Assembly: GCA_013202965.1 (NCBI GenBank) | Contig: JABMQZ010000178.1 | Location: forward strand, 24,344 to 88,343 | DNA: 64,000 nt | Direction: 5' to 3' | DNA from: Bacteroidota bacterium | GTDB lineage: Bacteria; Bacteroidota; Bacteroidia; Bacteroidales; B18-G4 | Shown: positions 1 through 64,000 of the stretch, piece after piece | How the letters are laid out: every line of letters starts with the position of its first letter | How positions within the stretch are numbered: position 1 is the stretch's first letter | Notes under the pieces: generated by a model | Told to the model about the DNA's origin: nothing | What the model saw: the letters and a program-made list of their open reading frames with translations, nothing else | Database searches by the model: none | Program-made: the position numbers and the translations under genes

Positions 1-1
1 G

Positions 2-433
2 CAAACTACCTGGATAGCCCCACTTCCGGTTGATTTTCCGCTGAATGATTTTCTTCCACCATTTGCTTTCGAAGCTGATCAGGGTGGATGGGGAACGGTA
101 GATAACATCTATTGCTTCGGACGTTTCCGTCTGGAGGAAAACCAGTATCTGAAGATCCGTTTCACTTCACCGGAATGTTGTTACTGGGGCATTCAAACCT
201 GGAATTTCCTGATGCAGTCGATGGATTATAATAATTACAAAGTATGCATCAACAAAGGGACAGCGAAACCGAATGAGGATGGGAGCTATACCATATACCT
301 GTCACATCAGATGATGGATGTTGATAACTGCATCAGCACCGCTGCATACAAAGAAGCCATAATCTTTTGCCGATGGCTGCTGGCAGAAGAAATGCCCGAG
401 CAACCAACAGTAGAACTCTGTACCAGAGATTAG
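2..433 (+). CDS. DUF1214-like domain protein, C-terminal fragment (5' end outside window)
   Basis: Frame 2 is open from the window edge to TAG 431-433 (QTTWIAPLPVDF...CCYWGIQTWNFL...NEDGSYTIYLSH). The ORF track shows only the Met-started tail 212..433. The family call rests on remembered DUF1214-type motifs, not a search. Confidence 0.45.
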   Translation, partial: QTTWIAPLPVDFPLNDFLPPFAFEADQGGWGTVDNIYCFGRFRLEENQYLKIRFTSPECCYWGIQTWNFLMQSMDYNNYKVCINKGTAKPNEDGSYTIYLSHQMMDVDNCISTAAYKEAIIFCRWLLAEEMPEQPTVELCTRD

Positions 434-2088
434 CGTGCTACCGTTACCCTTTCAGTAATAAGCTGCTCATTCACCATAAGCTGTATAAAGTAAATGCCGT
501 TCCGGAGGTTTTCTCCGTTCACCTTGATAAGCTGCTCACCGGCTGCATGAATGCCTTCATCTGATTGATACACAAGCTCACCAATAATGTTATACATCTT
601 CAACTGTATATGGCTCACCTCTTCTGTGGTGATAGCAATATTGGTATAATTGCTGAAGGGGTTCGGATAAACTTTTATTTCCGCATGGGCAATAATGTCT
701 TCAATGCCTGTGTCATCATCGGTTTGGAAGTCAGTGGCACTGATGGCTCCAAAGTCTCCTATTCCCTGGAGTATATAATTATTTGATCCGTAATAGAGCG
801 CAAAGAAGCCTGGTGAGTTGAGGCCGTCGCCACCTGTATCATAAAAGAAGAACTGGTAACAGGAAAGGTCTTCAAGCTGGAAGTCTTCCATGATGGTAAG
901 ATTGGGTTCACTGTAGGGGCCTCCTGAATAAATAACTGTTCCTTCTGAATCTTTGAGTTCCCAGCTTGTTTCTCCCGGTTTGTTGTCGGTTCTCATGATG
1001 ATGCCTATGGCAGTGGGTGTGATCTCTGCGTAAGCCACCATATGTAAAATGGTATCATTGAGTGGATATTGATCAGGATTGCCACTGGGGTTCTCAGAGT
1101 AGATCAAAAGATAGTTTTCATCAACAGGAGTGAAAGCAATATCGGGAAGGCTTACTTCTTCCTCTTCGAGGAACGCAAGATCTCCGGTCCACTCAAAGGT
1201 GCTGAAGTCACCGCCATTTACCTGGTAGTTAAAGGTGAGTGAACTAAGGTTTACGTTGCCGTTATTGCGAACAACAAGTTTCGGGAAAAATACTCCTGTG
1301 CAAACATTCTCCGGAAGGTTAGAAAGTTGGGTGATAGAGGCATCATAATCATTCACGTTGCCCATTTCGATAAGTTCACGTTTGCTTCCCTGCAGGATTT
1401 CTTTGCTTCCGTTTTCCTGTAGGAAGATCACCATTTCGCAATGTTCCGTAACCCAGCTGGGATCAAGAGAAAAACTATAATTCTGGTTAATGATATTTCC
1501 ACCGGAGAAGTCAAGCGTAATCCCGGCGTGGGTAGGCAGCATCAAACGCTGCACAAAATTAAGCTCTGTTTGCCCCTGCCAGTATTTAGGGATCTCTGAT
1601 TCGGTAATGGCACAATGCAGGCGGATATCTGAGCCGGAATAAGGATCAAGCATTTCGATGGTCACATCCACGTTGAAGTCGATCAGTCCTGAAGACGTGC
1701 CAACAATGTCGACTGAGAATGATGATGGAATGGCAATTTTCTGGTTGTATTTTGGCAGGTATGTTGGATACATGCTCTGGTTGGCACTGCCTCCGACAAC
1801 AGCGGATCCTCCATCAAACAATGCAGTGGGGTAGCCGGAAATGTTGTAGTAAGAATTCCTGGCATTGGATGCGGCAGTAGTGTAGTCATCTCCGTTGTGA
1901 TTCTCGATTATAGCAACATCATGTCCGTTGGCAACGAGATCATCGGCTCCCATGGCAGCACCCGGACAATAAGGACACCAGGTTCCTGTACCAATCTCCA
2001 CAACCACCTTGTCGCGGGCAATCTGTTGGGAAATAAGGACGCTGACACTGGCCAGCAATACAATAATTGTAAAAATAGATTTTTTCAT
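430..2088 (-). CDS. Secreted thioredoxin-fold / Omp28-related protein with T9SS C-terminal sorting domain
   Basis: 552 aa ORF with an N-terminal signal peptide (MKKSIFTIIVLLASVSVLISQQ). It has a CxxC motif in GTGTWCPYCPG. The C-terminus (KVYPNPFSNYTNIAI...NGIYFIQLMV) matches the Por/T9SS CTD pattern. Confidence 0.8.
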   Translation of the reverse strand: MKKSIFTIIVLLASVSVLISQQIARDKVVVEIGTGTWCPYCPGAAMGADDLVANGHDVAIIENHNGDDYTTAASNARNSYYNISGYPTALFDGGSAVVGGSANQSMYPTYLPKYNQKIAIPSSFSVDIVGTSSGLIDFNVDVTIEMLDPYSGSDIRLHCAITESEIPKYWQGQTELNFVQRLMLPTHAGITLDFSGGNIINQNYSFSLDPSWVTEHCEMVIFLQENGSKEILQGSKRELIEMGNVNDYDASITQLSNLPENVCTGVFFPKLVVRNNGNVNLSSLTFNYQVNGGDFSTFEWTGDLAFLEEEEVSLPDIAFTPVDENYLLIYSENPSGNPDQYPLNDTILHMVAYAEITPTAIGIIMRTDNKPGETSWELKDSEGTVIYSGGPYSEPNLTIMEDFQLEDLSCYQFFFYDTGGDGLNSPGFFALYYGSNNYILQGIGDFGAISATDFQTDDDTGIEDIIAHAEIKVYPNPFSNYTNIAITTEEVSHIQLKMYNIIGELVYQSDEGIHAAGEQLIKVNGENLRNGIYFIQLMVNEQLITERVTVAR

Positions 2089-2237
2089 GGTATGTTTTTT
2101 AACAAATTTTTAGGATGATGTTTATTGAACAGACAAAATTAATCTTTTTTGGTTGTCTTATGCAAGAATAATCTTATGTATTTCCATACTTATGTATGAT
2201 TATTCCTGACAGGAGCTATCATCTGTTGATTATTTAT

Positions 2238-2245
2238 TAACTTTG
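2238..2245 (+). promoter_or_regulatory. Candidate Bacteroidota -7 promoter box (TAACTTTG)
   Basis: Matches TAnnTTTG and lies 36 nt upstream of the ATG at 2281. No convincing -33 TTTG was seen. Confidence 0.35.
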
Positions 2246-2280
2246 CAGTCCTAATTTGATATTCACAAAAACAACACATT

Positions 2281-3384
2281 ATGAAAAAACTAATACTCAT
2301 TTTAATCACTGCGCTGTTTATGTCCTCAGCAGCTTTCACACAGATCGTGCTTTCCGCTGAATTTGGTCCAACAGCTTTTTCTCCTTCTATTACCTTTAAT
2401 GGGGCACCAGGTGATTATGAGATTGTTGCTCATATTGGTGTCACCAATAGTGGCACCGAAAGTATAAACGTCAAAGTGGCGAGAGAGCAACTGTTTCTGG
2501 TCGATGGATCCCGAAGCCAGTTTTGCTGGGGTGTGTGTTATTCTTTTGATACCGACACTTCAGGTATGTCTATACCCCTTGCACCGGGTGAATCAACCAA
2601 CGAGTTTTCAGGTCACTATCAGCCGCAGACCACAGAAGGTGTTTCTATTGTAAAATATACTTTTTATGATGAGAATGATCCTTCCGGGAATTTTGCTTCT
2701 GTAATCGTACATTACAACAGCTTATTCTCGATATCAAGTCTTGCCGGTGATTCTATTTCAAAGCATATAAGACTACTGAACGGCTTTGTAGATGATCCTA
2801 TTCATGGGGTGATCAATATCCATAATCATGCATCCGTGCCGCTTAATTTTATTGCTCTGAAGGGAATGCAAATGGTATTACCAAATACTGAAAACTGGTT
2901 TTGGTTCGATGGAGTTCAATATCCTGCCAGTGTGGATACTTCAGGACTGGTAAGCATTGGCGCCGGTACAACGGATGAGTCATTCGAAGCATTTTATGAT
3001 GCTGCCGGAGTTGAAGGTGTCTCAACAGTTTATTATGTGTTCATGGATCCAACCAATCCAACCAGCTATGCTGTATTTCAGTTCAGCTATAATGCTGAGA
3101 GCACTGGTATCAGCGACAACATTCTTGAAAATACTACATTTTCCGCTGCATACCCGAACCCTGCAGAAAGCTTTGTTTCATTCGATTACGATATTCCAAA
3201 CGAAGTGAACAGGGCTGAGATCCTGATCACTAACCTGCTTGGTGCAGTGGTTTTTGAAGGCACCCTGAGCGGACTTAATGGAACTGAAAGAATCGATGTA
3301 TCCAATTTCACTGAAGGCATTTACTTTGCCACACTGAAACTCGATAATTATATCGCTTCTACACAGAAAGTGCTGATAAGATAG
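2281..3384 (+). CDS. Hypothetical secreted protein with T9SS C-terminal sorting domain
   Basis: 367 aa with a signal peptide (MKKLILILITALFMSSAAFTQ). The C-terminus is AAYPNPAESFVSFDY...EGIYFATLKLDN. No recognisable catalytic motifs. Confidence 0.8.
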   Translation: MKKLILILITALFMSSAAFTQIVLSAEFGPTAFSPSITFNGAPGDYEIVAHIGVTNSGTESINVKVAREQLFLVDGSRSQFCWGVCYSFDTDTSGMSIPLAPGESTNEFSGHYQPQTTEGVSIVKYTFYDENDPSGNFASVIVHYNSLFSISSLAGDSISKHIRLLNGFVDDPIHGVINIHNHASVPLNFIALKGMQMVLPNTENWFWFDGVQYPASVDTSGLVSIGAGTTDESFEAFYDAAGVEGVSTVYYVFMDPTNPTSYAVFQFSYNAESTGISDNILENTTFSAAYPNPAESFVSFDYDIPNEVNRAEILITNLLGAVVFEGTLSGLNGTERIDVSNFTEGIYFATLKLDNYIASTQKVLIR

Positions 3385-3404
3385 ATAAAGACAAATAAAA
3401 AACG

Positions 3405-3441
3405 GAAAGGCCTTTGCTGATATAGTGAAGGCCTTTTTTTT
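3405..3441. terminator. Bidirectional intrinsic terminator hairpin between convergent genes
   Basis: A 9 bp stem (aaaggcctt 3406-3414 pairing with aaggccttt 3428-3436) is preceded by an A-run and followed by a T-run (3434-3441). It sits between the stop of 2281..3384 (+) and metK (-). Confidence 0.65.
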
Positions 3442-3452
3442 GAGGTATGAGG

Positions 3453-3494
3453 CTTCGTTGTTCGTTGTTCGTTATTCCTTATTCGTTATTCCAA
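3453..3494 (-). repeat. Degenerate heptamer tandem array (6 units) spanning the metK stop codon
   Basis: Plus strand reads cttcgtt gttcgtt gttcgtt attcctt attcgtt attccaa. In the metK sense this is GAATAAC GAATAAG GAATAAC GAACAAC GAACAAC GAAG. The last codons of metK (GITNKE*) are encoded by the array. Confidence 0.8.
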
Positions 3495-4794
3495 ACGCTT
3501 CCCTGATCTTCTCTACATAGTCAAGTTTCTCCCAGGCAAAGAAGGTCACCTTTTTGGTGCAGGGTGGCTTGTTGCAGTGAATAAGTTTTCCTGAGTTTTC
3601 AGGATCGTAATGTACTTCCACTTCTTCTTCGAAAGGTTCCCTTCCGAAATGTCCGTAGGTGGCTGTTTTTTTGTAAATGGGGTTTTTAAGTCCAAAACGT
3701 GTGATGATGCCATGAGGTGTGAGGTCGAATAAAGTATCAAGGATTTCAGCGATCCTGCCATCACTCATGATCTTGCCATTCTTATCTGTTACCTTCGCAG
3801 TACCATTGGTATTCACAAACAAGCCAACATGCTCTTTTCGGCCAATGGCATAAGCTACCTGTATCAATGCTTCATCGGCAATGCCGGCAGCGATAAGATT
3901 TTTTGCCATATGCCGCATGGCATAAGCAGCGGAACGGTCAACTTTTGAGGGGTCTTTACCTGAAAAGGCACCACCGCCATGGGCGCCTCTGCCACCATAG
4001 GTGTCAACGATGATTTTCCTGCCGGTAAGTCCGGTATCTCCGTGCGGGCCACCGATCACGAATTTTCCGGTTGGGTTCACAAACAGTTTGAAGTCGCCTT
4101 TAAACAGTTGTTTTACCTTATCTGGAATATCAACACTGTTTTTTACTCTTGGGATAAGGATCTCCCTGACATCAGACTCGATCTTTTTCAACATCTTATC
4201 ATCGTCAGCATCAAAATCATCATGCTGTGTGGATATCACGATCGTATCAATTCTGACAGGATGGTTATCATCATCATATTCAACAGTGACCTGTGATTTG
4301 GAATCAGGGCGGAGATAAGTCATCTCTTTGCCTTCTTTCCTGATTGCAGCCAGTTCCTGCAGGAAAATATGTGCCAGTTCTATGGGCATGGGCATATAAT
4401 TATCCATTTCCCGGCAGGCATAACCAAACATCATCCCCTGGTCACCGGCGCCCTGGTCCTCAGCCTTTTCCCTGTTTACTCCCATATTGATGTCACCGGA
4501 TTGTTCATGAATAGTAGAAATGACACCACAGGAGTCGGCATCGAACTTATATGCTGATTTCGTATAACCGATTTCACGAATGGTATTCCTGACAATATCA
4601 TCAACATTTACCCATCCTGTTGTCCTGACTTCACCTGCACAAACTGCCAGTCCTGTCGTTACAAGGGTTTCACATGCTACCCTGGATTCAGGATCGAGAC
4701 GCAGAAATTCATCCAGCAAGGCATCCGATATCTGGTCAGCTACTTTGTCGGGGTGCCCTTCAGACACTGATTCTGATGTAAATAAGGTTCTCAT
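3472..4794 (-). CDS. metK: S-adenosylmethionine synthetase
   Basis: 440 aa with [27 protein letters not shown] and [19 protein letters not shown], the canonical MetK motifs. Confidence 0.97.
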
Positions 4795-4881
4795 ATAATG
4801 TTATAGTATTTTTTTTATCAGTAAAACGTCCGGATGATCATAATGTAGTCCGGTCATTTGAATGCGCAAATGTAATAAATG

Positions 4882-5808
4882 TTATTTATAGTTTCCGTTT
4901 GCTCTTGTCAGGGCCTGAAAAACCTCTTCAAGACTTTGCTGTTCGCGGTTGAGGGAAAGTACTGAAATATTATTATTAACAGCAAATTTAAATAGTTCCT
5001 CCCTGATGTCTTTCTCCTGAGATGCTTCAATCTCCCATGCATTTTCGCCAATTTTTCCGGCTCTGATCAGGCCTTTGATCTTCTTTAGTTTTTCCTCGTC
5101 AACTTCGCCACTGAACTCAATTTTAATGATGTCTTTTCCTGCAGTTCTTTTCGAAAGGTTTTTCGTTGAATCATCAGCTACGACCCTGCCAAGGTGAATG
5201 ATCACAGCCCTGTCGCAGATGGCTTCTACTTCCTGCATGATGTGGGTGCTGAGCAATATTGTTTTTTCCCTGCCCACCTCTTGTATAAGTGACCGGATTT
5301 CCAAAAGTTGGTTGGGGTCAAGGCCTGAAGTAGGTTCATCAAGGATCAGCACGGAAGGATCATGCAGAAGTGCCTGTGCAAGACCGACCCTCTGCCTGTA
5401 TCCTCTTGACAATGCACCGATCTTCTTGTTTTGTTCAAGTCCGAGACCTGTGAGGTCAATGATCTCGTTGATCCTCGACTTTTTTTTCTTTCCCAATTTG
5501 TGTATCCCCGCAAGAAATGATAAGTATTCTCTAACATACATGTCGAGATACAGCGGATTATGCTCCGGCAGGTATCCTACGCGTTTTTTAACTTCCAGTG
5601 CCTGCTCGAAAATGTCGTAACCATCCACGCTGGCTTCTCCGGATGTTGGAGGTAAAAAGCAGCTGATGATCTTCATCATAGTGGATTTTCCGGCTCCGTT
5701 AGGTCCCAGAAGGCCAACGACTTCGCCTGCATTAATTTCCAGCGATACAGCATCCAGCGCCTTCTGCTTTCCGTAAATCTTGGTTATTTCTTTGGCTATG
5801 ATCGACAT
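4882..5808 (-). CDS. gldA: ABC transporter ATP-binding protein, GldA-like
   Basis: Walker A GPNGAGKST, signature LSRGYRQR and Walker B VLILDEPTSGLD. Long stretches (GYLPEHNPLYLDMYVREYL, LSTHIMQEVEAICDR) resemble GldA as I remember it. The ORF track extends to a TTG at 5841; the ATG at 5808 (MSIIAKEITKIYG) is the more likely start. Confidence 0.8.
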   Translation of the reverse strand: MSIIAKEITKIYGKQKALDAVSLEINAGEVVGLLGPNGAGKSTMMKIISCFLPPTSGEASVDGYDIFEQALEVKKRVGYLPEHNPLYLDMYVREYLSFLAGIHKLGKKKKSRINEIIDLTGLGLEQNKKIGALSRGYRQRVGLAQALLHDPSVLILDEPTSGLDPNQLLEIRSLIQEVGREKTILLSTHIMQEVEAICDRAVIIHLGRVVADDSTKNLSKRTAGKDIIKIEFSGEVDEEKLKKIKGLIRAGKIGENAWEIEASQEKDIREELFKFAVNNNISVLSLNREQQSLEEVFQALTRANGNYK

Positions 5809-5848
5809 TTTCTTAAAGGTGTTTGGGCTGCGAAAATACAAAAATATA

Positions 5849-6556
5849 TTAGGGATTACGATGCATCAATCTCCTGGTATAAAGCCATATTGTGATAAGG
5901 AATAATATTTCTCCGGCCCCAAATACAAACCAGTTAAAGGATACAGGCACATAGTTTGCGGTAAATTGCATCAGTTCATTGCCCCGTGAAAATGAAAAAA
6001 CTTCCCAGAGGCTGAATTCTGATGAGATAAAATTGAAATAATCCATCGTGTAAGCAGTAATTGTTATCAGGCAACCAATGATGATCAGTGCCCACTCCTG
6101 CAATTTCATAGAAATCCTGTATCCTTTGTGCGAAAAATGCAGGATGATCAATGCCAGGATGATCATTGTTATTGAGTTGATCAAGGGGGCCAACACCGGC
6201 CCGGCCCATATTAGCGGGATGAGGAAAAGGATATCCCAGGTCATAAGGGAGGCAGGCCAGTTCAGGATGATCTTCAGAAAGACGTAATAAAAAATATCCC
6301 AGATGGCGAAAGTGAAAATAAACCATGCGGGGATCTCAGCTCTTTTCCTGGATGCAAGAACAGCAACTCCGAGTAACATGATCAGGGTGGCTGCCTCTCT
6401 CAGTATCTCGGTAATGGCGATGTGATTGTCAATAAGCCGAAGGGGAAAATCAAAGCCCTCGGGATAATAGAGCTCACGCATGTAAACGACCACCGAGCTT
6501 TCTACGAAAGCCATGCCAATTGCAAAAAAGGTGATCCAAAAAATATGATGTTTCAT
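5849..6556 (-). CDS. Hypothetical polytopic membrane protein
   Basis: 235 aa with about 6-7 hydrophobic helices by eye. It lies immediately upstream of the gldA-like gene on the same strand. No family recognised. Confidence 0.7.
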   Translation of the reverse strand: MKHHIFWITFFAIGMAFVESSVVVYMRELYYPEGFDFPLRLIDNHIAITEILREAATLIMLLGVAVLASRKRAEIPAWFIFTFAIWDIFYYVFLKIILNWPASLMTWDILFLIPLIWAGPVLAPLINSITMIILALIILHFSHKGYRISMKLQEWALIIIGCLITITAYTMDYFNFISSEFSLWEVFSFSRGNELMQFTANYVPVSFNWFVFGAGEILFLITIWLYTRRLMHRNP

Positions 6557-6583
6557 ATCCCCCTGATTTCAGCCTGATTTTGT

Positions 6584-6591
6584 TATCTTTG
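6584..6591 (+). promoter_or_regulatory. Candidate -7 promoter box (TATCTTTG)
   Basis: Matches TAnnTTTG and lies 58 nt upstream of the ATG at 6649. The -33 element is weak. Confidence 0.35.
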
Positions 6592-6648
6592 CAGCTAAAT
6601 ATGAATAACGTTTAATATTCATTCTTATTCTGCATTAAAATAAATACG

Positions 6649-9600
6649 ATGCAACGGATTTTAATATTTCTGATTGTACTTATTTTATTCCCACAGATAG
6701 CGGTACTCCGGGCACAGACATTTACAAAGATCAATGCGGGTTTTGAAGCATGCTTTTACCCCACTGCAGCCTGGGCTGATATCGATAATGATGGTGACCT
6801 GGACGTTTTCTTTTCCGGTCTTGACGGAGCTGACAACCCGCTGGCCCACCTCTACAGCAATGATGGTGGAGGGATTTTTACGGAATTATCAAGCGCGATC
6901 ACCGGGCTTTCCTCCTCAGCATGTGCTTTTGGGGATATGAACAATGACGGGCTGGCCGATCTCGCAGTGTCAGGTCATACAGGAATTACCAGCATGTGTA
7001 TTATCTACAGGAATGATGGCGGCGGTACCTTTACGGATATCAGTGCCGGGCTTGCCGGATTTTCGGAAGGGAGCCTTGCATGGGGAGATTATGATAATGA
7101 TGGCCTGGCTGACTTGCTATGCACCGGGTTGGATGATGCACAAAATCCGATCACATTGCTTTATCATAATGATGGAGGAGAAATATTTTCGGATGCGGGG
7201 GCCTCTCTCACCGGATTGTATGAAAGCAGCCTGGCCTGGTACGATTATGACCTGGATGGGGATATGGATTTTGCCCTCAGCGGTATGGACGATGCCGGTT
7301 TGCCGCAATCCATAATTTATCGCAACGATGACGGCATTTTTAACGATATGGGTGCCGGCCTGACAGGCCTTTCAGCAGCCTCTGTAGCCTGGGGCGATTA
7401 CAATAATGACACTTATGCCGACCTGCTGCTTTCCGGTTCCGATAATGCAGGATTATCGCATACGATCCTTTATAAAAATAATAACGGAAATTCTTTCAGC
7501 CAGATTGCAGGATCTTATAATGGCATCTCACATGGATCGGCCATATGGGGAGATTTTAATAATGACGGCAATCTTGATTTTATCATCGCGGGCAGGAACA
7601 GTGCCGGAGGAAGCCCAAACCCGCCACCCCAGGTTTTATTTCTGGAGATGTATGTGAACCAGGGGAATGACCAGTTTCAGGTACAGCCTCTTCAACTGCC
7701 CGGCCTGGCATATAATGCAGTCGTGTGTGGTGATTATGATAATGATTCCGACCTCGACCTTCTGCTGGCAGGTTCTTTCGAAAATCCTATTGGCGGCAGC
7801 AATAGTACAGCGGCCTTATACAGGAATGAAACAGCAGAAATAAATATTCCTCCTGCTTCGCCTTCCGGTTTATCTTATGAAGTGATTGGAACTGATGTGA
7901 TCCTGCAGTGGGATGCTGCCAGTGACGACAAAACTCCAGGTCCAGGCTTGAATTATAATATTCGTGTAGGAAGCCAGCCGGATAACATGGATTTTTATTC
8001 AGCTCTTGCCGGTCTGTCAGATGGCTATCGAAGGATCGTAAGCACAGGGAATACGGGTGGAAATACATCATGGAGTATCATTGGCCTTGAGTTTGGGGAT
8101 TATTATGCCTCTGTTCAGGCCCTTGATCATGATTATGCAGCATCTTCCTTTTCTCCGGATATTATTATTGCTGTTCTTCCAACTGCTACTTTCAGTCTGG
8201 TAGATTCCTTATGTATTTTTGAACAAACAACGATTAGCTATACAGGAAATGCATCCCCATCAGCACAATATATATGGGATTTTGGCGGGGGCATGGTCCT
8301 CTCCGGTACCGGCCAGGGGCCATATGTAGTTTATTGGGGTACTGAAGGTCTTAAGACTGTAACTTTAACTGTTATTGAAAACAATGTGGCCTCAGTTCCT
8401 GTAAGCAAGCAGGTAATGATCGTTGGAGATGCGCCTGCTCCGGGTGCCATTAGCGGTGAAACGGAATTATGTCAGGGAACAGAAACGAGCGAATATGTTA
8501 TTGCTCCTTTGCCGGGTGTCAACACCTATGAGTGGCGCCTGAATCCATCTGAAGCCGGAGCTATAAATGGTAATACCATAGTGGCCGTTGTTGAATGGAA
8601 TCCCGATTTTACAGGCAATGCTTACGTCTTTGTCAGGGGTATCAATGCCTGTGGCACCGGACCTTATTCCGATAGCCTCGAAATTACATTGTATCCACTG
8701 CCTGCTCAGCCTGGCAAGCCGGAGGGCCCTGATCAATTGTGCCTGAATTCACCGAATACAAACTACACTACAAGTGGTGCTGCATTTGCGAATGCATACC
8801 AATGGTATTTGGCTCCTGAATCGGCAGGTGCCATATTCGGAAGCGGACTGGAAGCCGAAGTCGACTGGGATAATACCTATACCGGAATTGTTGAGATCTA
8901 TGTAAGCTCGTTCAATGATTGTGGAGCAGGTCCTGAATCCGACACCCTTATTGTTATAATAAATCTTCCTCCGGATGTTGATGCCGGCGAAGATCAGGTC
9001 ATCCCATTTGGAACTTCAACACAACTGCATGGCAGCGTCACCGGTGGTTCTGGTTCCTATTCTTATGCCTGGTCACCTCCTGAATTTCTCGTAGACCACA
9101 CGGTGCCGGAACCTTTTACGGTTGATATGGAGCAAAGCAAGCAATTTACACTGCTTGTCATTGATGAAGTGACATCCTGTTCAGCCCAGGATCAGGTTGC
9201 CATATCGGTTTCGGGCGGAGAGCTTGGCCTTGAAGTTTATGCTGACCCGGAACAGTTGTGTCAGGAAGAGGAGTCGCAGCTTCTGGCCCTGGCCGGGGGC
9301 GGAACTGGTGTATATACTTATGCCTGGACTTCTCAACCGCCAGGATTCACTGCTGATATTCCTGACCCTGTTGTGAGCCCGATGGAGACTACAAGCTATT
9401 ATGCTGAAGTATCGGATGGAAATGGGACAGTGTCGGATAGCATTATATTAACGGTTTTCCCACTGCCGGGCGATGCCGGTCCGCTAAGCGGAGCTGATGA
9501 AGTATGTGCAGGTGATGAACTCATCCTCTATGAAATTGATGCGGTACCATTTGCCACACAATATTACTGGACCCTTCCTTCCGGGGCCTATGGAGGGAGT

Positions 9601-10281
9601 GACAGCGCAGCGATTTATGTGAGTTTTACCGGGCTTGCAGAATCCGGGGAAATTCAAGTGATCCCGGTCAATGATTGCGGGCAGGGAGAAGCTTCATTAA
9701 TGTATATAGATGTAAAATATGTGACAGGAATTCCGGAAACACCCTACGGGCCTGATACGATCTGTACAAGCACGGATACCATAAGTACCTATATTCTGGA
9801 TGAAGGGGTAACAGGAGCCATTTATTATGAATGGAGGCTTCTGCCTGAGGAGGCCGGTACTATTCTGGGCGATGGATTGTCAGCCAGCGTCCACTGGACT
9901 TTTAATTGGGAAGGCATGGCTGCGGTGAGCGTGCAGGCTGTGAATGATTGCGGACCTTCCGGCTGGGCAACCCCATTGCCTGTTTATGCTTATAATAGCC
10001 TGGGTCTTGCTGATGCGGAAACTGAAAATGTATATCTTAAGTTATTCCCTAATCCTGTAAAAGAAGTCTTGAATGTTGAGTTTTGGATGTTGAATGATAA
10101 GGAAGGGCTTATGCTGGGCGTTTGGGATATTTACGGGAGAAAATTGAAAGATATTGCAATCCCGGCTGGGCAGAAGCAGTTGCTGCTTCATGTTCCTTCT
10201 TTCCCGCAAGGATTATATATCCTTATACTAAGTGATCAGCACAGGGTTCTGGCGAATGAAAAGTTTGTGGTGAAAAAATAG
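6649..10281 (+). CDS. Large secreted FG-GAP/VCBS-repeat protein with Ig/PKD-like modules and T9SS C-terminal sorting domain
   Basis: 1210 aa with a signal peptide. The N-terminal half has about 7 repeats of the WGDYDNDGxxDL / DxDNDGDLD type. The C-terminal half has four ~85 aa Cys-bracketed modules and GGSGSYSYAWSP-type repeats. The C-terminus is LFPNPVKEVLNVEF...QGLYILILSD. Confidence 0.85.
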   Translation: MQRILIFLIVLILFPQIAVLRAQTFTKINAGFEACFYPTAAWADIDNDGDLDVFFSGLDGADNPLAHLYSNDGGGIFTELSSAITGLSSSACAFGDMNNDGLADLAVSGHTGITSMCIIYRNDGGGTFTDISAGLAGFSEGSLAWGDYDNDGLADLLCTGLDDAQNPITLLYHNDGGEIFSDAGASLTGLYESSLAWYDYDLDGDMDFALSGMDDAGLPQSIIYRNDDGIFNDMGAGLTGLSAASVAWGDYNNDTYADLLLSGSDNAGLSHTILYKNNNGNSFSQIAGSYNGISHGSAIWGDFNNDGNLDFIIAGRNSAGGSPNPPPQVLFLEMYVNQGNDQFQVQPLQLPGLAYNAVVCGDYDNDSDLDLLLAGSFENPIGGSNSTAALYRNETAEINIPPASPSGLSYEVIGTDVILQWDAASDDKTPGPGLNYNIRVGSQPDNMDFYSALAGLSDGYRRIVSTGNTGGNTSWSIIGLEFGDYYASVQALDHDYAASSFSPDIIIAVLPTATFSLVDSLCIFEQTTISYTGNASPSAQYIWDFGGGMVLSGTGQGPYVVYWGTEGLKTVTLTVIENNVASVPVSKQVMIVGDAPAPGAISGETELCQGTETSEYVIAPLPGVNTYEWRLNPSEAGAINGNTIVAVVEWNPDFTGNAYVFVRGINACGTGPYSDSLEITLYPLPAQPGKPEGPDQLCLNSPNTNYTTSGAAFANAYQWYLAPESAGAIFGSGLEAEVDWDNTYTGIVEIYVSSFNDCGAGPESDTLIVIINLPPDVDAGEDQVIPFGTSTQLHGSVTGGSGSYSYAWSPPEFLVDHTVPEPFTVDMEQSKQFTLLVIDEVTSCSAQDQVAISVSGGELGLEVYADPEQLCQEEESQLLALAGGGTGVYTYAWTSQPPGFTADIPDPVVSPMETTSYYAEVSDGNGTVSDSIILTVFPLPGDAGPLSGADEVCAGDELILYEIDAVPFATQYYWTLPSGAYGGSDSAAIYVSFTGLAESGEIQVIPVNDCGQGEASLMYIDVKYVTGIPETPYGPDTICTSTDTISTYILDEGVTGAIYYEWRLLPEEAGTILGDGLSASVHWTFNWEGMAAVSVQAVNDCGPSGWATPLPVYAYNSLGLADAETENVYLKLFPNPVKEVLNVEFWMLNDKEGLMLGVWDIYGRKLKDIAIPAGQKQLLLHVPSFPQGLYILILSDQHRVLANEKFVVKK

Positions 10282-10364
10282 AAGGGGCCGCAGTTTAAAT
10301 TTCAAACCCCATCCCCCCATCCCCTCATCAATTACGAATTGTCAACAAATTATTGTTGGTAAAT

Positions 10365-10396
10365 TTTGGTAATCAAAAAACTTAATTCTATCTTTG
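10365..10396 (+). promoter_or_regulatory. Candidate Bacteroidota promoter of the rplM-rpsI operon (-33 TTTG / -7 TATCTTTG)
   Basis: TTTG at 10365-10368, a 20 nt spacer, then TATCTTTG at 10389-10396, 53 nt upstream of rplM. This fits the published TTTG-N19-21-TAnnTTTG consensus. Confidence 0.5.
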
Positions 10397-10448
10397 CACC
10401 CCCATTTTGAAGGGTCTGAAGAAAAAGCGTTGAAAATTAAAATTCGTA

Positions 10449-10904
10449 ATGGATACATTGAGTTACAAAACGGCTAGCGCCAATAAAGAAACAGTCAACA
10501 AAGAATGGCTGTTAATTGATGCAGAAGGAATGGTTCTCGGACGACTGGCATCAGAGGTTGCAAAATTATTGCGTGGTAAACACAAACCTGACTTCACTCC
10601 CCATGTGGATTGTGGTGATAATGTAGTGATCATCAATGCTGAGAAAGTTAAACTCACAGGCAAGAAAATGGATGACAAAATATATATCCGTCATTCAGGA
10701 TACCCGGGTGGACAGCGCAGCAGGACCGCGAGGGAAATATTAGTTAGATTTCCTGAAAGGCTTGTTGAACACGCCGTGAAAGGAATGCTTCCCAAGAACA
10801 GGCTGGGCGCCGACTTATTCAGGAACCTATACGTATATGTGGGCCCTGAACATAAACAAGAAGCACAGCAACCCAAGGAATTCAAAATAGAAACAAATAA
10901 ATAG
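10449..10904 (+). CDS. rplM: 50S ribosomal protein L13
   Basis: 151 aa with [23 protein letters not shown] and KGMLPKN. Confidence 0.96.
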
Positions 10905-10906
10905 AC

Positions 10907-11293
10907 ATGGACGTTATCAATACATTAGGCAGAAGAAAAAAGGCAATTGCACGAGTTTATATTTCGGATGGTAAAGGAGAGATTACTGTTAATAAAAGGG
11001 ATTGGAAAGAGTACTTTCCCACTTCCATTCTGCAATATGTCGTACAGCAACCTTTTATTCTGACTGATACACAGTCCAAATATGATCTCACTGTCAATCT
11101 TGATGGTGGAGGTATCTCAGGTCAGGCAGAAGCTTTACGCCTGGGCATTGCAAGGGCTCTTTGTAAAATTGATCCTGAGCACAGACCGGTTTTAAAAGCC
11201 AACGGACTCATGAAAAGGGATCCGAGGATGGTAGAACGTAAGAAACCAGGTCAGAAGAAAGCACGTAAGAAATTCCAGTTCAGTAAACGTTAA
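10907..11293 (+). CDS. rpsI: 30S ribosomal protein S9
   Basis: 128 aa with GRRKKAIARVY, GGGISGQAEALRLGIARAL and a C-terminal KKFQFSKR. Confidence 0.96.
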   Translation: MDVINTLGRRKKAIARVYISDGKGEITVNKRDWKEYFPTSILQYVVQQPFILTDTQSKYDLTVNLDGGGISGQAEALRLGIARALCKIDPEHRPVLKANGLMKRDPRMVERKKPGQKKARKKFQFSKR

Positions 11294-11328
11294 TATTTTT
11301 CCTGTTTCCGGATCGAGTTTAGTATCTA

Positions 11329-11367
11329 AATTGCCAAGACCGTTGAAAACAATGCTACCTGGCAATT
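11329..11367 (+). other. Stem-loop between rpsI and rpsB (weak terminator or rpsB leader structure)
   Basis: aattgcca (11329-11336) pairs with tggcaatt (11360-11367) across a 23 nt loop, followed by gctttt. Its function cannot be decided from sequence. Confidence 0.3.
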
Positions 11368-11399
11368 GCTTTTAAGAATGTAAACAAAAAATTAAAAAA

Positions 11400-12320
11400 A
11401 TGGCAAGAACAACTTTTGAAGAATTGTTAGATGCAGGTGTACACTTTGGCCACCTGAAAAGAAAATGGAACCCGAACATGGCTCCTTATATTTTTATGGA
11501 ACGAAACGGGATCCACATCCTCGACCTTTATAAAACCAGTGCTAAGTTAGAAGAAGCAGCATCTGCGATAAAGCAAGTTGCGAGGTCAGGGAAAAAGATA
11601 CTTTTTGTTGCAACGAAAAAGCAAGCCAAAGAAATCGTGGCCGAGCAGATGAAGAGGGTAAATATGCCTTATGTTACTGAAAGGTGGCCTGGTGGCATGC
11701 TTACCAATTTTGCAACCATCCGGAAAGCAGTAAAAAAAATGTCCTCCATCGACAAAATGCAAACCCAGGAGACATTTAAAAACCTGTCGAAAAGGGAAAA
11801 ACTCCAGATCACACGCGAACGCGCAAAACTGGAGAGGCAGCTTGGGAGCATTTCAGATATGAACCGCTTGCCATCAGCAATCTTTGTGGTGGATATCCTG
11901 AAAGAAAAGATAGCAGTTGCGGAAGCCAGAAAACTGAATATCCCAATCTTTGCAATGGTTGATACCAATTCAGATCCTACCCTCATCGATTTCCCCATCC
12001 CTGCAAATGACGATGCTTCAAAATCTATTCATATGATCGTTAAGCTTATGGTAGATGCTATGGAAGAGGGACTGACAGACAGGAAATTTGAAAAAGAGAA
12101 GAAAGACCAGGAAGATGCTGAAGCAAAAGTTGCAGCCGCTGAAAAATTAAGTGAGGAAAAAGCAGCAGCAGAATATGCAGACCTTGAGGAAGAGGAAGCT
12201 GAAAAGCTTTTAAAAGAAGGAGAAACCAAGAGTGCGCCTAAAGATTCTAATGAAGGTGAAATAAAGAAAAGGGAAGGCGGAAAACGACCGCGAAAAATTA
12301 TCAATAAACCCCAAAAGTAG
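11400..12320 (+). CDS. rpsB: 30S ribosomal protein S2 (with charged C-terminal extension)
   Basis: 306 aa with LLDAGVHFGHLKRKWNPNM and TERWPGGMLTN. The last ~70 aa form an E/K/A-rich low-complexity tail. Confidence 0.95.
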   Translation: MARTTFEELLDAGVHFGHLKRKWNPNMAPYIFMERNGIHILDLYKTSAKLEEAASAIKQVARSGKKILFVATKKQAKEIVAEQMKRVNMPYVTERWPGGMLTNFATIRKAVKKMSSIDKMQTQETFKNLSKREKLQITRERAKLERQLGSISDMNRLPSAIFVVDILKEKIAVAEARKLNIPIFAMVDTNSDPTLIDFPIPANDDASKSIHMIVKLMVDAMEEGLTDRKFEKEKKDQEDAEAKVAAAEKLSEEKAAAEYADLEEEEAEKLLKEGETKSAPKDSNEGEIKKREGGKRPRKIINKPQK

Positions 12321-12357
12321 CCAATAAGATTATTAAACATATTAATTATAACAAAAC

Positions 12358-13194
12358 ATGGTAAACATAAAAGCCGCTGAAGTAAACGACCTGCGTAAAA
12401 TGACCGGGGCAGGCATGATGGATTGCAAAAAAGCCCTGATCGAAAGCGACGGCGATGTTGAAAAGGCGATAGATATACTCAGAAAAAAAGGACAAAAAAT
12501 TGCTGCCAAGCGTGCCGATAGAGCTGCCAGCGAAGGTGTTGTCCTTGCCGGAGCCAATGATGCCGGTGACTATGCCGCCATCGTAATGGTGAATTGTGAA
12601 ACAGACTTCGTAGCGCAAAACCAGGATTTTATTGATTTTACAAAATCAATCCTTGAACTGGCCATTGCGAAAACACCCAAAACCCTTGAAGAACTTAACG
12701 GACTCGACCTGAACGGACGTAGTGTTGAAGAGAACATGAGAGACCAGATGGGCAAGATCGGTGAAAGCATTAAGCTGGGTGCTTATGAATTTGTTGAGTC
12801 AGCTGAGGTTTTTGCATATAATCATCAGGGAAACAGACTGGCAACTGCCCTGGGACTGAACATGACAGATGGTGAAAATATTTCCCAGGTAGGCCATGAG
12901 CTTGCCATGCAGGTAGCAGCCATGAACCCTGTTGCTGTGGACAAGAACGATGTTGAGCAGTCCATTATCGACAAGGAGATTGAAATTGGTAAAGACCAGG
13001 CACGCCAGGAAGGAAAAGCTGAAGATATGCTGGACAAGATTGCCATGGGTAAACTCAATAAGTTTCTGAAAGACAACACCCTGATGAATCAGGTATTTAT
13101 CAGGGAAGGGAAAAAGATCGTTCGGGATTACCTCGCTGAAACCAACAAGGACCTCAGCATAACCGGATTTAAAAGGCTTATGCTTGGAGCGTAA
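12358..13194 (+). CDS. tsf: Translation elongation factor Ts
   Basis: 278 aa with AAEVNDLRKMTGAGMMDCKKAL and NCETDFVA. It follows rpsB, as is typical. Confidence 0.95.
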   Translation: MVNIKAAEVNDLRKMTGAGMMDCKKALIESDGDVEKAIDILRKKGQKIAAKRADRAASEGVVLAGANDAGDYAAIVMVNCETDFVAQNQDFIDFTKSILELAIAKTPKTLEELNGLDLNGRSVEENMRDQMGKIGESIKLGAYEFVESAEVFAYNHQGNRLATALGLNMTDGENISQVGHELAMQVAAMNPVAVDKNDVEQSIIDKEIEIGKDQARQEGKAEDMLDKIAMGKLNKFLKDNTLMNQVFIREGKKIVRDYLAETNKDLSITGFKRLMLGA

Positions 13195-13218
13195 ACCATA
13201 TTAGAATATCATATGAAG

Positions 13219-13250
13219 GAAGAGTGGGCGAAAGTTCGCTCTTTTTTTTT
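13219..13250 (+). terminator. Intrinsic terminator after tsf
   Basis: The agagtgggc / gttcgctct stem (includes G-U pairs) has a short loop and is followed by a T9 run (13242-13250). Confidence 0.6.
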
Positions 13251-13299
13251 GGCTGTGGGCCATGGGCGGTAGGCCTTGGGTATTCGTTCCTCTTCCGAG

Positions 13300-13752
13300 C
13301 TAGCCCAGCAACTCCCTCACAATTCCCGAAATCTCTTTGTTGTCAGCTTTCCCGGCCAGCTTTTTTGAGGCAGTGCCCATCACCCGGCCCATGTCTTTCA
13401 TGCTTTCGGCCCCGGTCTCAGCAATGATCTCTTTCACGATTTCACGCAAAGCATCCCCGCTGATTTGTTCGGGCAGATAGCTTTCTATGATCCCGAATTG
13501 GAATTCTTCTTCTTCAGCAAGTTCGATCCGGCCTTTTTCCCTGTAGATGGCGGCTGACTCTTTTCTCTGCTTTACTAATTTCTTCAGCAGTCCCATCTCC
13601 AGTTCCTCCGGTATCTCGTTCCCGGAAGTGCCTTTTGCTGTTTTTAATAAAAGTAGTCCTGACTTTACTGCCCGAAGGGCTTCAAGCTTTTTCGAATCCT
13701 TTGCCAGCATGGCGTCTTTGATATCTTTATTGATCTTTTCTGCTAATGTCAT
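13300..13752 (-). CDS. GatB/YqeY domain-containing protein
   Basis: 150 aa. The N-terminus MTLAEKINKDIKDAMLAKDSKKLEALRAVKS and the motif ESYLPEQ are typical of the YqeY family. Confidence 0.85.
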   Translation of the reverse strand: MTLAEKINKDIKDAMLAKDSKKLEALRAVKSGLLLLKTAKGTSGNEIPEELEMGLLKKLVKQRKESAAIYREKGRIELAEEEEFQFGIIESYLPEQISGDALREIVKEIIAETGAESMKDMGRVMGTASKKLAGKADNKEISGIVRELLG

Positions 13753-13840
13753 GGGTTTTGATTTTGGGTTTGCAATTTAGTAAAAAATAAGAGGTTTGCA
13801 AAGAAGCGTCAGAATAAGGGCTGTTGGGGGTTTGGTGTTA

Positions 13841-13972
13841 GATGTTCCACCTCCGCTAACCGCGTGCCGCCATAGCTTCAGCGGTGGCGCAAGCTACGGC
13901 GGACGCGGTGGGTGTTAGGTGAATTTTCGATACTCGATATTTGATATTCGTTTTTCGTTATTCAAAACATGT
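13841..13972 (-). repeat. Composite 3'-end repeat, copy A: heptamer array, conserved 20 nt box and GC-rich hairpin
   Basis: Three exact blocks (13897-13916, 13921-13950, 13951-13972) are shared with copy B at 15651-15729. An ~18 bp stem (ccgcgtgccgccatagctt pairing with aagctacggcggacgcgg) lies at 13858-13908. The array reads gaatttt cgatact cgatatt tgatatt cgttttt cgttatt. Confidence 0.85.
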
Positions 13973-15549
13973 CAATTTATTATAAGCTTTTCTTTAATCC
14001 TCATATTCTCGATTACCACTTCAATCACATACATTCCCGGTATCAAGTTTGACACATCAAGCTTATTGCTTGTCCCTCTTTGATGGATGATTCTTTGCCC
14101 GAGCCGGTTGTAAATGTTAACCTCCTCAATGCTTCCATTGATGCCCGAGATCATGATTTCTGAATGGGCAGGGTTGGGGAAAATTTTAATATCAGATTCA
14201 AAAGTATAATAATTGATATGGCTCGAATTTTCATAAATAATCTTACATATAAATATATCAGTGCCCATATTTGTGGACGTTAAGGACGTATCCCCAAATA
14301 TTGTGGTATTCATAAATGATCCTGTAGCATAAATATCATTGTTGTTATCAATAACACAAGTATTCGTGTAGTAATTCCCGACCTCTATAATGTCCTGTAT
14401 TATCCCTCCATTACTTAATTGCAAAATATGAGATTTAGAATCTAACAATAATGAGTCTCCGATTAAGGCGTCACCCTGAAAATAACAAGTAACATATATT
14501 GAATTATTATCACCAACAATACAATAAGACCGATCCATTGCTGAACTGCCAAATCCTGTTATCCAAAGCAATTCGCCAATCCTATTATATTTTGCAATGT
14601 ATATATCAAATTCTCCATTTGAGACAATGGTGTCACTATTAAAGAAAGCAGTACCGCCGAATATTCCGGTTAGATAGATGTCTTCATTTTCATCTGCAAT
14701 AATTGATGATCCGAGAGCACCCCATTCACCACCTGCTTTTCGTATCCATAATAAGTCACCGGAACTATTATATTTCGCAATAAAAATATCCTGAAATCCA
14801 GAAGAAATTAATACTGTATCATTAAAAACAGCACTATCCTTAAAGTTTCCTGTAAGGTAGATGTTATTAAAATTATCTGAAGTTACTGAAAGCCCCAAGT
14901 CTGCTTCCGCTCCCCCACCTTGATTTATCCATAAGACGTTTCCCTCATTATCTAGTTTTGCGAGAAATATGTCATAATCACCATTTGATGTCAGGCTAGT
15001 GTTGTCAAATATTACAGTATTCTGAAATATGCCGGACAAATAAAGAAAATTATCATTGTCCGTTGTGATTGAATATCCTTGATCTGATCCGGCACCACCG
15101 AACTGTTTTACCCAGTTCAGATTTCCCTCAGTATCATGGTCGGTAATAAAAATATCACATTCCCCTTTTGCTATTAATGTTGTCTCTTCAAAAGATATAG
15201 TATCACTAAAAAAGCCAACTGTATATAAATGACCGTTATTATGCATAATACAAAGGGGGCGATCATATTCCTTTCCTCCATAATCCTTTGCCCAAATAAA
15301 ATTCCCGCTTTTGTCATATTTTGAAATATAAATATCAAACAACCCCTTTGCAATTATGGATGTATTCCCAAACCAACAAGTATCAGAAAAGGTTCCTGCA
15401 CTATAAATAAAATTATCATCGCTGGTAATTGATTGTCCTATATCCGTTCCCATTCCTCCTTCCTGATGGATCCATTTAATTTTTGAGTTCTGAGCACTAA
15501 CAAAGTTGTGGGTAAAGAAAAATGCTAATATGATTACGTAGGCTTTCAT
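13972..15549 (-). CDS. Secreted beta-propeller (SBBP-type repeat) protein with T9SS C-terminal sorting domain
   Basis: 525 aa with a signal peptide. It has about 9 repeats of the pattern DIFIAKYNSSGDLLWIRKAGG / YLTGxF. The C-terminus is KIFPNPAHSEIMISG...PGMYVIEVVIEN. Confidence 0.85.
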   Translation of the reverse strand: MKAYVIILAFFFTHNFVSAQNSKIKWIHQEGGMGTDIGQSITSDDNFIYSAGTFSDTCWFGNTSIIAKGLFDIYISKYDKSGNFIWAKDYGGKEYDRPLCIMHNNGHLYTVGFFSDTISFEETTLIAKGECDIFITDHDTEGNLNWVKQFGGAGSDQGYSITTDNDNFLYLSGIFQNTVIFDNTSLTSNGDYDIFLAKLDNEGNVLWINQGGGAEADLGLSVTSDNFNNIYLTGNFKDSAVFNDTVLISSGFQDIFIAKYNSSGDLLWIRKAGGEWGALGSSIIADENEDIYLTGIFGGTAFFNSDTIVSNGEFDIYIAKYNRIGELLWITGFGSSAMDRSYCIVGDNNSIYVTCYFQGDALIGDSLLLDSKSHILQLSNGGIIQDIIEVGNYYTNTCVIDNNNDIYATGSFMNTTIFGDTSLTSTNMGTDIFICKIIYENSSHINYYTFESDIKIFPNPAHSEIMISGINGSIEEVNIYNRLGQRIIHQRGTSNKLDVSNLIPGMYVIEVVIENMRIKEKLIIN

Positions 15550-15596
15550 GAATTTATGTTTTATTTCTTCTCATTAATTTCATCATTATACTTTTA

Positions 15597-15729
15597 GGTG
15601 TTCCTCCTTCGCTCCGCTTACGCTTGCGCTGAAGCTTCAGCGTAGGAGCACGGCGGACGCGGTGGGTGTTGAATTTTCGATACTCGATATTTGATATTCG
15701 TTATTCGTTTTTCGTTATTCAAAACATGT
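15597..15729 (-). repeat. Composite repeat, copy B
   Basis: Has the same 20 nt box (15651-15670), the same 30 nt and 22 nt blocks, and one extra heptamer (ttattcg, 15701-15707) relative to copy A. It also contains a 16 nt perfect palindrome (cgctgaagcttcagcg). Confidence 0.85.
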
Positions 15730-15804
15730 TATTTAAACATTTCGTCCGCTTAAATATAATATAAAAAGCATTATAATAAAAATATTATCCATTTTATGAT
15801 CAGC

Positions 15805-15837
15805 AGAAAAAAAGCCCCACCGTATAGCAGGGCCTTT
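15805..15837 (-). terminator. Candidate intrinsic terminator after ftsZ
   Basis: The minus strand reads aaaggccc-ugcuauacggug-gggcuuuuuuu: an 8 bp stem (including A-U and G-U pairs) followed by a U-run, 40 nt downstream of the ftsZ stop. Confidence 0.45.
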
Positions 15838-15877
15838 CAAGTTCAAAAAAAAATAGCAGAATGATTAAGGTTGTGAA

Positions 15878-17506
15878 CTAATCCACATTATCATGCAAAT
15901 ATGTATTGTCTGATTTTAAGCTGGCATTTTCATCATCTCCCTCCGAGAGGGTGTATTTTGAGATTTTGGTTTCCTCAGAAGGTTTGGCGTCAGACAGGGG
16001 GATGTTTTTCCTGAGATAAGCCGGCTCATTTTCAAGATCAGACAGCCCGCCGGGAGATTTTAATTGAATGCTCATCTGGCGAAGCCGCTCTACCCTTTCC
16101 AGGGCTTTTTTCTCAAGGTTTGCTTTTTCTTCTTTTGAAATAGTATCAGGAACAGCTTCTTCTGTTTTTCCTGATGCCGGCTTACGCTCAAATAATATCA
16201 ATTCTTCCGGTTCTTCAAGCTGATCAACCGTATGACTTATTTCAGTGCTGATCTTTTTATCTGCTTCTTCCGGTACGGGATCATTCAGGCTAAAACGTAT
16301 TACCTCCGGTTTTTCTTCTTCAGTTTTGTTGCTGATAACCGGACGTGGCTCCTTCTCCTCAGGTTTGGCTTTGCTGATCAGTCTGATCTCTTCAGGTTCA
16401 TTGTCCTTTACTTTTGGTTCAATGGCGGGCCTGGTTGGATTAGGCAGCGGAACCTCTTCATCAGTCTGCCTGACAGCTGTTTTTTTCTTATACAGATCAC
16501 GGACCACCTTGCCTTCGTTGGGTTCTTTGTCGAATCCTGTTGCCACAATCGTTATACTGATCTGTTCACCCAGAGAATCATCCCTGCCTGCTCCCCAGAT
16601 GACATCTGCCTCCAGGCCTGCTTCACTCAGGATATAATCTGTTATTTCAGTGACCTCGTCCATGGAGATCTCCTTGCTGCCTGATGACAGGTACAGGAGG
16701 ATGTTTTCGGTTCCCTTTATGTCGTTATCATTCAGTAATGGAGACTTCAATGCCAAATCAATGGCAATATGTGCGCGGTTTTCACCTTCAGCAATTCCGG
16801 TACCCATAATGGCTACACCACTGTTTCGCATCACGGTGTTCACATCTTTGAAATCAATGTTGACGAATGATTTTTCGGTGATGATCTCTGCAATACCTTT
16901 TGCAGCAGTTAGCAATACGTTATCAGCAATTTTAAAAGCTTCTGAAATGCCAAGGTCTCCATGCAATTCCCTCAACTTGTCATTGCTGATGATCAATACG
17001 GCATCAGCATATTTTCTCAGTTCTTCAATACCCCTGACAGCTTGCTGTTTGCGTTTTCTTCCTTCAAAATTAAAAGGCAGGGTAACGATAGCAATAACCA
17101 GTATACTGCCGCCTTCATCCTCAGGAAGTTCGATTTCTTTTGCAAGCCGTGCAATGATAGGGGCAGCACCTGTTCCTGTTCCGCCACCCATGCCTGCAGT
17201 GATAAACAACATTTCAGTATTGGATGACAGTACTTTTTTTATATCTTCCGCCTTTTCGATAGCCGCCTTTTCTGCTACAGCAGGAACTGACCCGGCTCCC
17301 AGACCTTTGTTTCCAAGACTTATCTTATTCGGAATCGGACTCATGTCAAGAGCCTGGGCATCAGTATTGCACACGATGAAATCAACACCCGTAATCCCCT
17401 GGTTGAACATGTGATTAACTGCGTTTCCGCCACCGCCGCCAACACCGAGAACTTTTATGATGGACGACTGATTTTTTGGTTTTTCGAATTTCAAAATATC
17501 CTCCAT
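15878..17506 (-). CDS. ftsZ: Cell division protein FtsZ
   Basis: 542 aa with GVGGGGGNAVNHM and the tubulin signature GMGGGTGTGAAP. It has a long E/P/K-rich linker and a conserved C-terminal peptide region. Confidence 0.97.
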   Translation of the reverse strand: MEDILKFEKPKNQSSIIKVLGVGGGGGNAVNHMFNQGITGVDFIVCNTDAQALDMSPIPNKISLGNKGLGAGSVPAVAEKAAIEKAEDIKKVLSSNTEMLFITAGMGGGTGTGAAPIIARLAKEIELPEDEGGSILVIAIVTLPFNFEGRKRKQQAVRGIEELRKYADAVLIISNDKLRELHGDLGISEAFKIADNVLLTAAKGIAEIITEKSFVNIDFKDVNTVMRNSGVAIMGTGIAEGENRAHIAIDLALKSPLLNDNDIKGTENILLYLSSGSKEISMDEVTEITDYILSEAGLEADVIWGAGRDDSLGEQISITIVATGFDKEPNEGKVVRDLYKKKTAVRQTDEEVPLPNPTRPAIEPKVKDNEPEEIRLISKAKPEEKEPRPVISNKTEEEKPEVIRFSLNDPVPEEADKKISTEISHTVDQLEEPEELILFERKPASGKTEEAVPDTISKEEKANLEKKALERVERLRQMSIQLKSPGGLSDLENEPAYLRKNIPLSDAKPSEETKISKYTLSEGDDENASLKSDNTYLHDNVD

Positions 17507-17588
17507 TTTAATTTATTAAATTTAGATTAATATTTGCGTTGTTCAATTGCTCTGCATGATTTTTATTAACAATATCATTGTTGATTAT

Positions 17589-18872
17589 TTATTCCTCCCC
17601 GTCTTTCTCAAACCATTCCTGGATTGTATTTAAGAAACGTCTTTGCCTTGGTTGTTTGTCGGGTTTCTGCTTTCCTTTTTTCTTCTCGCCTTTTTGTGTT
17701 TCTTTTTCTTTTTCCTTTCCCAGGCGGGTGAAGCCTTCGATAACCAGGCCTATACCTGTAGAGTACATGGGACTGGCCATTTCATCAGGTACGTCATTGG
17801 CGAGATGTTCGTTGGGGTAACCGATTCTTGTATCCATTCCGGTGATAAATTCGGTTAATTGTGCAATATGCTTTAAGAGGGCTCCACCACCCGTTAGCAC
17901 GATGCCTCCGATCAGTTTTTTCTCATATCCTGAGTTTTTGATCTCATAATGGATGTGATCAATGATCTCTTCCATCCTGGCCTGGATAATGCTGGCCAGG
18001 TTTTTCAGTGTGATCTCTTTTGGTGTCCTGCCTCGTAACCCAGGGATGGCTACAACTTCCTCATCACGGTTTTCACTGGCAAGTGCCGAACCGAATTTTA
18101 CTTTCAGTTCTTCTGCATGTTTTTTGATAATGGTACAACCTTCTTTTACATCTTCTGTGATGATGTCACCACCGAAAGGGATTACAGCAGTATGCCTGAT
18201 GATCCCATCCTGGAAAATTGCTATATCAGTTGTTCCGCCACCAATATCAACCAGGGCTACGCCGGCTTCCTTTTCTTCGTCATTCAGGACGGCTTCGGCC
18301 GAAGCAATGGGTTCAAGGACGAGATCCACCACTTCGAGGCCCGCTTTCCTGACACATTTATAAATGTTCTTGGCTGCAGCCGTCTGCCCAATGATAATAT
18401 GAAAGTTGGCCTCGAGCGAGTTACCCAACATGCCTACCGGTTGCTTAATGCCCTGTTCAGCATCAATGATATATTCCTGAGGGATCACATCGATGATCTC
18501 TTCGCCCGGAGCCATATTCAGGTTATACATGTTTGCATTCAGCGTGTCGATGTCATTTTGATTGATCTCCTCGTCAATATTTTTGCGAATGATGCTGCCA
18601 TGATGTTGCAGGCTTTTTATATGCTGCCCTGCAATGCCAACATTTACATATTTAATATCCACTCCTGATTTTAACTCTGCCTGTTCTATCGCAATCTTTA
18701 TGGAGTTCACAGTGTGTTCGATATTAGAAACCATCCCCCTTTTCACACCAATTGATTCTGTGCGTCCGTGACCGATGATCTCTATCTTGCAATGCTCGTT
18801 CTTCTGGCCAACGATAGCTGCGATTTTGGTTGTTCCAATGTCAAGTCCTACAATAATTTCTGAATTTTCCAT
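17589..18872 (-). CDS. ftsA: Cell division protein FtsA
   Basis: 427 aa with the actin-fold motifs VGLDIGTTKIAAIV and VDIGGGTTDIA. It has a basic C-terminal tail with an amphipathic FLNTIQEWFEK segment. Confidence 0.95.
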   Translation of the reverse strand: MENSEIIVGLDIGTTKIAAIVGQKNEHCKIEIIGHGRTESIGVKRGMVSNIEHTVNSIKIAIEQAELKSGVDIKYVNVGIAGQHIKSLQHHGSIIRKNIDEEINQNDIDTLNANMYNLNMAPGEEIIDVIPQEYIIDAEQGIKQPVGMLGNSLEANFHIIIGQTAAAKNIYKCVRKAGLEVVDLVLEPIASAEAVLNDEEKEAGVALVDIGGGTTDIAIFQDGIIRHTAVIPFGGDIITEDVKEGCTIIKKHAEELKVKFGSALASENRDEEVVAIPGLRGRTPKEITLKNLASIIQARMEEIIDHIHYEIKNSGYEKKLIGGIVLTGGGALLKHIAQLTEFITGMDTRIGYPNEHLANDVPDEMASPMYSTGIGLVIEGFTRLGKEKEKETQKGEKKKGKQKPDKQPRQRRFLNTIQEWFEKDGEE

Positions 18873-18876
18873 GCTC

Positions 18877-19659
18877 CTATGTTTTTGAACAAATTACTTG
18901 ATTTGTATATTTTAGATCGATGGATTTATAATCTATCCATCCTGCTTTTCCTGCCCCTTTTCTGTAAAAAGTGACAAGCTTTTCAAATTTTTCTTCCATA
19001 TTTTCCATTGTCCCGAAATGGATGGTGTAATTACCGATCATGGGGGTCATCTCCAGTTCCCCTGAAGCATTGACCCATATCTGCCCGATCATCCGCTTGA
19101 TAAATGGAGATCCTTTCATGTACGCAGCCATCTCCCAAAGCTCTTTAACAATGGAATTTGCAGCCAAAGAGTCTACATGCAGCTGAGGACTGCCAAGATC
19201 AGATATGCCATCATTGATGTTGCCATTTGCAATGATGACCCTGGCAGGATGGCCCGTGTTGAGGGGCATCAGGTAGCCTTCCGTATCAATATAATAGCTG
19301 CGCTTGTTTTTGTTTGTTATTCTGATCAGGGCTTGCCGAAGGATGATCCTGATATTCAGGCGCCCTGAAATTTCTGTCTGGATATCTGCGCTTTTTATGT
19401 AAGGAATGCTATTCAGTATGCGCCGGATCTCATTAAAATCAATCTCTGCGAGTGTCTTTCCTTTTAGTGTGTCTGTTCGGATGATGATCATTTCACTTAG
19501 CTCTTCTGCAGTGATCAGATGATCCGTGTCCGGACCCACTATACTGAGATCAAAACTATGACAGATGGTTTCATTGTGTTTTTGTCCGATGAAGGTCAAC
19601 AACACAATCACCCCTGCAATGAGCAGCATCCAGAATGATATCCGTAATATCTTTTTCAT
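18877..19659 (-). CDS. ftsQ: Cell division protein FtsQ (POTRA-type)
   Basis: 260 aa with a single N-terminal TM helix. It sits between murC and ftsA in the dcw cluster. The call rests mostly on position and architecture. Confidence 0.75.
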   Translation of the reverse strand: MKKILRISFWMLLIAGVIVLLTFIGQKHNETICHSFDLSIVGPDTDHLITAEELSEMIIIRTDTLKGKTLAEIDFNEIRRILNSIPYIKSADIQTEISGRLNIRIILRQALIRITNKNKRSYYIDTEGYLMPLNTGHPARVIIANGNINDGISDLGSPQLHVDSLAANSIVKELWEMAAYMKGSPFIKRMIGQIWVNASGELEMTPMIGNYTIHFGTMENMEEKFEKLVTFYRKGAGKAGWIDYKSIDLKYTNQVICSKT

Positions 19660-19661
19660 GC

Positions 19662-21017
19662 TTATGATTTCAATGCTTGTTTGATGGGGTTCACCATTTG
19701 CTCAATGTCTCCAGCTCCCATGCTGATCAATACTTCTGGTTTTAGCTTTTTTATCACATCCGCTAGATCTTCTTTTGTACTTATTTGCTTATTTGAAATG
19801 TTCATCTTGCCCAGCAGCAATGCAGCATTCACTCCCTCTATCGGCGCTTCTCTTGCAGGGTAGATATCCAGTAAAATGACCTCGTCGAATAAATCCAGGC
19901 TGGCTGCAAACTCAGCTGCAAGATCCCTGGTTCTGCTGTAAAGGTGTGGCTGAAATACAGCTGTGATCTTTTTGCCCGGATAAATGGCTCTCGCTGCACT
20001 GATACAGGCGGTGATCTCTTCAGGATGATGAGCATAGTCATCAATAAAGACAAGGCCTTCCTCCTGGATGATAAATTCAAAACGCCGCTTTACACCCTTG
20101 TAGGTCTCCAGCCCTTCTTTGATCTCTTGCATGCTCAAACCTGCCTGTAGGCATACTGCTGCAGCTGCAACAGCATTTTCTATATTATGCTGTCCGGGTA
20201 CCTGCAGGCTGATCCTGGTTTTTTCATTGCTTTTCAGGTGAAGGTCAAAGTAAAAATGCTTTTCACTGACACCGGCATTGCCGATGCGCAGGTCTGCATC
20301 CTGGCTTTTGCCATAAATTATGGCTCCTTCCGGGACCGGGATTTGTTTTGTTACATCTTCATGGATGATCAGCGAGCCACCGGGCTTTATTTGTGATACA
20401 AATTTTGTAAATGAATCCCTGAGTTGCTCCAGCGATCCGTAAATGTCGAGGTGGTCTGCAGCCAATGTTGAAATAACAGCAATTTTTGGATGAAGCTTGT
20501 GAAAAGAACGGTCATATTCATCCGCTTCAGCAATAAGAAACCTGCTGTTTTCATTCTTGATGAAATTCGTATTGTAATTATTCATCATCCCACCAATGAA
20601 TGCTGTTACAGGAAATTTAGCATCTTGCATGATGTGGGTGATCATCGAGGAGATCGTGGTTTTCCCATGCGTTCCCGCTACGGCGATGGTTTCGTGATCT
20701 TCTGCGATCATGCCCAGTACCTCTGCTCGCTTTTTGATGTTAAAATCAACTTCTCTGCAATAGCTAAGCTCCATGTTCGAATCCGGTATGGCCGGGGTGT
20801 AGATGACCAGGTTGGCGTCGCAGGGAATGTATGCAGGATCATCACGGTAATGGATGTTCATGCCTTCCTGCTCCAGTTGTCGTGTCAGTGGGGTAGAGGT
20901 TTTGTCATAGCCGGAAACCTCTTTTCCCAGTTGCCGGTAATATCTGGCGAGGGCACTCATCCCGATGCCGCCTATACCGATCAGATACACGGTGCTGATT
21001 TTTTGTTTTTCCATCAT
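19662..21017 (-). CDS. murC: UDP-N-acetylmuramate--L-alanine ligase
   Basis: 451 aa with GIGGIGMSALA and AVAGTHGKTT (Mur ligase P-loop). Confidence 0.95.
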   Translation of the reverse strand: MMEKQKISTVYLIGIGGIGMSALARYYRQLGKEVSGYDKTSTPLTRQLEQEGMNIHYRDDPAYIPCDANLVIYTPAIPDSNMELSYCREVDFNIKKRAEVLGMIAEDHETIAVAGTHGKTTISSMITHIMQDAKFPVTAFIGGMMNNYNTNFIKNENSRFLIAEADEYDRSFHKLHPKIAVISTLAADHLDIYGSLEQLRDSFTKFVSQIKPGGSLIIHEDVTKQIPVPEGAIIYGKSQDADLRIGNAGVSEKHFYFDLHLKSNEKTRISLQVPGQHNIENAVAAAAVCLQAGLSMQEIKEGLETYKGVKRRFEFIIQEEGLVFIDDYAHHPEEITACISAARAIYPGKKITAVFQPHLYSRTRDLAAEFAASLDLFDEVILLDIYPAREAPIEGVNAALLLGKMNISNKQISTKEDLADVIKKLKPEVLISMGAGDIEQMVNPIKQALKS

Positions 21018-22132
21018 TTTCCCAACAGTTTTATCACTTCATCCACTATCTTTTCAGTTGCATCGGGCCTTGCCAGTTTTAGAATATTTTCCCGCATAAC
21101 TTTTTGCCTGTCTTCATCTTTCAATAATGAAAGCAGGCTCATGCTCAGTTTTTCGTCCAGTTCATCATCCCTGATCACCAGAGCTGCATCTTTTTCTTTC
21201 AGTGCCATGGCATTTTTCGTCTGGTGATCTTCAGCTGCAGTGGGCAAAGGAACGAGTACCAAAGGATTCCCGGCAATACATAACTCTGAAATAGCAATGG
21301 CTCCCGCGCGGGATAATACAATGTCTGCAACAGCGTAAGCCAGGTCCATTCTTGAAATAAAATCAAATACTTTCAGCTGTTCAGCACGGGATGCTGTCAG
21401 GGAACCGGCTGTTTCAACAGCAATTTCATAAAATGACTTGCCGCATTGCCATATGATCTGTACACCTGTTGCAAGAATTTCATCCAACTGTTTTGCCAGG
21501 GCCCGGTTCACCGATCTTGCTCCCTGGCTGCCTCCTACTACCAGTATTGTTTTCAGGTTTTCCTTCAGGCCGAAGAAACGAAGGCCTTCATCTTTCTTGC
21601 CTTTCATTTCTATAATATCTTTTCTGACCGGATTTCCGGTGATCACGATACTTGCAGAAGGAAAATATTTTTCCATTCCTTCAAAAGCAACACATATCTT
21701 GTTTACGGTCCTGCTGAGGATCCTGTTGGTGATGCCGGGAAATGAATTCTGTTCCTGGATCAGTGAGGGGATGCCTCTGCGTGAGGCCACCCGTAGCATG
21801 GGCCCACTGGCATATCCTCCGGTTCCGATGGCTACATCCGGTTTAAATTTTCTGATGATACTGCGGGCTTTCATGATACTTGAAATAAGCTTGAATGGGA
21901 AGGAAAGATTTTTCCATGTCAGCTTTCGCTGTATGCCACTGATCCATAATCCTTCAATAGCGTAACCGGCAGCCGGTACTTTTTCCATTTCCATTCGTCC
22001 CTTTGCTCCGATAAAAAGAATATCGGCATTTCCCAGGCGCATCTTCAGGCCATCGGCAATGGCTATTGCCGGAAAGATGTGTCCACCTGTTCCACCTCCG
22101 CTTATAATGATCTTTTTGTCAGGCCGCGACAT
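21014..22132 (-). CDS. murG: UDP-GlcNAc:lipid I N-acetylglucosaminyltransferase
   Basis: 372 aa with SGGGTGGHIFPAIA. There is a 4 nt overlap with murC. Confidence 0.95.
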   Translation of the reverse strand: MSRPDKKIIISGGGTGGHIFPAIAIADGLKMRLGNADILFIGAKGRMEMEKVPAAGYAIEGLWISGIQRKLTWKNLSFPFKLISSIMKARSIIRKFKPDVAIGTGGYASGPMLRVASRRGIPSLIQEQNSFPGITNRILSRTVNKICVAFEGMEKYFPSASIVITGNPVRKDIIEMKGKKDEGLRFFGLKENLKTILVVGGSQGARSVNRALAKQLDEILATGVQIIWQCGKSFYEIAVETAGSLTASRAEQLKVFDFISRMDLAYAVADIVLSRAGAIAISELCIAGNPLVLVPLPTAAEDHQTKNAMALKEKDAALVIRDDELDEKLSMSLLSLLKDEDRQKVMRENILKLARPDATEKIVDEVIKLLGK

Positions 22133-23282
22133 AATCTTCTATATTTTCAGGTTTAGTATCAATTTCCTTACTTACACTCAATATGATCCCCAGGGCAATG
22201 CTGGTAAACCATATGGAAGTACCACCCATGCTGACAAGTGGCAATGGCTGGCCGGTAACGGGAATAAGGTTTACGGCAACAGCCATGTTGATCATGGCCT
22301 GGAATACCAGGCTAAACCCGACTCCCATCGTCATGAAGGCTCCGAAATTTCGAGGGATCTTCGTAACTATTCTCACTACTCTGAAAAGCAGGATCAGGTA
22401 AAGCAGCACAAGAAATGCTCCGCCAAGAAGTCCGTATTCTTCCACGAATATTGCGAAGATGAAGTCGGAATAGGGGTGGGGTAAAAAATTTCTCTGGGTG
22501 CTGTTACCCGGAAACTTTCCCAGTACCCCGCCGGAGGCGATGGCGATCTTAGCCTGTTCTACCTGGTAGTTCTTATCACTGTCTATATTTTCTTTATCTG
22601 TAAATGCAGTCAGGCGCGCTCCCCAGGTATTAGCCCTTGGCAAAAGATCGGGGTATGCACTGGCCAGAAGCAGCAAAAGCGTAAAACTAACCACTCCAAT
22701 GCCAATCAGGGAGAAAATATATTTCAGACTTACCCTGCCAATGAACATAATCACGAGACTGGTTGCAAAAAGCATGGCTGCGGTGGAAAAGTTGGCAGGC
22801 AGGATCAGTCCGCAAATGATGATCACCGGTATCATCATCGGAAGGAATGCTGATTTAAAATCCTTAATGCTGTCCTGTTTCTTGCTCAAAAGACGGGCCA
22901 GGTACATGATCAGAGTAAGCTTCGCAAGATCGGAAGTTTGAAATGTCAGGTTAAATGGCAGGGGCAATACCCTTTTTGCTTCGTTGAGGTCCAGCCCGAC
23001 AAAGAGGGTCAGTACCAGCAGGGGTACGGCAATATATAATGCGATCTGAAATATCCTGCTGAAATATGTGAACTTAATAAGATGCGTGAAATACATGATC
23101 AGGAAACCAAACAATAGAATGATCAGGTGCTTGAGCATATAATATTCTGTATTCCCCGACTGATATTTATAGGCCAGGGTTCCGGTGGAACTGTATACCG
23201 TAAGCAGGGAAAAGATAGAAAGCAGTATGACCACCGCCCAAATCACCTTATCACCCCTGATATTTCCCAGTATTTTTGACAT
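22119..23282 (-). CDS. ftsW: SEDS-family cell division protein FtsW
   Basis: 387 aa polytopic protein with FIFAIFVEEYG and PLPLVSMGGTS (FtsW/RodA family). It is in the dcw position between murD and murG. Confidence 0.92.
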   Translation of the reverse strand: MSKILGNIRGDKVIWAVVILLSIFSLLTVYSSTGTLAYKYQSGNTEYYMLKHLIILLFGFLIMYFTHLIKFTYFSRIFQIALYIAVPLLVLTLFVGLDLNEAKRVLPLPFNLTFQTSDLAKLTLIMYLARLLSKKQDSIKDFKSAFLPMMIPVIIICGLILPANFSTAAMLFATSLVIMFIGRVSLKYIFSLIGIGVVSFTLLLLLASAYPDLLPRANTWGARLTAFTDKENIDSDKNYQVEQAKIAIASGGVLGKFPGNSTQRNFLPHPYSDFIFAIFVEEYGLLGGAFLVLLYLILLFRVVRIVTKIPRNFGAFMTMGVGFSLVFQAMINMAVAVNLIPVTGQPLPLVSMGGTSIWFTSIALGIILSVSKEIDTKPENIEDYVAA

Positions 23283-23290
23283 CTTTATTA

Positions 23291-24634
23291 TTATAATCCG
23301 TTTATTGCTTCTTTAAATTGATTTCCACGATCTTCAAAGTTTTCAAAAAGGTCGAAGCTGGCACAGGCTGGCGACAACAGTACACAATCTCCTTTCTTGC
23401 TCAGGTAAAGAGCCGTTTGAACTGCCACATCCATAGAACGCGTTTCAATGATGGTATCAACCATATCTGCAAATGCATTACGGATATGCTTATTGTCTTC
23501 TCCCAGGCAAACGATGGCCTTTACCTTGCTCTTTACCATATCGAACAGCATTGAATAATCATTTCCCTTGTCGATGCCACCCGCGATCCATATCACTTCC
23601 TTTTGCATGCTTTCCAGGGCATACCAAGCTGAGTTGATATTGGTAGCCTTGGAATCGTTGATGAATTCTATGCCCTGGATGATGGCCACATGTTCCAGCC
23701 TGTGTTCAATGTTCTGAAAATCGCTAAGGCTTTCCTGTATTTCGTTTTTACTAATATCAAGGAGCCTCCCTGCAATGGCTGCTGCCATCGAATTATAAAT
23801 ATTGTGCCTTCCTTGTAATGCTAAGCTTTCTAAAGTCATAATTTGTTTATTTGATTGAATATTTATAATTATGTTATTATCTTCTAAACAAGCTCCTTCA
23901 CCTTCAATGACATTGTTGATACTGAAAGGGATCATTCGGGGCCTAAGCAGATCTTCCCGGATCTTTTTAGCAATTACCTGGTCATCCATGCAATAGATGA
24001 AGGCATCTTCATCACCCATATTCCGGAGGATCCTGAACTTCGATGCCGCATAATCATCAAAAGAATAATTGTAGCGGTCGAGATGGTCAGGAGTGATGTT
24101 CAGCAGGATAGCGATATCAGCTTTGAAGCTAAACATTCCATCGAGCTGAAAACTGCTGATCTCCAATACGAAATACCTGTGATCCTGTTTTGCAAGCTCC
24201 ATGGCAAAGCTATTTCCCACATTTCCCGCAACAGCGACATCCAATCCGGCTTTTTTCAGGATATGATGCGTGAGCAGGGTAGTGGTAGTTTTACCGTTCG
24301 ATCCTGTGATGCAGATCAACTTCGCCTTTGTGAAGCGTGCAGCGAATTCGATCTCAGATAGTAGCGGAATGCCCTTTTGCCTGATCTTTTTTACCAGGGG
24401 CGCCTGATCCGGGATCCCGGGACTTTTGATTACTTCCCTTGCCTGCAGGATACGATTCTCCGAGTGTTTCCCTTCTTCAAAATCAATGTCAAAATGTGAA
24501 AGAACGTCTTTGTATTTTTCTTTTATGCTGCAGTTGTCGGAAACAAAAACATCAAAACCTTCCTTCCTGGCAAGCACGGCCGCTCCCACACCACTTTCCG
24601 CGGCTCCAAGGATGATAATGTTGTTGGTTTCCAT
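23291..24634 (-). CDS. murD: UDP-N-acetylmuramoylalanine--D-glutamate ligase
   Basis: 447 aa with an N-terminal GAAESGVGAA dinucleotide-type loop and ITGSNGKTTT. Confidence 0.94.
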   Translation of the reverse strand: METNNIIILGAAESGVGAAVLARKEGFDVFVSDNCSIKEKYKDVLSHFDIDFEEGKHSENRILQAREVIKSPGIPDQAPLVKKIRQKGIPLLSEIEFAARFTKAKLICITGSNGKTTTTLLTHHILKKAGLDVAVAGNVGNSFAMELAKQDHRYFVLEISSFQLDGMFSFKADIAILLNITPDHLDRYNYSFDDYAASKFRILRNMGDEDAFIYCMDDQVIAKKIREDLLRPRMIPFSINNVIEGEGACLEDNNIIINIQSNKQIMTLESLALQGRHNIYNSMAAAIAGRLLDISKNEIQESLSDFQNIEHRLEHVAIIQGIEFINDSKATNINSAWYALESMQKEVIWIAGGIDKGNDYSMLFDMVKSKVKAIVCLGEDNKHIRNAFADMVDTIIETRSMDVAVQTALYLSKKGDCVLLSPACASFDLFENFEDRGNQFKEAINGL

Positions 24635-24640
24635 TCAATT

Positions 24641-25879
24641 TTATCTCAGTTTTAATGTGATGATTGTAAGAATAGCCAGCATGATCCCTACGATCATAAA
24701 GCGCTGGACGATCTTTGGCTCAGCATAGCCGAGTATCTGAAAATGATGATGCAGGGGTGACATCTTAAAGATGCGTTTTCCGGCACCGAATTTCTTTTTT
24801 GTGTATTTGAAATAGCCTACCTGCATGATCACCGACAGGCTTTCAACCAGGAAGATCCCGCAAAGTATAGGGATCAGTAATTCCTTGCGGATCAGAATGG
24901 CGAAAACAGCAATGATCCCACCGATGGCCAGACTGCCTGTATCACCCATAAATACCTGCGCAGGGTATGAATTGTACCAGAGAAAGCCAATGCATGCACC
25001 GACGAAAGCACTGATGAAAATGGTGAGCTCACCTGTGTTAGGTATGTACATGATGTTCAGGTAATCGGCGAAAACAATGTTGCCTGATACCCATGCCAGG
25101 ACTGCGAGGGTTGCCCCGATGATGGCTGATGTCCCGGTGGCAAGGCCATCCATTCCATCGGTGAGGTTTGCACCATTGGATACTGCGGTAATGATAAGGA
25201 TCACAATCGGAATGAAGATGATCCAGGCCCAGTTTGCCGCTTCATCACCGATCCATGAAATCAGGATCTTGTAGTCGAGTTCATTATTCTTGAAGAAGGG
25301 AATGGTGGTTTTCTGCGATTTTATCTCTTCTCCGGAAAACGGGACTACTTTTTCACCATTCTCCATCATTTGCTCAATCACCATCGGATCAGTGATCTTT
25401 TCCTTGATCACAATGCCATCGTTAAAATACATGCTCATCCCGACTACAAGTCCAAGGATGATCTGGCCGAGCACCTTGTATTTTCCCGCCAGCCCTTTTT
25501 TATTCTTTCTGAATACCTTGATATAGTCATCAGCAAACCCGATCATCCCAAGCCAGACGGTGGTAAACAGCATCAGGATAATGTAGATATTGTGCAGTTT
25601 TGCAAAAAGCAGGGTGGGGATGAGTATGGCATTCAGGATGATCAGGCCCCCCATGGTCGGGGTGCCTTCTTTGTCCATTTGCCCTTCCAGTCCCAGGTTG
25701 CGGATCGTCTCTCCCACCTGCTTCCTGTTCAGGTAGCGAATCCAGCGCTTGCCAAATATCAGGGTAATGATCAGGGAAGTGATCACAGCCATGGCCGCCC
25801 TGAACGAAATGTACTGAAATACCCCCGCACCGGGGAAATCGCAGCATTCCTGAAGGTAATCGAACAAATAGTATAGCAT
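24641..25879 (-). CDS. mraY: Phospho-N-acetylmuramoyl-pentapeptide transferase
   Basis: 412 aa polytopic protein with [10 protein letters not shown] and [12 protein letters not shown]. Confidence 0.96.
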
Positions 25880-25885
25880 GGTCCT

Positions 25886-27352
25886 TTATGTAGTTTGTAT
25901 CAGAATTTCTTCCAATAGTTTTTTATCGTCAAATGGATACCTGACACCCTTGATCTCCTGGTACTTCTCATGCCCTTTTCCGGCAACGAGAATAATATCT
26001 CCCTTCTTTGCCAGGGCACAAGCTGTGCTGATCGCCTCTTTCCTATTGGTGATCACCAGTAATTTTTTGTAATCAATAGCCTCAACACCTGCTTTCATCT
26101 CATTGATGATCTCTGCAGGGTCTTCTGACCTGGGATTATCGGAGGTCAGGATCAGCTTGTCACTAAGCTGCCCGGCAATATTGCCCATCAGTGGCCTTTT
26201 GCTTTTGTCCCGATCACCACCGGCACCCACTACTGTGATGAGTTGTTCATTTCCGGTTCTGACGGTATTGATGGTGCGGAGTACATTTTGCAAAGCATCA
26301 GGGGTATGTGCGTAATCTACAATCACAGTGATCCCTCCGGCAGTACGGAAATGTTCAAACCTGCCTTCCGCTGTGTCCAGCTGGCTGAGGAGGGTGAGGA
26401 TCCGTTCCCGGTCCTGCTTCAGCAGGATGGCCGTTCCATATACCGCCATCAGGTTGTAGGCATTGAACTCACCAATGAGCTTACACCATATTTCTTTTCC
26501 GTCGATCCTGAGCATCATGCCATCAAGCAGGTTTTCCATTAGCGTGCCCCGGAAATCACAAACCGACTTCAGTCCGTAGGTATATTTGTCCGCCCTGGTA
26601 TTTTGCAACATGAACTTTCCGTTCTTATCATCTGCATTGGAAAGAGCAAAAGCTGTTGCAGGCAGCAAATCAAAAAAGGCTTTTTTAACTTTCAGATAAT
26701 TACTGAATTCACCGTGGTAATCCAGGTGATCATGCGTGATGTTGGTGAATATGCCTCCTGCAAATTTGAGTCCCGCGATACGCTTCTGGTCAATGGCATG
26801 TGAGCTCACTTCCATAAAACAATAGGTGCAACCTGCGTCTGTCATCTCTTTTAGAAGGCTGTTGAGTTGAATGGCATCAGGAGTGGTATGGGTTGCCTCT
26901 ATATCGCGATTATTGATCTTGTTCCCGATAGTCGAGATCAGTCCGGTGGCATAACCCAGCTCCGTGAACATCTGGTACAAAAGGCTGGCTATGCTTGTCT
27001 TGCCATTGGTGCCTGTAACACCGCAAAGAATAATGTTTTCGGAGGGATTTTGGTAAAAGTTTGATGCCATGATCCCGAGGGCGAGCGCACTGTCCTCAAC
27101 ACAGATATAAGTGATCTCATCGACAAGTTCATGTGGCAAATCTTCACAGACGATAACCCTGGCCCCATTTTCAATGGCTGAGGGAATGAAGCTGTGTGCA
27201 TCTACAGCAGTTCCCTTACGGGTAATGAATACAGAACCACTTCCAAGCTGCCTCGAATCAAGGCAAATGGAGTTTGCCTTGATGTTGGTGGATCCATGGA
27301 TCTCCCTGATGCTTACCTTATATAATATGTCTTTCAGTTTCATTTCATTCAT
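25886..27352 (-). CDS. murE: UDP-MurNAc-L-Ala-D-Glu:2,6-diaminopimelate ligase
   Basis: 488 aa with GVTGTNGKTS and DNPRSEDP. Confidence 0.94.
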   Translation of the reverse strand: MNEMKLKDILYKVSIREIHGSTNIKANSICLDSRQLGSGSVFITRKGTAVDAHSFIPSAIENGARVIVCEDLPHELVDEITYICVEDSALALGIMASNFYQNPSENIILCGVTGTNGKTSIASLLYQMFTELGYATGLISTIGNKINNRDIEATHTTPDAIQLNSLLKEMTDAGCTYCFMEVSSHAIDQKRIAGLKFAGGIFTNITHDHLDYHGEFSNYLKVKKAFFDLLPATAFALSNADDKNGKFMLQNTRADKYTYGLKSVCDFRGTLMENLLDGMMLRIDGKEIWCKLIGEFNAYNLMAVYGTAILLKQDRERILTLLSQLDTAEGRFEHFRTAGGITVIVDYAHTPDALQNVLRTINTVRTGNEQLITVVGAGGDRDKSKRPLMGNIAGQLSDKLILTSDNPRSEDPAEIINEMKAGVEAIDYKKLLVITNRKEAISTACALAKKGDIILVAGKGHEKYQEIKGVRYPFDDKKLLEEILIQTT

Positions 27353-27355
27353 GTC

Positions 27356-29476
27356 TTATCGTCTGGCTGAAAGTTTCAGTATTATTTCTTTTCCTTTGGT
27401 GACCAAGCTTCCCGGTGCCAGGGATTGGCTGCTTACTTTACCATGTCCTTCAATTATTGCTCTCATTCCCAGGCCTTCGATAATGTAGACTGCATCGCGT
27501 GCATTCATCCCTTTTACATTTGGAACAAGATTTTCACGAATAAGCCGGGGGGCGAAGCGGATGCCATTCTCTTCACGGAAATTTACAACCCATTGATCGG
27601 CTTCGCTTTCTGAGGCAATGCTGATGTCCAGATCATCACACAACCACTTCAGGTCTTCATAGCTTCCATACATGATCCGGGGTGTCCGGATTTCAGTTAC
27701 TTCTGTCTCAATTTCCTGGTATATGTCGAGGTGTGTAGCATAAACTTTATCGGCAATCTCTTTAAAAACAGGCGCTGCGACGGATCCACCGTAATATTTA
27801 CCCTGTGCAGGGGCGTTCACTACGACAATACAGCTATACTTTGGATGATCAGCAGGGAAATACCCTACAAAAGATGCATTATAGATCTTCTGCTCATATC
27901 CCCTGTTTTCGTCAGCAATTTGTGCCGTACCGGTTTTCCCGGCGATCTTATAGTGTTTATTTCTCAGATTTCTTGCTGTGCCTCTTTCTACAACGCCTTC
28001 CAACAATGTTTTTGCAGAATCTATGGTGGCCTCTGAGCAAATACTGCTGTTGATCACTTCGGTTTCAAATGTTTCAATCACCCTTCCGGCCTGCCGGATC
28101 TCTTTCACGAACATGGGTTTTACCAGCACGCCATTATTGGCAACAGCGTTATAGAATGCGAGGGTTTGCATGGGAGTGATCGAAAGCGCATAGCCAATAG
28201 ACATCCAGGGAAGACTGAGGCCGGACCACAATTTCTTGTTGTCAGGATGCTTGATCTCCGGATTTCCTTCACCTTGTATTTCCAGCCCGAGTGGCTTATT
28301 CAGGGACATGCTGTAGATCCGGTTAATGTATTCGGCAGGATCTTCTTCGTATGCTTTTACTGTGATCTTTGATATGCCCACATTAGAGGATTTCTCAAAA
28401 GCTTCCCTGATGGTGATGCGGCCGTCGCGGATCTTTTTTACATCACGCATGGTATGTCCGTGGTACATATACCATCCGTCACCGGTGTCGATGGTGTCTG
28501 AAAGCCTGATTTTCTCATCTTCCATGAGGGCAAGGATAGTCGGGAGTTTAAAAGTGGATCCCGGTTCTATATCTTCTGCAATAGCGTAGTTATAGGACTC
28601 GATATATTCACCGGTTTTCTCATCCCTGCGAAGATTGGCAATGGCTTTTATATGGCCTGTGCTCACTTCCATCAATATGGCACAGCCCTGGTAAGCCTGA
28701 TGCAGGATCAGTTGTTGGTGAAGTGCGTCTTCGGCAACATCCTGCAGGTTGATATCGATGGTGGTAATGATATCAAGGCCGTCAGAAGGTTCAAGTTCAT
28801 CTTTTCCGTAAACAGGAATCCAGTCTCCATTGCTGATCCTGCGCCTGAGCTGCTTTCCATCGATGCCTTCCAGGATGTCGTTATAGGCTCCTTCGAGGCC
28901 TACGAACTTGTTCTCTTCTTTGCGTTCGAAGCCAATGGACCTTTTCGCCAGTTCACCAAAAGGCATCTGCCGCCTGGTTTTCTGGATCACTATGAAGCCA
29001 CCTTTGTATTTACCCCTTCGCAAAATGGGAAAAGTCCTGAGTTCTTTCAACTCAGCATAGCTAACTTTCCTTTTGAGGAGATAATACCTGTTGCCATCTT
29101 TACGGGCGTCCTGAAGTCCTTTTTTGTACTGATATTTAGTCCGGTCGCTGAAAAGCTTACTGAGGCACAGGGCGAGGGAATCAACGTTCTCCCTGAAAAA
29201 TTTATCGGAGATGAGTTCTGAAGCCACATCCATCCTGATCTCGAAGATGGGAACAGAGGTGGCGATCAGTTTGCCGCCTGCGTCATAAATATTCCCACGG
29301 TTTGCTTCAATGCTGAAATATTTAAGTTCCTGTTGTTCTGCTTTTGCAATGAGTTCCTTCCCTTCGACAAATTGAATATAGGCTGCCTTGCCTATGATCG
29401 CCAGGGCCAGGAAGAAGATTCCCAGGTAAACCAGGTAAACACGCCACAATATGTCCTTTTTAATATCTTCAGTCAT
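27356..29476 (-). CDS. ftsI: Division-specific transpeptidase (class B PBP, FtsI) with C-terminal PASTA domain
   Basis: 706 aa with an N-terminal TM anchor and the active-site motifs STFK, SSNVG and KTGTA. The C-terminal ~60 aa (VPNVKGMNARDAVYIIEGLGMRAII) is PASTA-like. Confidence 0.92.
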   Translation of the reverse strand: MTEDIKKDILWRVYLVYLGIFFLALAIIGKAAYIQFVEGKELIAKAEQQELKYFSIEANRGNIYDAGGKLIATSVPIFEIRMDVASELISDKFFRENVDSLALCLSKLFSDRTKYQYKKGLQDARKDGNRYYLLKRKVSYAELKELRTFPILRRGKYKGGFIVIQKTRRQMPFGELAKRSIGFERKEENKFVGLEGAYNDILEGIDGKQLRRRISNGDWIPVYGKDELEPSDGLDIITTIDINLQDVAEDALHQQLILHQAYQGCAILMEVSTGHIKAIANLRRDEKTGEYIESYNYAIAEDIEPGSTFKLPTILALMEDEKIRLSDTIDTGDGWYMYHGHTMRDVKKIRDGRITIREAFEKSSNVGISKITVKAYEEDPAEYINRIYSMSLNKPLGLEIQGEGNPEIKHPDNKKLWSGLSLPWMSIGYALSITPMQTLAFYNAVANNGVLVKPMFVKEIRQAGRVIETFETEVINSSICSEATIDSAKTLLEGVVERGTARNLRNKHYKIAGKTGTAQIADENRGYEQKIYNASFVGYFPADHPKYSCIVVVNAPAQGKYYGGSVAAPVFKEIADKVYATHLDIYQEIETEVTEIRTPRIMYGSYEDLKWLCDDLDISIASESEADQWVVNFREENGIRFAPRLIRENLVPNVKGMNARDAVYIIEGLGMRAIIEGHGKVSSQSLAPGSLVTKGKEIILKLSARR

Positions 29477-29870
29477 GATCCGTGCTTTCTTCCTTTTTAA
29501 TAACCTTAACAGGGGGAACCCTGGATTCTTTAATGCTGATATCCTTGAGTCTTTTTGCCACTTCCGATTGCTGACTCTGCTTCATCAGCTCAGATTTGGT
29601 GGTGATGTATTCATAGCGCAGTTCCTTGAGCGACTTTCTGAGCGACTGAATATCTCTTTCTGTCTTCTCTGCAACGTATGTGTTGGCGATATAAAACATA
29701 GCGAGCATGGTCAGGAATAGGAAAAGCGGCAGCAGTCTGACGGCCCTTTCCTTTGTCAGGAAACTACCGCCAAGTACGTTTTGTACAGCCCCGCCAACAC
29801 CGGTCTTTATGTCCGGCTTAGTTTTTTTCTCTGTTTCGGGTGCTTTGATACTGTTTGTCGGCCTTGCCAT
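29469..29870 (-). CDS. ftsL: FtsL-like cell division protein
   Basis: 133 aa with one TM helix followed by a coiled-coil-like segment. It sits between rsmH and ftsI and overlaps ftsI by 8 nt. The call rests on position and architecture. Confidence 0.6.
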   Translation of the reverse strand: MARPTNSIKAPETEKKTKPDIKTGVGGAVQNVLGGSFLTKERAVRLLPLFLFLTMLAMFYIANTYVAEKTERDIQSLRKSLKELRYEYITTKSELMKQSQQSEVAKRLKDISIKESRVPPVKVIKKEESTDHD

Positions 29871-29872
29871 GT

Positions 29873-30766
29873 TTATTTTTTTTCTCCTATTCTTAATTTT
29901 GCACTTCTTGCCCTTGGATTACGATCTGTCTCTTCCTGCCCGGGTACGATGGGTTTTCTTGTAATCGCCTGAATCCCTGATATGACATTCCCGTAAAAAT
30001 CCTGCTCTACAATGCCTTTGGTGTTGCCACTTTTGAAAAAGTTCTTCACAAGCCTGTCTTCCAGTGAATGGTATGATATTACTGCCATCCGGCCCCCCGG
30101 CTTAAGCACCTCAATGCTTTTCTGCAGGAATTCTTCCAGGGCTTCGAGTTCCCTGTTCACTTCAATCCTGATGGCTTGGAAAACCTGTGCCAGGTACTTG
30201 TTTTCCTGTGCACGGGGAGCACAACCAGCTGCTGCATTTTTCAGGTCAGTGGTGGTTTTGATTTCCTTTTTGTTTCTTTCCTGGATGATGCTTATAGCCA
30301 GCCTCCTGCTGTTTTTTATCTCTCCGTAGTTCCTGAACATGATGAATAGATTCTGTTCAGAATATGTGTTTACAACATCTGCTCCGCTGATGCCACTGCG
30401 ATGATCCATGCGCAGATCAAGTATGCCTTCATGCCTTATGGAAAACCCTCTGCCTGCTGCATCGATCTGGTGGGATGACACACCAAGGTCTGCCAGTATG
30501 CCATCGCATGGAATAGCATGCTGTAGCCTGAGGTAATTTTTTATATATCTGTAATCGGCATTGATCAGCATAAAACGCTTGTCTTTTATTGCATTGTTCA
30601 GTGCATCCGGGTCCCTGTCGAAGGCAAACAGCCTTCCGCCCTTCATTTGATTTAAAATTTCCTTTGAATGTCCGCCCCCTCCGAAAGTAGCATCCACGTA
30701 GGTGCCACCGGATTCGATCATAAGCCCTTGAATGCTTTCACTCAAGAGTACAGGGGTATGGTACAT
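29873..30766 (-). CDS. rsmH: 16S rRNA (cytosine1402-N4)-methyltransferase
   Basis: 297 aa with YVDATFGGGGHS and ISYHSLEDR. Confidence 0.95.
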   Translation of the reverse strand: MYHTPVLLSESIQGLMIESGGTYVDATFGGGGHSKEILNQMKGGRLFAFDRDPDALNNAIKDKRFMLINADYRYIKNYLRLQHAIPCDGILADLGVSSHQIDAAGRGFSIRHEGILDLRMDHRSGISGADVVNTYSEQNLFIMFRNYGEIKNSRRLAISIIQERNKKEIKTTTDLKNAAAGCAPRAQENKYLAQVFQAIRIEVNRELEALEEFLQKSIEVLKPGGRMAVISYHSLEDRLVKNFFKSGNTKGIVEQDFYGNVISGIQAITRKPIVPGQEETDRNPRARSAKLRIGEKK

Positions 30767-31233
30767 CAGTCTTTAGCTTCGGTTTCCTTATCTCCCATGA
30801 CGTCTTCAGCCAGGGTGGCGAATTCATCGGGGTCATAGTCAACTGCTGCCTCATATTCCGATTTGTCCCAGATCTCAATCTTGTTCACAACTGATGCGAG
30901 TACGATCTCTTTATGAATGTTGGAGTAGAGGGTAAGGTCTTTGGGGATCAATAACCTTCCGGTAGAATCCAGTTCAACAGTTTTCACACCAGCCATGAAT
31001 TTCCGAATGAAGTCGACATTCTTTTTGACAAAACGGTTGAGGTTGTTGATGCGCATGCTTTCACGATTCCACTCTGCCATAGGGTATAATTCCAGGCACT
31101 TCCTGAAAATGCTCCGCTTGATAACGAAGCCTTCGGAAATGCTTCCCTCCAGCTGGTTCTTGAATGCAACAGGAAACATCAGCCTCCCTTTTACATCAAC
31201 TTTACACTCGTATGTTCCGATAATATTCGACAC
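30766..31233 (-). CDS. mraZ: Transcriptional regulator MraZ
   Basis: 155 aa with a GTG start. It has duplicated SpoVT/AbrB-type halves (VDVKGRLMFPVAF and LDSTGRLLIPKDL). Its TGA stop overlaps the rsmH ATG (TGATG). Confidence 0.93.
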   Translation of the reverse strand: MSNIIGTYECKVDVKGRLMFPVAFKNQLEGSISEGFVIKRSIFRKCLELYPMAEWNRESMRINNLNRFVKKNVDFIRKFMAGVKTVELDSTGRLLIPKDLTLYSNIHKEIVLASVVNKIEIWDKSEYEAAVDYDPDEFATLAEDVMGDKETEAKD

Positions 31234-31269
31234 AGAAACTCAATTAAGGCGTAAAAATATGAAATGATT

Positions 31270-31299
31270 TACCACTTTTTACCACTTTTTACCACTTTT
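31270..31299 (-). promoter_or_regulatory. Predicted MraZ operator: three exact 10 bp direct repeats
   Basis: The plus strand has TACCACTTTT three times. In the mraZ sense this is AAAGTGG+TAA three times, 37-66 nt upstream of the mraZ GTG. A -7-like box TATTTTTA (31252-31259) lies between the repeats and the start codon. Confidence 0.65.
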
Positions 31300-31523
31300 T
31301 ATCAATAATTGTTACAGTTTTTATCAACAAAATGTTAATATGTCAGAATCAGCCTTTGACGCGTTGTACAGGGCCGGGCTTCTTAATTGGCAAATATTCA
31401 GATATTTGTAAATATCATGTCTGGTATTTTATGGCCTGCTTATAATCATGAGAATTTGCGTATTTTTGTATTATGAACAAGCCGAAGATGTCACTTGTTT
31501 ATGAGTGAAAGAGAACTTGAAAA

Positions 31524-32351
31524 GTGGAAAAACAGGAAAAATTAGTTGACCTGAAAAAGGTTATCAGCGAAAAAAGCCCCAGGCTTGCCAGGCTTATGCC
31601 TTGGTTTATTTTGAATTACCTGAGAAGGATCGTTCATGAGGATGATCTGAATGATTTTATTGCAAGGCAAGGGCACAAAAAAGGATTGGATTATTTGTAT
31701 GGCATCCTGGAAGAGTTTGGGGTTAATCTGGTGCTGATCGGGAAAGAGAAGCTTCCCGAAACCGGGAGATATCTTTTAGCGTCGAATCATCCTCTTGGCG
31801 GGCTTGATGGTATTGCTTTTATGGTAGGGGTGTCAAAGATACGTAAGGATTTTATTTTTCCGGTTAATGATATCCTGCTATCCCTTGACGGCATGAAAGA
31901 GTTTTTTGTCCCGATCAACAAGCATGGCAGCAATTCTGATAATGTGAGAATCCTTAACGAAACCTTTGCTTCTGATCAGGTGCTTTTATATTATCCGGCG
32001 GGACTTGTATCAAGAAAAAAGAAAGGGGTAATTAAGGACCTGGAGTGGAAAAAAACTTTCATTACAAAAGCAAGACAGTATAAAAGAGATGTGATCCCGG
32101 TTTACATGGATGGAAGAAATTCGAATTTCTTTTATAATCTTTCAAATTTAAGGACCCGTCTGGGGATAAAGGCCAATATTGAAATGCTGTATCTGGTTGA
32201 TGAAACCTATAAGCAATACGATAAAACCATTCATATTGTCTTTGGAGAGCCCATAGCCTGGGAAACATTTGATCGAAGTAAAAAGGATTTGGAATGGGCT
32301 GCAATGGTCAGGGAAAAAGTTTATGAATTGAAAGAGAAAAATAAGCTATAG
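31524..32351 (+). CDS. Lysophospholipid/1-acylglycerol-3-phosphate-type O-acyltransferase (GlsA/OlsA-like)
   Basis: 275 aa with the HX4D acyltransferase motif in LASNHPLGGLDG. GTG is the only start available after the in-frame stop at 31518-31520. The gene is tightly linked to the downstream N-acyltransferase. Confidence 0.8.
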   Translation: MEKQEKLVDLKKVISEKSPRLARLMPWFILNYLRRIVHEDDLNDFIARQGHKKGLDYLYGILEEFGVNLVLIGKEKLPETGRYLLASNHPLGGLDGIAFMVGVSKIRKDFIFPVNDILLSLDGMKEFFVPINKHGSNSDNVRILNETFASDQVLLYYPAGLVSRKKKGVIKDLEWKKTFITKARQYKRDVIPVYMDGRNSNFFYNLSNLRTRLGIKANIEMLYLVDETYKQYDKTIHIVFGEPIAWETFDRSKKDLEWAAMVREKVYELKEKNKL

Positions 32352-32354
32352 AAT

Positions 32355-33281
32355 ATGGAAACTATCATACCTCCGGTTGACAGGGCATTGATCGAAAAGG
32401 AACTGAATAAAGATACTTTCATCAGGGATACCAATAATGCCAATAATAAGATATATGTGATTACAAACCAGGATTCCCCCAATGCTGTGAGGGAGATCGG
32501 GCGACTCAGAGAAATGACATTTCGTGATGCAGGAGGAGGAACCGGAAAAGCCCTCGATATCGACCAGTATGATACTGCCGAAGAATCATTCAAGCAACTT
32601 ATAGTGTGGGATCCGGATGAGCGTGAGATCATTGGCGGTTACCGCTTCATTCATGGGAAAGACATAAAAACCAATGAAGATGGCAGCCTGAAAACGCCTA
32701 CAGGGAAGTTGTTTAAAATCTCCGAAAAGTTTGTCAGGGACTATATGCCGGTTACTGTTGAACTCGGAAGAAGTTTTGTTCAGACTTTTTATCAACCCAT
32801 GGTTAATCTGCGGCGCGGAATGTATTCGCTGGACAATATATGGGATGGGATTGGAGCGATCATGATAGATAATCCTGATATTAAATTCCTGTTTGGGAAA
32901 GTCACACTGTATCCACACTATGATACACTGGCAAAAGAAATGCTTTATTATTTTATCTCCAAGTATTTCCCGGATAAAGAAAATCTCATGATGCCTCATG
33001 AGCCTGTCAAAATTGCAACATCAACAAAAGTGCTCAAGAATATTTTCACTGGTTGCAACTATGACGAGGATTATAAGATACTTGTACATAAGATCCGTGC
33101 CCTGAAAGAGCAGGTGCCGCCATTGTTCAATGCCTATATGAACCTTTCACCCACGATGAGTTCATTTGGGGTAGCAGTGAATCCCTCTTTTGGAGAAGTA
33201 GAAGAAATGGGCATTATCGTTACCATTGCCGATATTTATGATTATAAGAAAGATCGTCATATTTCATCATATATAAAATAG
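32355..33281 (+). CDS. GNAT-fold hemolysin-like N-acyltransferase (GlsB/OlsB-like N-acyl amino acid synthase)
   Basis: 308 aa. REIGRLREMTFRDAGGGTGK and GGYRFIHG resemble the OlsB / Acetyltransf_5 family as I remember it. There is a 3 nt gap from the upstream acyltransferase. Confidence 0.7.
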   Translation: METIIPPVDRALIEKELNKDTFIRDTNNANNKIYVITNQDSPNAVREIGRLREMTFRDAGGGTGKALDIDQYDTAEESFKQLIVWDPDEREIIGGYRFIHGKDIKTNEDGSLKTPTGKLFKISEKFVRDYMPVTVELGRSFVQTFYQPMVNLRRGMYSLDNIWDGIGAIMIDNPDIKFLFGKVTLYPHYDTLAKEMLYYFISKYFPDKENLMMPHEPVKIATSTKVLKNIFTGCNYDEDYKILVHKIRALKEQVPPLFNAYMNLSPTMSSFGVAVNPSFGEVEEMGIIVTIADIYDYKKDRHISSYIK

Positions 33282-33282
33282 G

Positions 33283-33915
33283 ATGCGGGGAAAAAAAACA
33301 ACTGACATCAAAGCCGCAGCATTTGTTATCAGCAGCCCGGATGTGAGCTCCTGTCCTGATGGGAACCTGCCCGAGTACGCTTTCATCGGCCGTTCCAATG
33401 TCGGGAAATCCTCCCTTATCAACATGCTCACCGCTACCAAAGGTCTTGCGAAGATCAGTCAGACACCGGGCAAAACCCGCCTGATCAATCATTTTATCAT
33501 TAATGACAGCTGGTTTCTTGTCGACCTGCCGGGATTTGGCTATGCGAAGATCTCTAAAAAAGAAAGGGCTAAATGGGGAAAGATGATCAACTCCTATCTC
33601 CTTAAGCGAAAGAATCTTGTTTGTACATTCATTCTCATCGATTCACGGCATGAACCTCAAAAGATCGACACTGAATTCATGGAATGGATGGGCATGGGAC
33701 AGTTGCCGTTTGTTATTGCTTTTACGAAGACAGATAAAATGTCATCCCGGCAGCTGGATGAATCCCTGAAAAGATACCGGGAGCAATTATTGCAAAGCTG
33801 GGAAGAAATTCCCCAATATTTTGTCACTTCAGCAAAAACTGCCAGGGGAAAGGACGAGATGCTGGATTTCATCAACTCCAATAATAAGCTTTATCTGGAT
33901 TATTTGAAGCATTAA
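33283..33915 (+). CDS. engB: Ribosome biogenesis GTPase EngB (YihA/YsxC)
   Basis: 210 aa with G1 GRSNVGKSSLIN, G3 DLPGFGY and G4 TKTDK. Confidence 0.92.
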   Translation: MRGKKTTDIKAAAFVISSPDVSSCPDGNLPEYAFIGRSNVGKSSLINMLTATKGLAKISQTPGKTRLINHFIINDSWFLVDLPGFGYAKISKKERAKWGKMINSYLLKRKNLVCTFILIDSRHEPQKIDTEFMEWMGMGQLPFVIAFTKTDKMSSRQLDESLKRYREQLLQSWEEIPQYFVTSAKTARGKDEMLDFINSNNKLYLDYLKH

Positions 33916-34010
33916 GACTTTATTGCTTGAATCAGTTGATTCGATGTTAGGTTCAGGGTGCCGGATACCAGATACAGGGAAAAGAACAGGGTCCATTCGG
34001 CAATTTATTC

Positions 34011-34128
34011 AACACCCACTGCGTCCGCCGTAGCGAAGCGTAGGAGGAACACTATCTTCACTCATCCAACCAGCAACCAGCTTGCCCGACCGTAGCGCAG
34101 CGAAGGCGGGTAACCAGTAACCAGAATA
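34011..34128 (+). repeat. Composite repeat, copy C (opposite orientation to copies A and B)
   Basis: The box aacacccactgcgtccgccg (34011-34030) is the reverse complement of the copy A/B box with one mismatch. It is followed by two CCGTAGCGnAGCGnAGGnGG sub-repeats and short heptamer runs (aaccagc x2; taaccag x2) that end at the stop codon of the biotin-carrier gene. Confidence 0.75.
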
Positions 34129-34458
34129 TCATTCCAACTCAATTAAAACCTGATCTTTCGCCACAATATTTCCGGTTTTGGCATTTACTTTTTTCACAAC
34201 ACCTTCAAGGGGGCTCAGGATCTGGTTTTTCATCTTCATAGCATCAAGGACCAGAAGCAGGTCGCCTGCCTTGACTTTCTCTCCTTCTTTCACACTTACT
34301 TTTCGGATGGTACCCGGCATAAATGCAAGGACCATTTTAGGGTCTTTTGCTTGATATACTTTTCGTTTCTGAAATTTTTCGGTCAGAAGGGTCCTGTATT
34401 TGAAGTACTCAATATTAAGGGTCTTCAGTTTGCCTGAATATTTGTCGTCTTTTTTCAT
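34129..34458 (-). CDS. Biotin carboxyl carrier (biotinyl/lipoyl domain) protein
   Basis: 109 aa. The biotinylation motif AMKM occurs in LLVLDAMKMKNQI. Confidence 0.85.
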   Translation of the reverse strand: MKKDDKYSGKLKTLNIEYFKYRTLLTEKFQKRKVYQAKDPKMVLAFMPGTIRKVSVKEGEKVKAGDLLLVLDAMKMKNQILSPLEGVVKKVNAKTGNIVAKDQVLIELE

Positions 34459-34466
34459 ACAAAGGA

Positions 34467-36014
34467 TTAAAATGGTGGGATACCATGTTTCTTCTCTGGT
34501 GGCCTTTCCTTTTTGTTGGCAGAAATTTCCAGGGCATGGATCAGCATCCTGCGTGTCTCTGCAGGTTCTATGACGGCATCAATATATCCACTGGCTGCAG
34601 CAACATATGGATTTGCATATTTCTGCTTGTATTCCTTAATTTTCTGTTTACGCATTTCTTCGGGATGCTCTGCATTTCTGATCTCATTCCGGAAGATGAT
34701 GTTGGCTGCACCTTCGGGCCCCATAACTGCGATCTCTGCTGTAGGCCAGGAAAAGACAAAATCGGCACGCAGGTGATGTGAGCACATGGCGATGTATCCG
34801 CCACCATAGGCTTTTCTTAGAACCACGGTGAGCTTTGGAACTGTAGCTTCAGAATATGCATAAAGCATTTTGGCTCCATGCCTGATCACACCAGCATGTT
34901 CCTGATCCACACCGGGCAGGTATCCCGGAAGGTCAACCAGGGTGACAAGTGGGATATTAAACGCATCACAGTAGCGGATAAACCTTCCCGCTTTATCAGA
35001 TGAATCCACATCAAGTACTCCGGCAAGCACCAATGGTTGGTTGGCAACGAAACCTATCGTCTCACCCTTTAACCTGGCAAAGCCAATGACAATATTTGCA
35101 GCAAATAATTCCTGTACCTCAAAGAATTCGGAATCATCGCAAATGGCCTTGATCACATCCCTGACATCATAAGGTAGTTTGGGATCGGTAGGGATGATAT
35201 TTTCTATATTGTAACTTCTGGTGCGCGGGGCCTTCTTTGGAAAAGAATCCGCTTTTTTCCTGTTATTCCAGGGAATGAAGGTAATGAGCTGCTTGACCTG
35301 GTCGAAACATTGCTGTTCGCTTTCAGCAAAGAAATGTGCATTTCCGGTAGTCTCAGAATGAACGCGCGCACCACCGAGATCTTCCATGGATATTTCCTCC
35401 CCGATGGTGGATTTTATCACCTCCGGGCCGGTAATGAACATTTTCGATATATTATCAACAACAAAGACGAAGTCAGTGAGTGCCGGTGAATATACCGCTC
35501 CTCCTGCACATGGCCCGAGGATCACGGATATTTGCGGGATTACTCCCGATGCCTGTGTATTCCGGTAGAAGATTTCTCCATATCCGGCCAGTGAGTTAAC
35601 GCCTTCCTGTATCCTTGCACCACCTGAATCGTTGATCCCAATGATGGGAACGCCCAGTTTCATGGCATGATCCATGATCTTTGTGATCTTTCGTGCGTGC
35701 ATCAACCCCAGCGAGCCACCGGCTATGGTAAAATCCTGGGCATATATGCATATCGGATGGCCGCTGATGGTTCCTGTTCCCGTAACCACTCCGTCACCGG
35801 GCAGGTATTTTTTGTCCATATCAAAATCTTTCGCAGTATGCTCAACAAAAATATCATATTCATTAAAAGATCTCGGGTCCAGCAGCGCAATGATACGCTC
35901 ACGTGCCGTGAGCTTCCCGGTTGCTTTCTGCTTTTTTATTGCTTTTGATCCGCCACCCTGAAGTGCATCACGCATCCGCCTCTTCAGATCGGAGGTCTTC
36001 CTCTTTAAAACCAT
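34467..36014 (-). CDS. Acyl-CoA carboxyltransferase (propionyl-CoA carboxylase beta / methylmalonyl-CoA decarboxylase alpha family)
   Basis: 515 aa with the typical family layout: GKLTARERI near the N-terminus, GGARIQEG, and GGAYVM-like GGGYIAM. Substrate direction cannot be decided from sequence. Confidence 0.88.
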   Translation of the reverse strand: MVLKRKTSDLKRRMRDALQGGGSKAIKKQKATGKLTARERIIALLDPRSFNEYDIFVEHTAKDFDMDKKYLPGDGVVTGTGTISGHPICIYAQDFTIAGGSLGLMHARKITKIMDHAMKLGVPIIGINDSGGARIQEGVNSLAGYGEIFYRNTQASGVIPQISVILGPCAGGAVYSPALTDFVFVVDNISKMFITGPEVIKSTIGEEISMEDLGGARVHSETTGNAHFFAESEQQCFDQVKQLITFIPWNNRKKADSFPKKAPRTRSYNIENIIPTDPKLPYDVRDVIKAICDDSEFFEVQELFAANIVIGFARLKGETIGFVANQPLVLAGVLDVDSSDKAGRFIRYCDAFNIPLVTLVDLPGYLPGVDQEHAGVIRHGAKMLYAYSEATVPKLTVVLRKAYGGGYIAMCSHHLRADFVFSWPTAEIAVMGPEGAANIIFRNEIRNAEHPEEMRKQKIKEYKQKYANPYVAAASGYIDAVIEPAETRRMLIHALEISANKKERPPEKKHGIPPF

Positions 36015-36034
36015 TTTTAGTATATTTGTTTATA

Positions 36035-36042
36035 CAAAGATA
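36035..36042 (-). promoter_or_regulatory. Candidate -7 promoter box (TATCTTTG on minus strand)
   Basis: The reverse complement of caaagata matches TAnnTTTG, 21 nt upstream of the carboxyltransferase ATG. The -33 spacing is not ideal. Confidence 0.35.
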
Positions 36043-36197
36043 AGGCACAGTTAATCCAAAAATCAAGGCAGTTGTTTAAATATTTTGCCGGATAGATGTG
36101 TTCCCTGTCCCTTATGTGCAGCAAAATTAATGTATTTTTTACTTGGCATGTTTAGTTTATTTGTTCATTGTTGTGTTGGTGTAATTATAAAGTATTT

Positions 36198-36285
36198 AGA
36201 TTAAGGGATTAACAGATTAACGGATTAACAGATTAACGGATTTGCGGATTGACGGATTTGCGGATTAACAGATTTGCGATTTAAC
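36198..36285. repeat. Octamer tandem array, 11 units (RGATTAAC / GGATTTGC)
   Basis: Units are agattaag ggattaac agattaac ggattaac agattaac ggatttgc ggattgac ggatttgc ggattaac agatttgc gatttaac. The array ends 18 nt before the ATG at 36304, in a divergent intergenic region. Confidence 0.9.
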
Positions 36286-36303
36286 TATAAGCTTCATTAA
36301 ATT

Positions 36304-36654
36304 ATGAATATAGAAGATCTTAGAGCATACTGTCTTTTAAAGAAAGGCGTTACGGAAAGTTTTCCTTTTAATGAGACCACCCTTGTTTTTAAAGTCATGA
36401 ACAAGATGTTTGCACTTACAGATCTGGAAGGAGAGCTGAGCGTGAGCATTAAATGTGATCCGGAACTTGCGATCAGTCTGAGGGAACAATATACCGCCGT
36501 AAGGCCCGCCTGGCATTTCAATAAAAAGCATTGGAATAATGTGCTTATTGATGGCAGTGTCGATATTTCACTCATCAAAGAGTGGATCGATCATTCCTAT
36601 GAACTGGTGGTGAGTAAGCTGCCGTTAAAGGATAGAAAGGCGTTGGAAAGTTGA
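36304..36654 (+). CDS. MmcQ/YjbR family protein
   Basis: 116 aa. MNIEDLRAYCLLKKGVTESFPF...LVFKVMNKMFAL...WHFNKKHWNNV fits the YjbR family pattern. Confidence 0.8.
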   Translation: MNIEDLRAYCLLKKGVTESFPFNETTLVFKVMNKMFALTDLEGELSVSIKCDPELAISLREQYTAVRPAWHFNKKHWNNVLIDGSVDISLIKEWIDHSYELVVSKLPLKDRKALES

Positions 36655-36699
36655 TATCAGATATCAGATATCAGAGATCAGAAATCAGAATTTGAGAAT
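36653..36699. repeat. Heptamer tandem array (GATATCA x3, GAGATCA, GAAATCA, then degenerate units)
   Basis: The array starts inside the TGA stop of the YjbR-like gene. It fills the whole 45 nt gap up to the stop codon of the convergent small membrane protein gene. Confidence 0.9.
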
Positions 36700-36945
36700 C
36701 TATAGTTCTTTTGGTTTCCTTTTTTTAAGCATACCAAACAACAAATAACCCAGGGCCGCGCCCCAGAGCATGCTCAGGTAAGGATTGGAGGTGATTGCAC
36801 AGCCGCCTGAACTGCAGCCCACTTCTATATAATAAATGTATCCGCCAATAGCGCCAACTACGGCACCAATTACAGGGAGGAAATTGAATTTGGATTTTTT
36901 CTTTGCAGGGGCTGACGGCATGTCAGTATTTTGTTGATCTGTCAT
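36700..36945 (-). CDS. Small membrane protein with CSSGGC motif
   Basis: 81 aa with two predicted TM helices flanking EVGCSSGGCAITSNP. Both termini are basic. No family assigned with confidence. Confidence 0.55.
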   Translation of the reverse strand: MTDQQNTDMPSAPAKKKSKFNFLPVIGAVVGAIGGYIYYIEVGCSSGGCAITSNPYLSMLWGAALGYLLFGMLKKRKPKEL

Positions 36946-37000
36946 AATTCGCTTATTAAATATCTAAAGAGTTAGATGTAATCAAAGGCTGTGCCAAAGA

Positions 37001-39424
37001 TCAGTGAAACCGAACGATCGTGATCCCCTGCCCGCCTCTTTCAACATGTGCATCGCTGAATTGTTCAATTTCATCAAGGCCTTGCAGGTATTCACGGATG
37101 ATCTGACGAAGGATGCCATCTCCTTTGCCATGCAAAATGCTCACTTCTTTTACACTGAGCAAAATGGCATCATCAATATATCTCTGGATATCTTCCAGGG
37201 CTTCCCAGGCCCGCTTGCCACGCAGGTCAATGCTTGGCTTAAACTGTGCTGCCCGCTCATTGATATTGCTCATCACACTCCCGGAAGCTTTATGGCTTTT
37301 TTTAGGAGCGGCTATCCCTGGATCTTTGATTTTTCTCAGGTCTTTCAGTGGAATCTTTATCGTTACCGAGCCGGTAAGGACATTGGCATACTTAGCCTTC
37401 AGTGAGATCACTTCAGCAGTTTTTCCGTATGGGATGATCTCAACCTGATCGCCTGCTTCAACAGGCCCCGGAAGATATTGTAATGCCTTATTGACAGCTG
37501 CTGCGATTGCCGTCTTTTTCTTTTTTTGTTTCGGTTTTACCCGGATGATCTTTTCCGTTTCTTCGGCCAGTTCTTTTCTTAGCTTCCTGGTTTTTTCTTT
37601 TTCTGCACCGGCTTCCCTGATCTCTTTAATGGTGTGCTCAATACGCTTATTTGTTCCTGCAATGATCTCTCTGGCTTCCTGCCTGGCCTGCTCAAGGATC
37701 TCAGCCTTTTTCGTGTTCAGCTCATCAATGAGTCGTTCATATTTTTCGATCATCTCCGAAAGAAAGTTGTCAGCAACTCCGTATGTTTCCTTTTCTTTGG
37801 CAAGATGTATCTTTTCTGTTTCCAGTTCCTGCAATTGCTTTTCAAAATCTATCTGAGAATAGCCACTGATGGATGCGGCATGATCAAGCACATCTTCCGG
37901 GAAGCCTGTCTGCCGTGCAATTTCAAAGGCGAAGGAACTGCCGGGATTCCCGCTTCTGAGAATATATAATGGCTTCAGCTCATTGGTGTCGAACAGCATG
38001 GCTCCGTTCATGATGCCGTCTTCTTCGTCGGCCAGCAGTTTGATGTTTGCATAATGCGTTGTGACCACACCGAATGCCTTCCCTTTGTTCAGGGCGTGCA
38101 GGGCTGCCTCTGCAATGGCACCTCCGAGCTGGGGTTCGGTGCCGGTCCCGAACTCATCAATAAGAAAGAGGGTGTTCCTGTTTCCATGCTGAATGAAATG
38201 CCTGATGTTAAGCAAATGCGAACTGTAAGTGCTCAGGTCGTTTTCCAGGCTTTGCTCATCTCCGATATCCAGAAAAATGTCCTTGAAAATGCCGGCTTCC
38301 GATTCTTCTTCCATCGGGACAAGACATCCGCATTGAAGCATATATTGTAACAGCCCGACAGTCTTCAGACAAACAGACTTTCCTCCTGCATTGGGTCCGG
38401 AGATCACCAGGATGCGGTTCCTGCTGTTGAGTTCCAGATCCATGGGGACGATTGTCTTCTTTTGCTCTTTCAGTGAAAGATATAGCAAAGGATGTCTGGC
38501 ATTATGCCAGTTGAAGATGGTTGCCGGCTTGATGTGTGGCTTCACTCCTTCAATCAACAAGGCATATTTTGCTTTCGCACGGATAAAATCAATCTGACCC
38601 AGGAAATCATAAGCATAAATCAACTGCTTGCTTTTTGGACGTAAGAGGTCGGTAAAGCTGATCAGTATATGTATGATCTCCCTTCTTTCTGAATTTTCAA
38701 GTTCACGGATCTCATTATTCAGGTCAAAGACTTCAGTGGGTTCAATATAAACGGTCTGCCCGGTAGCGGATTCGTCATGGATAAAGCCATGTACCTGCCT
38801 TTTATTGGCTGCCTGCACAGGGATAACCAGCCTGCCGTTCCTGATGGTTACCTCCGCGTTTTCAGGGGCAAAACCTGCTTTTCTGGCATCTGTCATACTA
38901 CGCTTGATCCTGCCATCAATCGACTTTTGCTTACGGTGAAGCTTCATTCGGATATCTCTGAGTTCCGGCGAGGCCGTATCCTTTATCATCCCCTTATCGT
39001 CGATGATGCCTTCAATGATTTTTAGCAGATCCTTTTCGGTCTCCAGATCCTGGGTGAGTGCGGTCAATTCAGGATAAAACACGCTGTCAGGACTTTTAAA
39101 AAATTCCAGGCAGTTATTGATGGTTTCCAGGGATGATTTCAGGTCGAATAAGGTTTCCGGATCAAGGTATGTGCCTTTGAGCTTGATCCGCTTGAGTTCA
39201 GGGGTGAGATCGAAATACCCGGAATTGGGAAATGGTTTTCCTGCAAGAAGAATCTGTTTGAACTCTTCGGCTTGATTGAGCAGGGTTTGCACCTTGCCAT
39301 GACTTGACTCAAAACGAATGTCCTCCACATGCTTTTTTCCGAGCGGACTGATGCATCCCTCACTCAGCATATCCCTGATTTTATCAAAGCCGATCTTTTG
39401 TTCGAAATTTTCGGGGTAGATCAT
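37001..39424 (-). CDS. mutS2: Endonuclease MutS2 (MutS domain V ATPase plus C-terminal Smr domain)
   Basis: 807 aa with Walker A GPNAGGKS and DEFGTGTEP. The C-terminal Smr domain has LDLRGKR...ILHGKGDGILRQ. Confidence 0.93.
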   Translation of the reverse strand: MIYPENFEQKIGFDKIRDMLSEGCISPLGKKHVEDIRFESSHGKVQTLLNQAEEFKQILLAGKPFPNSGYFDLTPELKRIKLKGTYLDPETLFDLKSSLETINNCLEFFKSPDSVFYPELTALTQDLETEKDLLKIIEGIIDDKGMIKDTASPELRDIRMKLHRKQKSIDGRIKRSMTDARKAGFAPENAEVTIRNGRLVIPVQAANKRQVHGFIHDESATGQTVYIEPTEVFDLNNEIRELENSERREIIHILISFTDLLRPKSKQLIYAYDFLGQIDFIRAKAKYALLIEGVKPHIKPATIFNWHNARHPLLYLSLKEQKKTIVPMDLELNSRNRILVISGPNAGGKSVCLKTVGLLQYMLQCGCLVPMEEESEAGIFKDIFLDIGDEQSLENDLSTYSSHLLNIRHFIQHGNRNTLFLIDEFGTGTEPQLGGAIAEAALHALNKGKAFGVVTTHYANIKLLADEEDGIMNGAMLFDTNELKPLYILRSGNPGSSFAFEIARQTGFPEDVLDHAASISGYSQIDFEKQLQELETEKIHLAKEKETYGVADNFLSEMIEKYERLIDELNTKKAEILEQARQEAREIIAGTNKRIEHTIKEIREAGAEKEKTRKLRKELAEETEKIIRVKPKQKKKKTAIAAAVNKALQYLPGPVEAGDQVEIIPYGKTAEVISLKAKYANVLTGSVTIKIPLKDLRKIKDPGIAAPKKSHKASGSVMSNINERAAQFKPSIDLRGKRAWEALEDIQRYIDDAILLSVKEVSILHGKGDGILRQIIREYLQGLDEIEQFSDAHVERGGQGITIVRFH

Positions 39425-39443
39425 GGCTCAAAGATAAGGTTTT

Positions 39444-39475
39444 ATGCACAGACGTTTCATGAAACGTCTGTGCAT
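39444..39475. promoter_or_regulatory. Perfect 32 bp palindrome in the mutS2/cutC divergent region
   Basis: atgcacagacgtttca|tgaaacgtctgtgcat: 16+16 nt with no mismatch. It lies 20 nt upstream of the mutS2 ATG and 74 nt upstream of the cutC ATG. No flanking U-run is present, so it is not an intrinsic terminator. Confidence 0.5.
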
Positions 39476-39548
39476 GTTCAATGTTCCTGGTGCCTGATAA
39501 AGATTTATAGTGAAGAATGATTATTTTCGTAGTTCAAATCGCAAACCA

Positions 39549-40295
39549 ATGTCTGAAATCCTGATTGAAGCCTGTGTTACCTCTGCTGTATCAGCTATGA
39601 ATGCAGAAAAGGGTGGCGCTTTGCGGGTAGAACTTTGTGAGAACCTCATCGAAGGAGGAACCACCCCCAGCGCTGGAATGATCATCAAAACCCGTGAGCA
39701 TATCTCCATTGGCCTGTTTGTCATGATCCGTCCACGTGGAGGTGATTTTTGCTATTCTGAAATTGAATTTGAGATCATGAGGGAAGATGTAAAAACCGCA
39801 GCATCGCTTGGTGCCGATGGCGTGGTTGCCGGCATACTCCATCCTGACGGCACTATCGATGTTGAAAGAATGGCGGAACTTAAAGCACTGTCAGCTGATA
39901 TGGGATTCACCTGTCACCGTGCTTTTGATATGACTGCAGATAAGTTCAAAGCCCTGGAGGATCTCATCAGTATTGGAGTCGACCGCATCCTGAGCAGTGG
40001 TGGCAAAAATAAAGCGTCTGAAGGCATCAGCCTCATCAGGCAGTTGATCGATAGAGCGAATGGACGCATCATCATTATGCCGGGAAGTGGTGTGAATGAA
40101 GAAACAGTATCAGAGATCAGGGAAAATTCCGGCGCTAAAGAATTTCATGTTACCGGACGCAGCCTTGTTCCCGGAAGAATGAAATACAGAAATCCCGATA
40201 TATCGATGGGAGATAATCCACTTGTACCCGAATTTGACCAATGGATCACCAACCCGGACAGGATAAGGAGGATTGTTGACATGGCTGACAAATAG
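39549..40295 (+). CDS. cutC: CutC family protein (copper homeostasis protein CutC, TIM barrel)
   Basis: LIEACVTS...AEKGGALRVELC...RPRGGDF...CHRAFD are typical CutC motifs. The ORF track starts at a GTG at 39510; the ATG at 39549 (MSEILIEAC) matches usual CutC N-termini. Confidence 0.85.
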   Translation: MSEILIEACVTSAVSAMNAEKGGALRVELCENLIEGGTTPSAGMIIKTREHISIGLFVMIRPRGGDFCYSEIEFEIMREDVKTAASLGADGVVAGILHPDGTIDVERMAELKALSADMGFTCHRAFDMTADKFKALEDLISIGVDRILSSGGKNKASEGISLIRQLIDRANGRIIIMPGSGVNEETVSEIRENSGAKEFHVTGRSLVPGRMKYRNPDISMGDNPLVPEFDQWITNPDRIRRIVDMADK

Positions 40296-40298
40296 CAT

Positions 40299-42806
40299 AT
40301 GAAAAAATATTTATTATATATCTTTATCCTGATGATACTAGCTTCCTGCAGTCATAAAAACCGGATCAAACAGGATTTGTCGACAGCCTGGGAATTCCAC
40401 CAAATAAATGACGACAAAACTTATTCAGCAAATGTTCCCGGATGCATCCATACCGACCTGTATGAACACGGGCTTATTCCTGATCCGTATTTCAGGGATA
40501 ATGAATCCTCTGTGCAATGGATTGGTGAATCAACATGGGTATACACATCTGAATTCATCCCGGATCCCGGACTTCTTGAAAAAGAAAATATTGAATTGGT
40601 ATTTGAAGGACTTGACACATATGCGAAAGTTTTTTTAAATGATTCCCTCATCACTTCAGCCGATAATATGTTTCGCACATGGAAGGCAGATGTCAAAAAC
40701 CTCCTGGTCCCCGGATCCAATATTTTATCAATAGTCTTTTCCCCACCGGGAGAAAAAAATGCAGAAAAAGCTGCGGCTCTACCCTATAAGTTGCCTGACA
40801 ACAGGGCCTTCACACGGAAGTCACCTTATCATTTTGGCTGGGACTGGGGCCCCGAAATCATCAGCTGCGGGATATGGAAACCGGTATATCTAAATAGCTG
40901 GGAGCATTTCAGGATACAAAATGTATATGTAAGCCATCCTCCTCCGTCTGGCGAGGGTGTAAATATCAATATTCATCTTGCGATTGAAGCAGATGCCGCA
41001 CAAAGTGTACGGATCAAGGTTTTTGATGATGAAAAGAACCGGCGACTGGCTTTTGAGAAACATGATCTGGAAGCCGGAATCAATCATGTTACTCTGGATT
41101 ATTATCTCGAAAACCCGGAATTATGGTGGCCGAACGGCCTGGGTGAACCAAAGCTGTATACCATCAGGATCAGTGTGATGGATATGGGATGGGAAGATGA
41201 GCAGATCACAACATTTGGTATCAGGGAAATTGAACTCATCAGGGATGAAGATGAATTTGGGGAAAGCTTTTATTTTAAGGTTAACGGCATAGCTGTCTTT
41301 ATGAAGGGTGCCAATTATATTCCACAGGATAATTTCCTTCCCCGGGTGAATAGTCTTCGTTATAAAAAGCTGATCAAATCCGTTGTGGATGCCAATATGA
41401 ACATGCTTCGGGTCTGGGGCGGAGGTTTTTATGAAAATGATATTTTTTATGACCTCTGTGACCGGAATGGTATTCTGCTGTGGCAGGATTTCATGTTTGC
41501 CTGCAATATGTATCCGGGAGATGATCATTTCCTGGCGAACGTGAAGTCAGAAGCCATCGACAATGTTACACGCCTGAGAAACCACCCATGCATTGCCCTG
41601 TGGTGCGGGAATAATGAAATTGATGAAGGCTGGCACAATTGGGAATGGCAGAAGCAACTTGGATATTCGACGAAAGATTCTATCGGTGTATGGCATGATT
41701 ATGAAACTGTTTTTCATGACATTCTACCTGCTGTAGTTGAAAAATATGATCCCGGAACAATCTACCGGCCGTCATCTCCCATGACTGGCTGGGGCAAGGA
41801 TGAAGCATATACCCAGGGTGATGTCCATTACTGGGGCGTATGGTGGGGCGAAGAGGCATTTGACATGTACCGTGAAAAAACCGGGCGGTTTATGAGCGAA
41901 TACGGATTCCAGGGAATGCCATCAATGGAAAGCGTGCTCTCTTTCACCGAACCGCAAGACAGGTACATCGGGTCCCCCGTGATGGAAGCACACCAGAAAC
42001 ATCCACGGGGAGCTGAACTGATCCAAAAATATATGGAGCGGGAATTCATCGTACCTGAAAAGTTTGAGGATTATCTTTATGTGAGCCAGGTTTTACAGGC
42101 TGAGGGAATGGCAGAAGCTTTTCTTTCCCACCGGATATCACAGCCTTATTGCATGGGGACACTCTACTGGCAATTGAACGACTGCTGGCCGGTGACCTCC
42201 TGGGCCGGGCTGGATTATTATGGTAAGTGGAAAGCGCTGCATTATCATGTGAAGCGGGCTTATGCGCCTGTCATGATCAGGGTAGCTGAGAAAGAAGGCA
42301 GCATTGATGTCTATGCCGTAAATGATCATTTGGAAGACAAAGAAGTGGAACTGCGCCTTGAATTAATGGATTTTAATGGAACCAGGATTGTGAGCAAGCG
42401 GGAAACGATAGTACTGCCTGCCCGGACCAATCAATTGATCTATTCAATGTCCGATAAAGTAGATGATCCTGAAAATACGGTTCTTTTTTCCGGCTTATTT
42501 GAGAATGATTCAGCTGTTTCCAGTTCATTTCATTATTTTGCTCCAACAAAAGATATGAAACTACCGGATCCGGGCCTGACATTTGAAATTGATAAAACAG
42601 CTTCGGGCTTGCAGCTGACCCTGCATACAGTAAAACACGCCAGGCAGATATACCTGGAGGTGCCGGGCTTTGATGGGCGTTTTGACGATAACTTTTTCGA
42701 TATGGCTGCCGGCGAAACAAAAACTGTTGATTATGAAGGGAGTACAGATGTCAATAAGATGTCTGAAAAACTAAAAATAAAAAGTATTTATGACACCTAT
42801 CACTAA
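40299..42806 (+). CDS. GH2 beta-mannosidase (lipoprotein)
   Basis: 835 aa with a lipobox (LASCSH). WQDFMFACNMYP, WCGNNE (acid/base Glu) and MSEYGFQGMP (nucleophile Glu) fit GH2 beta-mannosidases. Confidence 0.88.
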   Translation: MKKYLLYIFILMILASCSHKNRIKQDLSTAWEFHQINDDKTYSANVPGCIHTDLYEHGLIPDPYFRDNESSVQWIGESTWVYTSEFIPDPGLLEKENIELVFEGLDTYAKVFLNDSLITSADNMFRTWKADVKNLLVPGSNILSIVFSPPGEKNAEKAAALPYKLPDNRAFTRKSPYHFGWDWGPEIISCGIWKPVYLNSWEHFRIQNVYVSHPPPSGEGVNINIHLAIEADAAQSVRIKVFDDEKNRRLAFEKHDLEAGINHVTLDYYLENPELWWPNGLGEPKLYTIRISVMDMGWEDEQITTFGIREIELIRDEDEFGESFYFKVNGIAVFMKGANYIPQDNFLPRVNSLRYKKLIKSVVDANMNMLRVWGGGFYENDIFYDLCDRNGILLWQDFMFACNMYPGDDHFLANVKSEAIDNVTRLRNHPCIALWCGNNEIDEGWHNWEWQKQLGYSTKDSIGVWHDYETVFHDILPAVVEKYDPGTIYRPSSPMTGWGKDEAYTQGDVHYWGVWWGEEAFDMYREKTGRFMSEYGFQGMPSMESVLSFTEPQDRYIGSPVMEAHQKHPRGAELIQKYMEREFIVPEKFEDYLYVSQVLQAEGMAEAFLSHRISQPYCMGTLYWQLNDCWPVTSWAGLDYYGKWKALHYHVKRAYAPVMIRVAEKEGSIDVYAVNDHLEDKEVELRLELMDFNGTRIVSKRETIVLPARTNQLIYSMSDKVDDPENTVLFSGLFENDSAVSSSFHYFAPTKDMKLPDPGLTFEIDKTASGLQLTLHTVKHARQIYLEVPGFDGRFDDNFFDMAAGETKTVDYEGSTDVNKMSEKLKIKSIYDTYH

Positions 42807-43656
42807 TATCCGCTTAGCGTGGATCGCCGTATTTTTGTTGATCTTGCTTATGCCCTGTTCAGGCCAGGAACGAGAAAATATTGAAGTAATAACATTTAAC
42901 ATCCGATACGATAATCCGGCTGATGGAATATTTTCCTGGGAAAATCGTAAGGATATGGTCTTTTGGGTGATAGCTAAATATGATCCGGATATCCTTGGCA
43001 TCCAGGAAGCCTTAAAAAGCCAGGTCGATGAACTTGAAGAATTTCTTACGGAGTACAGCTGGTTGGGAGCAGGCAGGAATGACGGGCATCATCAGGGCGA
43101 GTATGTACCGATCTTCTTTAAAAAAGACAGGTTCATGCTGGCTGAAGAAGGTCATTTCTGGTTATCTAAAACGCCGGAAATACCCGGTAGCATGGGCTGG
43201 GATGCCGCATGTACGCGTATGGTGAGCTGGGTGAAACTCAATGAAGCCCGGAGCGGGAATGAATACTTTGTTTTTAATACACATTTTGATCATATTGGTG
43301 AAGAAGCAAGAGAGAATAGTGCCCGTCTGCTCACCGACAGCATCCTTAGTATTGCAGGTTCCGGGCCGGTGATCATCACGGGCGACCTGAATGCAGACCC
43401 CGAATCCGGAACAGTGAAAGTATTATCGCAATTATTTTCGGATTCCAGGCTCGGAGCTGAAGTGTCGGAAACAGCTTCGGGAACAACATTTATCGGCTTT
43501 CCAGCGGATATGAACCAGGGAAAGATTATCGATCATATTTTTGTAAGTAAGCATTTTATTATAGAAGAATATGAGATCATATCCGATAATACAGGCGGAT
43601 ATTATCCGTCAGACCATTTACCCGTATGGGTGTGCCTGCAAATGAGTGCACAATAA
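42790..43656 (+). CDS. Endonuclease/exonuclease/phosphatase (EEP) family protein, secreted
   Basis: 288 aa with a signal peptide. TFNIRYDN, ILGIQEA, TGDLNA and SDHLPV are EEP catalytic motifs. It overlaps the upstream gene by 17 nt. Confidence 0.85.
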   Translation: MTPITNIRLAWIAVFLLILLMPCSGQERENIEVITFNIRYDNPADGIFSWENRKDMVFWVIAKYDPDILGIQEALKSQVDELEEFLTEYSWLGAGRNDGHHQGEYVPIFFKKDRFMLAEEGHFWLSKTPEIPGSMGWDAACTRMVSWVKLNEARSGNEYFVFNTHFDHIGEEARENSARLLTDSILSIAGSGPVIITGDLNADPESGTVKVLSQLFSDSRLGAEVSETASGTTFIGFPADMNQGKIIDHIFVSKHFIIEEYEIISDNTGGYYPSDHLPVWVCLQMSAQ

Positions 43657-43704
43657 ACCGGGAAAAATCTTTATTTTCGCTTAAACCCAAAACTCAAACC
43701 AAAT

Positions 43705-45084
43705 ATGCTTGCAGAACAACAGGAAAGTAAAACAAGAAATTATACAGCTGCCCTTGTGGTGGTGACCAGCTTGTTTTTTATGTGGGGTTTCATGACCGTA
43801 CTGAACGACATCCTTATCCCATACCTCAAAGGAGTTTTTGATCTCAATCACACCAGGGCCATGTTGGTGCAATTTGCCTTTTTTATGGCATATTTTATTG
43901 GCTCTGTGATATATTTCATCATATCCATTATGAAGGGAGATCCAATCAGCCGCATAGGATATAAAAAGGGTATCATCGCAGGCCTGCTCATTTCAGCCAC
44001 AGGTAGTGCCCTGTTTTATCCCGCAGCAGAATTTAAAATGTATGGATTTTTTCTCGCAGCACTGTTTGTGATGGGCCTGGGTTTTACCTTGCTACAAATT
44101 GCTGCAAATCCATATGTAGCTATTCTTGGCCCTGAAAAATCGGCATCGAGCAGACTCAACCTTTCACAGGGATTTAATTCATTGGGGACCACCATTGGGC
44201 CGATCATCGGAGGCTTCCTGATCTTTAAATATTTTGCCGGCAGTCACGTCAGCGGAGCTGATGCCGTAAAGATCCCGTACATATTCTTTACCGGGCTATT
44301 TCTTTTGCTTGCCCTATTGATCAAAGTTTCACATCTGCCACGGGTTACAAGTGGGCTGAGCATTGAAAGAACTGCCGGGGCTTTGCGATACCCTAACCTG
44401 GTATTTGGGGCACTGGCCATTTTCTTTTATGTAGGTGGGGAGGTGAGCATAGGAAGCATCATGATCAGTTTTCTCGGATTGGAAAATATTGCCGGACTGC
44501 AAGAGGCAGAGGCCAGCAAGTATGTAGCATTTTACTGGGGAGGATTGATGATCGGCAGGTTCCTTGGAGCGATCTCTCTCAGCAATATGAAAAATCTGGC
44601 TCTGAAGTATTTGTTGATGCTGGCAGTTCCTGCGGCAGCTTTCCTGGTCATATGGTATTTTAATGGGATTGATCATGCCCTGATCTATGGCATTTTCCTT
44701 ATTGCCAACCTGGCGGCCTTTGTATTTGGAAGGTCCTTGCCTCATCGTACGCTGCTGATATTTGCCCTTATTGCCATAGCATTGCTCATCATTGCTTTAC
44801 TCAACAACGGACAAATTGCCATGTGGGCGATCATTGGCATCGGATTATTCAACTCTATCATGTGGTCGAATATATTTACCCTGTCCATTGAAGGCTTGGG
44901 GAAATTCAAGAGCCAGGGATCATCTTTGCTGGTTATGATGATACTTGGAGGCGCTATCATACCTGTGTTTCAGGGTATGGCCGCAGATGCCTACGGCGTT
45001 CATGCCTCCTTCTTTGTACCGGTGATATGCTATGTATATCTTGCCTTTTATGGCTGGAGGGGGTATAAGAGGAAAACTATTTAG
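43705..45084 (+). CDS. MFS sugar permease, FucP/GluP (FHS) family
   Basis: 459 aa with about 12 TM helices. FFMWGFMTVLNDILIPYLK and LQIAANPYVAILGP are typical of fucose/glucose-galactose:H+ symporters. Confidence 0.88.
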   Translation: MLAEQQESKTRNYTAALVVVTSLFFMWGFMTVLNDILIPYLKGVFDLNHTRAMLVQFAFFMAYFIGSVIYFIISIMKGDPISRIGYKKGIIAGLLISATGSALFYPAAEFKMYGFFLAALFVMGLGFTLLQIAANPYVAILGPEKSASSRLNLSQGFNSLGTTIGPIIGGFLIFKYFAGSHVSGADAVKIPYIFFTGLFLLLALLIKVSHLPRVTSGLSIERTAGALRYPNLVFGALAIFFYVGGEVSIGSIMISFLGLENIAGLQEAEASKYVAFYWGGLMIGRFLGAISLSNMKNLALKYLLMLAVPAAAFLVIWYFNGIDHALIYGIFLIANLAAFVFGRSLPHRTLLIFALIAIALLIIALLNNGQIAMWAIIGIGLFNSIMWSNIFTLSIEGLGKFKSQGSSLLVMMILGGAIIPVFQGMAADAYGVHASFFVPVICYVYLAFYGWRGYKRKTI

Positions 45085-45107
45085 ATGGTATTTAATAAAA
45101 GCATCCA

Positions 45108-46097
45108 ATGATCAACCGACGCAAATTCATTTCACGCACAGCCCTGGCTGCCATGGGAATCCTGGCCATTCCTGCCTGGCTGAGGGCAGTGAAGGCCGCA
45201 AGCCCTGTTTTTCCCCTCAGGGGCAATACCCCCATGGTCATATCTACCTGGAATCATGGCTATGAGGCCAATGAAGCTGCATGGAAAGTGTTGGAAAGCG
45301 GAGGTTCAGCAGTTGATGCGGTCGAACAGGGGGTGCGTGTTCCCGAAGCAGATCCTGACAACCTCAGTGTTGGCCTCGGTGGCCTTCCCGACCGCGACGG
45401 ACATGTTACCCTGGATGCCTCTATCATGAAAGGGAATGGAGAATGTGGCTCTGTCACCTTTCTCGAACATATCAAACACCCTATCTCTGTGGCACGCCTG
45501 GTTATGGATAAAACCCCTCATGTGATCCTTTCAGGAGAAGGTGCTTTGCAGTTTGCCCTGGAAAATGGTTTCGGGAAGGAAAACCTGCTTACGGAAAAGG
45601 CTAAAAAAGCATGGGAAGAATGGCTTGTAAAAGCTGAGTATGAACCGGTCATCAACATTGAGAATCATGATACCATAGGCATGCTGGCCATCGATAAACA
45701 ACATCATATTGCCGGAGCCTGTACCACCAGCGGAGTGAGTTTTAAAATGCATGGCCGTGTGGGGGATTCACCCGTGATAGGGGCAGGCCTCTACGCTGAT
45801 GATGAAGTGGGGGCAGCAACGGCTACCGGAATGGGTGAGCTTGTCCTGAAAACCCTGGGGTCGTTCCTTCTTGTTGAATTCATGCGAAATGGCTATTCTC
45901 CCCAAGAAGCCTGTGAAGAAGGGATCAAGCGGATCGTTGAAAAGATCCCGGGATATGAGAACTTTCAGATCGGCTACCTGGCAGTGAATACCAGCGGGGA
46001 AACAGGGGCATATGCCATCCATAAAGGCTTTAATTATGCCCTCTTCCGCGATGGAAAATTCGAACTGATAGACAGCGATTATTATTTGAAATCTTAA
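45108..46097 (+). CDS. N4-(beta-N-acetylglucosaminyl)-L-asparaginase (glycosylasparaginase, Ntn hydrolase)
   Basis: 329 aa with a twin-arginine-type signal (MINRRKFISRTALAAMG). The autoproteolysis site context is NHDT-IGMLAID, and GAGLYAD...ATATGMGE is present. Confidence 0.85.
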   Translation: MINRRKFISRTALAAMGILAIPAWLRAVKAASPVFPLRGNTPMVISTWNHGYEANEAAWKVLESGGSAVDAVEQGVRVPEADPDNLSVGLGGLPDRDGHVTLDASIMKGNGECGSVTFLEHIKHPISVARLVMDKTPHVILSGEGALQFALENGFGKENLLTEKAKKAWEEWLVKAEYEPVINIENHDTIGMLAIDKQHHIAGACTTSGVSFKMHGRVGDSPVIGAGLYADDEVGAATATGMGELVLKTLGSFLLVEFMRNGYSPQEACEEGIKRIVEKIPGYENFQIGYLAVNTSGETGAYAIHKGFNYALFRDGKFELIDSDYYLKS

Positions 46098-46108
46098 TAC
46101 ATATCACC

Positions 46109-48421
46109 ATGAAAACGAAGTACCTTTTTCTGCTTGCCATCGGACTCCTCTTCCTGGCGAGCTGTAATCCCCCATCCAATAAAGATATTAATATCATCCC
46201 GCAGCCGGCCAATGCCTACGTTAAACCCGAATCTTTTACCATTGATTCGGAAACCCGCATCATCACACAGACTGAGCAATCAGATGTCGTAGCCATTTGC
46301 GAGTACTTCAATGACTTTATTGAGCATGCTGCCGGTTTCAGGCTGGAAGTCGTGGATGATGAAGAGGTACAAAGCTTTTCAGGTGATATCGTGATCACCA
46401 CCTATAATGCGGATAGCACATGGGATGATGAAACCTATAAACTGGATGTTTCCGGAAGCAGTTCGGTGGTCTTGCAGGCAAAAACACCCGCCGGGCTTTT
46501 TTATGGGGTGCAAACAATACTGCAGCTGCTGCCGCCTGAAATTGTCAGCAAGACAGTCGTTGAGGATATAGAACTTGATATGCCTTCTGTATATGTTTAT
46601 GACTTTCCTCGCTTTGAATGGAGGGGAATGCACCTTGATGTTTGCAGGCATTTCTTTCCCAAGGAGTTCATAAAAAAGTACCTGGATCTGATGGCCATGT
46701 ACAAGATGAATATGTTTCATTGGCACCTGACCGAAGATCAAGGCTGGAGGATTGAGATCAAAAAATATCCGGAGCTCGCAAAAGTGTCTGCCTGGCGCAC
46801 CGAAGCCGATGGCAGTGTGTACGGTGGTTATTATACCCAGGATGATATCCGGGAGATCGTAGAATATGCCGGACAAAGGCAGATCACCATTATCCCTGAA
46901 ATCGAGATGCCCGGCCATTCTATTGCTGCACTTGCAGCATACCCGGAACTGTCCTGCACAGGAGGCCCGTTTGAGGTGGCTACGATCTGGGGGGTGAAAG
47001 AGGATGTGTATTGTGCCGGAAATGAAAAAACCTTCGAGTTTCTGGAAAATGTACTGCTGGAGGTAATGGAGCTATTCCCCGGTGAGTACATTCATATAGG
47101 TGGGGATGAATGTCCGAAAAACAGATGGCAGCATTGTTCAAAATGCCAGGCAAGGATACGGAAAGAAGGCCTGGCAGATGAATTTGAACTGCAAAGTTAT
47201 TTCATTAAGCGTATTGAGACTTTCCTGAATGAGCATGGCCGCAAGTTGATTGGCTGGGATGAGATCCTCGAAGGCGGGCTTGCTCCTGAAGCCACCGTGA
47301 TGTCGTGGCGGGGTGAGGAAGGCGGGATTAAAGCTGCACAGATGGGCCACGATGTGGTGATGACACCAAATTCAAATTGTTATTTCGACCATTATCAGGC
47401 TGATCCGTCCACGCAGCCCAAAGCCATCGGTGGATTTACCACCCTCAGGGATGTATATCACTACAATCCGGTGCCTGCCGAGCTGAATGATGCAGAACAA
47501 GAGCATATCCTTGGTGCCCAAGGCAATGTCTGGACAGAATACATTGCCACTCCTGAATATGCTGAATATATGGCTGTACCCAGGATGATCGCTCTTGCAG
47601 AGGTAGACTGGTCAACGGAAAAAAGGATCGACTGGGAGCGATTCATGAGAAAAATGGATTTTCATTTTAAGCGATTGGATATCATGGGTGTGAACTATTG
47701 CGATGCCGTCTTTGAGGTTGAGATCACCCTGGAATATGACGAACAAAATAAAGCAGTGATGATACAACTGGAATCGGAACTGGAAGAAGCGGAGATACGG
47801 TATACCCTCGATGGTTCTGATCCCGGGGTGGATGCTACAGTATACGATACACTATTTAAATTGGAAAGATCTGCTATCGTCAAGGCTCGTGTTTTTGTTA
47901 ACGAAGAGATGAAAGGCCATATTTCTGAACGCGAGATAAAAATGCATCAAGGGATAGGCAAACACTTATCTTATAGAAACGATTACAGTGATAAGTACAC
48001 GGCAGGCGGAGACCATGGCCTGCTAAATGGCATCCGGGGCTCGGTGCATCATAATGACGGGCAATGGCAGGGCTTCAGGGGTGATGATGTTGAAGTGGTG
48101 ATCGATCTTGGAGGTGTATCCACCATTAAAAGCATTACTGTCGGTTTTCTGCAAAATATGACCACCTGGATATTCATGCCCTCTACTGTGAGTTTCCTGG
48201 TATCAGATTCAGATTCGGATTTCAAAAGTGTGGGTGAGTTTATTAACAGCATCCCCATGGAGAACAAGGAAAGCATGGTGAAAAATTTCTCCAGAAATTA
48301 CACTGACTTACATGCAAGGTATATTAAGGTCATTGCCAAAAACCCGGGGCCCTGTCCGGATTGGCATCCGGGAGCAGGAAGTCCGTCCTGGGTGTTTGTG
48401 GATGAAATAATTATTGAATAA
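46109..48421 (+). CDS. GH20 beta-N-acetylhexosaminidase with chitobiase-C-like and F5/8 type C (discoidin) C-terminal modules (lipoprotein)
   Basis: 770 aa with a lipobox (LFLASCN). MFHWHLTEDQGWR and HIGGDE (the Asp-Glu catalytic pair) are present, with a C-terminal discoidin-like domain. Confidence 0.9.
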   Translation: MKTKYLFLLAIGLLFLASCNPPSNKDINIIPQPANAYVKPESFTIDSETRIITQTEQSDVVAICEYFNDFIEHAAGFRLEVVDDEEVQSFSGDIVITTYNADSTWDDETYKLDVSGSSSVVLQAKTPAGLFYGVQTILQLLPPEIVSKTVVEDIELDMPSVYVYDFPRFEWRGMHLDVCRHFFPKEFIKKYLDLMAMYKMNMFHWHLTEDQGWRIEIKKYPELAKVSAWRTEADGSVYGGYYTQDDIREIVEYAGQRQITIIPEIEMPGHSIAALAAYPELSCTGGPFEVATIWGVKEDVYCAGNEKTFEFLENVLLEVMELFPGEYIHIGGDECPKNRWQHCSKCQARIRKEGLADEFELQSYFIKRIETFLNEHGRKLIGWDEILEGGLAPEATVMSWRGEEGGIKAAQMGHDVVMTPNSNCYFDHYQADPSTQPKAIGGFTTLRDVYHYNPVPAELNDAEQEHILGAQGNVWTEYIATPEYAEYMAVPRMIALAEVDWSTEKRIDWERFMRKMDFHFKRLDIMGVNYCDAVFEVEITLEYDEQNKAVMIQLESELEEAEIRYTLDGSDPGVDATVYDTLFKLERSAIVKARVFVNEEMKGHISEREIKMHQGIGKHLSYRNDYSDKYTAGGDHGLLNGIRGSVHHNDGQWQGFRGDDVEVVIDLGGVSTIKSITVGFLQNMTTWIFMPSTVSFLVSDSDSDFKSVGEFINSIPMENKESMVKNFSRNYTDLHARYIKVIAKNPGPCPDWHPGAGSPSWVFVDEIIIE

Positions 48422-48515
48422 GTTCCAGGCTTTACATGATTTAAGAGGTAAAATTGTATAATGTTTTGGATTTTGGAACTTGGATTTTTTAAAAACTGCT
48501 TGTTAAGTACTGAGG

Positions 48516-49412
48516 ATGAAAAGCACCACCCTTAAATCTGACAGCCTGCTTCTACTAACATCTTTGATTTGGGGCCTCGCTTTCGTTGCACAGCGGCTTG
48601 GGATGGATTATGTGGGGCCGTTTATCTTTAACGGAATACGTTTTGCGCTGGGAGCGATGGCCATCGTTCTTTTCATTTATTTTTCACGCAGGAATAATAA
48701 TGTTTCAGGAGAAAAAAGCTCACAGGGCAATAAATTATTGCTGCGTGGCGGGCTCATCCTGGGCCTTGTGCTTTTTGGCGGTGCTACTTTCCAGCAATTT
48801 GGAATGGTTTACACTACTGCATCTAATGCAGGTTTCATCACCGGGTTATATGTTGTGATCGTTCCCATCCTGGGCTTGCTCAGGAAACAATATCCCCACT
48901 TCACGATATGGATTGCGTCATTGCTTGCTGCCGCGGGATTGTACCTTTTAAGTGTCACCGAAGGTTTTTCTATTTTCTTTGGTGACTTGCTGGTGTTGAT
49001 CGGGGCGGTATTCTGGGCTGTACATGTGGTCATCATCGGAGTGCTGTCACCTAAAGTAAATGCGCTCAAACTAGCATTGATCCAATACCTGGTATGCTCG
49101 GTACTAAGCACCATCCTTGCGTTCAGCACTGAACAAAATACCCTGGAAGGGGTGCTTGATGCAAGCATTCCGATACTCTATGGTGGATTATTGTCTGTTG
49201 GTATTGCATATACCCTCCAGATAATTGCACAGAAGAAAGCACCCCCGGCACATGCTGCCATTATCCTCAGTCTGGAGGCGGTTTTTGCAGCATTGGGTGG
49301 ATGGATCATCCTGAATGAACAGCTTGGCAGCAGGGAACTGGCCGGCTGTGCGCTGATGATGCTTGGCATACTGGTGGCACAGTATTGTTCTTTCATGAAA
49401 AGGAAGTGTTAG
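48516..49412 (+). CDS. EamA/DMT-family transporter
   Basis: 298 aa with about 10 TM helices in two EamA-like halves (SLIWGLAFVAQR...). Confidence 0.8.
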   Translation: MKSTTLKSDSLLLLTSLIWGLAFVAQRLGMDYVGPFIFNGIRFALGAMAIVLFIYFSRRNNNVSGEKSSQGNKLLLRGGLILGLVLFGGATFQQFGMVYTTASNAGFITGLYVVIVPILGLLRKQYPHFTIWIASLLAAAGLYLLSVTEGFSIFFGDLLVLIGAVFWAVHVVIIGVLSPKVNALKLALIQYLVCSVLSTILAFSTEQNTLEGVLDASIPILYGGLLSVGIAYTLQIIAQKKAPPAHAAIILSLEAVFAALGGWIILNEQLGSRELAGCALMMLGILVAQYCSFMKRKC

Positions 49413-49474
49413 ACTGGAAATATCAATTCGATCTCTCACCTAAAAATCATAATTTTATGGCGGGAATTGCGTTG

Positions 49475-49482
49475 TAACTTTG
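49475..49482 (+). promoter_or_regulatory. Candidate -7 promoter box (TAACTTTG)
   Basis: Matches TAnnTTTG, 21 nt upstream of the ATG at 49503. It lies inside the TTG-extended ORF of the track, which supports the shorter gene model. Confidence 0.4.
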
Positions 49483-49502
49483 CCCAAATTAGTATACGAG
49501 AT

Positions 49503-51077
49503 ATGATGAAACGAATTGCATTTTGCACCCCGATAATCTTTCTTTTATTCTCTTACCAGATATATGCACAGCATATCAGCATTGAACCCGGGCCTGATAA
49601 TGATACGATCTCCACAAATGTGTCCGGTACACCTTTGTATTATTTCAGGAGCGCTACAGCTGGCATTGTTTTGCTGAAGAACCATGGTGGACTTCTTCCA
49701 CTCGACACAAGTCAGATAAATTCGATTGCCCTGATCGGTCCGTCACTGTTTTTTTCCGGTGCCGGAGAAGGTAAAAGCCCTGAGGTAGATTTAACAAATG
49801 CCGTTTCCCCATACGAAGGAATTAAAAAATATGTTGGTGATGCAGTTTTCCTATACACAGCACAGGGAGTTAACATTAAAAATGATGTTGCACCACTCGA
49901 CACCTCATTCGTATATATCGGACAGGGCGTAAATGGATTTTCTGCCAAGTATTATAATAAGCTGAAAGCCTCCGGATCTCCCGCCAAATTTGCTATAGAT
50001 AAACAGATTGATTTCAGCTGGGGGTACGCACTTCCACACGCCGAAATAATTTCCAGTGAGTTCTCTGTCAAGTGGGATGCAAGCCTCATCCCACCTCATG
50101 GTGGCCAGGTGAAGGTGAAATTAATACATAATGACGGCTGCAGGCTGTTCCTGGATGGAAAACTCATGATTGATGCATGGAAATCCGGGCCGGTGAGGAT
50201 AGATTCTGCCTGGCTGAATATTGAGAAAGGTGGGTCGTATAACTTGCAGATCGATTATTTCTCGGATGGTGGGCCTGCGCAGATTAAGTTCGGAATTGAT
50301 TACCTGATCGATAATATGATCGCCAATGCAGTTGAAAAAGCCCGCAGGGCTGATGTGACCATCATTTTTGTCAGGCAGCCCCTCGACTTCGAATATAACC
50401 ATAATAGCCGGGGGCTTTATTGCATCCCAAACCAATCAAGGTTGATCAGGGCCGTTTACGAAGCTAACCCGAATACTATAGTTGTGTTGCAAACGAATGA
50501 TTCTGTGGATATTGAGGCTTGGGTTTTCGATATACCTGCCATCATCCAGGCCTGGACACCCAGGCAGAAAAGCGGTGCAGAGATTGCAGAAGTATTGTTT
50601 GGAGAAGTCAATCCCGGTAGTAAACTTCCACACAGATGGGTAATGAGTGAGAATCAGAATTTCGATACCCGTTTCCCTTTAGGATATGGTATGACCTATA
50701 CTACTTTTGGCATTGGTAAACTGATGATGAGGCGAAACCAGAACGACAGTGGATGGATAGCCACTGTTGAGATCCGCAATGTGGGTGAGCGGGCCGGATC
50801 AGAAACTCTGCAAGTGTATATAAATGATCCTGAAAGAGATATAGAAAAAGCTGAAAAAGAGCTTATGGCTTTTAAAAGGGTCACACTCTTTCCGGGACAA
50901 AAAAAGACTGTTGCGATTCCGCTGCCATACGAAGCATTTTCATATTATAATGAGGAAGATGGAAGATGGACCATTGACCCCGGCAAGTATGAAATACTGA
51001 TTGGCACTTCCTCGGAAGAGATCAAACTCAGGAAAACGATAGAGATAAAAGAAGAACACATAGATCAATGGCAATGA
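49503..51077 (+). CDS. GH3 C-terminal domain / PA14 / Fn3-like protein lacking the GH3 N-terminal catalytic domain
   Basis: The signal peptide is followed directly by the start of the GH3 C-domain (VLLKNHGGLLPLD...IALIGP). A PA14-like insert follows (FSAKYYN...CRLFLDGKLMIDAW), then the rest of the C-domain (IVVLQTN...EVLFGEVNPGSKLP) and an Fn3-like end (TLQVYINDP...). No TIM-barrel domain is encoded upstream. Confidence 0.75.
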   Translation: MMKRIAFCTPIIFLLFSYQIYAQHISIEPGPDNDTISTNVSGTPLYYFRSATAGIVLLKNHGGLLPLDTSQINSIALIGPSLFFSGAGEGKSPEVDLTNAVSPYEGIKKYVGDAVFLYTAQGVNIKNDVAPLDTSFVYIGQGVNGFSAKYYNKLKASGSPAKFAIDKQIDFSWGYALPHAEIISSEFSVKWDASLIPPHGGQVKVKLIHNDGCRLFLDGKLMIDAWKSGPVRIDSAWLNIEKGGSYNLQIDYFSDGGPAQIKFGIDYLIDNMIANAVEKARRADVTIIFVRQPLDFEYNHNSRGLYCIPNQSRLIRAVYEANPNTIVVLQTNDSVDIEAWVFDIPAIIQAWTPRQKSGAEIAEVLFGEVNPGSKLPHRWVMSENQNFDTRFPLGYGMTYTTFGIGKLMMRRNQNDSGWIATVEIRNVGERAGSETLQVYINDPERDIEKAEKELMAFKRVTLFPGQKKTVAIPLPYEAFSYYNEEDGRWTIDPGKYEILIGTSSEEIKLRKTIEIKEEHIDQWQ

Positions 51078-51227
51078 TACCTGAAGATTGATTGCCATTA
51101 CTACATAGCGGTTGTTTAAATGTATCCCAAAACATAAAAATGTACTATTATTGTACTGCAGTTAAAAAAACCATCCTTGCTTGGCACCTACAGTACAGAT
51201 TGTGAAATTAATTTATTGAACAAACTT

Positions 51228-53936
51228 ATGATAAAGACAAAATCCGGCAGTTCCTGCCTTGCAATAATATTACAGATTATCCTTACTGCTGTTATTTCTT
51301 CACAGGTGTTTTCCAGCAACGAATATATGGCCTTGAGTCGCTATGATTATTATACTACGGAGGAAACAGTGGAACTCATCGTATGGGTTCCTGAATCAAA
51401 ATCAGGGCTTTCTGTCAATATTGACGTGGTCTTTGAATATGACTTTCTCGCCAAAGGTGAAAATGTTGTTGCGGGGCAGATGAATATTTTTTCTTTCCCC
51501 TTTGAGAAATTTCATTTGGGAAGCAATGAGATTACTGTATCCTATAATGAACATGGGAAATGGGTGGATTCAGATAAAGTGGAACTGATCATCAGGGCAG
51601 ATCAGTACAATGCAGTGAAGATTGATCGTGCAAGCGGGGGGCTGATCGTGGAAGGATTGCCGTTTTTCCCCTTCGGGTTCTACAATTATTCCCCGGTACA
51701 GCCAGGCCTGGCTGAAGAAGAGGTAGTGCAGGGTTTCAATATGATGTCTCCCTACCAGAAGATCGAAGGAAAAACTTTGAAGCAGCGAAAAACCTATATG
51801 GACCGCTGTGCCGCGCTTGGGATGAAAGTGAATTACAACCTGCTCAGCCTGGCCGGTGGAGGCGGAGTTGCTTCCAAAAAATATGATAAACTCAGCCGCT
51901 CTAAGCAGATCAAAATGCTGAGAAAAGAAATAGAAACTTTCAGGGATCACCCTGCACTATTGTCATGGTATATCAGCGATGAACCCGTTGGACAGGGCGT
52001 TCCTCCGGATTCACTGCGCTATGCCTATGATTTGATCAAAGAACTGGATCCATACCATCCGATTACTATTGTATTCATGAGTCCCTGGATGGCAAAAGAC
52101 TACAGCCATGTGATGGATATTGTGATGGCCGATCCGTATCCCATTCCTCAAGGCAGTGTTGATGAGGTGGGGGCAACGGCTGCCCTGCTCCATTCAGAAT
52201 TCTTTCTCAGTAAGCCGGTATGGATTGTGCCACAGGCTTTTGGCGGCAATGAATGGTGGCTGCGCGAACCCACCAAACAGGAACTGCGTGCCATGACATA
52301 CCTGGGCATTGTGAACAAGGCCATGGGGATACAGTATTTTGTCAGGCATGGATTAAACTCATTCCCCAAATCTACCGTAGCATGGAATGAATGTGCAGCC
52401 ATCTCCCTGGAAATTGCCGAGCTGACTCCTTTCCTTTTTTCAGCTGATCCGGCACCTGATATCTCCTGCGAAGAAATCAATGTTCAATTAAAAGCGTACC
52501 ATAAGGATGGCTCTTTTGTCATTATTGCAGTGAATACAGTCAACAAACCCCTTGAATATAGTTTTATCCTGGATGGAATGAATTACTCAGGCTCGGCAGG
52601 CGTTCTGTTTGAAGACAGAAGAGTGGGCGTGAATATAGGCCGGGTGGAAGATATTATTGATGCGTATGGTACAAGGGTTTACCAGATCAGGTATAAGCTG
52701 GGTATGAGCAAAGCTGCGAAACTTTATTACAAAAATATTATCAAAGATCCGAGCTTTGAAGATATCACTGGGACCGGCGTCCCTGCTTCATGTTATGCCA
52801 GGCCTCAGGGGGAAAGGGGTGCTACCTATTTTATTGATTCCAGAACCTCAGCGCGCGGGAATCACTCTCTGAGACTTACCACGCCTACCTCAAACGAGGG
52901 GATGTCCCTTTCCTTTTACCGTTTGAGAATAGAACCGGGACAGAGTTATACCATGAGCGTACAGGCCAAAGCCCTCCCGCTCAAATTTCGTGAAAAGATC
53001 CATAAATGTTTTTTTAAGCGCCTCTGTGGTTGTGGGCCTGATGAAGAGGATTATCCGGAATTCAGCATGTCGTTTGGATCCAATTGTGAAGAATCATTTA
53101 TCCCGGACGGGGAATGGAATGAATACTCCTTTAGCTGTATTCCCATCCCGGAGTATGGAGTAAATCAGCTTTCACCTGTATTGAAACTGGATGGCAAAGG
53201 CACGGCCTGGTTTGACCTGCTGCAACTTTATCCGGATATGAAGATCACATCATCGGTGAATAAGGAGAATAATAATATCATGCTCAACATCACAACGGTT
53301 CATAAGAATGCAGATATTTATTATAGTCTGGATGGATCTGAGCCCGGACCCGCTTCAGATAAGTATACAAGAAATATCGTGCTCAGCGAAGCTGCCACCA
53401 TTAGGGCCACCGCATACAAAGAGGGCATTCGTGTAGGAAATATTGAAAGGTACTTTGAAATAAATATGGCCATTGGCCGCTATGTGGATTATAAATACAA
53501 ATATTCCCCTAAATACAATGCCGGCTATAACAATGGCCTGGTGGATGGCATCCTGGCTTCTGCCGATTTCAAGGATGAAAAATGGCAGGGATTTGAAGGT
53601 GAAGACTTTGATGTGGTGATCAACCTGGGAAAGTTAAAACACATTTCAGAGATAGAACTGCATTTCCTGCAGGATAAAGCTTCATGGATTTTCTTCCCCA
53701 CCGGGATAAAAGTATTATGGTCGGCGAATGGAAATGATTTTTATGAATTAGAGCATGATGTTCGCGAGAGAATTGATTACGAAGATCCCCATATTTACAA
53801 GTACAATTTAAAAAGTGATGGCATCGAAGCAAGATATTTTCGCATCATTGCCGGAAATATTGGAGTCTGCCCTGAAGGCCATCCGGGTGCAGGAGGAAAA
53901 GCATGGCTGTTTACCGATGAAATAATCATACGATAA
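51228..53936 (+). CDS. Unassigned glycoside-hydrolase-like multidomain protein (beta-sandwich, TIM-barrel-like, CBM4/9-like, chitobiase-C-like, F5/8 type C)
   Basis: 902 aa from the ATG at 51228; the track starts at a TTG at 51177. It has a signal peptide. A TIM-barrel-like region carries HPALLSWYISDEP. A CBM-like segment reads NIIKDPSFED...GNHSLRL. The C-terminal ~210 aa aligns by eye with the GH20 tail. Confidence 0.7.
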   Translation: MIKTKSGSSCLAIILQIILTAVISSQVFSSNEYMALSRYDYYTTEETVELIVWVPESKSGLSVNIDVVFEYDFLAKGENVVAGQMNIFSFPFEKFHLGSNEITVSYNEHGKWVDSDKVELIIRADQYNAVKIDRASGGLIVEGLPFFPFGFYNYSPVQPGLAEEEVVQGFNMMSPYQKIEGKTLKQRKTYMDRCAALGMKVNYNLLSLAGGGGVASKKYDKLSRSKQIKMLRKEIETFRDHPALLSWYISDEPVGQGVPPDSLRYAYDLIKELDPYHPITIVFMSPWMAKDYSHVMDIVMADPYPIPQGSVDEVGATAALLHSEFFLSKPVWIVPQAFGGNEWWLREPTKQELRAMTYLGIVNKAMGIQYFVRHGLNSFPKSTVAWNECAAISLEIAELTPFLFSADPAPDISCEEINVQLKAYHKDGSFVIIAVNTVNKPLEYSFILDGMNYSGSAGVLFEDRRVGVNIGRVEDIIDAYGTRVYQIRYKLGMSKAAKLYYKNIIKDPSFEDITGTGVPASCYARPQGERGATYFIDSRTSARGNHSLRLTTPTSNEGMSLSFYRLRIEPGQSYTMSVQAKALPLKFREKIHKCFFKRLCGCGPDEEDYPEFSMSFGSNCEESFIPDGEWNEYSFSCIPIPEYGVNQLSPVLKLDGKGTAWFDLLQLYPDMKITSSVNKENNNIMLNITTVHKNADIYYSLDGSEPGPASDKYTRNIVLSEAATIRATAYKEGIRVGNIERYFEINMAIGRYVDYKYKYSPKYNAGYNNGLVDGILASADFKDEKWQGFEGEDFDVVINLGKLKHISEIELHFLQDKASWIFFPTGIKVLWSANGNDFYELEHDVRERIDYEDPHIYKYNLKSDGIEARYFRIIAGNIGVCPEGHPGAGGKAWLFTDEIIIR

Positions 53937-55906
53937 TGAAAAAATCAATTTATACCATTTTAGCTGCCTTCAGCGGATTGTTGATGATGAGCAATGTACT
54001 CTATGCAGATGAGTATAAACTGCTTTCACCCGACGGGAAGATCAGGCTTGAAGTGAACACAGATGACAAAGTTGCCTACGCTGTATATTACGGTGAGCGC
54101 ATGATCATCTCCCCATCACAGATCTCTTTACATACCGAAAGACATGGTGGCTTCGGGATTAAGCCTGGGGTGAAGTCTGTGAAAAGAAGATCTGTTGACC
54201 AGCTGATCAGCCCGGTGGTGAGACAAAAATCAGCGGAAGTCAGAGACCATTTTAATGAGCTTAGTATAAGTTTTAAAGGAAAATATTCGCTTATTTTCAG
54301 GGCATATGATGAAGGTGTTGCCTACCGTTGGGAAAGCAGCATTAAAGATGAATTGATCGTGCTCACAGAAGAGGCCAGCTTCAGCTTTCCGGATAATTAT
54401 CTGGTGTTTTTTCCCGAAGAAGAGCGCTTATTTACCCATCAGGAAAGGGAATACCTGTATATCCCCCTGGAAGAGATCACCTTTGATCGTTTCTCATCCA
54501 TTCCACTGCTCGTAGATGTTAGCGGAGGGCCGAAAGTGCTCATCACGGAAGCTGACCTGCAGGACTATCCCGGCATGTATTTGCAGGGTGATCCTGATGC
54601 CTTCACTTTAAGAGGAAAATTTCCACGTTTTGTTCTGGAAGAGGAAAAGAAAAACGACAGGGATATCGTCCCGGTGAAAAGAGCCGATTATATTGCAAAG
54701 GTGAATGGGGAGCGCACTTTCCCCTGGCGGGTGATCGCCATTGCAGGTGAAGACAAGGAACTTCTTGCCAACCAGATGGTCTTCCTCTTATCGGAACCCT
54801 GCAAGATAGAAGACCCATCCTGGATCAAGCCCGGGAAAGTAGCCTGGGACTGGTGGAATTTCAACAATATTTACGGGGTGAACTTTGAAGCAGGGATCAA
54901 TACTGAAACCTATAAATACTATATTGATTTTGCGGCTGCAAATAATATTGATTATATCATCCTGGATGAGGGCTGGTATGAGCTAGGGGATCTGACAGAA
55001 ATCAATCAGGAAATTAATATGGAGGAATTGCTGGCCTACGGAAAAGAAAAAGGCGTAGGGATCATCCTTTGGGTGATTTGGAAAACGCTGGATGATCAGC
55101 TCGGGGAGGTGATGCCCTTGTTTGAGGAATGGAGTATAGCCGGCCTGAAGATAGACTTTATGCAGCGTGACGACCAATGGATGGTAGACTATTACTGGAG
55201 AATTGCTGAAGAGGCTGCCACAAGAAAATTCCTCATTGATTTCCACGGAAGCTATAAACCTGCAGGACTGCATCGCACCTGGCCCAATGTGATCACACGT
55301 GAAGGCGTGCGTGGCATGGAATGGTGCAAGTGGAGCGACAAGGCCACACCTGAAATGGCTGTTACCCTGCCATTCATAAGGATGTTTGCTGGTCCGATGG
55401 ATTATACGCCGGGGGCCATGCTTAATGCTACCAAAGAGGACTTTGAAGCTATTTTTGCTACGCCTATGAGCCAGGGCACAAGAGCCCAGCAACTTGCCAT
55501 GTATGTGGTATTCGAAAGCCCGCTGCAGATGCTGGCCGATAACCCCACCCATTATATGAAAGAAGCGGAATGTATGCAATTCCTGTCGAAGGTTCCGGTG
55601 GTTTGGGATGAAACGGTGGTGCTGGACGGAAAAGTTGGCGACTTTGTTGTTGTGGCCAGGCGAAACGGCTACGAATGGTACATTGGTGCAATGACCGACT
55701 GGGATGCCAGGGAACTGGAAATTGACCTTTCTTTCCTGGGCGACAGGAAATTTGAGGCCACAATCTGGAAAGATGGGCCTAATGCCCACAGGAATGCACA
55801 GGATTTTATAAAAGAAAGCATTATCGTTGATAAGAATACAAAACTTGAGATTAAGCTGGCTCCGGGAGGGGGATGGGCTTGTATACTGTCAATTGTGAAA
55901 ATGTAG
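53936..55906 (+). CDS. GH97 alpha-glycosidase (alpha-glucosidase/alpha-galactosidase family)
   Basis: 656 aa with a signal peptide. GLKIDFMQRDDQ, DFHGSYKPAGLHRTWPNVITREGVRGME and FAGPMDYTPG are typical GH97 blocks. Confidence 0.88.
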   Translation: MKKSIYTILAAFSGLLMMSNVLYADEYKLLSPDGKIRLEVNTDDKVAYAVYYGERMIISPSQISLHTERHGGFGIKPGVKSVKRRSVDQLISPVVRQKSAEVRDHFNELSISFKGKYSLIFRAYDEGVAYRWESSIKDELIVLTEEASFSFPDNYLVFFPEEERLFTHQEREYLYIPLEEITFDRFSSIPLLVDVSGGPKVLITEADLQDYPGMYLQGDPDAFTLRGKFPRFVLEEEKKNDRDIVPVKRADYIAKVNGERTFPWRVIAIAGEDKELLANQMVFLLSEPCKIEDPSWIKPGKVAWDWWNFNNIYGVNFEAGINTETYKYYIDFAAANNIDYIILDEGWYELGDLTEINQEINMEELLAYGKEKGVGIILWVIWKTLDDQLGEVMPLFEEWSIAGLKIDFMQRDDQWMVDYYWRIAEEAATRKFLIDFHGSYKPAGLHRTWPNVITREGVRGMEWCKWSDKATPEMAVTLPFIRMFAGPMDYTPGAMLNATKEDFEAIFATPMSQGTRAQQLAMYVVFESPLQMLADNPTHYMKEAECMQFLSKVPVVWDETVVLDGKVGDFVVVARRNGYEWYIGAMTDWDARELEIDLSFLGDRKFEATIWKDGPNAHRNAQDFIKESIIVDKNTKLEIKLAPGGGWACILSIVKM

Positions 55907-55943
55907 AACATATAAGTATTCATTGCCAATCGAAGAATCTGGC

Positions 55944-55951
55944 TAAATTTG
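55944..55951 (+). promoter_or_regulatory. Candidate -7 promoter box (TAAATTTG) of the permease/nucleotidyltransferase/kinase operon
   Basis: Matches TAnnTTTG, 34 nt upstream of the ATG at 55985. An ATTG lies 18 nt upstream as a possible -33 element. Confidence 0.4.
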
Positions 55952-55984
55952 TACGCCTGAATATTCAAAAAACTAAATATCTCA

Positions 55985-57253
55985 ATGGAAGACAGAAGAA
56001 AAGATTACCTGATCCCAATCATTATTATAGGATTTCTGTTCTTTATTTTTGGCTTTGTTACCTGGCTGAATGCTACATTGATCCCGTATTTAAGGATTGC
56101 CTGTGAATTAACTGCTTTTGAATCTTTCTGGGTGACCTTCGCCTTCTATATTTCCTACTTTGTGATGGCTCTTCCTTCATCTGTAGTACTCAATAAAACA
56201 GGCTTCAAAAACGGGATGTCGATCGGCCTGGTCACCATGGCCATCGGAGCACTCGTATTTATTCCTGCCGCCATGACAAGAACCTATGGATTGTTCCTTA
56301 CCGGCCTTTTTGTACAGGGTACCGGCCTGGCCATCCTGCAAACCGCTTCGAACCCCTATGTAACTATCCTGGGCCCAATCGAAAGTGCTGCAAAACGTAT
56401 CAGCATTATGGGTGTGGCCAATAAGTTTGCGGGCATACTCAGCCCTGTCATTCTCGGTGCCATTCTATTGGCGGGAGTTGATGATCTGGTTGTGCAGATA
56501 GAAGAAATGGATATGGTGTCAAAAGCAATAGCCCTTGATGACCTTGCCCTGAAAGTCATTAATCCATATATTGTTATGGCAATAGCATTGTTTCTGCTGG
56601 CCGGACTGGTGCGTTTTTCATCACTGCCTGACATAGATACCGAAGAAGAACATGATGACGGAACTCAAACGGCAAGAACAAGTATCTGGCAGTTTCCCTA
56701 TCTGCTACTTGGTGTAATTACGATATTCGTATATGTTGGTGTGGAAGTGGTCGCTGTAGACACTCTGATCGGCTATGGAAACTTCCTGGGCTTTGAATTT
56801 GCTGAAGCCAAATTTTTCGCCTCCTTCACACTATTTGCCATGATCGTGGGATATTTTATCGGCATCATCACGATTCCAAAATATATATCTCAGGCAAACG
56901 CTCTTAAGTATTTTGCTATGCTTGGAGTGGTCTTTACAATTATTGCAAGCATGACTGATGGCTATACATCTATCCTTATGATCGCAGCCCTGGGATTTGC
57001 AAATTCCATTATGTGGCCGGCCATCTGGCCCCTTGCCATCGAAGGACTTGGTAAATTTATCAAGATAGGCTCAGCCCTGTTGGTCATGGGAATTGCCGGA
57101 GGTGCTTTGCTTCCGCTTCTATACGGTTATTTAGCAGATGTAGGATCGGTTGGCGCGACCCAGGCCTATTGGATCATGCTTCCCTGCTACTTGTTTATTT
57201 TGTTTTTTGCAGTCAAAGGACATAAAATTGGTAAATCCATTCAGAAAAGATAA
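55985..57253 (+). CDS. MFS sugar permease, FucP/GluP (FHS) family (paralog of 43705..45084)
   Basis: 422 aa. FIFGFVTWLNATLIPYLR and LQTASNPYVTILGP parallel the motifs of the first permease. Confidence 0.88.
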   Translation: MEDRRKDYLIPIIIIGFLFFIFGFVTWLNATLIPYLRIACELTAFESFWVTFAFYISYFVMALPSSVVLNKTGFKNGMSIGLVTMAIGALVFIPAAMTRTYGLFLTGLFVQGTGLAILQTASNPYVTILGPIESAAKRISIMGVANKFAGILSPVILGAILLAGVDDLVVQIEEMDMVSKAIALDDLALKVINPYIVMAIALFLLAGLVRFSSLPDIDTEEEHDDGTQTARTSIWQFPYLLLGVITIFVYVGVEVVAVDTLIGYGNFLGFEFAEAKFFASFTLFAMIVGYFIGIITIPKYISQANALKYFAMLGVVFTIIASMTDGYTSILMIAALGFANSIMWPAIWPLAIEGLGKFIKIGSALLVMGIAGGALLPLLYGYLADVGSVGATQAYWIMLPCYLFILFFAVKGHKIGKSIQKR

Positions 57254-57255
57254 AT

Positions 57256-58161
57256 ATGAAACCTGCATTGCTTATACTTGCCGCAGGCATCGGCAGCCGC
57301 TACGGTGGAATAAAACAAATGGATACACTTGGCCCCGGAGGGGAAAGCATTATCGATTATTCTGTTTATGATGCCATCAGGGCAGGATTTGGGGAAATAG
57401 TCTTCGTAATCAATAAAAAGATCGAAAAAGATTTCAGGGAGGTGTGGGAGCCAAAACTAGATGCTAAGGCTGATTGTTCTTTTGTGATCCAGGATCCGGA
57501 AGACCTTCCAAACGGCTTTAAATTACCCGCTGACAGGCTCAAGCCCTGGGGTACGGGACAGGCAGTTCTGGCAGCACGTCACGAGATCAATACTCCTTTT
57601 GCAGTAGTCAATGCGGATGATTTCTATGGAAGGGAATCTTATCAGCTTATTTATGATTTCCTGACAGGCAATACTGACGAAAAGGCCTGTTGCATGGTTG
57701 GATATCACCTGCTTAATACGCTGTCTGAATATGGTACTGTTTCCAGGGGAGTCTGTGAATTTAACGATCGGCATTATCTCAGCAAGATCAGCGAGATCAC
57801 CAATATTGAGAAAAGGGGAGAAGGTATCGGTTTTGAATCCCCGGCCGGACAATTTAACAATCTCGACGGGCATTCTCTCATCTCAATGAATATCTGGGGC
57901 TTTACACCGCTCGTAATGGATTATCTTGAATCTGGCTTTGTAAGGTTTCTTGAGTCAAACATTGCAAATGATAAGGCCGAATATTACCTGCCCGGCAGGC
58001 TTAATGAACTGGTAAATGATGGCCTCATGACTGTGAAAATGCTTGAAACTGCATTCAAATGGTTTGGGGTTACATACAAGGAAGATAAAGACGAAACCAT
58101 TGACAGGATCAACCAAATGGTTTCAAATGGGGAATACCCTTTGTATTTATGGGAAAAATGA
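57256..58161 (+). CDS. Sugar-1-phosphate nucleotidyltransferase (NTP_transferase fold)
   Basis: 301 aa with the N-terminal G-rich loop LILAAGIGSRYGGIKQ, plus KPWGTGQAV and VVNADDFYG. There is a 2 nt gap from the permease gene and an overlap with the kinase gene. Confidence 0.8.
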   Translation: MKPALLILAAGIGSRYGGIKQMDTLGPGGESIIDYSVYDAIRAGFGEIVFVINKKIEKDFREVWEPKLDAKADCSFVIQDPEDLPNGFKLPADRLKPWGTGQAVLAARHEINTPFAVVNADDFYGRESYQLIYDFLTGNTDEKACCMVGYHLLNTLSEYGTVSRGVCEFNDRHYLSKISEITNIEKRGEGIGFESPAGQFNNLDGHSLISMNIWGFTPLVMDYLESGFVRFLESNIANDKAEYYLPGRLNELVNDGLMTVKMLETAFKWFGVTYKEDKDETIDRINQMVSNGEYPLYLWEK

Positions 58162-59243
58162 TGAAAAAATTCGATTTTGTATCAATTTTGAAAGCCTTCG
58201 GAATTGACCCTGACCTAAGCAACATAAAGGAATTTCACAGAGGTCATATCAACGATTCATTTATCCTGGAGGTGGAACAAAAAAGTTATTTCTTTCTCCA
58301 GCGGATCAATCACCATGTCTTCAAGGACCCTGAAGCTTTGATGGAAAACCTGGTGAAGGTGTATATCGCTTTGAATAAGCATTACGGGGGCAGTGCGAAC
58401 AATCCGTTTCCCGGGATCCATCAAGGAGAAAATAATAAGCAGTTCTATTGCGACCATGATGGCAATTACTGGAGGGTGATGGATTATGTTCCGGACAGCC
58501 GTTCGTTTAATATAGCCGAAAATGTTGAAATTGCCAGGAAGGGAGCCGCTGCCTTCGGCTTATTCCAACTTGCCATCATGGAGGAAGACCCTGAAGGATA
58601 CATTCCTACCATACCGAATTTTCATCACCTCGGAATGAGGTTGGAGCAACTGAAGGATGCTCTTGAAAAAGATGCATTAAAAAGAAGCCGGATTGCACAA
58701 AGGGAGATAGACTTTGCCCTTGAAAGGATGAAATACGGAGAACAATTGGCGGAACTGCTTCGAAAAAAGATCATCCCCGTACGTGTGACACATAACGACA
58801 CCAAGCTCAACAATGTACTGTTTGAAAACAATAGCATAAAAAGCATTTGTGTAGTTGACCTTGATACAGTGATGCCCGGTACGGTCCTGTATGATTACGG
58901 TGACATGGTACGCACCTTCACCAGCCCGCTTGAAGAGGATGAACCGGATCCGGCGAAAGTTGTATTCAGGGAAGAGATCTTTGAAGCCCTGACAGAAGGC
59001 TATCTTTCGGAACTGGGTGGCAGCCTGACGAAAGAAGAAAAAGAACATTTGCTTTTCGGAGCCAAAATAATGCTTTTGATGATCGGAGCCCGTTTTCTGA
59101 CCGACTTTCTGGAAGGAGATCATTATTTTAAAACCACCCGTGAAAATCATAACCTCGACCGCTGCAGAAACCAGTTTATCCTCCTCAGACAACTCGAGGA
59201 AAAAGAAAATGAACTACAGGAGATCATTAGCAAATACTCCTGA
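58149..59243 (+). CDS. N-acetylhexosamine 1-kinase-like phosphotransferase (NahK/APH fold)
   Basis: 364 aa. RVTHNDTKLNNVLF and VVDLDTVMPG, together with the whole C-terminal half, match my memory of Bifidobacterium NahK. The start may be the ATG at 58158 (an ATGA overlap). Confidence 0.75.
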   Translation: MGKMMKKFDFVSILKAFGIDPDLSNIKEFHRGHINDSFILEVEQKSYFFLQRINHHVFKDPEALMENLVKVYIALNKHYGGSANNPFPGIHQGENNKQFYCDHDGNYWRVMDYVPDSRSFNIAENVEIARKGAAAFGLFQLAIMEEDPEGYIPTIPNFHHLGMRLEQLKDALEKDALKRSRIAQREIDFALERMKYGEQLAELLRKKIIPVRVTHNDTKLNNVLFENNSIKSICVVDLDTVMPGTVLYDYGDMVRTFTSPLEEDEPDPAKVVFREEIFEALTEGYLSELGGSLTKEEKEHLLFGAKIMLLMIGARFLTDFLEGDHYFKTTRENHNLDRCRNQFILLRQLEEKENELQEIISKYS

Positions 59244-59254
59244 TATAAGATTAA

Positions 59255-62401
<3,147 letters not shown>

Positions 62402-62433
62402 TCTCAGGTTTCAAAGAACTTAATTTAATTATT

Positions 62434-62608
62434 TAAACCTTGAGTCCCCTCCGAAAACATAAAAACTATAAAATGCCACTAAGATACCAAGGCTCACAAA
62501 ACAGTGCTAATGAGTAATTTAACATTTGTGAGCCTTCGTGTCTTTGTCCCGAAAGCTTTCGGGATGGTGGCAAGAAAGATACTTTTCGGAGTGGACTCAA
62601 CCTTAAAA
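62434..62608. repeat. Composite inverted-repeat element (MITE-like or structured RNA) in the GH2/GH92 intergenic region
   Basis: The arms pair at ttgagtcccctccgaaaa / ttttcggagtggactcaa, at gccact / ggtggc, and at aagataccaaggctcacaaa / tttgtgagccttcgtgtctt. The right arm carries a nested 18 nt perfect palindrome, tcccgaaagctttcggga (62547-62564). Confidence 0.7.
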
Positions 62609-62621
62609 TTTAAAATTGAAA

Positions 62622-64000
62622 ATGAAGTATAAAATAATCTTCCTGCTATCCATTGTCTTTCTGCTAACGGCATGTAAAAATGATGAAGTCAGAACAGTTT
62701 CCGATTATGTTGATCCCTTTATCGGAACAGGAGGCCATGGCCATACCTATCCGGGTGCCATGGTACCTTTCGGTATGGTGCAACTGAGCCCTGATACAAG
62801 GAAAGATAACTGGGATGCCTGTTCGGGTTATCACTACAGCGATTCAAAGATATTTGGTTTCAGCCATACACACTTGAGCGGAACCGGCGTTGGCGACTAT
62901 GGAGATATCAGATTGCTGCCATGGTCAGGCGATCTGTATCCGGTGATTGAGAAGTATAAGGCCGGGGAATTACCGTATGCCGGATTCTCTCATAATGATG
63001 AGGAAGCAACACCAGGCTACTACAGTGTTGAACTGGAGATTGTTGATGCAGATATTGATGTTGAGCTAAGTGTTGGAAAAAGGTGTGGATTGCACAAATA
63101 TTCTTTTGAGGATGAAGATGACAAATCCATACTGCTGGATCTGTACGAAGGTGCTACATCAGATAAGATACTACAACTCGAACTCAATATTGTTAATGAT
63201 CACACCATCTCCGGATTAAAACGCACCGATGGTTGGTCTGATGACCAATATGTCTATTTCTACGCCGTTTTTTCCAAGCCATTTATTGATGTTCAGGTTT
63301 TTGAGGAAGGTGAAATGCTGGAAGGTGTTTCATTCACTTCTGAAAAAGATATGAAAGCTATTTTCAGCTTCAGTGATGATGCAGGTGAGGAGCTTATGCT
63401 TAAGCTTGGTATTTCTGCCGTGGATGTGGATGGCGCCAGGAAAAATCTAGAATCAGAAATTCCTGCATGGGATTTTGACGGCCTCAGACAAAAAGCCCAT
63501 GATTCCTGGGATCAGGAGTTGGGCAGGATAGAAGTGGAAGGAGGGACCTTTGAGCAAAAAGTAACTTTTTATACTGCATTGTATCATTCATTTCTTGCAC
63601 CTTACTTATATTCTGATGTGGATGGCCGTTATCGCGGGCACGATATGCAGGTACATCAGACTGATGGCTTTGAAATGTATACCGTCTTCTCGCTCTGGGA
63701 TACCTTCAGGGCTCTGCATCCCCTCTTTACCATTGTTCAGCAGGACAGAACAAATGACCTGATCAGCTCCATGCTTGATATGTATGATAAAGGAGGGCTT
63801 CTTCCGGTTTGGGAGCTTGCAGCCAATGAAACAGGGTGCATGATAGGTTATCATTCCATTCCGGTGATTGCAGATGCCTATGCAAAAGGAATTCGTGACT
63901 ATGATGTTGACCTGGCGTATGAAGCCATGAAAAAGAGTAGCATGCAGGATCAGGAAGGCCTGCAATACTATCGGAAATCTGGCTATATCCCTGCCGGGAT
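62622..64000 (+). CDS. GH92 alpha-mannosidase, N-terminal part (3' end outside window; lipoprotein)
   Basis: My own translation from the ATG at 62622 gives MKYKIIFLLSIVFLLTACKNDE...YVDPFIGTGGHGHTYPGAMVPFGMVQLSPDT, the canonical GH92 N-terminal block. The frame is open to the window end, so it is not listed in the ORF track. Confidence 0.88.
   Translation, partial: MKYKIIFLLSIVFLLTACKNDEVRTVSDYVDPFIGTGGHGHTYPGAMVPFGMVQLSPDTRKDNWDACSGYHYSDSKIFGFSHTHLSGTGVGDYGDIRLLPWSGDLYPVIEKYKAGELPYAGFSHNDEEATPGYYSVELEIVDADIDVELSVGKRCGLHKYSFEDEDDKSILLDLYEGATSDKILQLELNIVNDHTISGLKRTDGWSDDQYVYFYAVFSKPFIDVQVFEEGEMLEGVSFTSEKDMKAIFSFSDDAGEELMLKLGISAVDVDGARKNLESEIPAWDFDGLRQKAHDSWDQELGRIEVEGGTFEQKVTFYTALYHSFLAPYLYSDVDGRYRGHDMQVHQTDGFEMYTVFSLWDTFRALHPLFTIVQQDRTNDLISSMLDMYDKGGLLPVWELAANETGCMIGYHSIPVIADAYAKGIRDYDVDLAYEAMKKSSMQDQEGLQYYRKSGYIPAG

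Follow-up and report, generated by a model that had tools for sequence, protein, structure and literature searches.

Stop-proximal heptamer repeats with the units GGGAATC or GGGGA(T/C)T have been published for Xanthomonas and Nostoc PCC 7120, where they are mostly transcribed and have no established function (Rehm et al. 2015, PMC4692102). Heptamer direct repeats (TAACTGA and others) have also been described in Beggiatoaceae, Cyanobacteria and five Bacteroidetes by MacGregor (2015, PMC4679880), who noted repeats overlapping stop codons and suggested a link with gene rearrangement. Among long simple-sequence repeats (LSSR), the same paper states with reference to Mrazek (2007), heptamers predominate. 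Stop-proximal heptamer repeats as such are already known from these studies (PMC4692102, PMC4679880); what is new here is the lineage, the A-rich GAA-type units, one particular 42-nt module and a MetK C-terminus shown to have been rewritten. The phenomenon, poorly understood and known from cyanobacteria, Xanthomonas and Beggiatoaceae, is here seen to shape the ends of genes in an environmental Bacteroidales clade as well.

The stretch of DNA analysed here, which we call the window, is 64,000 nucleotides (64 kb) long. Its proteins have homologs at 80–96% identity in metagenome-assembled genomes (MAGs) named Bacteroidales or Bacteroidota; it also encodes type IX secretion (T9SS) C-terminal sorting domains and contains a division and cell wall (dcw) gene cluster, and together these features place the organism among uncultured Bacteroidales. 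The MetK protein has an exact match on an 85-kb JGI metagenome contig, Ga0335112_10529058. No tRNA or tmRNA genes were found in the window. A first-pass annotation had reported five heptamer arrays in this DNA, and Tandem Repeats Finder (TRF) recovered every one of them in place. Pfam agreed with the gene names proposed for MetK, the beta-propeller (SBBP) protein with a Por_Secre_tail domain, FtsZ, the biotin/lipoyl carrier and YjbR, and also identified DUF6132. The arrays, and the stop codons read from the sequence, are as follows.

3454..3491, minus strand: metK array, unit TTCGTTA, 5.4 copies (TRF), GAATAAC/GAACAAC in gene sense.
3474..3472, minus strand: metK stop codon TAA, inside the metK array.
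13926..13963, minus strand: heptamer array A, 5.4 copies (TRF), GAATAAC/GAATATC type, 3' of the SBBP gene.
13974..13972, minus strand: SBBP gene stop codon TGA, 8 nt before array A.
15676..15720, minus strand: heptamer array B, 6.4 copies (TRF).
34067..34128, minus strand: biotin-carrier block, two 2-unit arrays flanking a diverged variant, at about 34090-34109, of the GC-rich module described below.
34110-34124, minus strand: biotin-carrier array 1, GTAACCA, 2.1 copies (TRF), CTGGTTA in gene sense.
34067-34081, minus strand: biotin-carrier array 2, a second short array, CAACCAG, 2.1 copies (TRF), GCTGGTT in gene sense.
34131..34129, minus strand: biotin-carrier stop codon TGA, 4 nt before the array.
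36653..36689, plus strand: yjbR array, GATATCA, 5.3 copies (TRF), about 6.5 units up to 36699 when degenerate ones are included.
36652-36654, plus strand: yjbR stop codon TGA, which forms the beginning of the yjbR array.

As first described, four of the arrays abut or overlap stop codons and the fifth, array B, lies past ftsZ, namely 157 nt beyond the ftsZ stop and 126 nt ahead of the SBBP start; it corresponds to array A plus one extra GTTATTC unit. The stop codon of the DUF6132 gene (36700-2) is located 10 nt beyond the end of the yjbR array, which thus fills the 45-nt convergent spacer. At 5.3–6.4 copies, four of the window arrays comprise at least three head-to-tail 7-nt units (TRF). The biotin-carrier array, with 2 units, is at chance level if taken alone, and is counted because its GTTACTG unit, in about 8–9 copies, follows the same GC-rich module in another genome.

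Repeats of other periods were also observed. A period-8 array, GATTAACG in 9.5 copies (36199..36285, plus strand), lies upstream of yjbR in the divergent region between this gene and the carboxyltransferase gene; it is related repeat DNA with a period of 8 rather than 7, and is missing from the orthologous region of a 96%-identical relative, L025 (related loci are designated by L numbers). A perfect period-10 repeat, TTTACCACTT in 3.4 copies (AAGTGGTAAA on the mraZ strand), occupies 31268-31301, 35–70 nt upstream of mraZ, and looks like a candidate for the direct-repeat operator to which MraZ binds in its own promoter.

That the period-7 arrays are an artefact of chance or base composition has, in our judgement, a negligible probability, and for arrays of about 3.6 units or more this explanation is refuted. 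Over 147 kb, comprising the window and related loci, 51 period-7 arrays were detected versus 2.5 in shuffled sequence, and 28 versus 0 among arrays scoring at least 40. In a second test, intergenic segments only were shuffled 100 times with dinucleotides preserved: the intergenic DNA of the window contained 8 arrays versus a mean of 0.17, that of the whole clade 40 versus 0.87, and none of the 100 shuffles was as high in either case. In favour of chance, the scores of the two short arrays (34067 and 34110, 2 units each) are of the size seen in shuffles. Period 8 showed a smaller, mild excess and period 10 a mild one as well, the remaining periods being near background.

The location of the arrays was examined with mechanically called genes, which agree with the existing gene calls on these contigs. 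In the window and its relatives 67 arrays were intergenic and 7 coding, and arrays made up 8.4% of intergenic DNA. Their association with stop codons exceeds chance, as had been anticipated: when each array was allowed to fall uniformly within its own intergenic region, at loci not chosen for having arrays, 12 of those scoring at least 40 lay at most 10 nt from a stop versus 3.9 expected (p about 1e-5), and under a stricter, conservative null, with each intergenic region treated as one block and the 50 nt upstream of starts barred, 13 of 23 regions were stop-abutting versus 9.7 expected (p = 0.03), both p-values being optimistic because many of the tested loci are syntenic and therefore not independent. 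Near start codons, the corresponding count was 2 versus 1.6 expected. Sorted by intergenic class, arrays occurred in 8 of 16 convergent, 14 of 54 tandem and 0 of 17 divergent regions (window and relatives), and in 3 of 4, 4 of 17 and 0 of 5, respectively, in the window alone. Arrays persist almost only between a stop codon and the terminator or next promoter, a stretch that we take to be transcribed, presumably as 3' UTR, and are not tolerated in coding sequence or divergent promoter regions.

In several of these respects the arrays resemble the repeats described by Rehm et al. (PMC4692102), being 7-nt tandem units that are over-represented, intergenic and under-represented between divergent ORFs. 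However, the latter are G-rich, G-quadruplex-capable and dominated by one consensus per genome, whereas here many units coexist, mostly A-rich (GAA-N-A-N-N) or G/T-rich, in a Bacteroidales host; a G-quadruplex calls for a tract of at least three G in each unit, and only GGGTGTT-type arrays have such tracts. As in the arrays described by MacGregor (PMC4679880), those found here are intergenic, several heptamers can share one region as they do in Bacteroidetes, and they are missing from close relatives with the same gene order. In the Beggiatoaceae genome BOGUAY, on the other hand, repeats are found mainly just upstream of starts (PMC4679880), while the present arrays cluster at stops and show no excess over chance next to start codons. 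Period 7, non-coding location, dispersion and variable copy number are likewise common to the cyanobacterial STRR (Mazel 1990) and the LSSR (Mrazek 2007), both cited in PMC4679880/PMC4692102. Indeed, the attributes of the LSSR/STRR class, that is, tandem units, a period-7 excess, non-coding location and copy-number polymorphism between relatives, were all found, although STRR in the strict sense have a cyanobacterial host and the STRR1-3 consensus, and our units are different ones in a Bacteroidales host. On the best reading, the arrays belong to the heptanucleotide simple-sequence class together with STRR, LSSR and the Xanthomonas GGGAATC repeats. CRISPR could be ruled out, since there are no spacers.

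The most direct effect of an array on a gene product was found at metK.

3472-4794, minus strand: MetK gene, 440 aa, ending ...AFGITNKE.
3475..3486, minus strand: four array-derived codons, T-N-K-E, appended to ancestral ...AFGI.

Close homologs of MetK (79–92% identity) are almost all 436 aa long and end in ...AFGI or ...AFGL, and in relatives the metK stop comes directly after GGA-ATA/ATT/CTT with the array immediately behind it. Comparison with the 440 residues in the window indicates that the ancestral stop was lost and that the frame runs four codons into the array, whose third unit supplies the new TAA. The stop and the last six metK codons had been assigned to the array in the first-pass annotation; the stop does lie inside it, but G-I is ancestral and only T-N-K-E is new. 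The related suggestion that arrays can alter protein C-termini holds for the window, where AFGI* became AFGITNKE*, and also for L022, in which MetK ends in ...ALGYGR* and a GGCTATG array (5.4 copies) spans the stop, a second, independent rewriting of the tail. Annotators should expect small lineage-specific C-terminal extensions, as well as assembly breaks, at heptamer tracts. An observation of the same kind was made in L004 (6449-6487), where a holin-like gene (Pfam PF07332) has its stop overlapped by a GAAGTCT array of 5.6 copies and its last codons (K-rich, then S-E-V) extend into the repeat, so that the C-terminus is shaped by the array.

Such cases could suggest that the arrays are contingency tracts, in which changes in unit number switch C-termini as a regulated form of bet-hedging (phase variation). 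The metK stop and tail within an array, the array-encoded MetK tail of L022 and the variable unit numbers agree with this proposal. We nevertheless regard it as very improbable, because four of the five window arrays follow the stop codon, where gaining or losing a unit leaves the protein unaltered; phase-variable tracts are located in promoters or in 5' or internal coding sequence. Moreover, the residues affected in MetK come after its conserved end AFGI/L, the genes concerned are housekeeping rather than surface or restriction genes, and the metK array showed no strain variation, being identical in two samples.

The claim that the arrays are dynamic stood up on comparison of relatives. Besides the one-unit difference between arrays A and B, the yjbR array has 3 units in L025 versus about 6.5 in the window, the neighbouring carboxyltransferase being 96% identical, and L016 and L017, with identical MetK proteins, differ just past the stop by a 21-nt duplication and a 20-nt GC palindrome. 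Array length also differs at yqeY, where the 3' arrays preceding one and the same bidirectional terminator measure 0 nt in L022, ~45 nt in the window (degenerate), ~110 nt in L016 and >200 nt in L019. At the other extreme, no arrays were found in L020 (72% MetK identity) or L024 (83% MetK identity), L026/L027 (92% carboxyltransferase identity) have zero period-7 arrays in 21.6 kb, and L023 contains mostly period-8 repeats; single sites lack arrays in L022 (yqeY) and in L025/L026 (biotin carrier). Absence from close relatives limits the feature to a sub-clade and implies that no particular gene depends on it. Clean natural experiments are available in orthologous sites (0, 3, 6 or more than 15 units), in the filled and empty composite sites described below and in the two independent rewrites of the MetK C-terminus; they could be used to ask why the unit is 7 nt, why stop codons are involved, and whether there is any effect on 3' end formation. 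The palindrome in the post-metK-stop array of L017 is a perfect one (CCTGCCTGCCGGCAGGCAGG, about 2170-2190, not in L016), and L004 has further small GC hairpins (CCTCGTGGCTTGCCGCGAGG, twice, in inverted orientation).

Wherever a terminator can be recognised, it comes after the arrays, of which one to three different ones separate it from the stop. This order was seen at metK in the window, L018 and L019, and is clearest at yqeY.

3406..3436, no strand assigned: terminator-like hairpin, -12.4 kcal/mol, z -2.3, downstream of the metK array.

The hairpin lies between convergent genes, is flanked by an A-run and a T-run and is usable in both directions; a simple terminator scanner missed it because its loop exceeds 8 nt, and reported no terminator after arrays A, C or yjbR. 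Three arrays had been described as followed by a hairpin. The metK hairpin does resemble an intrinsic terminator, but the remaining ones lack a T-run and are GC-rich repeat modules. The arrays themselves are un- or weakly structured and lack the GC stem-loop and U-run of an intrinsic terminator. The bidirectional terminator between EF-Ts and yqeY (AAAAAAAAGAGCG...CGCTCTTTTTTTT, window 13195-13299) is conserved in the window, L016, L018, L019 and L022; its EF-Ts side never has arrays, and on its yqeY side they extend over 0 to more than 200 nt. In L018 (18054-19126), the same succession of two arrays occurs behind each of two tandem TfoX_C-domain genes and behind the urocanase gene, one of GAACAAG type at the stop and one of TTCGATG type next, then ~50 nt to the following start, and the pattern appears to have been duplicated along with the gene.

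This arrangement raises the possibility of a functional 3' UTR element, with A-rich unstructured arrays selected in the mRNA, where they could act as a spacer holding the terminating ribosome at a distance from the terminator hairpin, offer a landing site to a single-strand RNA-binding protein, or modulate mRNA decay or the loading of Rho. Stop-abutting arrays are purine-rich in gene sense in 15 of 18 cases (p = 0.008) and have A>T in gene sense in 15 versus 6 (p = 0.08), with GAA-N-A-N-N units recurring behind many different genes. Such an orientation preference counts against neutrality, because a purely neutral DNA process predicts none, though the purine bias may simply follow the general sense-strand purine excess of this genome. 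The order of stop, arrays and terminator at metK and yqeY in several lineages and the lack of arrays in divergent regions point in the same direction, as does the array at the metK stop, which is present in all eight array-bearing lineages despite changing unit sequence (the stop of the neighbouring EF-Ts gene never bears one); its persistence could reflect selection or may be that of an inherited, self-renewing seed. Against a function stand the same genes without arrays in relatives (yqeY in L022, the biotin carrier in L025/L026, metK in L024/L020), a single site ranging from 0 to more than 200 nt, the heterogeneity of the units (A-rich, G/T-rich, C-rich), no consistent stop-triplet or ARN phasing as judged from the sequence, and no match to any Rfam family. 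On balance a functional element seems to us unlikely. Two specific versions of it were rejected: arrays as suppliers of stops in all three frames, which is true for GAATAAC and false for GAACAAG, TATCGAA and GATATCA, and Hfq-type ARN phasing, which is impossible with a 7-nt period.

We lean towards regarding the arrays as neutral or selfish heptanucleotide simple-sequence DNA, in places with a small GC-rich repeat nested in it, that is probably generated by slippage and tolerated between stop and terminator, most likely without an essential function. Arrays would arise and turn over by slipped-strand mispairing, as suggested by the gain and loss of 7-nt units, the 21-nt duplications and the homogenisation of units, and would have proliferated in one sub-clade of uncultured Bacteroidales. 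They would expand until meeting coding sequence, hence abutting the stop and sometimes overrunning it. Given that 7 is not a multiple of 3, the reading frame shifts from each unit to the next until all three have been passed through, and a unit with a stop triplet, as in metK, would provide a new stop within 21 nt at the cost of a few changed C-terminal residues. If the arrays are neutral repeat DNA alone, which we deem the most likely outcome, their interest is for specialists.

Arrays A and B and the biotin-carrier block have an additional feature, which the first-pass annotation had missed while correctly recognising the arrays: all three belong to a dispersed composite and adjoin a GC-rich module with the core ACGGCGGACGCRGTGGGTGTT. 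The 42-nt module, GTGTTCCTCCTTCGCTTCGCTACGGCGGACGCAGTGGGTGTT, is bounded in every copy by direct GTGTT, which could belong to the element itself.

13843..13916, plus strand: GC-rich module copy A, with an internal palindromic insert; long hairpin, -51 kcal/mol, z -5.4.
15598..15670, plus strand: GC-rich module copy B, with a diverged palindromic insert; hairpin weaker than in copy A.
34011..34052, minus strand: GC-rich module copy C, basic 42-nt form GTGTTCCTCCTACGCTTCGCTACGGCGGACGCAGTGGGTGTT.

The 64-kb window contains 3–4 copies and one MAG at least 3 with the exact core. Scans of public collections with the core detected it in at least four Bacteroidales MAGs (7 exact-core matches in Bacteroidales MAGs) and in two metagenome contigs, one of them identical to a MAG locus; these two were the only real matches of the metagenome scan, which did not recover the window's own contig, and viral contigs scanned for either module half gave no match. 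Heptamers surround the module: GTGTTGA/GTGTTGG adjoins it on one flank, arrays of variable type on the opposite one. Units from the window recur beside it elsewhere, TCGATAC-type in ~5 units in L009 and the GTTACTG array mentioned above in L010, and at a non-orthologous site L009 has both the module and about 30 nt of TTCGATA array in common with copies A and B. At six of eight independent module loci, an unrelated real gene, with Pfam domains, stops 0–45 nt before the module. The composite is thus dispersed over non-orthologous gene ends in several genomes.

Basic modules fold at -13 to -20 kcal/mol, with pairing inconsistent among copies. A conserved RNA structure was considered and rejected: some copies accommodate a 12-bp hairpin with a C(UACG)G loop, but one of its pairs is disrupted in the most frequent variant and diverged copies adopt other folds; with the right half set by the search pattern, covariation is uninformative here. 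Rfam 15 gave no match at the gathering threshold in the window, and only noise at an E-value threshold for the module regions and five MAG loci.

Evidence that the composite is an insertion came from the convergent spacer between the biotin-carrier gene and engB, which measures 213 nt in the window (33916-34128), 23 nt in L025 (2603-2625) and 0 nt in L026 (11979-11980); the extra ~190 nt in the window consist of two module copies with heptamers and are absent from both relatives. This comparison of filled and empty sites revealed no clear target duplication, and no terminal inverted repeats were seen in the element. Likewise, the SBBP/T9SS-tail gene (13972-15549) is flanked by direct composite copies A and B (13840-13975 and 15598-15735), and the adjacency of ftsZ and yqeY in L018 and L019 indicates that this gene is an insertion as well.

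These observations bring in a very small non-autonomous mobile element of the SDR, REPIN or MITE kind, formed by the 42-nt GC module and its flanking heptamers, which would insert near stops and seed or carry arrays, its copies being recombination substrates for gene gain. The proposal concerns A, B and the biotin-carrier block, excludes the metK and yjbR arrays, and is compatible with a neutral or a functional reading alike. In its favour are the near-identical module at non-orthologous gene ends in at least four MAGs besides the window, the module plus array that L009 has in common with A and B, the direct GTGTT bounds, the filled and empty sites, the SBBP gene between direct copies, and the occurrence of a different GC palindrome within an array of L017 and not of L016. 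However, no transposase, terminal inverted repeats or unambiguous target-site duplication were found, the copies sampled are a handful (the 7 exact-core matches), the viral contigs scanned lack the module, the right half owes part of its apparent conservation to having served as the search pattern, and arrays lacking the module are left unexplained. Mobility of the composite is in our view a real but somewhat doubtful possibility.

Comparable elements are known from cyanobacteria. Elhai et al. (2008, Genome Res 18:1484) reportedly described small dispersed repeats (SDR) that lie within tandem heptamer tracts of Nostoc; these are said to be 21–27 nt long, GC-rich and hairpin-capable, and to differ in presence or absence between relatives. 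The module found here is similarly a short, GC-rich, hairpin-capable dispersed element in heptamer arrays, but it is 42 nt long, its host is a Bacteroidales and its mobility is deduced from one comparison of filled and empty sites; to our knowledge its sequence is unrelated to those of the Nostoc SDR. REP and REPIN sequences are also extragenic GC-rich palindromes at gene 3' ends, and copy A, an inverted doublet with a long hairpin, resembles them, whereas the basic module is only weakly palindromic. REP and REPIN families number hundreds of copies per genome and are accompanied by a cognate gene for a REP-associated tyrosine transposase (RAYT). Going further, one may imagine an undescribed ultra-small mobile element of Bacteroidota that homes to stop-proximal heptamers, and/or a functional GAA-type signal in the sense strand of 3' UTRs. 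Both are improbable in our estimation. If true, the former would imply that module copies mediate cassette-like gene insertion, as for the SBBP gene between A and B, and the latter would represent a functional GAA-array signal in a phylum lacking Shine-Dalgarno-led translation.

The neighbourhood of copies A and B varies in other relatives too. At the ftsZ–yqeY junction an AAA_14 ATPase gene is present in L016 and a histidine kinase gene in L022, and the junction, to judge from the gene orders compared, is probably a hot spot of gene gain.

Follow-up and report, generated by a model that had tools for sequence, protein, structure and literature searches.

Results

Organization of the ftsZ–yqeY region

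The window analysed here, a stretch of 64,000 nucleotides from a Bacteroidota contig, carries the end of a dcw cluster on its minus strand. The called FtsA gene (17589–18872) is followed by ftsZ (15878–17506; Pfam Tubulin and FtsZ_C), the final gene of the cluster. Between ftsZ and yqeY (13300–13752; Pfam YqeY, 5e-43) lies an intact T9SS cargo gene in the same orientation (13972–15549; Pfam SBBP and Por_Secre_tail). The encoded protein of 525 aa is composed of a signal peptide, SBBP beta-propeller repeats and a Por_Secre_tail domain.

With a GC content of 34.9%, compared with 44.7% for the window (z = -3.8), the cargo gene is the lowest among 41 genes, and its GC3 deviates as well (z = -3.1). 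The gene is compositionally foreign. Its homologs (75, 58 and 47% identity) are situated within tandem arrays of Por_Secre_tail genes (T9SS cargo arrays) in lower-GC genomes, at loci of 37–40% GC, and the gene probably derives from such a lower-GC donor. The 75% identical homolog, located at locus L112 of another genome, shares 80.4% nucleotide identity across 1636 nt. The gene is preceded by a 5′ leader of 47 nt with 17% GC (15550–15596, minus strand), the final ~40 nt of which match the leader of the L112 homolog.

In about 57 of 80 related Bacteroidota ftsZ loci the gene after ftsZ is yqeY, and none of the loci contains a homolog of the cargo gene in between. The suggestion of the sequence-only reading that a gene was inserted at the end of the dcw cluster is therefore borne out, and the contrary case, in which all relatives carry the gene at this position, does not apply. 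The cargo gene is a lineage-specific insertion in the ftsZ–yqeY spacer.

The resident spacer

At both ends of the spacer, elements can be observed which are shared with relatives. Past ftsZ, a terminator-like hairpin with a T-run (TTTTTGAAC..GGCCCTGC..GGTGGGGCTTTTTTT; 15807–15853, minus strand) aligns across eight relatives with an FtsZ identity of 64–72%; it was missed by a simple terminator scan, for which it is too loose. In front of yqeY, a promoter-like box (TTTG..19 nt..TAAATTGCA; 13766–13802, minus strand) aligns with TTAAnTTTGCA boxes in nine relatives. Judged by these alignments, the putative terminator and promoter are resident and have orthologous counterparts in the relatives. Since ftsZ keeps its resident terminator and yqeY its resident promoter, read-through of the inserted gene is not needed.

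In the family, a terminator, hairpin-bearing heptamer arrays and a promoter make up the ftsZ–yqeY spacer, and the middle part of this spacer is hypervariable. In one relative (L033) a gene for an FG-GAP secreted protein follows ftsZ, which indicates that insertions into the spacer recur. Three loci (L032, L119 and L123) have a spacer of only 15 nt. Given the orthology of terminator and promoter box with their counterparts in the 64–72% relatives, this short spacer is explained by secondary deletion, and an insertion of 2.1 kb into an ancestral 15-nt spacer was discarded on the same grounds.

The ftsZ-proximal part of the spacer (15730–15877) has an overall GC content of 28%. The AT-rich stretch between the terminator and copy B of the repeat described below (15729–15806) would contain the left junction of the imported segment. 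Here blastx found no coding relic, and local DNA alignment against shuffled sequences found no similarity to the 3′ end of the cargo gene.

Two direct repeats bracket the cargo gene

As the sequence-only reading had recognized, the single T9SS gene is bracketed by direct repeats, which measure about 130 nt each (copy A, 13841–13972; copy B, 15597–15729). Copy A indeed touches the stop codon of the gene, with an overlap of one base, whereas 47 nt, and not the 48 nt given earlier, separate the end of copy B from the start codon. The three identical blocks described earlier exist, but the first comprises 21 nt instead of 20 (13896–13916 and 15650–15670) and the second can be extended to 32 nt (13921–13952 and 15671–15702). 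This second block is the longest perfect identity between the copies, and no match of its kind is expected from shuffled sequences. The third block comprises 23 nt (13951–13973 and 15708–15730). A 4-nt indel (AGGT in copy A) and a 7-nt difference, caused by an extra heptamer in copy B, were found as claimed.

Outside the hairpin cores the copies align over 74 positions with no mismatch and only these two indels. The GC-rich hairpin portions, by comparison, have homologous but diverged cores, in line with the earlier description: 33 of 54 alignment columns match, 9 are mismatched and 12 contain gaps. Mismatches thus amount to 9/42 in the cores versus 0/74 in the flanks (Fisher p = 5.8e-5). These comparisons support that the two copies are true duplicates and not the product of chance. 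Divergence appears to have been much faster in the cores than in the flanks, probably as a result of template switching inside quasi-palindromes, a process that homogenises and extends the arms of inverted repeats (PMC7202029, PMC8794818, PMC13100816). Hairpin A holds an inverted copy (13859–13873) of its own left arm.

The AT-rich heptamer arrays are linked to the cargo gene

Each repeat consists of two layers, an AT-rich array and a GC-rich hairpin. The AT-rich part is a degenerate heptamer array on the minus strand, with a length of 61 nt in copy A (13911–13971) and 64 nt in copy B (15665–15728), where the units read CATGTTTTG AATAACG AAAAACG AATAACG AATATCA AATATCG AGTATCG AAAATTC AACACC. 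Tandem Repeats Finder (TRF) detects a period of 7 at 13926–13963 and 15676–15720. Among short tandem arrays, those with period 7 and its multiples outnumber every other class, both in the window and in the close family. The array is identical over 59 nt between the two copies, occurs nowhere else in the 64-kb window, and meets the hairpin at a junction which is alike in copies A and B. With head-to-tail units of 7 nt in intergenic DNA, and with variation between relatives, as seen among L032, L119 and L123, the arrays have the features of heptanucleotide tandem repeats.

The blastn match between the cargo gene and L112 continues 41 nt beyond the stop codon, and an anchored alignment with L112 crosses the whole AT array of copy A, running through ATCGAAAATT.ACCTAACACC up to AACACC. 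Colinearity with L112 is regained once the hairpin of 62 or 64 nt and one AACACC are removed. In copy B without its hairpin, it extends for 18 further nt, 14 of which match, and these are the first 18 nt of the cargo leader (TAAAAGTATAATGATGAA compared with TAAAAATGTAAGCATGAA in L112). According to these alignments, the degenerate array from the stop codon to ..ACCTAACACC can be assigned to the cargo gene family as its native 3′ spacer.

The GC hairpins belong to a small dispersed family

The second layer is a GC-rich hairpin of a small dispersed family, which nests in GGGTGTT/AACACC heptamer arrays. Hairpin B (62 nt, 15603–15664; nhmmer against the family profile, E = 1.4e-8) encloses a perfect palindrome of 16 nt (15627–15642), and a second AACACC is located next to it at 15597–15602. 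Hairpin A (64 nt, 13847–13910; nhmmer E = 5.4e-7) has fold energies of -51 to -56 kcal/mol (z about -5). To its right, AACATC and AACACC-like heptamers are found on the minus strand (13818–13846; AACATCT AACACCA AACCCCC AACAGCC). The orthologous spacer of L043 likewise has hairpins flanked by AACACC. Both hairpins of the repeats share derived, enlarged cores which are absent from the short members of the family.

A third copy of the module, in the short form, is located on the minus strand at 34005–34055, just past the stop codon of a biotin/lipoyl-carrier-like ORF (34129–34458). A second hairpin, flanked by TGGTTAC heptamers, adjoins this third copy at 34057–34124. The module therefore occurs three times in the 64-kb window, and it was found at no fewer than six, that is at least 6, unrelated intergenic loci in other metagenome contigs. 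The scan with the GC block covered a metagenome collection without the window's own sample and gave 24 matches, 17 of which are chance matches in high-GC coding DNA. In the other contigs the modules always lie within GGGTGTT/GTGTTGA arrays, and a search of 1.24 Mb of related loci with the family profile added none.

An empty and a filled hairpin site can be compared directly. The arms of the module are inverted repeats, bordered by AACACC and AACACC in copy B and by AACACC and AACATC in copy A, and a single AACACC is found in L112. The hairpin is positioned exactly at AACACC and a second AACACC follows, which looks like a target-site duplication; both this feature and the MITE-like character of the module refer to the one empty/filled pair with L112 as the empty site.

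A consistent structure of the short module at the RNA level found no support, since its 6-bp stem is centrally mismatched in 5 of 7 copies and the orientation towards the neighbouring genes is mixed. Neither do hairpins A and B qualify as intrinsic terminators: there is no T-run in gene orientation, and the terminator scan found no minus-strand site there. Rfam yielded no match at the gathering score in the whole window and, at E ≤ 1 in the local region, chance-level matches only.

Discussion

Origin of the repeats

Our preferred reading, to which we assign a probability of roughly 0.55, is the import of a terminally redundant cargo segment into the hypervariable, heptamer-rich spacer between ftsZ and yqeY. 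The cargo gene would have landed in the hypervariable middle of this spacer. The imported piece would have comprised spacer, 5′ leader, cargo gene and spacer, and was thus probably redundant at its termini. Probably this piece was cut out of a tandem array of cargo genes, or it spanned a little more than one unit of a duplicate, either tandem or circular, the unit being the cargo gene plus its spacer. Since the AT array is linked to the cargo gene and the import would be redundant, the repeat can be regarded as a by-product of the making of the segment and not as a trace left by a repeat native to the dcw locus. The enlarged cores common to both hairpins may have arisen either from one hairpin insertion before the duplication or from two insertions of one master copy, and the cores would have diverged thereafter.

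Left of copy B, neither local DNA alignment against shuffled sequences nor blastx revealed a relic of an upstream paralog, which speaks against a tandem excerpt; an excerpt of a tandem array must consequently begin within a few nt of the stop codon. A donor locus arranged as spacer–cargo–spacer was not found, and the L112 homolog has no such spacer upstream. The sequence-only reading had proposed that the gene was captured between dispersed repeats. This agrees with the GC half, which is dispersed, but not with the AT half, which corresponds to the 3′ spacer of the cargo gene, is colinear with L112 and is unique in the window.

A route in which a repeat already resided between ftsZ and yqeY, and a circular molecule with the cargo gene and a single repeat entered there through homologous (Campbell-type) recombination, so that a repeat came to lie on either side, seems rather unlikely. 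Heptamer arrays and GC hairpins are indeed present in spacers of relatives, for instance in L043, with its AACACC-flanked hairpins, and in L033, with a hairpin containing GAAGCTTCAGC. In addition, the GC module is a dispersed element of the resident type, and the AACACC-like heptamers to the right of hairpin A look resident, so that recombination with a resident hairpin is conceivable. However, the AT half of both copies is linked to the cargo gene in another genome, where it starts at the position of the stop codon, and it occurs nowhere else in the window. Moreover, a single composite copy was found at this site in no relative, and identical flanks beside diverged cores are explained no better by this route than by import of a terminally redundant segment.

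It is also quite unlikely that the gene arrived with its downstream spacer only and that array and hairpin were later copied upstream, be it by gene conversion, by template switching during replication or by transposition of the hairpin alone into a pre-existing second array. The derived, enlarged cores shared by hairpins A and B, which differ from those of the short members, would fit such copying, as would the slippage-prone heptamer arrays, which are hypervariable among close relatives. Against it, copy B without its hairpin is colinear with the donor-type spacer beyond the hairpin, so that the upstream array would represent donor DNA and not a copy of A, and no mechanism places a copy exactly upstream of the 5′ leader.

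A very doubtful alternative regards the GC hairpins, which are directly oriented, have conserved ends and adjoin an AACACC target, as the left and right ends of a non-autonomous single-strand “peel-and-paste” unit with a passenger gene, similar to IS200/IS605 or REPIN elements, which would be mobilized in trans by a Y1/HUH transposase from another part of the genome and targeted to GGGTGTT arrays. If true, T9SS cargo genes of Bacteroidales would have a system of mobile gene cassettes bounded by hairpins.

That an abundant generic intergenic or terminator element lies on both sides of the gene by coincidence, a possibility raised by the sequence-only reading itself, is highly improbable: the GC module is dispersed and heptamer arrays are common in the clade, but the window holds only three GC modules, the related loci no further profile match, and the gene strand neither a U-tract nor a terminator call, and the irregular AT array, shared identically by the copies and unique to them in the 64 kb, is joined to the hairpin in the same way in each. 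A misplaced, repeat-bounded contig is almost certainly not the cause, because, even though the cargo gene is found in three other assemblies on short contigs which break in or at the repeats, the independent assemblies of L006 and L002 join ftsZ to the core specific for copy B and the copy-B core via the cargo gene to the copy-A core, respectively, and long contigs of several assemblies agree.

Precise excision by recombination between the repeats, as proposed earlier, would be physically possible given the perfect identity of 32 nt, but no deletion junction or empty site was detected among the contigs with identical FtsZ, YqeY, cargo protein or RplM. All of these either hold the whole block or break in the repeats. 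The contig of a 98% identical FtsZ stops 2 nt past the stop codon, and that of a 96% identical YqeY comprises 62 nt upstream, diverging about 45 nt before the ATG; both are silent on presence or absence of the cargo gene.

Comparison with known repeat systems

The STRR sequences of cyanobacteria are tandem heptanucleotide repeats in intergenic DNA. In the summary given in PMC4679880, Mrazek (2007) described intergenic heptanucleotide tandem repeats as long simple sequence repeats. The TAACTGA repeats (MacGregor 2015, PMC4679880) are likewise heptanucleotide tandem repeats in intergenic DNA, and such repeats have been reported in some Bacteroidetes, too (PMC4679880). Like these, the arrays studied here are short, intergenic arrays of 7-nt units, located directly after stop or before start codons and hypervariable in copy number and unit among close relatives. 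They differ in that their units drift, GC hairpins interrupt them, and one array stably accompanies a cargo gene family across genomes.

Elhai reportedly described in 2008 small dispersed repeats of cyanobacteria nested in heptamer arrays. The GC module resembles such repeats and MITEs in nesting in simple repeats and in its one empty/filled pair with a doubled 6-nt AACACC. For this module, REP/REPIN elements and MITEs (Bertels & Rainey 2011, PMC3116915) represent the closest known kind. Like them, the module is a short imperfect palindrome outside genes, its ends are conserved and its centre varies, and it occurs at unrelated loci and in several genomes. In contrast to REPINs, the modules are singlets and not inverted doublets; the two at the locus are direct and 1.75 kb apart. 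No RAYT or transposase (Y1_Tnp-like ORF) is encoded in the 64-kb window.

With attC cassettes the locus has in common one promoterless-looking gene and structured, partly conserved repeats which start at the stop codon and have conserved ends and variable centres. It differs from attC in that the AT half is a gene-linked spacer and not a recombination site. An integron was rejected: ACCTAAC and ATCTAAC, which are RYYYAAC-like, flank hairpin A in direct orientation with no inverted GTTRRRY partner, the scanned ORFs of the window include no integron integrase or recombinase, and the single gene does not form a cassette array. For an IS, composite transposon, phage or plasmid, no transposase or integrase ORF was found in the window and no blastn match in phage or plasmid collections; a lone viral pattern match is due to chance.

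As in tandem-duplication or Campbell-type insertions, direct repeats of ~130 nt flank a single foreign gene which is absent in relatives, and recombinational deletion would be possible. Unlike in these insertions, the repeat stems from the 3′ spacer of the incoming gene and not from the target, and perfect identity extends over just 21–32 nt.

Implications

The perfect identities of 21–32 nt would leave the cargo gene deletable at low frequency. The GC-hairpin family of these uncultured Bacteroidales, whose cores evolve far faster than the flanks, is apparently undescribed and represents an analogue of REP elements, MITEs and small dispersed repeats in a phylum little studied for such elements. 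At nucleotide resolution, the locus illustrates how an accessory gene for a secreted protein settled, without breaking it, in a neighbourhood that ranks among the most conserved of bacteria, and that direct repeats around a gene can stem from the gene's own flank instead of the target. Current understanding is not overturned by these observations, which reflect fairly ordinary, though instructive, genome plasticity.

Gene order and the repeat pair

The T9SS cargo gene (13972-15549, minus strand), which encodes a protein of 525 aa with SBBP repeats and a Por_Secre_tail, lies in a row of minus-strand genes between ftsZ (15878-17506), next to ftsA (17589-18872), and yqeY (13300-13752). It is bracketed by two copies of a composite repeat in direct orientation, copy A at 13841-13972 and copy B at 15597-15729. 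Three blocks are identical between the copies, one of 21 nt (13896-13916 and 15650-15670), one of 32 nt (13921-13952 and 15671-15702), which is the longest perfect identity, and a third at 13951-13973 and 15708-15730. Between these blocks the copies differ solely by a 4-nt indel and by one heptamer, and neither the 32-mer nor the 21-mer was matched in shuffles of the window. The sequence-only reading had thus described the locus accurately, save for one-base details.

The GC-rich parts of both copies are predicted by folding to form strong hairpins, with energies of -51 to -56 kcal/mol for hairpin A (z ~ -5) and -33 to -44 kcal/mol for hairpin B. Their cores are related yet diverged (33 matches, 9 mismatches and 12 gap columns in 54 columns), whereas the repeat outside the cores shows 0 mismatches in 74 positions (Fisher p = 5.8e-5).

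An assembly artefact is an unlikely source of this arrangement. A JGI metagenome contig matches the window, and its proteins are also encoded on a 108.7-kb NCBI MAG contig. Contigs from three further assemblies of this organism end in or at the repeats; however, one contig (L006) joins ftsZ to core sequence specific to copy B, and another (L002) runs from the copy-B core through the cargo gene to the copy-A core. This gives independent support to the order ftsZ, B, cargo, A.

The cargo gene as an insertion

A synteny scan limited to a single genome per species gave 80 ftsZ loci. In about 57 of these ftsZ is followed by yqeY, and in none does a homolog of the cargo gene lie between the two. With 34.9% GC (44.7 ± 2.6% for comparison; z = -3.8) the gene is the lowest among the 41 genes of the window, and its GC3 is likewise low (z = -3.1). 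These results bear out the earlier proposal that the gene was inserted; this accessory gene is a genuine import, specific to the lineage. The homologs closest to it (75%, 58% and 47% identity) are each found, on contigs with 37-40% GC, in a tandem cluster with further Por_Secre_tail genes. Three more Por_Secre_tail genes are found less than 13 kb away (430-2088, 2281-3384 and 6649-10281); unlike the inserted gene, they have a GC content normal for the genome.

The two halves of the repeat

The contig carrying the 75% homolog (L112) matches the window with 80.4% nucleotide identity; the match begins 14 nt ahead of the start codon and ends 41 nt past the stop codon. An anchored alignment carries this match through the remainder of the AT-rich array (window, TGA-CATGTTTTGAATAACGA .. 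ATCGAAAATTCACCTAACACC; L112, TGA-TGTGTATTGATTAACGA .. ATCGAAAATTAACCTAACACC), where the number of heptamer units is the sole other difference. Due to this colinearity, the AT-rich half can be identified as the 3' spacer native to the cargo family. The 64 kb contain it just twice.

Period 7 or a multiple of it is found in 7 of 13 short tandem arrays of the window and in 16 of 50 from the close family, versus 29 of 151 from distant Bacteroidota. Intergenic heptanucleotide repeats are a known class (Mrazek 2007, as reported in PMC4679880), and the arrays of the window fall within it. Further intergenic examples are TTCGTTA x5.4 after a terminator (3454-3491), GATTAACG x9.5 ahead of an ORF with its start at 36305 (36199-36285), whose unit GATTAAC is also used in the spacer behind the L112 homolog, and GATATCA x5.3 directly after a stop codon (36653-36689).

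The GC-rich half begins exactly after the AACACC of the array, and AACACC (copy B) or AACATC (copy A) then follows. At the homologous position L112 has one AACACC and no hairpin. Removal of the hairpin (62 nt in B, 64 nt in A) together with one AACACC restores colinearity with L112, which in copy B extends for 18 nt further (14/18 match), up to the next start codon of L112.

Conserved hairpin ends define a family, of which the window holds a third copy at 34005-34055 (34011-34052), immediately behind the stop codon of a biotin/lipoyl-carrier-like ORF (34129-34458). A second hairpin, CCCGCCTTCGCTGCGCTACGGTCGGG, adjoins it, with TGGTTAC/TGGTTGC heptamers as flanks; the two hairpins together lie within 34005-34124. 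A metagenome scan with a 19-mer from the end of the module yielded seven more contigs (six distinct loci), which carry the independent left-hand motif GGTGTTCCNCCTTC. All these copies are intergenic and lie within GGGTGTT or GTGTTGA heptamer arrays, some directly after stop codons, others in divergent promoter regions, and in mixed orientation to the genes. No further copy was detected by a family profile search of 1.24 Mb of related loci. Many hairpins of the clade have the sub-motifs CTTCGC/GCGAAG and GAAGCTT in common.

The hairpin behaves like REP, MITE and other small dispersed repeats (PMC3116915). In the features that could be compared, it differs from REPIN/RAYT systems: its copies are singlets with no RAYT nearby. 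The window encodes no transposase, integrase or RAYT, and phage and plasmid collections gave no matches. An attC site was rejected, as was a known RNA (no Rfam match). Since a U-tract is absent after either hairpin on the gene strand, A and B are not intrinsic terminators, which also speaks against the repeat being a generic terminator element. By analogy with REP elements, the hairpins might protect mRNA 3' ends.

Origin and stability of the arrangement

Taken as a whole, what brackets the cargo gene is its own spacer in duplicate, with a small hairpin repeat in it. In the simplest reading, the imported DNA would already have begun and ended with the spacer (in the order spacer, leader, cargo, spacer), because the cargo-linked array is present in both copies and copy B without its hairpin is of donor type on both sides. 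The piece may have been excised from an array of cargo genes in tandem, or may represent a little over one unit of a duplicate, either tandem or circular; against a tandem excerpt counts that neither an upstream-gene relic left of copy B nor a donor with the spacer on both sides of the cargo gene was found. As hairpins A and B have derived, enlarged cores in common, the hairpin could have inserted at AACACC in a single event that preceded the duplication, or in two events from one master copy. The cores would then have diverged by templated change within quasi-palindromes, a process by which arms are known to be lengthened and homogenised (PMC7202029, PMC8794818, PMC13100816). It fits the contrast between identical flanks and diverged cores, and in hairpin A the left arm recurs in inverted form (13859-13873).

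The sequence-only reading had instead offered capture through dispersed repeats as one possibility. Such Campbell-type capture at a resident repeat is rather unlikely: the spacer family does host hairpins of this kind and the flank right of hairpin A looks resident, but the cargo-linked array on both sides is left unexplained. A later local copying event is less probable again. A coincidental placing of the repeats is unlikely.

Excision by recombination between the repeats had also been envisaged. At 32 nt, the longest perfect identity is near the minimum efficient length for RecA-dependent recombination, so that deletion of the cargo gene is possible and should be rare; a junction with a single repeat copy is present in no contig, and no evidence for deletion was found.

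The ftsZ-yqeY spacer as a landing site

In the nearest relatives (FtsZ 87-89%), the whole ftsZ-yqeY spacer consists of 15 nt, TTCAAATCAGAACCC (L032 8633-8650, L119 7476-7490, L123 3255-3269). As the ancestral state this is ruled out, since two features of the window, a terminator-like hairpin downstream of ftsZ (15807-15853) and a promoter-like box upstream of yqeY (13766-13802), prove on alignment to be orthologous to those of 64-72% relatives. The ancestral family spacer accordingly comprised terminator, hypervariable middle and promoter. The short form is a secondary deletion which removed terminator, arrays and promoter, and yqeY of these three genomes must be co-transcribed with ftsZ. Their yqeY-tsf spacers (L032 9100-9300, L119 7944-8030, L123 3723-3850) contain AGACCGA and GTACCGC heptamer arrays, which vary in length and composition between these otherwise very similar genomes; the window retains only a decayed remnant (13195-13299).

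The cargo block sits in the hypervariable middle, which in relatives is composed of tandem heptamer arrays of many different units, broken up by small GC hairpins; one of these, in locus L043, has AACACC flanks. In a relative with 96% identical YqeY (L122 1-62), about 40 nt upstream of yqeY are as in the window and are followed by complete divergence (aaataagaaaatcgggatagtttca); the middle therefore varies even among very close relatives. In close relatives, several assemblies (L118, L120, L121) stop within 2-27 nt past the ftsZ stop codon, a hint that natural populations vary here at strain level or carry repeats right at this junction. Within the 603-nt spacer of L044 (9088-9714), an upstream ATG opens a 58-codon extension in frame with yqeY, which starts MQDAYTALIIDDEQDD, resembles a response-regulator start and probably represents a leftover gene fragment.

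A further relative (L033 5030-6064, FtsZ 72%) has a 253-nt spacer after ftsZ containing a GC hairpin with GAAGCTTCAGC, followed in place of yqeY by a gene for an FG-GAP repeat protein with a signal peptide; the contig stops before yqeY could appear. This gene is an independent accessory-gene insertion at the ftsZ junction, which makes the spacer a recurrent insertion site. Owing to the resident terminator and promoter, expression of ftsZ and yqeY need not depend on the insert.

Follow-up and report, generated by a model that had tools for sequence, protein, structure and literature searches.

The substrate-assisted families GH20 and GH123 are defined by having an Asp-Glu pair and no nucleophile supplied by the enzyme, and DUF4091 (PF13320) is common to GH123 and the related beta-NGA groups 1-4 (PMC11087588). 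The catalytic site of GH42 is formed by N149, E150, M306 and E307 (PMC10673005). In GlmA, an archaeal exo-beta-D-glucosaminidase of GH35, the Asp of an Asp-Glu pair contacts the C2 nitrogen of a hexosamine; the enzyme keeps its beta7 nucleophile Glu347, works by classical double displacement and is GlcN-specific, with the Asp sterically excluding GlcNAc and (GlcNAc)2 not being cleaved (PMC6566704). The GH112 GLNBP has a GH42-like barrel that binds phosphate at the GH42 nucleophile site, is intracellular and is encoded in an operon with NahK (PMC8106489). DUF4838 is carried by GH163 and GH185 (PMC10570127), and the GH156 sialidase uses a catalytic dyad of Asp14 (beta1) and His134 in a fold that is Cwp19/GHL10-like and not GH42-like (PMC6811678). 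In the papers searched, we found no described member of the family presented here and no report of neighbouring-group participation in clan GH-A.

The window, by which we mean the whole stretch of 64,000 nucleotides analyzed, contains an ORF (51228..53936, + strand) that runs from an ATG at 51228 to a TAA at 53934-53936 and encodes 902 aa plus the stop codon. Since a database search returned at least 1,078 homologues of the 902-aa protein, we consider the ORF to be real and not a chance one. An AlphaFold2 (AF2) model of the full-length protein has a pLDDT of 86.9, and a model of the core only (pLDDT 91.9, pTM 0.92) shows eight beta/alpha units. As modeled and aligned, the protein is made up of six parts, namely, a signal peptide, a beta-sandwich, a (beta/alpha)8 barrel, a second beta-sandwich, a CBM4/9-like module and a GH20-like tail (aa 670-902), which are listed here with the neighboring gene that has the same tail:

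51228..51314, + strand: signal-peptide-like N-terminus (aa 1-29), with basic K3 and K5 and a hydrophobic helix at 8-25, then ..VFS/SNEY
51315..51602, + strand: N-terminal beta-sandwich (aa 30-125), from AF2 secondary structure, pLDDT >90
51603..52442, + strand: (beta/alpha)8 barrel, clan GH-A-like catalytic core (aa 126-405), from AF2, Foldseek and weak Pfam matches
52443..52697, + strand: post-barrel beta-sandwich (aa 406-490), from AF2
52725..53234, + strand: CBM4/9-like beta-sandwich (aa 500-669), NIIKDPSFED...GNHSLRL...WFDLLQ, from AF2 and weak profiles
53235..53462, + strand: CHB_HEX_C_1 / Fn3_assoc module (aa 670-745), Pfam E 1.3e-11, also in 6q63 and the neighboring GH20
53463..53933, + strand: F5/8-type-C (discoidin, CBM32-like) domain (aa 746-902), aligning with the tails of 6q63 and the GH20
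46109..48421, + strand: neighboring GH20 beta-hexosaminidase with the same C-terminal tail (context gene, outside the target protein)

The original prediction had described the architecture of a secreted glycosidase, which AF2 and Pfam bear out, with the post-barrel beta-sandwich as an addition; strand beta1 (FGFYN, 149-153) lies exactly where entry into the barrel had been placed. The helix at 8-25 has low confidence in the AF2 model, and a crude signal-peptide rule is passed by all 56 of 56 N-terminally complete relatives; from these signal-peptide-like N-termini, the target and its family are predicted to be exported. With respect to the binding modules, Pfam CBM_4_9 (PF02018) matches 18 of 38 family members (best E 3.4e-6) and gives no match to the window protein at E ≤ 0.1, while the CBM4 structures 1gui and 1k42 show weak profile matches to aa 500-669. 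The Pfam F5/8-type-C score for aa 746-902 is 27.4 bits, just below the cut-off of 28.2. The tail is 35% identical to that of the adjacent GH20 over 233 aa (E 4e-48) and also matches the tail of the GH20 BT0459 (PDB 6q63; E 7e-20). This shared tail had been taken as a pointer to HexNAc activity, an argument that carries little weight: the tail is an accessory module carried by 16 of the 38 family members, less than half of them, and therefore gives little information on specificity.

For the core, profile searches yielded no Pfam or NCBIfam family above threshold, and Foldseek found no close solved structure (best TM about 0.5-0.6, others from ~0.4, at ~12% identity). Foldseek was run on the core-only model, the full-length search being uninformative in that tail and multidomain matches dominate it at an rmsd of 20-35 A. 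It returned matches to GH5, GH2, GH39 and GH30 barrels (E down to 1e-18), which we take to be those of clan GH-A, and also to GH66 and GH13. The core model shows the clan GH-A (beta/alpha)8 barrel, with AF2 strands at 149-153 (beta1), 172-175 (beta2), 200-204 (beta3), 244-251 (beta4), 279-283 (beta5), 298-301 (beta6), 331-333 (beta7) and 368-371 (beta8). Weak matches among the 38 family members are to GH42 (PF02449; 33/38) and GH2_C (PF02836; 32/38), for which the window protein scores 17.4 and 12.8 bits, respectively, against a cut-off of 21 in each case. The GH2 partner domains PF02837 and PF00703 match neither the window protein nor any of the 38 members. The view that the core lies outside known families is thus upheld across Pfam, NCBIfam and the PDB, with the GH42 and GH2 matches being sub-threshold, and we observe no clear match to a family with other catalytic residues.

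Three segments of the barrel hold the positions at which catalytic residues are expected:

51957..51986, + strand: strand beta4 with the D251-E252-P253 motif, LLSWYISDEP, from alignments to GH2, GH158, GH42 and LacZ
52131..52142, + strand: end of beta6, D302-P-Y304-P, aligning with GH42 D-x-Y-P (Tyr277 in 3tts)
52215..52271, + strand: strand beta7 and the beta7-alpha7 loop, PVWIVPQAFGGNEWWLREP, with Pro335 in the GH42 nucleophile column

In the alignments, the stretch HPALLSWYISDEP falls on the W-x-x-x-N-E-P acid/base motif found in GH2 beta-glucuronidases, in GH158 and GH42 and also in the LacZ encoded in the window. Glu252, at the clan GH-A beta4 position, is the predicted general acid/base, and the residue before it, Asp251, stands where clan GH-A has a near-universal Asn. 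VWIVPQAFGG forms strand beta7 (DSSP 331-333) and its C-terminal end and contains no Asp or Glu; the clan GH-A nucleophile Glu is not present there, and Pro335 fills its column in alignments to two GH42 structures. A family profile from beta4 to beta8 matches GH42 3tts (E 9.4e-8) and 9ta3 (E 1.7e-8), as well as GH158 and GH2, with N149-E150 of 3tts corresponding to D251-E252, M306-E307 to V334-P335 and W315 to W343; E342-W343 of the target aligns with N-W of GH42. DSSP on the models puts D251-E252 at the C-terminal end of beta4 and the Pro335 region at that of beta7. Both of the motif claims made earlier, an Asp-Glu at the clan GH-A N-E-P position and a beta7 segment without a nucleophile, are therefore found in the alignments and are conserved family-wide, the SDEP motif sits at the barrel position expected of it in the model, and the reading of such a pattern as a mark of GH20 and GH123 agrees with the literature (PMC11087588).

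Over its beta5-beta8 half, the target is closest in sequence to GH42. The two have in common the (beta/alpha)8 barrel, W-x-x-x-(N/D)-E on beta4, D-x-Y-P after beta6, x-Q-x-x-G after beta7, a Trp 8 residues past the nucleophile column and G-I-x-(Y/F)-F on beta8. Unlike GH42, the target has Pro335 for the nucleophile E307 and Asp251 for Asn149, carries N- and C-terminal beta-sandwiches and CBMs instead of the GH42 trimerisation and C-terminal domains, and is predicted to be exported, whereas GH42 enzymes are typically cytoplasmic. For alpha3-beta4-alpha4-beta5, the best matches are GH2 beta-glucuronidases/LacZ and GH158, which share with the target the motifs H-P-A-(L/V)-x-x-W-x-x-x-(N/D)-E-P and D-P-x-(R/H)-P-V; in contrast to these, the target lacks the GH2 sugar-binding/Ig-like domains and the beta7 Glu, and the alignment stops by beta6. 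Descent of the barrel from clan GH-A stock nearest GH42 and GH2 appears, from these alignments, to be the best explanation. GlmA, with a GH42-like architecture, resembles the target in its clan GH-A barrel and in the change of Asn-Glu to Asp-Glu, but it retains the beta7 nucleophile, and there is no detectable sequence match between the two.

Judged by its sequences, the family is very large and uncharacterized: clustering at 50% identity leaves 1,623 representatives, and members occur in no fewer than 549 species genomes, nearly all of them uncultured. It has the beta4 Asp-Glu and no beta7 nucleophile throughout, except in one clade. In two alignments, D251 is kept in 81/85 and 78/80 sequences, E252 in 78/85 and 78/80, P335 in 82/85 and 79/80 (the column is never acidic) and E342, about as conserved as Glu252, in 78/85 and 77/80. 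Y304 is kept in 77/80, Q336 is invariant in the family alignments, R346-E347-P348 is invariant among close relatives, and R346, R373 and K381 are invariant basic residues near beta7/beta8. Among divergent members (23-44% identity), DEP is found in 34/37 and E342 in 31/37, the six without E342 still having DEP, and the nucleophile column is never Asp or Glu. Glu252 is lost in approximately 8% of close relatives, which have DMP, DKP, DRP, DDP or ENP in place of DEP; the gene nevertheless remains at the orthologous LacZ>GH20>X position. Losses of D251/E252 and of E342 co-occur, all within this one clade, the only one with a lost motif and always directly downstream of a GH20, indicating that D251, E252 and E342 form one functional site. 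The orthologous position and the single clade rule out that the Glu252-less variants are tandem paralogues of canonical copies. Glu347 (of R-E-P) is ruled out as an alternative nucleophile, since several divergent members have DEP but a Thr, Gln, Ile or Asp at this position.

Downstream of the target, we observe three genes related to HexNAc use:

55985-57253, + strand: NagP-like MFS transporter (best family match is NagP)
57256-58161, + strand: nucleotidyltransferase (part of the trio 55985..59243)
58149-59243, + strand: NahK-type N-acetylhexosamine 1-kinase (4wh1 and 4ocj, structures of NahK, match at E 3e-67)

Together, these genes probably form a HexNAc salvage trio, which recurs beside the family. 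Across 80 loci of other genomes, which are not phylogenetically independent, the neighbors include GH20 (17 loci), a NahK homologue (15), LacZ (14), a NagP-like MFS (9) and a nucleotidyltransferase (9), and furthermore GH18, GH38, GH92, GH29, glycosylasparaginase and sulfatase (7), in several gene orders. Genes of the family turn up repeatedly in sets of N-glycan genes (GH18, GH20, GH2, GH29, GH38, GH92, glycosylasparaginase). At several loci (L005, L008-L010, L023 and L024), the target lies beside this trio and the surrounding 10 kb contain no GH20.

Our best reading, which we judge to be an even call, is that the target is a retaining beta-N-acetylhexosaminidase using neighboring-group participation, as its motifs and the analogy with known families suggest; we are somewhat more tentative about the wider proposal that a clan GH-A-derived family evolved substrate-assisted (oxazoline) beta-HexNAc hydrolysis independently of GH18, GH20, GH84, GH85 and GH123. 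The target shares with GH20 and GH123 an Asp-Glu at the beta4 end and no beta7 nucleophile, a likeness of mechanistic class and not of membership, which would be convergent because the catalytic domains are not homologous; with GH123, it also shares an N-terminal beta-sandwich followed by a barrel (PMC11087588). Gene context, the GlmA precedent and the mechanistic analogy to GH20 and GH123 point circumstantially to HexNAc specificity. The likely substrate would be beta-GlcNAc in N-glycan or host-glycan fragments, with the glycan held by the CBM4/9-like and CBM32-like modules. In the -1 pocket, which may be lined by Tyr304 (beta6), Trp332 (beta7), Gln336 and Glu342-Trp343-Trp344, Asp251 would orient and polarize the substrate's 2-acetamido group, for which Pro335 would make room. 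The acetamido oxygen would attack C1 and Glu252 would protonate the leaving group, giving an oxazoline/oxazolinium intermediate that water activated by Glu252 would open with net retention. The released HexNAc may be imported via the NagP-like transporter and phosphorylated at C1 by the NahK homologue, and the adjacent nucleotidyltransferase would turn the sugar 1-phosphate into a nucleotide-activated sugar, presumably UDP-HexNAc.

Several observations speak against substrate assistance. Glu342, 7 residues past the vacated nucleophile column, could be a relocated nucleophile; by analogy with GlmA, the Asp-Glu may go with GlcN specificity, the Asp there excluding GlcNAc (PMC6566704). Neither in sequence nor in fold does the target resemble any known substrate-assisted family, the relatives without Glu252 have kept their gene, and the co-occurring GH20 and LacZ could themselves supply free HexNAc. 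The suggestion of a divergent or new HexNAc-active GH family is retained in part, with the unassigned core and the motif pattern in its favor and the weak tail argument and the one clade without Glu252 against it.

The alternative that survives best, although we consider it unlikely, is a retaining beta-glycosidase of the classical Koshland type whose nucleophile has shifted from the beta7 end to the Glu342 loop and in which Asp251 recognizes a C2 substituent, e.g., the C2-NH3+ of GlcN/GalN as in GH35 GlmA, or another polar group. The conservation of Glu342 among close and divergent members fits this reading, as does its loss together with D251/E252, which places it in the same site; against it, the GH42 equivalent (N314 in 3tts, beside W315) is not catalytic, Glu342 is absent from six divergent members with DEP, and no clan GH-A family is known to us in which a loop carries the nucleophile. 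GlmA does combine a clan GH-A Asp-Glu and hexosamine recognition with normal double displacement (PMC6566704), but beta-linked GlcN is not among the constituents of the N-glycan and host-glycan substrates that the gene context suggests, and NahK and NagP act on N-acetylated sugars (PMC6264712).

Improbable, in our view, is a single displacement with an external nucleophile in the vacated site, by either an inverting hydrolase (Glu252 as the acid and water activated by Glu342 or Asp302) or a GH112 GLNBP-like phosphorylase. The missing beta7 nucleophile would suit it, and the invariant R346, R373 and K381 could bind an anion, but the strictly conserved Asp251 would be left unexplained. GH112 GLNBP, whose acid is an Asp, is like the target in its GH42-like barrel without an enzyme nucleophile and its NahK linkage, and it differs from the target family, which is predicted to be exported and has the Asp-Glu. 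That precedent and linkage favor a phosphorylase (PMC8106489), whereas the signal-peptide-like N-termini (56/56) and CBMs are atypical for phosphorylases, and GH112 gave no match in Pfam, PDB sequences or the Foldseek top 50.

We hold it very improbable that the target is a divergent member of GH20, GH123, GH163/GH185, GH156, GH111 keratanase II or a CAZy family without a Pfam model. The absence of a sialidase from the cluster would be compatible with this, and the sulfatases in 7 loci would suit a keratan-sulfate or 6-sulfo-GlcNAc enzyme; against it, no member matches PF00728, DUF4091 or DUF4838 (PMC10570127, PMC11087588), and the Foldseek top 50 contains none of these families. Homology to the GH20 catalytic domain is ruled out by PF00728 (0/38 members) and by an hhalign probability of 0.2% against the window's GH20 barrel, GH123 membership by the lack of DUF4091 at E ≤ 0.1 in 38 members, and GH163/GH185 by DUF4838 (0/38). 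GH156 is ruled out by its dyad and its fold (PMC6811678), strand beta1 of the target having no conserved Asp, and gave no PDB sequence match. Least probable is a non-catalytic glycan-binding pseudoenzyme, a dead barrel with CBMs that aids the GH20 next to it or acts as a binding protein: the missing canonical nucleophile, the tail common to target and GH20 and the one clade right after GH20 that repeatedly lost D251/E252/E342 with the gene maintained would agree with it, but in the rest of the family DEP and E342 hardly vary over hundreds of species, down to about 25-30% identity, a constraint that is typical of catalytic sites and therefore argues against it, the motif of the window protein is intact, and the gene is present at many loci with no GH20 in the vicinity.

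If the substrate-assisted reading is true, this would be, as far as we know and found in the literature, the first clan GH-A family with neighboring-group participation, and a natural experiment in which a double-displacement scaffold became substrate-assisted via two substitutions at defined barrel positions, with GlmA (Asp-Glu and nucleophile) plausibly representing the state in between. The toolkit for N-glycan/host-glycan degradation would gain a large family, one that is widespread but has been overlooked as a contributor to the breakdown of these glycans in uncultured anaerobic Bacteroidales, Cloacimonadota, Kiritimatiellota and others. The annotation of CAZymes in metagenomes from anaerobic digesters, sediments and the gut would be improved, and new HexNAc-ases or transglycosylases (glycosynthase-type tools, oxazoline donors) might be obtained. 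The clade without the catalytic pair beside GH20 would be a candidate example of a binding protein evolving from a glycosidase.

A scan for sigma-70 promoters and terminators gave counts at shuffle expectation. The stop codon TAA of the target shares 1 nt with the ATG of the GH97 gene downstream.

The target gene, on the forward strand of the window, has 902 codons from an ATG at 51228 to a TAA at 53934-53936, and its stop codon overlaps the ATG of the following GH97 gene by 1 nt (TAATG, window 53934-53938), so the two are almost certainly cotranscribed and possibly translationally coupled. AlphaFold2 models built with family alignments, for the full length (mean pLDDT 86.9) and for residues 30-500 (pLDDT 91.9, pTM 0.92), contribute to the following layout:

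aa 1-29: signal-peptide-like N-terminus
aa ~30-125: N-terminal beta-sandwich (AlphaFold2)
aa ~126-405: eight-fold beta/alpha barrel (AlphaFold2), with beta1 at 149-153 (FGFYN), beta4 at 244-251, beta6 at 298-301, beta7 at 331-333 and beta8 at 368-371
aa ~406-490: second beta-sandwich
aa 500-669: CBM4/9-like sandwich
aa 670-902: tail, a CHB_HEX_C/Fn3_assoc module and an F5/8-type-C-like domain

Pfam recognizes the tail alone; CBM_4_9 is reached in 18 of 38 relatives, without a match in the window protein itself. Over 233 residues, the tail shares 35% identity (E = 4e-48) with that of the GH20 enzyme encoded three genes upstream, and it also matches the tail of the Bacteroides GH20 enzyme BT0459 (PDB 6q63; E = 7e-20). 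The original prediction had described a secreted glycosidase with this order of parts, lacking only the second beta-sandwich, and its descriptive statements all hold when checked against the open reading frame, the models, Pfam and the tail alignments.

With respect to the core, neither Pfam nor NCBIfam provides an assignment (GH42 reaches 17.4 bits and GH2_C 12.8 bits, where either cut-off is 21). Nor did Foldseek, run with the core model on the PDB, return a close structure: its top match was 9gpa, a sandwich-flanked GH5 mannanase (TM 0.59, 12% identity), and enzymes of GH2, GH66, GH39, GH30 and GH13 came next. Entries of GH20, GH123, GH112 and GH156 are absent from the top 50 of that search. 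When 38 members were scanned one by one, weak matches to GH42 were observed in 33 (best E = 8e-9) and to GH2_C in 32, while none matched GH20, DUF4091 (GH123) or DUF4838 (GH163/GH185). These results indicate that the predicted barrel is remotely related to clan GH-A, most closely to GH42 and GH2, and has no family of its own in the libraries searched (Pfam and NCBIfam). Membership of GH20, GH123 (DUF4091 scans and Foldseek), GH163/GH185 (DUF4838 scans) and GH156 (Foldseek) was tested and rejected. By their defining features, the protein is outside GH42, GH2, GH20 and GH123; its scaffold resembles that of GH42 and GH2 and its catalytic logic that of GH20 and GH123, and GlmA offers a precedent half-way.

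The segment H-P-A-L-L-S-W-Y-I-S-D-E-P, whose Asp-Glu pair the original prediction had placed at the clan GH-A acid/base position, aligns in sequence and profile searches of the PDB with the acid/base motifs of human and bacterial GH2 beta-glucuronidases (W-S-V-A-N-E-P) and of GH158, and hhalign gives the same beta4 match with the window's own LacZ (W-S-M-G-N-E-A). A more diverse family profile limited to beta4-beta8 (alignment A5) matches GH158 (9oro, E = 5.8e-9), GH42 (9ta3, 1.7e-8; 3tts, 9.4e-8) and GH2 (1bhg, 8.8e-8). In 3tts, H-P-Q-I-V-M-W-H-V-S-N149-E150 aligns with the family's H-P-A-L-L-x-W-Y-I-x-D251-E252, and Q-P-F-M-L-M306-E307-Q-T-P-G-V-Q-N-W315 with K-P-V-W-I-V334-P335-Q-A-F-G-G-N-E342-W343; the register in 9ta3 is identical. 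Since the catalytic site of GH42 consists of N149, E150, M306 and E307, with Glu150 as the acid/base and Glu307 as the nucleophile (PMC10673005), these alignments identify Glu252 as the putative acid/base equivalent, Asp251 as the replacement of the clan asparagine and proline (Pro335) as the occupant of the nucleophile column. In the AlphaFold2 model, the predicted strand ends place Glu252 and Pro335 on the C-terminal face of the barrel, as expected. The guess that VWIVPQAFGG is a beta7 strand without a nucleophile was correct.

Conservation of selected positions (first value, 85 close homologues; second value, 79 genome-derived relatives plus the window protein)
D251: 81/85 (remainder Glu); 78/80
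E252: 78/85; 78/80
P335: 82/85 (never acidic); 79/80
Q336: 85/85; 80/80
E342: 78/85; 77/80
R346, E347 and E352: each 85/85; each 80/80

In a divergent set of 37 sequences (the window protein and 36 representatives with identities as low as 23%), 34 retain D-E-P, and the nucleophile column holds proline, in a few cases leucine or threonine, and never Asp or Glu. Glu342, retained in 31 of the 37, may still be considered a candidate catalytic residue. Glu347 is not credible in that role, since several divergent members that keep D-E-P have Thr, Gln, Ile or Asp in its place.

In the 85-sequence set, nine proteins vary at position 251 or 252, and all of them fall within one clade of proteins of about 650-730 aa (L081:10001-12109, at a locus of another genome, and the homologous proteins P0019, P0043, P0046, P0062, P0066, P0097 and P0110). 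Seven of them have lost Glu252 (DMP and ENP twice each, DKP, DRP and DDP), the other two reading EEP, and Glu342 is also lost in five of the nine. For the two variants with retrieved loci, the gene order is EamA > CutC > LacZ > GH20 > family gene, directly downstream of GH20. We read this coupled and repeated degeneration as one functional site becoming relaxed in a single lineage, which may be drifting towards a noncatalytic role, and not as a sign that the site is dispensable in general; these proteins are candidate pseudoenzymes or binding proteins.

The target sits in a codirectional gene cluster (window 39510-62401):

First half, in order: CutC; GH2 beta-mannosidase; EEP-family protein; FucP/GluP-like MFS transporter; glycosylasparaginase; GH20; EamA
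Second half, in order: truncated GH3-like protein; target; GH97; NagP-like MFS transporter; nucleotidyltransferase; APH-family kinase; LacZ-type GH2
55985-59243 (+): the MFS transporter, nucleotidyltransferase and kinase of the second half

The GH97 neighbor is an alpha-galactosidase homologue (788.5 bits against the NCBIfam "retaining alpha-galactosidase" model, cut-off 800). The nucleotidyltransferase is close to PDB 3pnn (E = 3e-88), and the APH-family kinase is a clear homologue of the N-acetylhexosamine 1-kinase NahK (PDB 4wh1 and 4ocj; E = 3e-67), which phosphorylates GlcNAc and GalNAc at C1 (PMC6264712, PMC8106489). We infer that the three genes at 55985-59243 form a trio for HexNAc uptake and anomeric-kinase salvage, leading to a nucleotide sugar that is presumably UDP-HexNAc. 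Two other genes of the cluster have features of their own. The endonuclease/exonuclease/phosphatase-family gene (42790-43656, +) shares 17 nt with the end of the preceding GH2 beta-mannosidase gene. The GH3-like reading frame (49467-51077, +; 536 aa, TTG start) encodes an Fn3-like domain and, of GH3 itself, only the C-terminal domain, which carries a PA14 insert; it lacks the N-terminal catalytic domain, for which the EamA gene, ending at 49412, leaves no room. Homologues at other loci (e.g., L010:6102-8483) have 794-846 aa with the N domain present, and shorter forms, of about 510-520 aa, occur at two further loci (lengths taken from the first Met, and so possibly too low).

The salvage trio recurs beside the target family in many uncultured Bacteroidales. 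Across 80 loci of other genomes, whose genes were clustered and representatives annotated, the recurrent neighbors are GH20 (17), NahK homologues (15), LacZ (14), GH127-like (14), GH97, NagP-like MFS and nucleotidyltransferase (9 each), S37 peptidase (8), sulfatase (7), GH18 (6), GH29 and GH3 (5 each), and glycosylasparaginase, GH92 and GH38 (4 each); the GH127-like partner is part of a synteny block of Rikenellaceae in which housekeeping genes are found as well. Salvage genes occur in several different orders (family gene > MFS > NTP-transferase > NahK; NTP-transferase > NahK > family gene; family gene > GH20 > NahK; family gene > sulfatase > NahK), a variety that speaks for selection on the linkage and against inherited synteny as its sole cause. 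At loci L005, L008-L010, L023 and L024, the trio adjoins the family gene without a GH20 gene within 10 kb. The setting is one of N-glycan or host-glycan breakdown yielding free HexNAc. In L027, L029, L045 and relatives (e.g., L045:7696-9923), a different conserved neighborhood has the order GH18 > GHL10-like > CBM9-like protein > family gene > GH38 alpha-mannosidase > GH18; Cwp19 and the GH156 sialidases share the GHL10 fold group (PMC6811678), and the GHL10-like gene might encode that cluster's sialidase-like enzyme.

The target combines a clan GH-A-type barrel and a retained acid/base Glu with replacement of Asn by Asp and of the nucleophile by Pro. In clan GH-A, the Asn preceding the acid/base hydrogen-bonds the C2 substituent of the substrate. 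The same Asn-to-Asp change is found in GlmA (GH35, with a GH42-like architecture), where the Asp binds the C2 nitrogen of GlcN (PMC6566704), and the substrate-assisted HexNAc-ases GH20 and GH123 are marked by an Asp-Glu pair at beta4 and the lack of a nucleophile from the enzyme (PMC11087588). We see an even chance that the protein, judged from its sequence, performs retaining hydrolysis of a 2-acetamido sugar by neighboring-group participation through Asp251/Glu252. The sugar would be bound in subsite -1 of a pocket lined by Tyr304, Trp332, Gln336, Glu342 and Trp343/344, with Pro335 leaving space for the acetamido group; Asp251 would polarize this group, which would attack C1 as Glu252 protonates the leaving group, and the oxazoline/oxazolinium intermediate would then be hydrolyzed with retention. 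The original prediction of a HexNAc-active hydrolase is supported in part: alignments and conservation back its structural and mechanistic premise, and the substrate is suggested by gene context and precedent. The sugar may be GlcNAc, GalNAc or 6-sulfo-GlcNAc. Both a specialized exo-GlcNAc-ase and an ENGase-like enzyme are conceivable, given the glycopeptide-related neighbors of the family (S37 peptidase and glycosylasparaginase) and the GH18 neighbors.

It is unlikely that the protein is a classical retaining enzyme whose nucleophile has moved to Glu342, perhaps with the GlcN specificity of GlmA: the equivalent GH42 residue is not catalytic, some members without Glu342 keep D-E-P, and the gene context favors N-acetylated sugars. 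For an inverting hydrolase or a phosphorylase of the GH112 kind, there is a precedent in GH112 itself, a GH42-like barrel that binds phosphate where the nucleophile would sit and whose operon includes NahK (PMC8106489), but we consider this reading improbable, as the family is predicted to be exported (signal-peptide-like N-termini in 56 of 56 complete members, and in the target), carries CBMs and would leave Asp251 without explanation. There is little chance that the protein belongs to an existing family, for instance GH111 or one of the CAZy families that Pfam does not model. Full-text literature searches found no described member, nor any clan GH-A enzyme with neighboring-group participation. 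That the window protein is a noncatalytic binder is scarcely to be expected, and this is likelier for the degenerate clade, outside which the window protein lies with its pattern intact. The family is probably a GH family in its own right, new relative to Pfam, NCBIfam and the PDB, whose catalytic apparatus has been altered. To a specialist, so large a clan GH-A family, occurring naturally in N-glycan loci with Asp-Glu and no nucleophile, would be a surprise.

The target has at least 1,078 matches in a database clustered at 90%, almost all of them without a name or labeled "hypothetical protein"; the family comprises 1,623 representatives at 50% clustering (E ≤ 1e-30), and at least 549 species-level genomes contain relatives. 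The 80 best loci from genomes derive almost entirely from metagenome-assembled genomes (Bacteroidales, Rikenellaceae, Lentimicrobiaceae, Cloacimonadota, Kiritimatiellota, Latescibacterota and Saprospiraceae), with one single-cell genome and none from a cultured isolate. Among family members, a subgroup of about 940-980 aa (P0159, P0166 and P0208) has an N-terminal extension of about 340 residues without a Pfam match, P0160 and P0179 carry an N-terminal Laminin_G_3 (concanavalin-like) domain, and two clan GH-A-like barrels seem to be present in P0253 (1,232 aa).
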